DNA of 32,000 bases from Sulfolobus acidocaldarius DSM 639 (GTDB taxonomy: Archaea; Thermoproteota; Thermoprotei_A; Sulfolobales; Sulfolobaceae): NCBI RefSeq assembly GCF_000012285.1, contig NC_007181.1, positions 1,410,001 through 1,442,000 of the forward strand, in the 5' to 3' direction. The notes below the pieces were generated by a model, which saw nothing but the letters and a program-made list of their open reading frames with translations, was not told where the DNA came from and searched no databases. The translations under genes and the position numbers were made by a program. How positions within the stretch are numbered: the first letter of the stretch is position 1; each line of letters starts with the position of its first letter. Of this stretch, positions 1-32,000 are shown one piece after another.

Positions 1-1
1 G

Positions 2-424
2 CTAGCGAAGTCCTCTCCCAGAGATGAATATAATTGGTTTATATGCAACATAGTTGACACAATTAGTTGCGATACTCTGTTTGTAGTTTTGGAGGACATA
101 GGGTCAAATTTTGATCTCTCCAAATGCCAAAATCTCAGGACTATCATAAATTGCGGTATTAAGTTAAACATAAACAGCAAATACTTTGATATGGCACTAG
201 ACTATTTAACTGCTCAAGGTAAGAAAGAGCAACTGGAAGATATCTCTAAAAACCTATTCAAATTGAATGAGCAACCTAAACCTGAGATCGTCATAAAGAT
301 AGCAAATGCTTTGAAGAAAATAGGTAGTACAAGGGAGGCTAACGATCTGATGAATGAGGCATGTAAAAGGGGAATTAAGGACGCCTGTGCAAGTGTGGTA
401 GTGGGAACCACAAAGTGGACATGA
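2..424 (+). CDS. hypothetical protein, C-terminal fragment (5' end lies outside the window)
   Basis: The frame of track ORF 89..424 has no stop codon back to nt 2, so the TTG at 89 is probably not the true start. I recognise no motif. The ORF ends 4 nt from the convergent bax1 stop. Confidence 0.45.
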   Translation, partial: LAKSSPRDEYNWFICNIVDTISCDTLFVVLEDIGSNFDLSKCQNLRTIINCGIKLNINSKYFDMALDYLTAQGKKEQLEDISKNLFKLNEQPKPEIVIKIANALKKIGSTREANDLMNEACKRGIKDACASVVVGTTKWT

Positions 425-428
425 ATTT

Positions 429-1865
429 TTATTTCTTTACTACGACAGCGTCAGTTAAACCCCTCCACATTAACTTATAACCTAAGTAATCTATTACGTC
501 AACAATGTAATCCCCATATTCCTTTTTTAGGTCTGATAACTTCCTTCCCTCTAGTTGATAGCTCTTTATCTTGTTTATTAAATCCTCTTTTACGTAGTAA
601 TTTTTTAAGAGGATATAACCTGGGAAGTTTTTCAGATTCTTCCTCAAATGCTCCAGCGGAAGGGAGAGCCTATTGGCTATCTCACTTACACTTACTACGT
701 CACCCTCTATGGTATAGTCTATGTTATTCGGCAAGCTTTGTAGAAATTGTCTCTCATAATCTCTTAACCATTTGTACACTTTCATTACATCTATTTTTTT
801 CTTGTATAGAATAATATTGGGAAGATCAATTTTACCATCAATTGAGAGCTCCTCATTTACCAGTAAAAGTAAAGGATTCTCGACGTCACTGACTTTCTCC
901 AGTTTATTTTGAAGATACTTCTTAGTCCAAAATCCTACTATCTCTATGTAGACCTTTAACTTTCCCTTCTCAGCCACGAAATCAGGTAAGAAAATCTTAT
1001 CCTTCACCACCAATGGTTCAGGTTCTCTAGTTATTTTCCAGTCCTTAAGTATACTAGTGAAGTCGTTGTAAAATTTTTCTTCAATACTACTATCGAATTT
1101 CTTCTCATCTATTTTAATCTCGCGGAGATTCTTCAGATTACTGGCTTCTAGCTTATATATCCTCTTCTTTAATTTACCTAACACTATTTCAGCTCTTATA
1201 CTCCAATCTGGTGAAGAGACCACATATGGTAGTAGAACAGCAAAGTTCCTGCCGTACTTTTCATTCATTTTAACTAAAGTTGCAGGTCCAATAAATTCCA
1301 GTTCCAATGGTTCCTTGTATGCATAATACATTAGACCTAGTAGTTTTGCTCTCCATATGATTTCCTTCCAATTTGAAGATACTCTAATTGATAATCTGTA
1401 TCCCTTGAATAGAAGAGTTTGTAATAAGGAGAGGTTGTACCATTTTATTAGCTCATCTGCTGAGATATTTGGTTTCTCTATTATCCTCTTCTCCTCATCA
1501 AGGTCTGAAAACATGTATCTAATTGGTTCTATGTTATACTTTTTCTTAATCTCCTCAATTACGTCTTCCTTTACCTTCTTATCAAAGACTGGTCCTCTAC
1601 TGAATAATTCTCTCCTCAATATTGAAGGGTCAATCGGCGAGTCTTCCTCTAGACTTGTAACTCTAATTATGAGTCTTATAAGCCCCCTTACTAGCTTATA
1701 ATCGTATATTTTTTCCAGATATTTAGCCTGTTCAATTACATTTCCTAACCTTTCTCCCTTTTGGAATAAATCTAATACCTCTTGTGCTATTTCAGAGTTA
1801 TCAATGAATAAAGGAATAATTCTGCTTCCTTGAATTTTAAATCTCGCTAATTCCCACGGTAACAC
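429..1865 (-). CDS. bax1: Bax1 (DUF790) nuclease, partner of archaeal XPB
   Basis: 478 aa with a GTG start. The N-terminus MLPWELARFKIQGSRIIPLF fits the DUF790/Bax1 pattern. The C-terminal LPDF...VYIEIVGFWTKKY resembles a PD-(D/E)xK-type nuclease core. It lies immediately adjacent and divergent to xpb, the conserved archaeal arrangement. Confidence 0.8.
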   Translation of the reverse strand: MLPWELARFKIQGSRIIPLFIDNSEIAQEVLDLFQKGERLGNVIEQAKYLEKIYDYKLVRGLIRLIIRVTSLEEDSPIDPSILRRELFSRGPVFDKKVKEDVIEEIKKKYNIEPIRYMFSDLDEEKRIIEKPNISADELIKWYNLSLLQTLLFKGYRLSIRVSSNWKEIIWRAKLLGLMYYAYKEPLELEFIGPATLVKMNEKYGRNFAVLLPYVVSSPDWSIRAEIVLGKLKKRIYKLEASNLKNLREIKIDEKKFDSSIEEKFYNDFTSILKDWKITREPEPLVVKDKIFLPDFVAEKGKLKVYIEIVGFWTKKYLQNKLEKVSDVENPLLLLVNEELSIDGKIDLPNIILYKKKIDVMKVYKWLRDYERQFLQSLPNNIDYTIEGDVVSVSEIANRLSLPLEHLRKNLKNFPGYILLKNYYVKEDLINKIKSYQLEGRKLSDLKKEYGDYIVDVIDYLGYKLMWRGLTDAVVVKK

Positions 1866-1893
1866 ATTTATTCTTTGCTACAATATTAATAAA
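1866..1893. promoter_or_regulatory. compact bidirectional promoter for bax1 and xpb
   Basis: Only 33 bp separate the two start codons. ATTTATTC (1866-1873) lies about 26 nt upstream of the xpb TTG at 1899. TTTATTAA on the minus strand (complement of 1886-1893) lies about 25 nt upstream of the bax1 GTG at 1865. This geometry fits two leaderless transcripts. Confidence 0.4.
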
Positions 1894-1898
1894 TTGTC

Positions 1899-3230
1899 TT
1901 GGTTTATCTGAGGTATTACAAAGGTTTACTAATATCCGATGCTTATGCCCCAGGCTTAAAATGGGATGAGAAGTTACAGGGCTATATAAATTTCGCTTAT
2001 AAATATAGAGATGTAAAGAAATATTTTCTAACTGAGGGTATAGAAGTTGTTGAAAACGTACTTGATCCGTTACCATTCCCGTTGATAAGGGAGAAGTCGT
2101 TAGAGCTCAGAGACTATCAGATGGAAGCAGTCAAGTCTTGGCTTAAGAACGGAAAAAGGGGAATAGTGATCTTCCCCACGGGTGCAGGTAAAACTATGGT
2201 AGGAGTAAAAGCTATTGCGCTTTTGAAGGTGTCTACTCTAGTCGTAGTTCCAACAATAGACTTAATGAACCAATGGGTTAGTATTATAGAGAGGCATCTA
2301 GATACTGAGGTAGGATCTATAGGTGGAGGAAAAGATGACTTAAAGGGAATTACAGTAATAACCTATGATTCAGCATACACCAGGGCAGAGGAACTCGGTA
2401 ACAAGTTCCTTCTAATAATCTTTGACGAAGTTCATCACTTACCTTCAGAAGGGTATTCACTAATGGCTAAGATGTTTGCTTCACCATACAGGCTGGGTTT
2501 GACTGCAACTCCAGAAAGGGGGGACGGTAAGGAAGTTTTGTATCCAGAATTAGTAGGACCAATAGTTTACAAGAAGTCCTTAAAGGAGCTTTCAGGTAAG
2601 TATATAGCGGATTTTGAGATCATAAAAGAATATGTAGAGATGACCAGTGAGGAGAAAGAAAGGTATAAGGAGTTAAGAGGAAAATTAAAAGAATTTTTGA
2701 GTAGCAGAGGGATGAGATTGAACAGTTTAAATGACTTTTATAAATTAATCAGGTTAGCAAGCAAGGATAAGAAGGCTAGAGAGGCTTTATTGGCTTGGCA
2801 TGAGTCCTTAAGATTAGCTGTAAACAGCCGAGCTAAAATAGAGAAATTGAGAGAGCTCTTAAGGGAATTCCACGATAGGAAAATTATAGTTTTTACACGA
2901 GATACGGAATTAGCTTATGATATTAGCAAGGAATTTCTCATTCCTGTAGTGACATATAAGACTTCCAAGGACGAAAGATTTGAAATATTGAGTAAATTTA
3001 AGGAGGGCAACTATAGGGTGATCGTGGCATCCACTGTCTTTGATGAGGGGGTTGACATTCCAGATGCTGAAATTGCGATAATTATGGGCGGATATGGCAC
3101 AAAAAGGCAATTTATCCAGAGGCTCGGTAGGATATTAAGAGGTAGAGGCAAGAAGGCGTTGCTTATAGAGATAGTTACAAAGGGTACTGCGGACTATAGG
3201 TTAAGTAAAAGGAGAGAGTATAAATACTAA
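1899..3230 (+). CDS. xpb: XPB/Rad25-type SF2 DNA helicase
   Basis: Helicase motifs are present: PTGAGKT (I), FDEVHH (II), GLTATPER (III) and QRLGRILR (VI). An N-terminal damage-recognition-like domain is present and the gene is adjacent to bax1. TTG is the only in-frame start option. Confidence 0.9.
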   Translation: MVYLRYYKGLLISDAYAPGLKWDEKLQGYINFAYKYRDVKKYFLTEGIEVVENVLDPLPFPLIREKSLELRDYQMEAVKSWLKNGKRGIVIFPTGAGKTMVGVKAIALLKVSTLVVVPTIDLMNQWVSIIERHLDTEVGSIGGGKDDLKGITVITYDSAYTRAEELGNKFLLIIFDEVHHLPSEGYSLMAKMFASPYRLGLTATPERGDGKEVLYPELVGPIVYKKSLKELSGKYIADFEIIKEYVEMTSEEKERYKELRGKLKEFLSSRGMRLNSLNDFYKLIRLASKDKKAREALLAWHESLRLAVNSRAKIEKLRELLREFHDRKIIVFTRDTELAYDISKEFLIPVVTYKTSKDERFEILSKFKEGNYRVIVASTVFDEGVDIPDAEIAIIMGGYGTKRQFIQRLGRILRGRGKKALLIEIVTKGTADYRLSKRREYKY

Positions 3231-3329
3231 TAACCTGTAATACTTTTCTTTGATAGACGTAAATAGTAGAGAAATTCTCTTTTAAGCAGTGTATCAAAAA
3301 TTTGTAATAAAAAATATAAATATCATAGG

Positions 3330-4172
3330 ATGAATAATATAATGATGGATTCAATAGATAAGAAGATACTGATTTACTTATTTAGAGATGGTAGAATTTC
3401 GCAAAGAAAGATCGCTGAAGAAGTGAAATTATCTGCTACCTCTCTTAATTATAGATTCAACAAATTAATAGAAGATGGAATAATAAAAAGCTTTAAAGTG
3501 CAGGTAAATCCTAATCTTTACGGAAAATATTATGGTTTTGTATCGTTCAAGAATTACAAGGATTTAGATTTTCAGTTCATCGATCTTAAAGTAAATTGTC
3601 TCGAAGATCTTAATGTTTACAGGTTAGTAGGAGATTCAACTGAGGATATTGAGGATAAGATATCTGTAATGAGCAAAGATCTAGGAGAGCCCCAAATGTC
3701 TTACATTCCACCACAGAACCCAATTATTCCTTCAGGTATAGACATAAAGATTGTCAAATCTGTTATAAAGAATCCAAGAATTGAAATAAGTGAAATAGCA
3801 AAAGACCTTAACTTACCTAGTAAGTCAGTCAACAGGAGAATAAATGTACTGACAAACAAAAATATGATAAGAATATATCCAATAGTTGACCTATCAAAGG
3901 CAGACTTAATAATGTTTGCCATATTTTCCAGTCACATAGATAGCCTAGATTTTCTAAAGACATGTAGCTTTACTTCTTTCAAAGATAATGGGAGGGGAAT
4001 AGTAATCTGTATTACTGAAAACATTAGGACAGCTGAGAATTACTTCAAGAACGTGAGAGATATAGACAGAGAAGCAGAAATAATGGTTACAACTAGCTAT
4101 GACATCAGAAATGAAGGTGCTCTGAGGGAATTAGAGAGGATCGAGTCTCAAACTTACTCTAAAGCCTTTTGA
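3330..4172 (+). CDS. Lrp/AsnC-family transcriptional regulator, tandem-duplicated (two HTH + RAM-like modules)
   Basis: The first module is DSIDKKILIYLFRDGRISQRKIAEEVKLSATSLNYRFNKLIEDGII. The second is IDIKIVKSVIKNPRIEISEIAKDLNLPSKSVNRRINVLTNKNMI. Each is followed by about 70 aa of beta/alpha-like sequence. The true start may be ATG 3342 or 3345 (MDSIDKK). Confidence 0.8.
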   Translation: MNNIMMDSIDKKILIYLFRDGRISQRKIAEEVKLSATSLNYRFNKLIEDGIIKSFKVQVNPNLYGKYYGFVSFKNYKDLDFQFIDLKVNCLEDLNVYRLVGDSTEDIEDKISVMSKDLGEPQMSYIPPQNPIIPSGIDIKIVKSVIKNPRIEISEIAKDLNLPSKSVNRRINVLTNKNMIRIYPIVDLSKADLIMFAIFSSHIDSLDFLKTCSFTSFKDNGRGIVICITENIRTAENYFKNVRDIDREAEIMVTTSYDIRNEGALRELERIESQTYSKAF

Positions 4173-4674
4173 CAAAGAAGTATGCTACATAGACTATTGT
4201 AGGGATAAAAGATATCCAAAATGCGATTGTAGGTTCTGACACAATTAGTAGTGATGCAGTTGTGTTACCTTGATGTATAGTAAATGTTTCTTGACCAAAA
4301 ATAACGAAAGGATAATTAGCATAGTTGGGCAGTGCAAACTTTAAGACTAAATATGTGAGTATTGGATCAATTATATAAAGTACGGGTAGCCACGCCATTG
4401 TTGTGTATTTGTACTCCTGCTTCTTTCTAAAAATGTATATCAGGGCATATACTATGTTAACTATGACATAAATTCTAAATGCAGTAAGTAAAATATTTAC
4501 TATATTTGCAATTATCACGTAAGAACCTAAGAACTCGACTCTTAAAAGGAATGGTGAATCATAGATATTTGCAATTCCCCCAGCACTATAATACCACCAA
4601 GATGTGGGAATAAGTGCAACTATAAGTGAAGAGATGTAGAACATAATGAGAGTCTTAAATCCCTTGAACATCAT
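4159..4674 (-). CDS. multi-pass membrane protein, function unknown
   Basis: 171 aa with about five hydrophobic segments. Its start overlaps the stop of the upstream gene by 4 nt (ATGA), indicating an operon. Confidence 0.55.
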   Translation of the reverse strand: MMFKGFKTLIMFYISSLIVALIPTSWWYYSAGGIANIYDSPFLLRVEFLGSYVIIANIVNILLTAFRIYVIVNIVYALIYIFRKKQEYKYTTMAWLPVLYIIDPILTYLVLKFALPNYANYPFVIFGQETFTIHQGNTTASLLIVSEPTIAFWISFIPTIVYVAYFFVKRL

Positions 4675-5075
4675 ATTTTCACCGTGGAAGTGAAGGTGGT
4701 GTTTGCTAGTCTCATATAAATAGTAACGTTCTCGTTCTGATTTTCAACGTTATGTAGGAATCCCTCAGAATTTGTTATGTATATGGTAAATGTTCTATTA
4801 GTATTGGGCATTATTGCAACCTCATGTTCAAATTTCATATATTGTCCTGTAACATTCTGTATTATCATAGTTAAATTGAAGGGGTTATGAACTGTTAGAT
4901 TGAGTTCATTATAACTGATAATTTTTACGCTGTAACTCAAAGAGGATGAACTCAACATACTTCGATATTCTTGAATCTGAGCTACTCCATTATTTATCGA
5001 CCCTTGTATCTGAAAAAACATGGTAATAATGAAAATAACAGCCGCAATTAGACCTGCTATTTTTCCATAATTCAT
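4671..5075 (-). CDS. N-terminally membrane-anchored extracellular protein, function unknown
   Basis: 134 aa with a single N-terminal hydrophobic helix (IAGLIAAVIFIITMFF). The rest is a beta-rich domain with several N-x-S/T sequons. It is translationally coupled to 4159..4674. Confidence 0.55.
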   Translation of the reverse strand: MNYGKIAGLIAAVIFIITMFFQIQGSINNGVAQIQEYRSMLSSSSLSYSVKIISYNELNLTVHNPFNLTMIIQNVTGQYMKFEHEVAIMPNTNRTFTIYITNSEGFLHNVENQNENVTIYMRLANTTFTSTVKI

Positions 5076-5112
5076 TAAAATACTAAAAAGAAATTTAGAG
5101 ATAAAAATTTTG

Positions 5113-6585
5113 CTAGCTTTTCAAGTATTTATGCCTCAAATATAGTATTAACCCTTCTGGGTTATACTCTTCTCCAAATGTCTTTCTAAGTAAATCTTTA
5201 GGTGAATAGGTGGCACCATATTTATAGATTTTTTCCGTCATAATAGTTTTAATTTCCCCAATTTTTCCTTCTCTAAGTAGATTATATAGGTTTGGAGTCT
5301 TTGAGTATACAATTCCCGAGACTACGTTTCCTAATGTGTAGGCTGGGAAATAACCAAACCCACCGGTCCAATGAATGTCTTGTAGTGCTCCTTCCGCGTC
5401 ATTCTTCGGTGTTATTCCGAGATACTTTTCCATCAATTCACTCCATAAGGACGGTATTTCATCAACTTTTATTTCTCCGCCGATCAACCTCTTTTCTATC
5501 TCATATCTGACTGCAATATGGAAATTATATGTAACCTCATCAGCGTCAACTCTAATGAAGCTTGGTCTGACGATGTTAAAGTATCTGTATATGTCGTCCT
5601 CGTTATATTTAGATAAGAAATCAAGGTTCTGCTTAAGTTTTGGATAAATTAGGCTTACGAACTCCCTGCTCCTCCCTATTATATTTTCCCAAAACCTGGA
5701 TTGAGCCTCATGAATACCCATTGACACTCCTCCTCCTATAGGCGTCCCCTCAAGTTCTCTATCTATACCTAGCTCATAGATTGCATGTCCACATTCATGA
5801 ACCACTGAGAATAAAGTGGATCTAAAATCCTTGCCCTCATATCTGGTAGTTATTCTAACGTCATCAGCAGATATTCTGACTGTAAATGGGTGAGCTGAAA
5901 TATCTAATCTAAACTTTCCCTTGGGCATTTCTAGTATTTTTATTACCTCTTCATTAACGACTTTCATCCTACCTATATCGTATGAGACTTCTTCAAGTTC
6001 ATGCGATTTAGGGAAGTAACCTTTTTCGCTTACTTTCTTCATAATATCGCTTAACTCAGGCAGTAGCCTGGAGAAGATTCTGTCTCCGTCCCTTATTGAA
6101 AATCCCTCTTCATTTAAATCCAATAGTGCATTGTAAGGGTGGTCTTCATACCCCCAATATTCAGCTATCTTAATTTGTAGATCTTTTATTTTCTCGAGGT
6201 AAGGTTTAAACATTGAGTAGTCTGACTTAGCTTTAGCCTGTCTCCACACTACTGTAGCTTCACTTCTAACTCTTTCAATTTGTTGAATTATTTCCAACGG
6301 TATCTTTGAATAATACTTGTAATCTCTTCCAAGAACTCTTAATATTCCTCTTTCCTCGTCGTTAAGCCCCTCCTTTCCTTCATATCTTTCTATTATTTTA
6401 CCTAATTTTTGATATATTTCCCTTTTAATCTCACTAAAAGTTGATATGACTTCGCCTCTAGTCATGGCATCATCTTCCGGCATATAAGTCTCAATATCCC
6501 ATCCCATTAGGGACTCAGCGTATTGTAGAGACCATAATTTCTTATACTCTGCCAAAAGTTCCTTTAGGTTTTCGAATCGTTTCAT
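5113..6585 (-). CDS. M32 metallocarboxypeptidase (carboxypeptidase Taq family)
   Basis: All M32 signature motifs are present: HPF (SAHPFT), HEXXH (HECGHAIYE), HEAQSRFWEN, IRVDADEVTY and GALQDIHW. Confidence 0.9.
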   Translation of the reverse strand: MKRFENLKELLAEYKKLWSLQYAESLMGWDIETYMPEDDAMTRGEVISTFSEIKREIYQKLGKIIERYEGKEGLNDEERGILRVLGRDYKYYSKIPLEIIQQIERVRSEATVVWRQAKAKSDYSMFKPYLEKIKDLQIKIAEYWGYEDHPYNALLDLNEEGFSIRDGDRIFSRLLPELSDIMKKVSEKGYFPKSHELEEVSYDIGRMKVVNEEVIKILEMPKGKFRLDISAHPFTVRISADDVRITTRYEGKDFRSTLFSVVHECGHAIYELGIDRELEGTPIGGGVSMGIHEAQSRFWENIIGRSREFVSLIYPKLKQNLDFLSKYNEDDIYRYFNIVRPSFIRVDADEVTYNFHIAVRYEIEKRLIGGEIKVDEIPSLWSELMEKYLGITPKNDAEGALQDIHWTGGFGYFPAYTLGNVVSGIVYSKTPNLYNLLREGKIGEIKTIMTEKIYKYGATYSPKDLLRKTFGEEYNPEGLILYLRHKYLKS

Positions 6586-6679
6586 ACAAAAGCACCTTCT
6601 CCATATAAATTGAAGTCTCGCTTATTATATACTCCTCATAAATAACAAATTTTTTAACGAAATCGATATATCTCATTAT

Positions 6680-9600
6680 ATGTTTCCTGGCTTAGCTAAG
6701 TTTATCGTAAATAAATGGTATGTTATCCTAGCTTTATGGATAGTTGTCATACTTATTTCTGCTCCATTCACTTCACTATTTTTCAAATCAGTATCATATC
6801 AAGTGTCCATATCAGTACCTGGTAGTACAGCTGAAAAGGCTGAAAATATAATTTCCCAGGATTTTAAGATATCTGGTGCTGCAGGATCCAACGGGGTGCT
6901 AATAGTTGAGGGTAACTATTCTCAATACGCTGGATTTTTCGCGAATTTAACCAGCTATAAGAATATTTCAGTGATTTCTTTCTACACCATTGAAAAAGAT
7001 CTGCTGAACACAACTTTCTCCCAGTTAAGCCCTAGAGTAGACAATTTAACTAAAATTTTGCAAAACATCTCCTCTTCAGAGACGTCTTTAGAGAGCAAAC
7101 TGCAGACACAGAGGCAGAATATAACAGGTGATATAAATAAATTAATGCTTCTTAGAAACGCTACAATAAAAATAGAGAACTCTTTCATTAATATTTCATA
7201 CACTCTAAACTCTACCAAGGAGAAACTGGCTTTACTACACAGATCTATGGTAGAGAACTATACCACATTTGAAAATCTTAGAAAAGAGGAGCTAAACGTA
7301 AACTCCACTGCTACTAATATATCATATTTTCTTTATTATCCTGTAAGTTACTTTCTCGTTGCCTGGGAAGGTATCTATAATCAGACTCATAATACACAGT
7401 TAGCTAACCAGTATGCCTATAACCAAGTATACAATTCTTTATCAAGCCAGCAGGAAAAAGAGTACTTTAACTTATTTTACAGCTACTGGTCTTCAATACC
7501 TAATCCCCTTCCAAATTTACAGTATAATGCCCAAAAGTCTATTGAGAACGCAAGTGCAAAAATATTCAATTCAACTGAGTACCAATTTATTTCCTTCATG
7601 TTTAATTACATAAATATATCTAACTTTCTCAACAAGTCCTCTTATCAGACCTTTACAATAACCTATTTTGTTGAACTTTACCATGTTCCATATCAATTAG
7701 CCTACAGCCTACTTAATTACCCAGCTCTCCAAGTGCTGATAAGCATATATCATCAAAATACTGGCTTAAATGATTCGTTCCTGTTTGAGGTATTTAATTC
7801 TACTAACTTTAGTGAACTTGCATATCAGCTTATAACCTCAAATTTGAACACTTCAGAAAAAGAATTCGTCACTCAGGTTTACTTAAATCAAACTAAATCT
7901 CCAAACGAGTTTGCCGTTTCCTATATTTCTCAAGCCTATAATATATCTCAAACGACCATAAGTGATATTCTTAATTTCAACTCTACAGAGGATTACCTGA
8001 ATTACATTGCCCAACAAGCTTCAAATGAGAGCAAGATTCCTCAGTGGTTTTTCATTTCGCTCTACAAGTTTGGAAATATAACAAACCTAACCGCATACCT
8101 CATATCCACAAATCTAGGAAAGCTTCAGCCATTAATATCAAGTAGTAACCTAACTACGAACGAGTTTGCTCTCCTATTACAACAGAAAGATGTAAATTAC
8201 AGGCTACTTGCATCACAGCTTATAATAAATTATGCTAATTTCTCGCCAATACTTACGGTCAACAGAACACTATTAGTAAATGATATTGCAAGTAATGTAA
8301 GTTATTATGATGTCATAAAGTCTGGCAATTATCCCATATATCCTATACAGAACATAACTAAGAGCATTATAGGCAATAACTTACTGTTACTTTTCCTAAA
8401 GTCAGATGCAAAGAAAGGAAACGTTACGTACAACGAGTTAGTGCAATTTCAGCAGTACGTGAATAACTATACACACTTAAATACTGTCCTTACGGGCGGT
8501 GAACCAATTTCACATCAACTTAGTGGAATAGCTTCAACTGCATATTCAGTAGCTATTCCCGTTGGAATTGCCTTAGCTATTATTCTTGCAGGAGTTTACT
8601 TCAGATCTGTAATAGCTGCTTTCATGCCGCTTACGATATTTCTCTCAGCCTATCTCGTAGCGTCGGTGCTTCTGTATTTGGTCGCAATAAAACTTTTAGG
8701 TCTTCAGCTAAGTTTTCTGACCCCCAGCGAAGTCTTATTACTTGCTCTTGGTTTAGGTACAGACTATGTCGTCTTTATATCCAGTAGATATGTTGAAGAA
8801 AGAAAGAATGGTAGAGATCAACGTGATGCAGTTTATGATGCAGTAAGATGGGGAGGAAGAGCTGTTACCATAACTGCGTTTATTGTAATCTTGTCCTTCC
8901 TGTTTATATATATCTATAGAATACCATTCTTTTCTGACACTGCAATATCAAATATGGTTGGTGTCGTGATAGTATGGTTAGTCTCAATAACACTTTATCC
9001 TTCCATACTTAGAGTTGCGGGAGATAGGTTATTTTACCCAAGGAAATTCGGTAATAGCTTAAATGACGGTAAAAGGCAAGCAAAAGAGAAACCACTAATA
9101 GTAAGTAAGAAGCCCCTCATTATTGTTGGCGTTATAACAGCTATAGTTTTAATCTCTGCAATATATGCTGCCTCTACACCACTAACCTTAGATGTATTAT
9201 CATTGTTGCCAAGTTCACAAGCCACTTCAGGAGTTAGAATATTGAGTACTCAGTTCACATCTGCCAATATCTTCCCAATATATGTGGTTATACCGTATAA
9301 TAGCACATTTGATCAAAACGCCTACAACTTTACAGTCAGCTTATATAATAAGTTTATGAGTATTCCGGGAGTTACTAGTGTTAATTCACCTGTATCTCCA
9401 TATGGATACATTGTTAATTATAACCAGTTGAATAATTACAACTACACCCAGTATTTTTCAAATAACTACATATTATTTGAGATTAATCAGAAATATGATC
9501 CTTTCTCAACTCAGGCATTTAATGTAGTAAAACAGGTTGATAAAATAGTAGGAAATTCAGGTTATGTTGGTGGTGGACCTGTTGATGATTATAACATTTA

Positions 9601-10138
9601 CAGTTTCGTAGAGGGTAATTTTGGACTAATAGTTGTGGAAATTTCTGTAACCATGTTTGTCATATTGTGGATAATAACAAGAAGCCTTTCTGTTTCGGCT
9701 ACAATAATATTTGTAATTTTATCAGCAGTAGCAATAACGTTAGCCATTCAAAGGCTAATCTTCTCATCAATCTTAGGTTTCTCCATATTTGCAGTAGTTC
9801 CATTGTTCTTAGTAGCCATAATAATAGGTATTGGTATGGACTATAACATATTCCTGGTGGCTAGAATTCATGAAGAACTCGAAAAAGGTAATGACATGGG
9901 ATCTGCAGTGGAGGTTGCCGTAAGGAGACTATGGCTTACCATAGCGTTTCTTGGACTAATATTTGCGGGAACATTGGGATCACTAATGTTAGTTAATGCA
10001 CCAATACTTCAAGAACTAGGATTCGCATTTGCTATAGCGGCAATACTGGAGACAACCCTTTTATGGAGTCTGTTAGCTCCCTCCCTGTTACTATTACTAT
10101 ATAGGAAATTCAAGATAAGACCTAAGATGATTGTTTAG
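6680..10138 (+). CDS. MMPL/RND-superfamily membrane protein with greatly expanded first extracellular domain
   Basis: There are two transmembrane bundles, each with the MMPL motif ([17 protein letters not shown] and [17 protein letters not shown]). An N-terminal TM is followed by a roughly 570-aa N/S/T/Y/Q-rich loop carrying about 35 N-x-S/T sequons by eye. Confidence 0.8.
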
Positions 10139-10727
10139 AAACCTCTACACATACATAAGAGCCCGAATCATCATATCTTATCTCATAAGTTTTTTCCTTT
10201 TCACTCAATAACGTACTTTTAACGCTTACTATATTATAATTGGATAAAAGAGCGTAAAGTTCCTTTTTGCTAATAAACCTAGCCTTAGAGTAATATCTGT
10301 GTCCCCTTTTTCCTAACTCTTCGTAATACTTACCCAATTCTGAGTCCCTGGGTATAAAACATGCCACAAGCCTTTCTTTAGTAACTCTCATTGCCTCATC
10401 TATGAATTTTCTTACATCGTCAACAAAACAAATTGTTAACGATATAAAAACACAGTCAGTAGCGTTATCCCTTAGCGGAATATCTGAAACATCAGCCAGA
10501 ATCCTATCTTCACTTTTATCCACTTCATTAAGCATTAGTAGTGAAATATCGATAGATATCTTTCTCCCATTAATTACTTCATGGAATGTTCCAGGACCAG
10601 ATCCAAGATCAATGCAGTTTTTTAACTTAAAGGACTGGACTAGTTTCCTTTCACTTTCATACAAGTCATTATGTTTAACGTACCAGTTCTTGTAACCTAC
10701 AGGGTCTGTAAATATGTTATCATCCAT
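10122..10727 (-). CDS. class I SAM-dependent methyltransferase
   Basis: Motif I is present as [11 protein letters not shown], with the downstream acidic and hydrophobic motifs typical of the Methyltransf_11 type. Its 3' end overlaps the MMPL gene convergently by 17 nt. Confidence 0.75.
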
Positions 10728-10768
10728 ATCATTATTATTTAAAATACCCTTGACTAAATATTTTTAAA

Positions 10769-12247
10769 GTGTTTAGAACACTAAGTGTCATTATCAAGTT
10801 ATTACCAAGAGTTATAAAGATAAGAAATTATAGAAATGCAATTCTAAATAATGAGCAAGTGGACGAGAAAGAAATGGAGAAAGAGGCTGAAAAATTTGTG
10901 GACACACTGATATCTCTTGGTCCCATTTTCATAAAGTTTGGTCAATTATTGTCAGTTCACTCAGACATTTTACCACAACCTTATCTCAAGGCTCTCAGCA
11001 GACTTCAAGACGACGTGGACCCTCCATCATGGGAGGAAATTAAGAAAATTCTTGAGGAAGATTTAGGCAATAAACTGAATGAATATGAGATAGACCCAAC
11101 ACCTATATCCTCTGCAAGTATAGGTGTAGTCTACATAGCTAAGAGGAAAAAGGACGGAAAGTTAGTTGTGATAAAAGTAAATAGACCTAACATAAAGGAG
11201 ATGGCTGATCAAGACATAAGCGTTCTGAAATCATTAGCACCACTTACGAAATATGTATTTGACGAGTCTTTCTATGAAAGTTTCAAAGTTCTTGTCGATA
11301 ATTTCGGAAAGAAAATATATGAGGAGATGGAATTCACGATCGAGGAGTTTCACATGAAAAAGATAAGAGAGGAGATGTCTGACTATCCCTGGATTAGAAT
11401 TCCAGAACCCTACTTAGCTACAAAGAGGGTGTTGATTATGGAGTACGTTAAGGGATATAAGGTGACTTCTGAAGAGGCTAAGAGAATTATGAGGGCGCCT
11501 GATTTGTCATATATGGTTTTCAGGACTTTTATGGTAATGCTCTTGACAAAGGAGTATTTTCACGCTGATCCTCATCCGGGAAATATAGCATTAGACGAAA
11601 AAGGTAATCTAATTCTATATGATTTTGGAATAGTTGGTAGGATGGACAGAGATACGAGACTTAGATTATTGAGGGCTTACGGAGCTTTACTTAGATTTGA
11701 TAGTATAGGGCTCGTGAAGGTTTTAGAGGAATTAGGGGCAATACAGCCAGAGGCTGATAGGGAAATACTAGCCAAAGGGATAGGGCTATTTTTGGAACAA
11801 TTTCAAGGTATAACACCTGAGACTCTGGAAGTTGAACAATTCCTTGAGGCTACAAATGAGGTATTCTATAGGTTTCCACTAAAGATACCTGATAAACTGG
11901 CAATCTACATTAGGATGACCTCTATTTTAGGCGGAACATGTACAAGAATTGATCCTGAGTTTAATTTCTTTCTGAACTTACAGAAGCTTGTTGAAGAGGA
12001 GGGATTACTATTTGAGGCTATGATTAATGACATGAGGAGTACTATAAGCTCAGCCATTCAGAAGTTTAGGTTATCCTTGCTGGAGAAACCTATACCGTTA
12101 AATAAAAAGAGTACAAGTGAAAAAATATCTAGATACTTGTCGTTCTCCTTCATAGTCATAGCCCTTTTGACATATCTCTATGACAGAAACTCAATTCTTC
12201 CTCTTCTCATAGCCATAATTGCGCTTGTAATAATCATGAATAAGTAA
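10769..12247 (+). CDS. ABC1/UbiB (AarF) atypical kinase family protein with C-terminal TM helices
   Basis: GPIFIKFGQLLSVHSDILPQPYLKALSRLQDDVDP is the canonical ABC1 signature. FHADPHPGNI and YDFGIVG form the catalytic-loop and DFG-like motifs. The C-terminus is hydrophobic and the start codon is GTG. Confidence 0.85.
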   Translation: MFRTLSVIIKLLPRVIKIRNYRNAILNNEQVDEKEMEKEAEKFVDTLISLGPIFIKFGQLLSVHSDILPQPYLKALSRLQDDVDPPSWEEIKKILEEDLGNKLNEYEIDPTPISSASIGVVYIAKRKKDGKLVVIKVNRPNIKEMADQDISVLKSLAPLTKYVFDESFYESFKVLVDNFGKKIYEEMEFTIEEFHMKKIREEMSDYPWIRIPEPYLATKRVLIMEYVKGYKVTSEEAKRIMRAPDLSYMVFRTFMVMLLTKEYFHADPHPGNIALDEKGNLILYDFGIVGRMDRDTRLRLLRAYGALLRFDSIGLVKVLEELGAIQPEADREILAKGIGLFLEQFQGITPETLEVEQFLEATNEVFYRFPLKIPDKLAIYIRMTSILGGTCTRIDPEFNFFLNLQKLVEEEGLLFEAMINDMRSTISSAIQKFRLSLLEKPIPLNKKSTSEKISRYLSFSFIVIALLTYLYDRNSILPLLIAIIALVIIMNK

Positions 12248-12277
12248 TAAAATTGGATTATTATTATTTTTTCTACA

Positions 12278-12658
12278 TTATTCGATCTTAATTGCTGATA
12301 CGCCCGCTATAGGTATCCTTATTGTGAGAACTCCATTCTCGTACTTACCTGCGACTTCCGCGTCCTTAGCTACATTAATGGGTAGTTTTATTGTCCTCCT
12401 TATGTATTTTGGTCTCTGCGTTAGATACTTTATACCAGGTTCACTTATCTCCCTTTCTGCCTCTATTATCAGCTCATTCTGTCCAGATATTCTAGCTTTA
12501 ATCTTGTCTTTATTGAAACCAGCTAAGTCAGCTACAACTATCAGATATCCCCCTTCCTCGTACATATCTACAGGAGGATATACTAACTCATAGAATCCTC
12601 TATTTAGCTGTTCTATTCTTCTTCCCAACTCTTTTTCAATTACATATGTGAAGCTCAT
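12278..12658 (-). CDS. small heat-shock protein (Hsp20/alpha-crystallin family)
   Basis: 126 aa. The alpha-crystallin domain includes VVADLAGFNKDKIKARISGQNELIIEAE and AKYENGVLTIRIP. As I recall it, this closely resembles the Sulfolobus Hsp14-type sHsp. Confidence 0.9.
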   Translation of the reverse strand: MSFTYVIEKELGRRIEQLNRGFYELVYPPVDMYEEGGYLIVVADLAGFNKDKIKARISGQNELIIEAEREISEPGIKYLTQRPKYIRRTIKLPINVAKDAEVAGKYENGVLTIRIPIAGVSAIKIE

Positions 12659-12782
12659 CTTCTACCCCTCCTTCTCCTTAATAGTGCTACTAAAAGTCTA
12701 TAAAGCATGTACCACCTAATTAGTCGTCTCATAAGTATTAATACTATTACTAGTTTTTATACCTTGTTTCTAAATATTTAAT

Positions 12783-13643
12783 GTGTTAGGGAAAATTATT
12801 TTACAAAACCTTGAGAAATACGATTTTCCCTATAACATAGATAAAAAAATATGTTCTGGCTGGGCTAGTGATCTACCTAAGGGCGGGGAAACTATCCTGT
12901 TTACCTCATGTATGCACCAGACAGCTAGCTTAAGTGATACATTTTCAAGAACCATACCTTTAGCTGAAAAAGTGCCCTCACTATCTGTTTTTGCAAAACT
13001 TATCAAACCAAATAAGGAGCAGTTAGAAAGGTCATATAAAGTTCTCAGGAATATAGTAAGTCTACTGAAGAAGAATGGAGTGAATTTTGGATATCTTTAT
13101 GAAGAGGAACCTTATAGCGGGGCAATCCTTTTAGAGTTAGGGTACCTCAACGAGTTTGGTATCCATGCGGAGAGGGTAACTAAATTCCTCAAAGAGAAAG
13201 GAGTGAAGAGGATAATAACTGTAGATCCCCATACCCATAATGCACTAAATAGGTATAGCGAGTTCACTAAGTTCGATATTGAGGTTGTAAATTACTTAGA
13301 GCTTATTAAGGATGCCAAGATAAAAACGGATGTCAGTTTTGTGATTCATGACTCGTGCTTATACTCCAGGTTTCTAGGTTTACGAGACGTCTACAGGCAA
13401 ATTCTAACCAATGCTGGAGGAAAGATTGTGGAAGATTTAATGGTAACCAGTAAAGAGGTCTCCTATTGCTGTGGGAGTCCAATAAAACCAGTAAACCATG
13501 AATTAGGGGAGAAAGTTGCCAAGTCAAGAGTGGAGCAATTGAAGAAATTAAGTGACAACATACTTGTAGTATGTCCTATGTGTTACGCTAATTTATCGAA
13601 ATATCACAATAAAATATATGATTTAGCTGAGGTGGTGGAGTGA
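12783..13643 (+). CDS. cysteine-rich (CCG-domain) Fe-S oxidoreductase subunit, LutA/GlcF/HdrD-like
   Basis: Cysteine motifs are TSCMHQ, DSCLYSR, YCCGSP and VCPMCYANL. It is coupled to the next gene by overlapping stop and start codons. The start codon is GTG. Confidence 0.7.
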
Positions 13644-14809
13644 TGAGTGAATGGGAAATAGCAGTGAATAGGGCAATAAACAATAATGTTCCTAAAGTCT
13701 TCCAGATTCTAAACAAATATCCTTACATATTGGAGCTCGCAAAGAAATTAAGGGAGGCTAAACTTCAGGTTCTGTCTAACCCTGAAAAATACATTGAGGA
13801 GACAATAAATTCAGTAAAGAGGATAGGTGGAAATGCGTATTTTGTAAGGGACGCAAATGAGGCTAGAGAAGTGATTTCTAAGATAGTTGGCTCTGGCAAA
13901 AAGGTGGTAATGGGTAAGTCAATGGTCGCTTATGAGATAGGGTTAAGGAAACATCTTCAATCAATAGGTAACGAAGTGTGGGAGACAGACCTAGGTGAGT
14001 TTCTAATTCAACTTGCTGATGAGCCACCCTCTCATATACTTGCTCCAGCAGTCCACATGACAAAGGAGAGAATTGCTAAACTAATAAGGGAAAAGCTACA
14101 TGTAGATGTGGACGTGAATTCCTCCCATGAAGAATTAGTTGCCAAAGTTAGGGAGTTCCTAAGGGAGAAATTTGTAAAGGCTGATGTGGGGATAACTGGA
14201 GCCAATGCTGTAGCCGCTGACACAGGTTCGGTTATATTGGTGGAGAATGAGGGAAATATAAGAATGAGTAGTGTTCTACCAACTGTTCACATAGCTGTGG
14301 CAGGAGTAGAGAAGATAGTTCCTACATTCTATGATGCGCTCACTGAAGCTACAGTTCAGGCAGCTTTTGCAGGTCTGTATCCTCCGACCTATATCAATGT
14401 GTCCTCTGGTCCAAGTTCTACAGGGGATATAGAGATGAAGAGAGTTAGTCCAGCCCATGGTCCAAAAGAATTCCATTTAGTTATTGTAGATAATGGCAGG
14501 ATCCAAATCTCTAAGGACGAGATTTTGAAGGAGACTCTTTTGTGTATCAGGTGTGGTCGCTGTCATATGCATTGCCCCGTATATAGGGTGGAAGGAGTTG
14601 ACTGGGGAGATCCACCATACACTGGACCAATGGGTGCAATGTGGTCTTATGCAGTTTATAGGGATACTAAACCAGCTATGTATTGCATGCATTCAGGTAA
14701 TTGTAAGGAAGTGTGCCCAATGAAAATTAACATTCCTAGAGTTCTAGAGAGGATAAAAGCAATAGGAAACGGAAGTGTTAGAGATGGTGACGGATATAGA
14801 AAGAAATAA
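13640..14809 (+). CDS. LutB-like LUD-domain iron-sulfur protein
   Basis: The LUD/DUF162 core is [44 protein letters not shown]. Two ferredoxin-type clusters are present: [12 protein letters not shown] and [27 protein letters not shown]-like run lies upstream. The start is GTG 13640 or ATG 13643. Confidence 0.75.
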
Positions 14810-14855
14810 GAAATATTATACTACCTTTAATCAAAAAATAGGCAGAAAAAACTTA

Positions 14856-16610
14856 TTATTTTCTCCTTAAGAGCAGGGCAACTACTCCTATCACTATGAT
14901 TATCACTATGACCGCTAATACAATATAGAATGTATTATTAGATGACTGAGAAGAGCTTTGAGGTGGTGTTGTGCTACTAGATCCAGAGTTAAGTGGAACT
15001 CCTGTACCGCTAGGTGTAGATTGAGTGCTGGAACTACTCGAATTAGTTTGAGAAGTACTTGAAGAGGAGGTTTGTGTATTAGACTGAGTTGTCGTCCCTG
15101 TTGAAGTCTGTTGAGGCTGACCATAAACCACATAGTAAGTTGTTGCAGGATCATCAAATACTACAACACTGCCGTTGACTATGAAGTAATTCTCTGAATT
15201 TAGTTCTATCCAACTTCCATTAACTTCCTTATATACAGCCACATTGCCTTGTCCACTTACACTAACGTTAAAGATTATGTATCCTGTCTTGTTCTGAATG
15301 TCTACCCTTTCAGCAGAATACTGAGATCCATTAATGTTCACATAAGTCTGTTGTACTGTTTTATTTACTACAGGTTTGACGCCTAAAGTTGAGTTAGCTG
15401 ATGTTAATACTATAACTTTTTCCGTGTTATTTATAGACAGGGAAGCCAAAATTCCCTCAAGCTGTTGATTTAGTACAACCTTGTGTGACAAATGTACGTC
15501 TGCAGTCGAAGAAACTTGACCACTTGCATTTGCGACTACAACTACTGTGTTATTTCCAATTTCAGTCTCGCCCACATACTGGGGGTGTTGAAGTGAATTA
15601 ACTCCTTTCACTGTAACTATCTTTAATTCTGTCATGTAGAGATTCAGGCTGTGTCTAGACACACCTAAGGACGAATACGCAGTACCATTTATACTGGCTA
15701 AGTGTACATAACCTATTACTGTTCCATTGACACCATAAAACTCTATGGTCTCGAAGTTAGTGTTTGCGTTAATAACCGAAGATAGTTCCACATTTAACAA
15801 GTTAATTCCAAATTTGATATTACCTAATCCCTCTCCTTTCCACACTAATGCAGGTACATATGTTCCATTGAAGTAGGCAATTGTTGCATTAACGCTATTA
15901 CTCTTTGCAGTCACAGAGGTATTTTCATTATAGCTCATGTTAAACTGAACAGGGGCATATCTTCTAGGTAAGTTGAATTGAACAGTTATTTTTCCCTGGC
16001 TCTCCTGTTGGATTGATGTGCTAATTAGTTCTCTCAAAACTACACTCACATGTTCTGTAACAGTTTCATTTGCCTTCACATTAAAGGTTAGTTGTGATAT
16101 TGATGTACCGTTGGCGAACTGTAATATCACGTTTCCAGAGCCATTTATGTATGCATGTGTATCAATAGTAGCGGTACCATTAGTTATTCCTGACCACACC
16201 AGTTGAGAATGAGATGAAGAGTTTACTATAACTCTGATGAGGTAAGGTATCTGACTATTTATGATAAGTTCCATGTCTGGTTTTGCTGTAATGCTTATGT
16301 TACCTGAATACGTTTTGTAAGTATCTGAAAACTCTAATAAATAAGAGGTTTCATTGTAAGTGATCCTTGTTGCGCCGTTAGTTTGGTTACTTAAAGTTGT
16401 GTTATATAGGGCTGAGGTTGCTATTAGAGATGTAAAAGTTGCGTTAGTGAGTAAACCTGTGTAGTTGGTGTTTATGTAAATACTTCCATATCTCTGATAC
16501 ATTATATTTAATGTTGTGTTATTGCTGGAAGGTGTTGCGTCTACACTCAGGGCTATTATACCCGCCAATGAAAAAAACAGAAGGGTTAGATATATTATGG
16601 CATTTTTCAT
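14856..16610 (-). CDS. secreted, C-terminally anchored surface glycoprotein, function unknown
   Basis: It has an N-terminal signal peptide (MKNAIIYLTLLFFSLAGIIALSVDA) and a beta-rich body with many N-x-S/T sequons. A roughly 70-aa Ser/Thr/Gln-rich stalk precedes a C-terminal TM helix ending in RRK. Confidence 0.7.
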   Translation of the reverse strand: MKNAIIYLTLLFFSLAGIIALSVDATPSSNNTTLNIMYQRYGSIYINTNYTGLLTNATFTSLIATSALYNTTLSNQTNGATRITYNETSYLLEFSDTYKTYSGNISITAKPDMELIINSQIPYLIRVIVNSSSHSQLVWSGITNGTATIDTHAYINGSGNVILQFANGTSISQLTFNVKANETVTEHVSVVLRELISTSIQQESQGKITVQFNLPRRYAPVQFNMSYNENTSVTAKSNSVNATIAYFNGTYVPALVWKGEGLGNIKFGINLLNVELSSVINANTNFETIEFYGVNGTVIGYVHLASINGTAYSSLGVSRHSLNLYMTELKIVTVKGVNSLQHPQYVGETEIGNNTVVVVANASGQVSSTADVHLSHKVVLNQQLEGILASLSINNTEKVIVLTSANSTLGVKPVVNKTVQQTYVNINGSQYSAERVDIQNKTGYIIFNVSVSGQGNVAVYKEVNGSWIELNSENYFIVNGSVVVFDDPATTYYVVYGQPQQTSTGTTTQSNTQTSSSSTSQTNSSSSSTQSTPSGTGVPLNSGSSSTTPPQSSSQSSNNTFYIVLAVIVIIIVIGVVALLLRRK

Positions 16611-16883
16611 GAGGTGCTCGTAAGGGCTCTACATGAAAATTACTTTTAAGCTTTTTCGATATAGTAATTTCATATATATTTAAATAGATTTAATTCTATT
16701 TAAAAGACTGAGTTTAAAAATCGAAATATCATCCTTTGTTCTAAAAGTCTTTCCGAAGAATATTTAATATTTTCATATATGTTAAAATTTATAATGATTG
16801 AATTCATGACTATGATAGGATTTAAGTCATTATATGAAATAGATTTAAATTAGTCTTGAGAAAATGTTCATTACCGAACGAGA

Positions 16884-18551
16884 ATGGAGAAAAAGTGGAT
16901 TGCTTTAACAAATACTAGTATAGGAATCTTCTTAGCCTTTGCAAACTATAATATGATAATATTAGCTCTACCAACCATATTCTCTTCCTTAAACTTTAAT
17001 CCGACATCACCAGGGGCGTTGGACTACCTCCTTTGGGTGATATTAGGTTACATGATTGTTACTTCATCATTGGTAGTTACAATGGGTAGGATCTCAGATA
17101 TGAAGGGTAGAGCAAGACTATACATGATTGGATTTCTAATATTTTCCATTTCCTCGGGTCTCTTGGCAAGTGTTGTAAGTCCTGGCGCGGAGGGCATAAT
17201 GGAGATCATCTTGTTGAGAATTGTTCAGGGGATAGGTGGCGGTTTCCTCATGGTGAACAGTGCTGCGGTATTAACTGATTATTTTCCGAAGAGTGAACTA
17301 GGAAAAGCTTTAGGATTAAATCAGGTCTCAGGACTAGTCGGTAATGTAGTGGGTCTAATATTGGGAGGAATTCTAGCTACAGTGAACTGGCGCTATATTT
17401 TCATCTTCGATCTAGTAGTTGGTATAGCTGGTACATTATGGAGTTATAGGTCACTAAAGGATGCGCAAAAGCCCATCTCACAATCTTTAGATGTTATAGG
17501 TACCACGTTGTTTGGAGTTGGTATAACTGTTCTCTTAGTCTCGGTAACCTACGGTATAACGCCTTATGGCAACCAAGAATTAGGCTGGGGAAATCCTTTT
17601 GTAATTGCAGGAATAGTTTCATCCCTTGTTCTAATTGGAGTCTTTCTGTTTATCGAGAGTAGGATTAAGAATCCAATGTTTGATTTGTCACTATTTAAAA
17701 TAAGGGACTTTTCGATAGGTAATTTCACCAATTTTGTAGTGTCCCTTACTAGACAAGGTATACTGTTAGTGCTCCTAGTCCTATTACAAGGCATTTGGCT
17801 TCCTCTACATGGTGTAGCATATGCCGATACTCCTTTTTGGGCGGGGATATATCTTATTCCAAACGTACTAGGTTTCGCTGTGTTTGGTCCAATAAGTGGA
17901 ATATTATCGGATAAATATGGTTCTAAGCTTTTCACCAGTCTAGGTCTGTTTCTTAGTGCTATAGGTTTCTTCTTGTTATCAGAATTACCTTATAACTTTG
18001 ACCCATGGGAATTCTTTGTAATAACCTTTATTATGGGTGCAGGGATGGGTCTTTTCTCCTCACCTAATATGGCAGATATCATGGCTTCAGCTCCTGTGGA
18101 AAAGAGAGGTATAGCATCTGGTATGAGGGCTTCATTACAAAATACTGGGTCAGCGCTAAGTGTAGGTGTATACTTTAGTGTGATAATTACAGGAATGGCA
18201 GGAAGCTTAGACAACTCTTTATCATCTGCTCTTCTTGCCCATGGTATCAATCTGAGTATAAATATACCAGCATCTGTCGCAATATTCTCTGCCCTACTGG
18301 GTTACGACCCATTGGCGTCAGTTACCTCGAATTTATCTCCCTCATTAGCTCATGTAATAGACAGTCCACAATTCTTCGTCTCTGCGATAGCTCCTTCCTT
18401 TATGTCAGCTTTTAGGTTAATGCTATATATTTCCACTGCATTATTAATATTGTCAGGAATATTGTCACTTATAAGAAAGGGTGTAAGAGTTGGAACAGTG
18501 GGAAGTAATATTAAGAGGACACAAGAAACTGAGGAAGTTACTTCAGAATGA
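16884..18551 (+). CDS. MFS transporter, DHA2 (EmrB/QacA-like, about 14 TM) drug:H+ antiporter type
   Basis: 555 aa. The MFS motif A is GRISDMKGRARLYMIG. Multiple hydrophobic segments are arranged consistently with 14 TM helices. Confidence 0.85.
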   Translation: MEKKWIALTNTSIGIFLAFANYNMIILALPTIFSSLNFNPTSPGALDYLLWVILGYMIVTSSLVVTMGRISDMKGRARLYMIGFLIFSISSGLLASVVSPGAEGIMEIILLRIVQGIGGGFLMVNSAAVLTDYFPKSELGKALGLNQVSGLVGNVVGLILGGILATVNWRYIFIFDLVVGIAGTLWSYRSLKDAQKPISQSLDVIGTTLFGVGITVLLVSVTYGITPYGNQELGWGNPFVIAGIVSSLVLIGVFLFIESRIKNPMFDLSLFKIRDFSIGNFTNFVVSLTRQGILLVLLVLLQGIWLPLHGVAYADTPFWAGIYLIPNVLGFAVFGPISGILSDKYGSKLFTSLGLFLSAIGFFLLSELPYNFDPWEFFVITFIMGAGMGLFSSPNMADIMASAPVEKRGIASGMRASLQNTGSALSVGVYFSVIITGMAGSLDNSLSSALLAHGINLSINIPASVAIFSALLGYDPLASVTSNLSPSLAHVIDSPQFFVSAIAPSFMSAFRLMLYISTALLILSGILSLIRKGVRVGTVGSNIKRTQETEEVTSE

Positions 18552-18912
18552 AGCAGAGAAGCTAGGTTTAACTTATACTGATGTTCAAGTACTATATTCT
18601 CTAAGCTCTGGTGAGAAGAATGTTTCTACGTTAGCTAAACTAGTGGATGTCAACAAGTCCACTATGGTTGAGGTTTTAGACAAATTAGAGAAGATGGGTT
18701 ACATAAAAAAGAGTAAGAATGAACAAGATAAGAGAGTGGTCATAATTAAAGTTACAGAGGAAGGGCTGAACATCTTAACTCAAGTGAGGACAAGGTATAA
18801 GGATCTCATTTTAACATTACTAGACAAGGTAGAAAATAAGGAATGTGTATTAGCATTCTTTAATGCGATAATTGATCAAGCAGAAAAGCAAAGCCTCTCT
18901 ACTCTTGCTTAA
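18490..18912 (+). CDS. MarR-family winged-helix transcriptional regulator
   Basis: LTYTDVQVLYSLSSGEKNVSTLAKLVDVNKSTMVEVLDKLEKMGYIKKSKNEQDKRVVIIKVTEEG is the MarR wHTH and wing. The only in-frame start is TTG 18490, so the gene overlaps the MFS gene by 62 nt. Confidence 0.85.
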   Translation: MEQWEVILRGHKKLRKLLQNEAEKLGLTYTDVQVLYSLSSGEKNVSTLAKLVDVNKSTMVEVLDKLEKMGYIKKSKNEQDKRVVIIKVTEEGLNILTQVRTRYKDLILTLLDKVENKECVLAFFNAIIDQAEKQSLSTLA

Positions 18913-18939
18913 TTGTACTCTAAATTTTATGATAATCCA

Positions 18940-18992
18940 TTTTAGTCAACATTTATAGTTATATAGGTCTAAGTCTTTTAGTCAACATTTAT
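18940..18992. promoter_or_regulatory. two perfect direct copies of a 17-mer, TTTTAGTCAACATTTAT (18940-18956 and 18976-18992), candidate operator
   Basis: The 17/17 identity was read directly from the sequence. The copies start 36 nt apart, between marR and the next membrane-protein gene. A partial third copy, TTTTAGTA, lies at 19041. Confidence 0.4.
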
Positions 18993-19165
18993 TACTTCTC
19001 ATAGTATAATTGGAGTTTATTTATTTAAGTTATGAGTCTATTTTAGTATAGTTAATATGGGTTTGCTTGTAGTATCCTATACCCAACTCTAAAGTAAATT
19101 TTTAAATCATTTGGACTAAATATAATATAGAGAGAGTGAAATGACCAAGGTTGAGGTGATTAAAA

Positions 19166-20254
19166 TTGAGATCAGTGAGCCATGCGGTCGTAAGCTGGAC
19201 TCTCTGGAGTCTAGCGCTATATCTCACACTTCCCTATCTTTCTTCTGCCATCGAACACTCAATTAATAATCCACTTTTTGTGGGTCCCTTTTACATAATC
19301 TCCTCAGGTATTGGTAGTCTAAGTTTATTAGCTCTTGAACGTCACGTGAAACTGCTATCAACTATAGGGTTAGCACTTTCAGGCATAGGACTGTTAATGA
19401 TAGGAGTAGATGCTAATCAGCTCCTGACCATAATTGGCTTTATCTTTTACAACCTATATTGGCTTTCAGTTCCAATTTTCTACTATTTGCTGTCTGAAGA
19501 GGAGGGCTCTCTAACTAAGGCATGGTCTATATCGATGGTCCCTGCAATAATAATGCCAGTAATCGCTGGGATATTGATAAGATGGGGAGAAATAATTATA
19601 TTTATACTAGGAGGTTTGCTTCAGTTAACCTCTTCAATAATATTAATCTTAGTTAAACATCGAATTGATGAGGACCATATGGTTGGTTATGACGTTGGGA
19701 TTCCTAAAAATGTAATCTTTGTAGTCCTTCCGCTCTCTATAGTAATGCCGTTTCTCTACTTAGATGTGAGAGAGTCTTTGATATGGGTGATTTACTCCTC
19801 GGGGCAAATCCTAGGTATTTTAATGTCGTGGTTTTTGTGGAAGTCTAAAAACGCCATAATGTTATCTTTGATAATATTCTCAGGGATAATATTCTCAGTA
19901 TTTTCACCTATAGGTATATTGTTTTACGGATCATCAGAAGCCTTAGTTGCATTGGGAATAGAGAAGTCGAGACCAAGTCTAATGAAGCATGCGATAAAAG
20001 TTGCTCTCACAGAAGCCTTGGTTTGGACTGTTGGATATGCAGTAGGTTCATTACTATACTACATATCAGGTTTCCTTCCATTTATCTACTCTTCTCTGGT
20101 ATCGTTGATATTAGCGATGATAATTGGCTTATTCAGTTCATTGACCTTTAACAGTGTAATTAGCAAAAATCCGTTAAAGAATACAATTCCCTTCAAAATT
20201 GTAAGATATCTAACATTACGTGAGGGAATATTTCCATATTTTAAAATCTCGTAG
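19166..20254 (+). CDS. multi-pass membrane protein (about 10 TM, possibly transporter-like), function unknown
   Basis: 362 aa and hydrophobic throughout. A perfect GAGGTGA SD (19153-19159) lies 6 nt upstream of the TTG start. Confidence 0.6.
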   Translation: MRSVSHAVVSWTLWSLALYLTLPYLSSAIEHSINNPLFVGPFYIISSGIGSLSLLALERHVKLLSTIGLALSGIGLLMIGVDANQLLTIIGFIFYNLYWLSVPIFYYLLSEEEGSLTKAWSISMVPAIIMPVIAGILIRWGEIIIFILGGLLQLTSSIILILVKHRIDEDHMVGYDVGIPKNVIFVVLPLSIVMPFLYLDVRESLIWVIYSSGQILGILMSWFLWKSKNAIMLSLIIFSGIIFSVFSPIGILFYGSSEALVALGIEKSRPSLMKHAIKVALTEALVWTVGYAVGSLLYYISGFLPFIYSSLVSLILAMIIGLFSSLTFNSVISKNPLKNTIPFKIVRYLTLREGIFPYFKIS

Positions 20255-20324
20255 TTTTTAAAATTCAGGACTTTCTGTATAAGGTAAAAAGCCTTTTTTC
20301 TCTTTCCAACTAATCTTATAATTT

Positions 20325-20801
20325 ATGCTTCCCCATCAACACATAAAGCAACTACTTGATAAGGTCTTACGAAATTACTCCATTGATAATATTAGGGAAA
20401 ATGGTTATGATCTTAGGATATGTGGTGAGAAGTACTATGAGGTACTCGGAGACGCAGAACTTCCCAATAAGAGAAGTAGTCTGAGAGAGTTTAGATTTGA
20501 CGACTTTGCAGAATTAAAACCGCTTAAAACTTATTTATTTGAGTCTTGTGAGGAGTTTGACATGCCAAGTGACCTAGCTGTTCTAATAACATTAAAGAGT
20601 ACTATGGCTAGGAACGGGTTCTTAGCACCTCCCACTGTCATTGATGCGGGATACAAGGGGAAAATAGCGATTGCGCTAACTCCAGTTTACAGTACAAAAC
20701 TTAAGAAGGGAATGTCAACTCACCACCTCATCTTTCTCAGATTAGATGAGCCTTCCTCAAAAACATATTCAGGAAAATATCAGGGTGGAGTTATACTGTA
20801 A
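20325..20801 (+). CDS. dut: dUTPase / dCTP-deaminase-family protein (homotrimeric dUTPase fold)
   Basis: 158 aa. ENGYDLRI and [17 protein letters not shown] match the dUTPase/Dcd motifs. The small size favours a dUTPase. Confidence 0.7.
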
Positions 20802-20818
20802 GAGAATAGTGAATATGT

Positions 20819-21358
20819 TCAGTAAGCCACTTTCACTGTCAACTTAACCTTATACTTTCGTCCAGGCTTAGTTATCTCATACTCAACTTTTACATTATTG
20901 CAGTTATAAACGTTCTTTATCATATCATATCCTAGACTTGTGGTGTCTTTCGTACAGTATTCCCTATTTATTCCGATATTTGAAAGAAATTTATCCACTT
21001 TCTCTTCTACTTCATTTAAAGAGGAAGCGTAAAATTCAGTATTTATCGTATTACCAGATATCGTAGTAGTCGTTATATTGTTTGTGAAGAACATAAGGGA
21101 CAATACGGATACTGCTACACCAGCTATGGTAAACACGATTATGAGTAGAGTGAAGATGTTCCCAAAGAAGGATATCCGTAGAAAATAAACAAGTGAAAGA
21201 TATACTACTGACGAGACAACATCACAGATTGCCAGTGATATTAGCCCTCTCCTAAACTCTCTTTCCAGCATTGCAGTAACGAAACCTAATATAAAAGGTC
21301 CTAATAACGGAATCCACCATACTGCAACTGCTAAGGGTAATTCATACTTTAACTTCAT
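20819..21358 (-). CDS. membrane protein with C-terminal soluble domain, function unknown
   Basis: 179 aa with three or four N-terminal hydrophobic helices. The C-terminal roughly 70 aa are hydrophilic. Confidence 0.5.
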   Translation of the reverse strand: MKLKYELPLAVAVWWIPLLGPFILGFVTAMLEREFRRGLISLAICDVVSSVVYLSLVYFLRISFFGNIFTLLIIVFTIAGVAVSVLSLMFFTNNITTTTISGNTINTEFYASSLNEVEEKVDKFLSNIGINREYCTKDTTSLGYDMIKNVYNCNNVKVEYEITKPGRKYKVKLTVKVAY

Positions 21359-21489
21359 ATGGATTCTTAGTAGTAACTCGCACTTTTTTAAATATGGGTA
21401 TAAATTTTTCTTGGTAAGTTCTATTAGTGTAACGTGGTTAAAGATTTACTTTTAAATTGTAAAACAAAAATGAATGAGGTGATAAACTA

Positions 21490-22317
21490 ATGATCAGGAT
21501 ATTTAATCAGAAGGGGAAATTGTATGAAGGTCCTATATGGGCATATAACTCATTGTACTTCGTTGATATACCCAAGGGAGAATTGCACAATCTGAAAGAA
21601 GATGGCACACATTGGGCTGTAAAATTTCCAACTTATGTTAGTTCATTACAACCTACTAAAAGAGGTGGCATAATAGTCACTGCAGGAAACGGATTTTACT
21701 TAGTAAAAGATAAGGATCAAATCTCCTTATTATATGAGGTTAAAGACTGGGATTCTAGGAACAGGTTTAACGACGGAAAGTGTGATCAGATGGGAAGATA
21801 TTGGATAGGGACAATGAATTTAGAGGAGAAGTATCCTACAGGTGGTCTATTTGTACTTGACCTTGATATGAAATTTAGGAGAGTTTTAACAGATGTTACC
21901 ATATCAAATGGATTAGCGTGGAGCCTAGATAATAAGTATCTGTACTATATTGACTCCCCAACTAGAAAAATATTCAAGTTCAAATTTGACCTGGAGAGAG
22001 GGGACATATCACAGAGGGAGGTTCTTATAGATCTCAAAGAATACGAAGGAGTCCCAGATGGTATGACCATTGATAGTGAGGGAAACTTGTGGGTTGCTTT
22101 ATATGGAGGAGGAGCGGTCTTGAGAATTGATGTGGAAAAGAGAAAGGTAATTCAAGAGCTGAGATTACCTGCCCCAAGGGTCACTTCAGTCATCTTTGGT
22201 GGGAGTAATATGGATACATTATTCATCACAACAGCTAACGATCACCCTGATGGGGGATTTGTTTACTCTGAAAGAGTTGATGTAAAAGGAGTAGAGACCT
22301 ATTATTGCGGATTCTAA
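21490..22317 (+). CDS. SMP-30/gluconolactonase/LRE-family beta-propeller lactonase
   Basis: Family motifs are present: EGPIW, FNDGKCD, SNGLAWS and PDGMTIDSEGNLWVA. Confidence 0.85.
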   Translation: MIRIFNQKGKLYEGPIWAYNSLYFVDIPKGELHNLKEDGTHWAVKFPTYVSSLQPTKRGGIIVTAGNGFYLVKDKDQISLLYEVKDWDSRNRFNDGKCDQMGRYWIGTMNLEEKYPTGGLFVLDLDMKFRRVLTDVTISNGLAWSLDNKYLYYIDSPTRKIFKFKFDLERGDISQREVLIDLKEYEGVPDGMTIDSEGNLWVALYGGGAVLRIDVEKRKVIQELRLPAPRVTSVIFGGSNMDTLFITTANDHPDGGFVYSERVDVKGVETYYCGF

Positions 22318-22437
22318 GAACGTAAAAGTGGCATAAAGTAATATTTCACTTAAGATCTTTGTTTATTAGCCTGTAATGAAGACCGATGAAACAAGATTAA
22401 ACGTGTTTCAGGTCAGAGCATGGTCTGTATTCATCAC

Positions 22438-23241
22438 TTATAGGGTTTTGATAAACTTAGAGATATACTTTAACCTTTCAGATAATGCAGGATGAGTGGA
22501 GAAGATAAAGCCTTTCTTATCATCCCTTAGTATTGTCTCCTTAGCCAGCGTTAGGTCTACCTCGGAGTAGTCCCTGATTATTTCATGAGGTAGAAATCTA
22601 CTCAGATAACCTATTTTAACTAGTGCATTAGCCAGATTTAATGGTATCCAGTTAGTCGTTCTACATGCCTTTATATCAGCGTTTTTCTCTAAAAGCCTAT
22701 GAACAGGGAACAACAAAACTACACCTATAACTAGTTCAGATAATCCTAGTAGTGGGTTGTAATTCGCTATGTAGATGTAGAATGTGTTAACAATTAAAAC
22801 ATATATTAGCTGTATCTCAATATCTCTGTTTTTGATGTGGTGTAACTCATGTAATAGAACAGAAATTAACTCTCTATCGTTAAGTGACTCTAACAACCCC
22901 CTTGTAACTATAACATTGTAAGATAGGAAATTACCTAGTACGAAGGCATTAGGCTTACTAGAGTTTATCTCGTGTAACTTTATCTTCTTCATTTGTACCA
23001 ATGCTAACGCGTATTCGAATTTCCTTAATACGTCCTCATTTTCTACCTTTTTTGACTTTATTACCCTGAGTAATATTCCAGGAGAAATTATATACCACAA
23101 GAAGAGAATAAATATTACTCCGATTATCTCTATGTAGAACAATGGAGGAACTAGAAAGTAGATAGTTAAGATCATTGCAAAGAGAATTATGATGGTTGCT
23201 AGATGATATCTCCACCATAGGTGCATTGTAATTTTTACCAC
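22438..23241 (-). CDS. M48-family (HtpX-like) membrane zinc metallopeptidase
   Basis: HEXXH is present as HELHHIKNRD, with a downstream EKNAD third-ligand motif. Hydrophobic helices flank the catalytic region. Confidence 0.8.
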   Translation of the reverse strand: MVKITMHLWWRYHLATIIILFAMILTIYFLVPPLFYIEIIGVIFILFLWYIISPGILLRVIKSKKVENEDVLRKFEYALALVQMKKIKLHEINSSKPNAFVLGNFLSYNVIVTRGLLESLNDRELISVLLHELHHIKNRDIEIQLIYVLIVNTFYIYIANYNPLLGLSELVIGVVLLFPVHRLLEKNADIKACRTTNWIPLNLANALVKIGYLSRFLPHEIIRDYSEVDLTLAKETILRDDKKGFIFSTHPALSERLKYISKFIKTL

Positions 23242-23403
23242 TCATAAACTTATAAGAGTTAATAAAAAGAAAACACGTATAATCTAGTTTACGTGAAGTT
23301 ACGTGAACTGAAATAGAGGGAGAGTAACACACCATTTTATTCTTCCTGATACAAAGGGTATGTTGATATTATAGCAGAAACTAGGTTCACCCGTCACTAT
23401 TAA

Positions 23404-23449
23404 CGATATGAGGATAGCCTCGCCATTTATGGCCGGGAGGAAGTCAGCT
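23404..23449 (+). repeat. GC-rich conserved element, copy 1 (candidate small RNA or micro-ORF)
   Basis: CGATATGAGGATAGCCTCGCCATTTATGGCCGGGAGGAAGTCAGCT is about 54% GC inside a very AT-rich 498-nt intergenic region. It matches 26199-26241 at 39 of 43 aligned positions with one 3-nt indel (manual alignment). Confidence 0.6.
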
Positions 23450-23739
23450 CAATAACTCTGTAAAGGATTTGGATTAACCACATTAGGGCACGTAGCATTT
23501 ATGTTTAGTTATTCATAACTCTTAAGCTAAGTACTAATTAGAGAAAATATTTTTAGTATGTTAATAAAAATAATATTAGTATTTCGAAAAAGTACACAAT
23601 CTAAAAATAGTTCAGTTGTTCAAGTTTTTTAGTAAAATGTGCTAATATCAGTGTAAAAATAATTTTGCATAATGTTTATTAATATTCTCTGCATTATCTA
23701 CTAGAATTGAGGGATCTCGATATTAGAGAGGTATCAACA

Positions 23740-24384
23740 ATGATAAATGTGAAGAGGGTAGACCTTACTAAGGTTAGTGGTGAGATCAGATTCTTAGTGA
23801 TGAAGACATTACTAACCGCAAAACCCATAGTTGTGTTTAGGACCCATGAAAAAGGTAAAAAAATTATAGTGGAACTTTGTGAGATTTTAGACTTCCCCTA
23901 CAGAGAGGAGTTAGAGGAGGAAAAGGGGATATCGCTAATAGAGATTAAGAGAGAAATGGAGGTCTCTGATGCTATAACTGATAAAGTTAGTGTGATAGCC
24001 AATTTTAGTCCCTCAGGAATAGCCAATAGACTAACGAATCCTTCCATATTACTCTCTTTCATTCCTGAAATTCGAGGTATAAAGGACGTAAGTCCTAGTT
24101 ATTACTTCTTCACCGTGAATTGGCCTAATAAAATAACAGTCCCCTTTGTGTTACATAAGATCAAGGGTTACGGACCTAAATATATTATTAGGTATTTAGG
24201 GTATACTAAGTCATTAACACGTACATTTCTTTTAAAGATTGACTTTACAGTATCCAAAAATTCTAAGGGAAGCAAAATAGAGATGACGGAGAGTTACAAG
24301 GGCTCCTTCATGTTTCTAGCAGACGACAAAATAAAGAAACACATATCTCTATTTAAAGAGAAACTACATAGTATCCTGTTTTAG
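23740..24384 (+). CDS. hypothetical two-domain protein, paralogue A (Cys-less TusA-like N-domain plus SRPBCC/CoxG-like C-domain, tentative)
   Basis: It is a paralogue of 25511..26146, sharing MxNVKxVDLTKV, SFIPE, YIIRYxGY, FLLxIxF, MTExYK and KHxSLFxxKxxSxLF. ATG 23740 aligns with the paralogue's ATG and has GAGGT 8 nt upstream. The track start, TTG 23707, remains possible. Confidence 0.65.
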   Translation: MINVKRVDLTKVSGEIRFLVMKTLLTAKPIVVFRTHEKGKKIIVELCEILDFPYREELEEEKGISLIEIKREMEVSDAITDKVSVIANFSPSGIANRLTNPSILLSFIPEIRGIKDVSPSYYFFTVNWPNKITVPFVLHKIKGYGPKYIIRYLGYTKSLTRTFLLKIDFTVSKNSKGSKIEMTESYKGSFMFLADDKIKKHISLFKEKLHSILF

Positions 24385-24418
24385 CTTTTTATCCATGTTA
24401 ACTCTTATTTAAATAGAG

Positions 24419-25297
24419 TTGACACTTGCAAAGGTTTTTTCGCAAAAATTAAGAGAACTGGGCATATCAAGCATTTACATTGGTCATGAGAGACCATCGT
24501 TACAGTCATTGGCTATCAAGATGCTCCTTAAAAACTACGGACTTGTAGAGGAAAGAAGGGAAGGTATGCTAATAACTCAGGATCATGGTATTAAGTTGAT
24601 CAGTGGCAAGGGAACCGAGACCTCCAGATATACCTTTCGTAAGGGGGGTAAGAAAGTAAGTATTCATTTACCTGAGTATCCTAAGATGGTAATCGATTTG
24701 GGTCTGTTTGAGTTTTTAAACGAGGAGGAAAAGGAAAAGACTTTACTTCAAGTAGACTTGTGTCTAAGTGTAATAAGGAAATTTCTATGGGACGGTAATT
24801 TAACAGTAGTGGGAAAAGCTGATTACGTGTTAGGTAGGGCTAACATTGTTCAAAGTTTGAGTTTAAGTGATGAAGATAACCCAGTTATTCTTGATCCTTA
24901 CGGTGATGTTGTAGCCACAGACCAGATACTGAGGGATCATAACGTTTTTGTAATAGGTGGTATAGTGGACAAGGGAAGAAGGTTAGACAGGGCTACAGAG
25001 AGGTTAGCCTTGAGCAGAGGATATAGCTTTCCAAGGGTAAAGATCCAATTGAGAGGTAGCATAATAGGAGTTCCTGATGAAATAAATAAGATACTTGAAA
25101 TAATTCTGAGGGTAAAAGAATTAGATCAGAGCTTAGAGGAGGCTATAATCTCTCTTCAATCTAAGTCGGATAAAATATCAAGGCTTTTACATGATGTTCA
25201 ACTATATGGAATGGAAGTTCTTGAGGAGGAGGCGAGATGGTTGAGGGCTGATGATAAAGTTATTGAGATAGTGAGAAGTAGACTGGGAAAAAATTGA
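24419..25297 (+). CDS. trm10: tRNA (purine-9 N1)-methyltransferase Trm10 (SPOUT class)
   Basis: 292 aa. The SPOUT/Trm10 core is VFVIGGIVDKGRRLDRATE. The sequence and length match my recollection of crenarchaeal Trm10 (the S. acidocaldarius m1A9 enzyme). It has a TTG start 34 nt after paralogue A, so the two are probably co-transcribed. Confidence 0.85.
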   Translation: MTLAKVFSQKLRELGISSIYIGHERPSLQSLAIKMLLKNYGLVEERREGMLITQDHGIKLISGKGTETSRYTFRKGGKKVSIHLPEYPKMVIDLGLFEFLNEEEKEKTLLQVDLCLSVIRKFLWDGNLTVVGKADYVLGRANIVQSLSLSDEDNPVILDPYGDVVATDQILRDHNVFVIGGIVDKGRRLDRATERLALSRGYSFPRVKIQLRGSIIGVPDEINKILEIILRVKELDQSLEEAIISLQSKSDKISRLLHDVQLYGMEVLEEEARWLRADDKVIEIVRSRLGKN

Positions 25298-25510
25298 TAC
25301 TAATATTTTCGCAAGCTAAGAGCTTTGATGAACACTTTTTAAAACATTTTTGATTGGTCTGCTTTTTATTAAATTATGTGTCAATAAGAAATACTCCTAA
25401 AGACTAGTGAAGAAGGAAATATCTTTAAAAATTAGCAAAACTTATATATCGTCTAATGTATACACTAAATACATAAAAATATCTTCACGAGATTGAAAGG
25501 TGTTCCTTTT

Positions 25511-26146
25511 ATGCTAAATGTGAAAGAGGTTGATCTGACAAAAGTTGATGGTGATAAGAGATTCGCTATACTTTCAGCTTTTTTGACTGTTAGACCAATT
25601 ATTCAGCTTAAAGCTGATGACGACGACAGTATAGTTAGAATATTTGAACTATGTCAGCTACTGAGTTATCCTTTTAAAGAGAGCGTAGGCGAGGACGGTG
25701 TGACCACTTTTGAGATTAGGAGGAAGAAAGATTTACCTAAAGACTTGCCCAGTTCTATGACAGACGTTACTGTACCATTTAAGCCTGAAAAGATTGCGTC
25801 CAAACTGGGAACTCCAACTATTCTCACCAGCTTTATACCTGAGTTAGTAAGTGTAAGAAGAGTAGCCCCAAAGTCATATATGTTTAAGATAAAGACTTAT
25901 GGAGAAATTCCCTTTGTAATTTATAAGGTAAAGACTCCAACCCCACGTTATATTATACGTTATTTTGGCTATGATACCAAGTTGTTCGGTCAGTTCTTGC
26001 TGAGAATTGAGTTCGTAATCTCTAAAGCTAAAGGCGGAAGTAGGGTTGTTATGACCGAAACGTATAAGAGAGCGTTTGGTGCTGAGGGCGCAATAAGAAA
26101 ACATTTGTCACTGTTTAGAGATAAGATGAGTTCAGTTCTTTTCTAA
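25511..26146 (+). CDS. hypothetical two-domain protein, paralogue B of 23740..24384
   Basis: It is roughly 35-40% identical to paralogue A by eye over its full length and has the same architecture. I prefer ATG 25511 from the paralogue alignment; the track start is TTG 25493. Confidence 0.65.
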   Translation: MLNVKEVDLTKVDGDKRFAILSAFLTVRPIIQLKADDDDSIVRIFELCQLLSYPFKESVGEDGVTTFEIRRKKDLPKDLPSSMTDVTVPFKPEKIASKLGTPTILTSFIPELVSVRRVAPKSYMFKIKTYGEIPFVIYKVKTPTPRYIIRYFGYDTKLFGQFLLRIEFVISKAKGGSRVVMTETYKRAFGAEGAIRKHLSLFRDKMSSVLF

Positions 26147-26198
26147 GAGATTTCTGCAGACGTTCTATCCTATGATAAATTCAAAAGCTGAAAATTTA

Positions 26199-26241
26199 CG
26201 ATATGAGGAGAGCCTCGCCATTTGGGGGAAGGAAGTCAGCT
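26199..26241 (+). repeat. GC-rich conserved element, copy 2 (candidate small RNA or micro-ORF)
   Basis: CGATATGAGGAGAGCCTCGCCATTTGGGGGAAGGAAGTCAGCT lies 52 nt downstream of paralogue B. GATAAATT (26174-26181) sits about 25 nt upstream of its ATG (26203). It is locally flanked by the inverted repeat AAGCTGA (26186-26192) / TCAGCTT (26236-26242). Confidence 0.6.
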
Positions 26242-26332
26242 TTCAAAAATATTTAGCAGTTTTCACAAAAATCAACCACTTTGATAAATTTTTGAAAAAA
26301 GCCTTTATAGACTTTATTAACACTTTTAATTT

Positions 26333-28090
26333 ATGCAAAAACCTGAAGAAGCGTATTCCATAAGGGTAATACCAGATGTAAAGATAGTAAATAAAGGTAT
26401 TCTACATACTGAAAATAAAATAGAGGGAGAGGAATACAGGAGTTATATCTTCTTAAACTTTGAAAGGATAACTAACAAAGGGTACGAGGCATCACCTACT
26501 ATTAGAGACGACACATTATACTACGTTAATACAAAAAGAAACTCTCTGGTCATGCAAAAAGAGTTCGGTCAACCCGAGGAGCTCTTCAAGCTGGGCAAGA
26601 TATCAAAGTATACCTTCCATGACAAAGGAATTCTGGTAATAGGTGAGGATAAGACTGACAAAAAATCACCGTTCGTGGCGTCAAAGCTCAAATACCGATT
26701 TGACAGTAGGGGATTATTAAGAAGTAGACTCTCACTCTATTTATTTTCTCACGGCGAACTACGAAAAGTAGTCTCAGGCGATTTTGACGTGACTGATGTG
26801 GCGACAAACGGGAAGAGGATTATTATCTCAGCAACTAAAGAGGGTGACGATTACGGTTTAGGAGACCTTTATGAGGTAGATGTAGAAACTGGTGAACTGA
26901 AGAGGATTACAAAAGGTGAAGGAACTGTAGTTGCAGTTGCCATGAACGAGAAGGGTGAAGTCGCATATCTAGGTCATAGAGAGGGTAAAACACCATGGTC
27001 TACCGCTAAAGTTATTCTGCCTGAGCTAGGGATTACATATCAATGCGGTAAAACCTGTGGTAATCATGTGTTGTCTGATCTATTTGACGGTGTAAAAGAT
27101 AGGCTAATTTTCGAAGGGGATGTTATAGTCTCCCCAGGTCAGGAGGGCGGGGAGGCTCACCTCTATCTGTTATCTGATGGTAAGAGCCAAAAGATGACAG
27201 ACGGTAAAATAGTAGTGAGATCCTTTGACTACAAAGAGGGCAAACTAGTCTACACTTACTCTACACCTGAGAAGCCTGTAGTATTGTACTATGAGGGGCA
27301 AACTTATGACCCCAATCCTGATGTCAAGGGATTATCCCCCCAGAGGGTTGAAGTAAATGGTATTGAAGGATGGGCAATAATCTCTGGAGAGAACAATCCC
27401 ACAATCCTATTCATCCATGGTGGTCCTCACACAGCCTATGGCTATGCTTATTTCATAGAGTTTCAGTATTTCGCTAGAAACGGATATAATGTAATTTACT
27501 CAAATCCCAGGGGAAGCCAAGGTTATGGAGAGGAGTTTGCTAAAGCCTGTGTAGGTGACTGGGGTGGAAAAGACATGAACGACTTGCTACTATTTGTTGA
27601 AGAGGTGAAGAGGAAGTACAATCTCAAGGGCAAAATAGGGGTCACTGGGGGATCTTATGGGGGTTTCATGACAAACTGGCTAGTGACACAGACTAACGTT
27701 TTCTCTGCTGCCATTAGTGAAAGAGGGATATCGAACTTAGTAAGCATGTGTGGTACTAGTGACATAGGTTTTTGGTTCAATGCTGTTGAATCTGGTGTGA
27801 CCGACCCTTGGACTGAGGAATCCCAAATGAAGTTAATGAGAATGTCACCGATATATTACGTAAAGAACGTTAAGACTCCAACAATGCTAATACACGGTGA
27901 AGAGGATTACAGATGTCCCATAGAGCAATCTGAGCAATTCTTTATTGCACTCAAGATGAATGGTGTTGATACAATACTTGTGAGATATCAACAGGACAGC
28001 CATGAACACGCTAGGAGGGGAAAGCCTAAAAATATGAGAGACAGGCTGGAAAGGAAGCTAGAATGGTTCGATAAATATTTAAAGAAATAA
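26333..28090 (+). CDS. S9-family serine peptidase (acylaminoacyl-peptidase / prolyl oligopeptidase type)
   Basis: An N-terminal beta-propeller-like region is followed by an alpha/beta-hydrolase domain. The nucleophile elbow is GGSYGG, with HGEEDYRCP (Asp) and DSHEH (His). CTTTATAG lies 26 nt upstream of the ATG, fitting a leaderless transcript. Confidence 0.9.
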
Positions 28091-28096
28091 TTTTTT
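28091..28096 (+). terminator. T6 tract immediately after the S9 peptidase stop codon
   Basis: TAATTTTTTG. Oligo-T tracts act as archaeal termination signals. Confidence 0.35.
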
Positions 28097-28538
28097 GTAT
28101 CATGGATCATGTTCTCTAGACAACTGTATAGGTTTTGTACTCTCACTATAGACTAGTAGTAAGCGTAGAAAGATCTATCTACTTATCTCTCAATACCTAA
28201 ATCTGTTTAAAATATAAACGCAATAATCGTAGAACTATATCTACTAATTGTAGCTAAAAGGCTTTAAATATAGTGTTTTTACGTACACTACCTAGAGAGA
28301 TTTGTGGATATTTTTTATAAAATATTTTGTACTAAAAACGATATATCTATAATTATAATAATTACGTTTTATTATGTTTTTAAATATAAAAAGGTATCTA
28401 TAATTATATTTTTAAACGTTTACATTTCTTTATATTCATATCTCTTACAAATTTGTATAGATAATCTTCATCCTTTTCAAAACAATATAGTAAAGTATAA
28501 ATTTGACTTTAACAAAGTTATAATTTGCAAGACCAAGT

Positions 28539-29069
28539 ATGGACAATTCAGTAACCACATTCATACTGGTCATAGCTACAATATTCGTAGGAATAGCTAT
28601 ATTCGGGCTGTTTTCAGCTTACTACGGTATTAATGCAACTCAAATCAATCAAGTAAAGAACATTCAACAAATTGCTTCAGAATTCCAGGTAAGACTGATA
28701 GAGTCTCAAATAAGTAACTCAGAGACAAGCTTCATTGTTATACCTTATATACCTAACTATAAGGGTACGTTATATGTCTCAGGTTTTCTGATTTCTTCTC
28801 AATACGTAAATTCGCAACCAGTAGTTACACCAAATCTTGGTCAGGGATTTATAAACATTAATGGGACTTCACCTGTCTGTAGTGGTCTTGTTAATGTACA
28901 AACTGATTCAGACACAAGCCTATACTATGGTCAGATCTGTTTACAGCAAACTTTTCCAAATGCACCTCAAATAATATACCTTGCTACAGGTCAAAAGGCA
29001 ATATTATGGTTCTTAGTTTTCCAAAATAATCAGTATTACAGAATAGGTTACGTATTGTTATCTGGGTGA
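28539..29069 (+). CDS. small pilin/archaellin-like protein (P1): N-terminal hydrophobic helix plus beta-rich domain
   Basis: The N-terminus is MDNSVTTFILVIATIFVGIAIFGLFSAYYG. The remainder is N/S/T/Q/Y-rich. The C-terminal ILWFLVFQNNQYYRIGY is shared with P3. A stop 18 nt upstream fixes the ATG as the start. Its stop overlaps the next gene's start (GTGA). Confidence 0.6.
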   Translation: MDNSVTTFILVIATIFVGIAIFGLFSAYYGINATQINQVKNIQQIASEFQVRLIESQISNSETSFIVIPYIPNYKGTLYVSGFLISSQYVNSQPVVTPNLGQGFININGTSPVCSGLVNVQTDSDTSLYYGQICLQQTFPNAPQIIYLATGQKAILWFLVFQNNQYYRIGYVLLSG

Positions 29070-30871
29070 GAAATATGGGGTTTGTGAGAAGAATATCCAA
29101 GTTTAAAAAAGCCATCTCTCCTGCATTAGGAATGATTTTTGTCTTGATAATAATAGTAGCAGTTCTAATCCCATTATCAATTTTACTTTTTTCTGTTCCC
29201 ACATCTCAGCAAGTTGCAGCTCAGAACTCAAAGGCTGTGTCAAGTATAGCTCAACAAGAATTAAGCGAAATCGCAGTAATAGAGACTCCCTCACAGTTGC
29301 AATCCATAATAACTAGGAATACCCAGTTTTCATCGACTTCTCCTATATACTACGCATTAATGTACTACGTTAATAATACAGGATCATGGTTGTATATCGT
29401 TATTCTCCAAAATAACCCAAATGTAGTACTCAATATAACTTCGATTCTAGGACTTAACAGTAATGGTCAATGGGTTACAGTGAACAATGTCTTCCCTCAT
29501 TTACCTTTGTTAGCAAGTCCAAACACTCCTGGAACTAGTTTAGCCGGATATCCCGCATATTTGATTAGAATAGGCGGAAATTATGTGGAGTTGGCTGTCA
29601 TAACTCAGTTGGGAAACATTATAGCTGTACCCAAGTACGACGGTGGTTTATATCAACCCAATGGAATGTCAGCAATAATCTCATTGGATCCTAATAGTTT
29701 TCACGTTTTACAGAATCCTTCGTTAATTCTACTGGGCTCACCAAACCTCAGTAGCTTAATACAACAATACGGGAACACCTTAACGTTTTATGCCTTTGGA
29801 ATATTACCTAGTCAAAATAATTATATATCATGGTATTATGAGGGACCTATGTATATTCTACGTTCTTCAAAGCTATTTAACGGAAACATTAGTAACGCAG
29901 TAATGAGTTTAGCCCCAGGTTCAACAATGAGCGTTCAAAGTAATAATTGGAATATAAATATTACAGGAACTGCTAAGGTTCAATTATCTCAATTTACAGG
30001 TAAGGTACTATTTCCAAATGGAACGATTAAACAGTACAATGATTCTAGTCTTACAGTAGTGCTAAACAATCAAGCGGCATCAGTATTAGGTTCTGGGCAA
30101 ATCTCAGTAACAAATACTCAAGTTTTAAACGTAACCAAGTTAACGGGAAATATAGAGAATGCAATAGTTTACTTATCAGGAAATGTACAGCCTGGTTTTA
30201 CATTCTTCACTGGGTATATGAATGGGACATTGCTAAGCAATATCGCAATTCCAATTATAAACGATCTACCCACTGGCCTGGTTTTACCATTAATCACATT
30301 GCTCTCAAGTACAATAGACGGACTATCTAATTTAGGAACCCTCTTATCTTCCTTAATAGAAGGAGTATCAGGATTGGGAAATTCTGCAGTGTCTTCTTTA
30401 CTACCTCCAATTATAATATCTGCAGAGAAGGTGACGGGTGTTAACATCATCTATTTAGCTGCAGTGACTCCTGAAATAATAACCTTAAAAGGCGTAGTAT
30501 ACAATCCTACTTCGCAGTTACTATACATTAATTATACATATATCATGCTTCAGGAATACGATACATTGAGCGGTGTTGGTGGACCAACAACACTAGGGCA
30601 AATAGTTGGTATGGTTCAAGTGCCTGTCAATATGTATGTTTACCCTGGTACATATCAAGACATAGATCTGAAGGTAGGGATACCATTGACCTTACCAAAT
30701 GTCTTGCTAAATAATTTACTATCAAATAGTGACAATCAAGGACCAGCAACTCTGACCTTGTCTTCAACTTATAGAGTATTAACCATAGAGACTTATACAA
30801 ACATGGGGCTCATATCGTCAGGTCAGTTTATATTACCTTCTACTCAGCCACCTGTTTCGCTCCCAGATTAG
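29066..30871 (+). CDS. large (about 600 aa) extracellular protein with class III (prepilin-like) signal peptide (P2)
   Basis: MGFVRRISKFKKA|ISPALGMIFVLIIIVAVLIPLSILLF combines a basic leader, a small residue at -1 and a hydrophobic helix, as in PibD substrates. Many N-x-S/T sequons follow. The start is GTG 29066 or ATG 29075. Confidence 0.7.
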   Translation: MRNMGFVRRISKFKKAISPALGMIFVLIIIVAVLIPLSILLFSVPTSQQVAAQNSKAVSSIAQQELSEIAVIETPSQLQSIITRNTQFSSTSPIYYALMYYVNNTGSWLYIVILQNNPNVVLNITSILGLNSNGQWVTVNNVFPHLPLLASPNTPGTSLAGYPAYLIRIGGNYVELAVITQLGNIIAVPKYDGGLYQPNGMSAIISLDPNSFHVLQNPSLILLGSPNLSSLIQQYGNTLTFYAFGILPSQNNYISWYYEGPMYILRSSKLFNGNISNAVMSLAPGSTMSVQSNNWNINITGTAKVQLSQFTGKVLFPNGTIKQYNDSSLTVVLNNQAASVLGSGQISVTNTQVLNVTKLTGNIENAIVYLSGNVQPGFTFFTGYMNGTLLSNIAIPIINDLPTGLVLPLITLLSSTIDGLSNLGTLLSSLIEGVSGLGNSAVSSLLPPIIISAEKVTGVNIIYLAAVTPEIITLKGVVYNPTSQLLYINYTYIMLQEYDTLSGVGGPTTLGQIVGMVQVPVNMYVYPGTYQDIDLKVGIPLTLPNVLLNNLLSNSDNQGPATLTLSSTYRVLTIETYTNMGLISSGQFILPSTQPPVSLPD

Positions 30872-30898
30872 TTTTTAAACAAACTATTTTTTCTTTTT
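30872..30898 (+). terminator. T-rich tract (T5 then TTTTTTCTTTTT) after the P2 stop
   Basis: Read directly from the sequence. It lies in a convergent intergenic region. Confidence 0.3.
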
Positions 30899-30944
30899 CT
30901 CCATTCAATGGCTTTCATTCTTCCTCTCTATTCGTCCTCTATAT

Positions 30945-31511
30945 CTATGGGCTTTGAGGTACAGTTGTATAAGTATATACTATTCTAAACCAATAGTTGT
31001 TTACTTTATATATAATCCACACTACTAAATCTTGGTTACTAGAGACTCCATTATATATTATTGTAAATGGAGAATTAAAGGAGACCGTGTAGACCTGTAG
31101 CTTAGAAGGGGAATAAATTACTGACCCTCCTACGTCATATATACTCCCTGATATAGTGGTGGTGTTAGCTCGTTTATTGTTTGTCAAGTAAACTTGATAA
31201 TTCAGTGAAGAAGTAGACGGTGTAACTACTCCTACACTGGGCTGTAGTGATGCAGGTATTGTAAACGCTACTACCTCAATACTACCGTTAACGCTGGGGT
31301 TATAAACTTCTGCCACTACACTTCCTACAGTGTTATTTATAAGTAGAGGTCCCACAGACAGAGAAGTGGAACCAGCTATTTGGTTAGCTTGTTGCTGTGA
31401 TATTGAAAATACCTCTTTTGGTAAGAAGTAAGCGAATGAGAATGCTAGAAGTGCAATCCCAATACCTACTACAGCAATAATCAGTATTAATTGAGGAATT
31501 ACTGACTCCAT
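30945..31511 (-). CDS. small pilin/archaellin-like protein (P3), paralogue of P1
   Basis: The N-terminus is MESVIPQLILIIAVVGIGIALLAFSFAYFL. VVTPS and the C-terminal VVWIIYKVNNYWFRIVY align with P1. TTATATAT on the minus strand lies 26 nt upstream of the ATG. Confidence 0.6.
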   Translation of the reverse strand: MESVIPQLILIIAVVGIGIALLAFSFAYFLPKEVFSISQQQANQIAGSTSLSVGPLLINNTVGSVVAEVYNPSVNGSIEVVAFTIPASLQPSVGVVTPSTSSLNYQVYLTNNKRANTTTISGSIYDVGGSVIYSPSKLQVYTVSFNSPFTIIYNGVSSNQDLVVWIIYKVNNYWFRIVYTYTTVPQSP

Positions 31512-31592
31512 TGTTTAACAACTATAATCGACAATATATAAGTTTTTCAGAGGAATCGAAAGATATAAAACTGTCTTATACAATTTTAGAAT
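31512..31592. promoter_or_regulatory. divergent promoter region for P3 and P4
   Basis: ATATATAA (31534-31541, minus-strand TATA) is centred 26.5 nt from the P3 ATG. ATATAAAA (31563-31570) is centred 26.5 nt from the P4 GTG. This is a symmetric geometry for two leaderless transcripts. Confidence 0.45.
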
Positions 31593-32000
31593 GTGCCTAC
31601 TGTAGTAGCTACATTCATATTAGTCGTAGCTGTATTCTTGATATCTATCATAGTCTTCTTCTATTACGCAGGATACTTGGGTTTACTTTCTCCATCAATC
31701 TTAAACCAAGAGTACCTTATAGGTCTATCTAAATCTATACAGATAAGTGTCTCTAGTGTAGCATTTAAAGGTGTCTCACCAAACCTGATTAGCTTTAACG
31801 TTAGCTATTTAATCACAGTTAACTCTCCTACTAAAGTCCTCACAGTTGTCCCCTTTGTGACCTTAAATTCGCCTAGCATATTTTACTCTCAACCATCAAC
31901 AAAACAAAATGCAATAATTGCAAAAGCCAACTCAACAGGATATATTCCCCTTAAAAACTTCAAGATAAACGGACCTGTATATATACCACAACAGAGTATG
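31593..32000 (+). CDS. small pilin/archaellin-like protein (P4), 3'-truncated by the window edge; not in the ORF track
   Basis: The GTG start lies just after an in-frame TAG (31587-31589, one codon between them). There are 136 codons open to nt 32000. The N-terminus (M)PTVVATFILVVAVFLISIIVFFYYAGY matches the P1 VTTFILVIA motif. This reading replaces the implausible track ORF 31511..31732, which is in another frame. Confidence 0.5.
   Translation, partial: MPTVVATFILVVAVFLISIIVFFYYAGYLGLLSPSILNQEYLIGLSKSIQISVSSVAFKGVSPNLISFNVSYLITVNSPTKVLTVVPFVTLNSPSIFYSQPSTKQNAIIAKANSTGYIPLKNFKINGPVYIPQQSM

What the first reader, a model, noticed from the sequence alone, without database searches (positions are those of the whole stretch)
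28539..32000. Orphan cluster of at least four type-IV-pilin-like genes with no assembly machinery in view
Four adjacent genes encode proteins built like archaeal type IV pilins or archaellin-fold proteins: an N-terminal hydrophobic helix followed by a sequon-rich, beta-rich extracellular domain. P2 has a textbook class III signal peptide (KKA|ISPALGMIFVLIIIVAVLI). P1, P3 and P4 are paralogues, sharing V[TA]TFILV[IV]A at the N-terminus, and P1 and P3 also share a W-x4-NN-x3-RI-x-Y C-terminus. P1 and P2 are translationally coupled, and P3 and P4 diverge from an 81-bp promoter. No FlaI/PilB-type ATPase or FlaJ/PilC-type platform gene lies within the window. From memory, the characterised Sulfolobus filament systems (archaellum, Ups, Aap) all carry those genes in cis. 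This could be an undescribed surface filament or pseudopilus module served by an ATPase elsewhere, or the start of a locus that continues past nt 32000.
Basis: partly seen in the sequence, partly recalled or inferred. Interest (0 to 1): 0.7.

Follow-up and report, generated by a model that had tools for sequence, protein, structure and literature searches.

The report
Orphan pilin-like gene cluster in Sulfolobus
The window ends inside a seven-gene cluster of Sulfolobus acidocaldarius (Saci_1680-1687) that encodes two uncharacterised families of pilin-like surface proteins, one carrying a sugar-binding-type domain; they most likely form an adhesive accessory (minor-pilin) complex for a pilus whose motor is encoded elsewhere.

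Summary
The genes exist at the stated coordinates. The window is S. acidocaldarius DSM 639, and P1-P4 are Saci_1680-1683. The locus continues past nt 32000 with three more pilin-like genes (P5-P7, Saci_1684-1687). No ATPase or platform gene lies within 10 kb in any of nine related loci.

There are two protein families. Family B (P2, P5, P6, P7) has a conserved class III signal motif, [KR][GA]|[LIQ][SA]; P2's KAIS is the same as UpsA's. A P7 model shows a helix plus an Ig-like head. Family A (P1, P3, P4) has no charged leader, so it does not fit the prepilin definition. Its N-terminus lies in register with mature AapB-type pilins. A P4 model shows a helix, a beta-sandwich and a ConA-like lectin domain; its best PDB match is the modular minor pilin PilC of Streptococcus sanguinis.

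P1+P2 is a separate cassette, conserved alone in four other genera. P4-P7 is the second conserved module. The whole family is confined to Sulfolobales.

A published deletion of saci_1676-1686 is hyper-archaellated, like an Aap-less mutant.

Best reading: a trans-served minor-pilin/adhesin set, with UpsC as precedent. This is a new variant of a known kind.

The parts
28091..28538 (+). AT-rich intergenic region upstream of P1 (GC about 0.31), with a TATA-like box (AGTATAAATTT, 28494-28504) about 35-45 nt before the ATG. Presumed P1-P2 promoter.
   Evidence: Promoter assignment is inferred from sequence only. The sigma-70 scan is not applicable to archaea and was at background.
28539..29069 (+). 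P1 = Saci_1680, 176 aa. Family A, small form: leaderless N-terminal hydrophobic helix plus a beta-rich domain ending in W-x5-NN-x3-RI-x-Y.
   Evidence: Orthologues sit directly next to P2-like genes in Sulfuracidifex (36% id, E 5e-23), Acidianus infernus and Ca. Aramenus.
29066..30871 (+). P2 = Saci_1681, 601 aa (GTG) or 598 aa (ATG 29075). Family B, large form: class III-type signal KKA|IS, a helix with conserved Pro (LIP), the N-domain shared with P5/P6/P7, and a long C-terminal extension that varies by indels between strains.
   Evidence: Full-length orthologue in Sulfuracidifex tepidarius (30% id, E 2e-49). Only remnants are left in strain SUSAZ.
30945..31511 (-). P3 = Saci_1682, 188 aa. 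Family A, small form. Orthologue in S. tokodaii (49% id) heads the P5-P6-P7 operon there.
31512..31592 (.). 81-bp divergent intergenic region between P3 and P4, with an A/T-rich TATA-like element about 25-30 nt upstream of each start codon. This layout suggests near-leaderless transcripts.
   Evidence: sequence read directly. Function is inferred.
31593..32000 (+). First 136 codons of P4 = Saci_1683. Full length is 460 aa, ending at window-equivalent position 32975. Family A, long form: leaderless helix 4-48, beta-sandwich 50-187, ConA-like lectin jelly-roll 196-460.
   Evidence: P5 (Saci_1684, frameshifted in DSM 639), P6 (Saci_1686) and P7 (Saci_1687) follow beyond the window.

Best explanation
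The region is the first half of a seven-gene cluster (Saci_1680-1687) encoding Sulfolobales-specific, extracellular, pilin-like proteins of two families.

[quoted passage not shown] They are probably inserted by Sec and cut by PibD after [KR][GA]. That would leave an N-terminal helix that can be extracted from the membrane into a type IV filament.

Family A (P1, P3, P4) are 'leaderless pilins'. Their translated N-terminus already corresponds to a mature pilin N-terminus, so they would need no peptidase. P4 also carries a ConA-like lectin domain.

I propose that A and B subunits associate through their N-terminal helices into a low-abundance minor-pilin complex: P1+P2 as one pair and P4+P5+P6+P7 (with or without P3) as a second set. 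This complex would sit at the tip (or base) of a type IV pilus built by an ATPase, platform and PibD encoded elsewhere. The bulky heads would keep the subunits out of the shaft, and the lectin domain would provide adhesion to glycans. The Aap adhesion pilus is the most likely partner.

Shown: gene structure, the two families, the signal motif and its conservation, the predicted folds, the phyletic range, the absence of machinery in cis, and the strain-level decay.

Inferred: PibD cleavage, the A-B complex, incorporation into a pilus, which pilus, and glycan binding.
For: - Class III motif. Nearly all complete N-termini among the 94 family-B clusters found in 1.84 billion proteins start with a short basic leader ending [KR][GA] followed by [LIQ][SA], a ~30-residue hydrophobic stretch and a conserved Pro. 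P2, P6 and P7 read KAIS, KAIS and RAIS. UpsA, UpsB and AapA/B read KAIS, KGIS and RALS.
- Independent pipelines labelled homologues 'Type IV pilin' and 'pseudopilin PulG'.
- P7 model (pLDDT 82): helix 3-34 plus an Ig-like sandwich. A full-length alignment to the Pyrobaculum type IV pilin 8fk7 appears among otherwise Ig-domain hits.
- P4 model (pLDDT 81): a 45-residue N-terminal helix, a sandwich and a lectin jelly-roll. The top PDB hit is the modular minor pilin PilC of S. sanguinis (E 7e-6), followed by LamG, galectin and CBM40 domains. A family-B homologue in another lineage carries a faint Laminin_G_3 hit.
- Family A N-termini have no K/R in 30 of 32 sequences; of the other two, P0077's come from an upstream extension of the called ORF. 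They align residue 3 to residue 3 with mature Aap-type pilins: [LF]IL[VI][IV]A at positions 8-13 in P1, P3, P4 and AapB. One P4-like protein (P0081) has MRG|IS in the same register.
- A-type and B-type genes are always adjacent. P5 and P6 are fused in four clusters.
- No T2SSE/T2SSF gene lies within 10 kb in nine contexts, and the flanks differ between species.
- Precedent: UpsC is an orphan, large minor pilin cleaved by PibD.
- Deletion of saci_1676-1686 gives a hyper-archaellated strain. Its filament preparations are described as archaella plus threads. Deletion of aapF also causes hyper-archaellation.
Against: - No Pfam, NCBIfam or PDB sequence match to any pilin family. The pilin fold matches are weak: P7 has no hit below E 0.01, and the family A match to 8fk7 or 6nav has E 0.2-3.
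- P1, P3 and P4 fail the defining class III motif.
- The MW2106 deletion also removes Saci_1676, Trm10 (Saci_1677), Saci_1678 and the S9 peptidase. The paper gives no rationale and no statement that Aap is absent. One methods sentence even mentions MW2106 2D classes as templates for picking Aap.
- P5 is frameshifted in DSM 639, the parent of strains that make abundant Aap. So at least P5 is dispensable for Aap.
- P4, P5 and P2 are independently disrupted in natural strains.
- Co-occurrence with aap, ups or arl across genomes could not be tested.
Confidence: 0.5

Rival explanations
1. A filament-independent envelope complex. The proteins stay anchored in the membrane, or form a short pseudo-periplasmic stalk, by their N-terminal helices. 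The P4 lectin domain would bind S-layer or neighbouring-cell glycans. This would be analogous to ArlF/ArlG, which are archaellin-derived proteins that link the archaellum to the S-layer. No dedicated ATPase would be needed.
For: - Family A has an uncleaved-type N-terminus.
- No machinery lies in cis in nine contexts.
- There is a lectin-like domain.
- ArlG/ArlF are described as periplasmic filaments capped by an S-layer binder (supplement text of PMC11607397).
- A change in envelope or S-layer coupling could also alter archaellation.
Against: - The class III cleavage motif is strictly conserved across family B. That is hard to explain if the helices never leave the membrane.
- There is no sequence or fold match to FlaF/FlaG.
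- The genes are not linked to the arl operon.
Confidence: 0.25
2. A so-far unseen fifth surface filament or pseudopilus. One of the small subunits (P7, P3 or P1) would be the major subunit, assembled by a borrowed ATPase and platform.
For: - There are small pilin-sized members (P7 160 aa, P1 176 aa, P3 188 aa) alongside large ones.
- The module is conserved across genera.
Against: - Cryo-EM surveys of S. acidocaldarius filaments report four types (archaella, Aap, Ups, threads) and identify their subunits. None is a cluster member (PMC11607397, PMC9715654).
- P5 is a frameshift fragment in the laboratory strain.
- P7 heads are no more conserved than minor subunits.
Confidence: 0.1
3. The hyper-archaellation of the published deletion, and hence any link to pili, is caused by the co-deleted genes. 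These are the paralogous unknown proteins Saci_1676 and Saci_1678, Trm10 or the S9 peptidase. The pilin-like cluster would be a dispensable, decaying set of surface adhesins or virus-receptor decoys with no role in filament assembly.
For: - The deletion spans ten genes.
- There are independent disruptions of P2, P4 and P5 in natural strains, and P1 is lost and P2 reduced to remnants in SUSAZ.
- Trm10 lies next to the module in a distant metagenomic lineage too.
Against: - Intact orthologues of all module members are maintained across several Sulfolobales genera, with conserved signal motifs and domain order.
- An out-of-frame P5 allele coexists with an allele restored by a compensating change in the adjacent homopolymer. 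That argues for selection to keep the frame at least in some lineages.
Confidence: 0.15

Closest known systems
UpsC (Saci_1302), minor pilin of the UV-inducible Ups pilus of S. acidocaldarius (PMC11823120)
   Same: It has a class III signal peptide, an unusually large glycosylated head (49 kDa) and is Sulfolobales-specific. It is encoded away from its ATPase/platform operon and is proposed to sit at the tip like GspK.
   Different: UpsC is a single gene in the UV/TFB3 regulon with demonstrated PibD cleavage and an aggregation phenotype. Here there are seven genes from two families, one of them leaderless, and one member carries a lectin domain.
PilC (with PilA and PilB), modular minor pilins of Streptococcus sanguinis type IV pili (PDB 7OA8/7OA7)
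   Same: The architecture is a pilin module with a ConA-like lectin module grafted on its C-terminus. It is the top structural match of the P4 model.
   Different: These are bacterial proteins with a canonical prepilin leader. The match has low TM-score (0.21-0.25) and rests mostly on the lectin module. It indicates analogy of design, not demonstrated homology.
Core minor (pseudo)pilin sets of bacterial T2SS/T4P (GspH-I-J-K; FimU-PilV-W-X)
   Same: They are sets of four or so pilin-like genes in one operon, include one oversized subunit, form a tip or priming complex, and can be encoded apart from the ATPase.
   Different: There is no sequence or fold relationship. All bacterial members have leaders. 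Here, half the set lacks one.
ArlF/ArlG (FlaF/FlaG) of the archaellum
   Same: They are pilin- or archaellin-derived beta-sandwich proteins with an N-terminal helix that is not processed as a class III signal. They act in the pseudo-periplasm and bind the S-layer.
   Different: They are encoded inside the arl operon. They gave no detectable sequence or structural match to family A.
Orphan pilin genes of other archaea (H. volcanii PilA1-6; M. maripaludis EpdD/EpdE)
   Same: They are pilin genes unlinked to the assembly genes and served in trans (PMC4371748).
   Different: Those are small canonical prepilins that can form the shaft. They are not multi-domain sets with a leaderless partner family.

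Membership tests
Archaeal type IV prepilin / class III signal peptide protein (PibD substrate) | A short basic leader ending [KR][GA], then a small or hydrophobic +1/+2 residue and a hydrophobic stretch of at least 20 residues at the extreme N-terminus | tested here: met
   Met for P2 (KKA|ISPALG...), P6 (KA|IS), P7 (RA|IS) and nearly all complete N-termini of the 94 family-B clusters. These are the same tetrapeptides as UpsA, UpsB and AapA/B. S. acidocaldarius P5 is atypical (SIG|LS), but its orthologues read RG|IS or RG|LS.
Archaeal type IV prepilin / class III signal peptide protein (PibD substrate) | The same leader and cleavage motif, tested in P1, P3 and P4 | tested here: not met
   The N-termini are MDNSV.., MESVI.., MPTVV.. 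with no K/R. The ORFs cannot be extended upstream. No K/R is seen in 30 of 32 family-A sequences; of the other two, P0077's come from an upstream extension of the called ORF and P0081 starts MRG|IS.
Archaeal type IV prepilin / class III signal peptide protein (PibD substrate) | 'Lollipop' fold: a long N-terminal alpha-helix followed by a beta-sandwich head | tested here: met
   AF2 models: P4 has helix 4-48 plus a sandwich at 50-187 (pLDDT 81). P7 has helix 3-34 plus an Ig-like sandwich (pLDDT 82). P1-P3 were not modelled; the fold is inferred by homology.
Archaeal type IV prepilin / class III signal peptide protein (PibD substrate) | Match to curated pilin N-terminal models (Pfam Pilin_N, NCBIfam archaeal flagellin N-terminal-like) or to solved pilins | tested here: not met
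   No Pfam or NCBIfam hit at E<=1. PDB sequence and fold matches to pilins are only at E 0.04-3.
Archaeal type IV prepilin / class III signal peptide protein (PibD substrate) | Cleavage by PibD and incorporation into a filament assembled by an ATPase and a platform protein | not testable with these tools
   This needs a cleavage assay, N-terminal mass spectrometry and localisation. No ATPase or platform lies in cis.
Minor-pilin tip/priming set (functional class) | Several co-transcribed pilin-like genes including oversized subunits or an adhesin module, at low abundance relative to a major pilin | tested here: inconclusive
   Gene organisation, the sizes (160-601 aa) and the lectin module fit. 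Abundance, localisation and dependence of any pilus on them are unknown. The only genetic datum is the ten-gene deletion MW2106.
ArlF/ArlG-like stator/anchor proteins | Archaellin-fold soluble domain, location in the arl operon, S-layer binding | tested here: not met
   There is no sequence or fold match and the genes are not in an arl operon. S-layer binding is untested.
Thread-type (donor-strand) filament subunits (Saci_0406 family) | A Sec/SPI-cleaved signal, an N-terminal donor beta-strand, no pilin helix, PibD independence | tested here: not met
   The models have a long N-terminal helix, not a donor strand. Family B has class III rather than SPI motifs. The thread locus is Saci_0404-0409.
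Bindosome-type class III substrate-binding proteins | A class III signal fused to an ABC-transporter solute-binding domain, next to an ABC transporter | tested here: not met
   No SBP domain is found in any member. An ABC-2 transporter lies upstream of the P1-P2 cassette in two related loci only.

The most novel reading that the evidence does not exclude
Sulfolobales possess a previously undescribed class of 'leaderless pilins' (family A). Their primary translation product mimics a PibD-processed pilin. They pair obligatorily with class III-signal partners (family B) to build lectin-tipped complexes on a type IV pilus made by machinery encoded elsewhere. Loss of this complex flips the cell from the adhesive (Aap) state to the swimming (hyper-archaellated) state. 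This would be a new component, and a new route of subunit entry, for archaeal type IV filaments.
Probability: 0.25. Interest if true: 0.75.

Novelty: new variant of a known kind. Interest (0 to 1): 0.6.

Why it matters
Minor pilins and tip adhesins decide what a type IV pilus binds and whether it assembles, yet in archaea almost none are known. AapA and UpsC are the only candidates in Sulfolobus. Most of the ~20 predicted PibD substrates of S. acidocaldarius have no assigned role (PMC4371748).

This cluster accounts for four of those substrates and adds a partner family that needs no peptidase. It also offers a concrete candidate (the P4 lectin domain) for glycan-mediated adhesion.

It may explain why a strain already used for cryo-EM (MW2106) is hyper-archaellated. 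That makes the Aap/archaellum cross-talk directly testable with single-gene deletions in an established genetic system.

The strain-to-strain on/off variation of P2, P4 and P5 suggests selection on surface exposure, for example by pilus-binding viruses.

Tried and rejected
- Pfam and NCBIfam scans of P1-P7 and orthologues found only noise.
- PDB sequence searches with P4 and with the family A and B profiles gave nothing significant.
- Profile-profile comparison of family A against family B showed no homology beyond the hydrophobic helix (probability 6%). I therefore treat them as two families.
- A word-indexed homologue search with P3 found only S. tokodaii. A profile that included the hydrophobic helix was swamped by hydrophobic words and missed the queries themselves. 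Removing the helix fixed this.
- The genome-collection scan used a narrow pattern and returned only two loci. No phyletic profile against aap, ups or arl was possible.
- Viral-contig scans with the P4-like and P7-like profiles found no relatives, so a viral origin is rejected.
- Hypervariability test, DSM 639 against SUSAZ: cluster proteins are 81-95% identical and the flanks 81-98%, so there is nothing exceptional.
- There are no internal repeats that would explain the P2 deletions.
- Expression: the iModulon supplement lists the genes only in its gene table. The nutrient-limitation and Makarova supplements have no entry.
- The 'Thermopsin' name on a UniRef entry for the P5 fragment is not supported by Pfam.
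- Look-ups of P0147 and P0175 found no record.

Full report
**Identity of the window.** P1, P2 and P3 are found exactly in Sulfolobus acidocaldarius genomes. The gene table in the supplement of PMC8578740 puts the S9 peptidase Saci_1679 at 1436333-1438090 and Saci_1680 at 1438539-1439069 of NC_007181.1. The window therefore equals DSM 639 positions 1410001-1442000. The assignments are P1 = Saci_1680, P2 = Saci_1681, P3 = Saci_1682, P4 = Saci_1683, P5 = Saci_1684 (a fragment), P6 = Saci_1686 and P7 = Saci_1687.

**Checking the observation.** P2 can start at GTG 29066, overlapping the P1 stop by 4 nt, or at ATG 29075, which is the GenBank choice and gives 598 aa. The P3/P4 gap is 81 bp and has TATA-like A/T boxes about 25-30 nt from each start. 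BLASTP confirms that P1, P3 and the first ~185 residues of P4 are paralogues (E 5e-13 to 5e-10).

Two motif details are slightly off. V[TA]TFILV[IV]A fits P1 and P4 only, and the C-terminal motif has x5, not x4. Sequon counts in P1-P3 (2, 10, 3) equal the shuffled expectation. By contrast, two true surface glycoproteins in the window exceed expectation more than two-fold. What does mark P1-P3 as extracellular is composition: 6-7% charged residues, against 25-33% in the cytoplasmic proteins of the window, and about 40% N/S/T/Q/Y. Each protein has one strong hydrophobic segment, at the N-terminus. No ATPase or platform family is found anywhere in the window.

**Beyond the window.** Fetching the same locus from other strains shows that P4 is 460 aa. 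It is followed by P5 (561 aa), P6 (468 aa) and P7 (160 aa). After those come a DUF998 protein, a polytopic membrane protein, an alcohol dehydrogenase and an M19 peptidase. The locus does continue, but with more pilin-like genes and without machinery.

**Two families.** All-against-all BLASTP splits the seven proteins into family A (P1, P3, the N-domain of P4) and family B (P2, P5, P6, P7). Family B shares an N-terminal domain of about 150 residues, and P7 is that domain alone. A profile-profile comparison finds no A-B homology beyond the helix.

**Family B.** An exhaustive HMM search of 1.84 billion cluster representatives finds only 94 clusters at E<=1e-3. Every one that carries an organism name is from Sulfolobales: Sulfuracidifex, Acidianus, Metallosphaera, Ca. 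Aramenus and Sulfolobaceae MAGs. Nearly all complete N-termini read as follows: a short basic leader, [KR][GA], then [LIQ][SA], then a ~30-residue hydrophobic stretch with a conserved Pro. The published FlaFind sites of S. acidocaldarius pilins are KAIS (UpsA), KGIS (UpsB) and RALS (AapA/B) (PMC4371748). P2 and P6 read KAIS and P7 reads RAIS.

The AF2 model of P7 (pLDDT 82) is a helix (3-34) plus an Ig-like sandwich. Foldseek finds generic Ig domains at E about 0.01 and, at rank 45, a full-length alignment to the Pyrobaculum type IV pilin 8fk7. This is consistent with an archaeal pilin but is not proof.

**Family A.** The N-termini (MDNSV.., MESVI.., MPTVV..) are the first possible starts after a stop codon. 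They carry no K/R in 30 of 32 sequences; of the other two, P0077's come from an upstream extension of the called ORF. The exception, P0081, is a P4-like protein that begins MRG|ISTPVIALIL, a class III leader in the same register.

P1's N-terminus aligns residue 3 to residue 3 with the mature S. islandicus pilin 6NAV. S. acidocaldarius AapB (8Q30) has LILVIA at positions 8-13, where P1, P4 and P3 have FILVIA, FILVVA and LILIIA. The E-values (3; 0.23 for the profile against 8fk7) are not significant, so this is a lead. Taken together, it suggests that family A proteins are pilin derivatives that are made 'already processed'.

The AF2 model of P4 (26-sequence alignment, pLDDT 81) has a 45-residue helix, a beta-sandwich (50-187) and a jelly-roll (196-460). 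The top PDB match is PilC, the modular minor pilin of Streptococcus sanguinis, which is a pilin module plus a ConA-like lectin (E 7e-6). It is followed by neurexin LNS/LamG, galectins and CBM40. A family-B protein in a distant metagenomic module has a faint Laminin_G_3 hit. A lectin-type domain therefore recurs in the system.

**Two modules.** In S. tokodaii the arrangement is P4-like, then divergently P3-like, P5-like, P6-like and P7-like. In Sulfolobales archaeon Acd1 it is P4-like, then divergently P5, P6 and P7. Neither has P1 or P2.

Conversely, a P1-like gene abuts a P2-like gene, alone, in Sulfuracidifex tepidarius, Acidianus infernus and twice in Ca. Aramenus. Orthology is supported by BLASTP: P1 36% identity, E 5e-23; P2 30% over full length, E 2e-49. 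In strain SUSAZ, P1 is gone and P2 is reduced to recognisable remnants, while P3-P7 are intact.

P5 and P6 are fused into proteins of about 1030 aa in four clusters. These keep an internal class III motif preceded by a short hydrophobic segment. That arrangement argues for a physical P5-P6 partnership. Each module pairs family A with family B.

Flanking genes differ in every genus. None of nine contexts has a T2SSE or T2SSF gene within 10 kb. No relatives occur in viral contigs.

**Population variation.**
- P2 occurs in at least 16 length variants (371-601 aa) caused by deletions in its 3' half.
- P4 is split in some strains by an 8-bp tandem duplication in the linker before the lectin domain.
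- P5 carries a frameshift in an A6/C5 homopolymer pair: (A6,C5) and (A7,C4) are in frame, and (A6,C4) is out of frame.
- DSM 639 has the P5 fragment.
- Divergence from SUSAZ is unremarkable: 81-95% identity against 81-98% for the flanks.

The cluster is therefore dispensable in culture and is repeatedly switched off or lost.

**Literature.** I found no paper that discusses these genes' function. Three items matter.
- UpsC (Saci_1302) is a 49-kDa class III pilin encoded outside the ups operon. It is cleaved by PibD, needed for aggregation and proposed to be a GspK-like tip subunit (PMC11823120). This removes the premise that Sulfolobus pilins are always in cis with their machinery.
- Gaines et al. 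2024 built MW2106, a 'deletion of saci_1676-saci_1686 in MW001', and used it as a 'hyper-archaellated strain'. Filaments isolated from it are described as archaella and threads. Aap was taken from other strains (PMC11607397). No rationale is given.
- Deleting the Aap platform gene aapF also gives hyper-archaellated, hypermotile cells (PMC6396743 citing Henche 2012).

The MW2106 phenotype therefore looks like loss of Aap. However, the deletion also removes Saci_1676, Trm10, Saci_1678 and the S9 peptidase, so the link is suggestive only.

**Interpretation.** The most economical reading is a trans-served minor-pilin/adhesin set. Family B subunits would be cut by PibD. Family A subunits would enter without cutting. 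The helices would bundle, the big heads would exclude the subunits from the shaft, and the P4 lectin domain would give glycan adhesion. The partner machine is most likely Aap.

I give this 0.5 confidence. Within it, Aap as the partner gets about 0.3. The rivals are a filament-independent envelope or S-layer-anchoring complex in the manner of ArlF/ArlG (0.25), an unseen fifth filament (0.1), and a dispensable decaying adhesin set whose apparent phenotype comes from co-deleted genes (0.15).

**Novelty.** Orphan and large minor pilins are known (UpsC, GspK, S. sanguinis PilC). A leaderless pilin-like family obligatorily paired with class III partners, and this two-module system, appear undescribed. 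The existence of MW2106 shows that specialists have already targeted the locus. I rate it a new variant of a known kind, with interest 0.6.

Noticed in passing
beyond window; L001-L004 around L002:8102 (P5 = Saci_1684): The P5 reading frame depends on two adjacent homopolymers. (A6,C5) and (A7,C4) are in frame and (A6,C4) is out of frame. So one strain has a frameshift and another carries a compensating change. This looks like on/off switching or repeated loss and repair.
   Followed up: partly
P0086, P0087, P0088, P0091 (about 1014-1034 aa); L016:616-3720: In four 50%-identity clusters P5 and P6 are one polypeptide. A short hydrophobic segment, a basic stretch and a second, internal class III motif ([KR][GA]|[LIQ][ST]) join them. 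This implies a helical hairpin and possibly internal PibD cleavage.
   Followed up: partly
window 23707-24384 (+) and 25493-26146 (+): Saci_1676 and Saci_1678 are paralogous, charged, apparently cytoplasmic proteins of unknown family that flank Trm10 (Saci_1677). Both are removed in the hyper-archaellated deletion strain MW2106. Trm10 is also adjacent to the pilin-like module in a distant metagenomic contig (L017).
   Followed up: partly
window 29066-30871: The P2 ORF is intact in the window. However, the RefSeq-based gene table of DSM 639 lists only a 3' fragment (SACI_RS11695, 1440431-1440871) and an antisense ORF (SACI_RS11690) there. P2 is therefore missing from transcriptome analyses built on that annotation.
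   Followed up: no
window 14856-16610 (-): A 584-aa protein with no Pfam match. It has an N-terminal Sec-type signal, 31 N-glycosylation sequons (13.5 expected by shuffling), a C-terminal Ser/Thr-rich stalk and a C-terminal membrane anchor. This is the typical build of a Sulfolobus surface glycoprotein.
   Followed up: no
window 6680-10138 (+): An MMPL-family membrane protein of 1152 aa with 38 sequons (14.7 expected). This implies large glycosylated extracellular loops.
   Followed up: no
window 429-1865 (-) and 1899-3230 (+): A divergent pair of a DUF790 (Bax1-type nuclease) gene and an XPB helicase gene. This is the known archaeal XPB-Bax1 arrangement.
   Followed up: no
L010:5102-8110 and L014:6574-9463: In Sulfuracidifex and one Ca. 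Aramenus locus the P1-P2 cassette lies just downstream of the same gene set: an HTH protein, a ~290-aa protein, an ABC ATPase and an ABC-2/DUF2705 permease. This set is not present next to the cassette in S. acidocaldarius or A. infernus.
   Followed up: no
L015:8494-9356 (strain SUSAZ): Between the S9 peptidase and P3, SUSAZ keeps two recognisable pieces of P2 coding sequence. They are separated by unrelated GC-richer sequence, which may be a small inserted element that accompanied the loss of P1-P2.
   Followed up: no
window 4159-5075 (-): Two small overlapping genes. One is a 134-aa N-terminally anchored protein with 6 sequons. The other is a 171-aa polytopic membrane protein. Neither has an assignment.
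   Followed up: no
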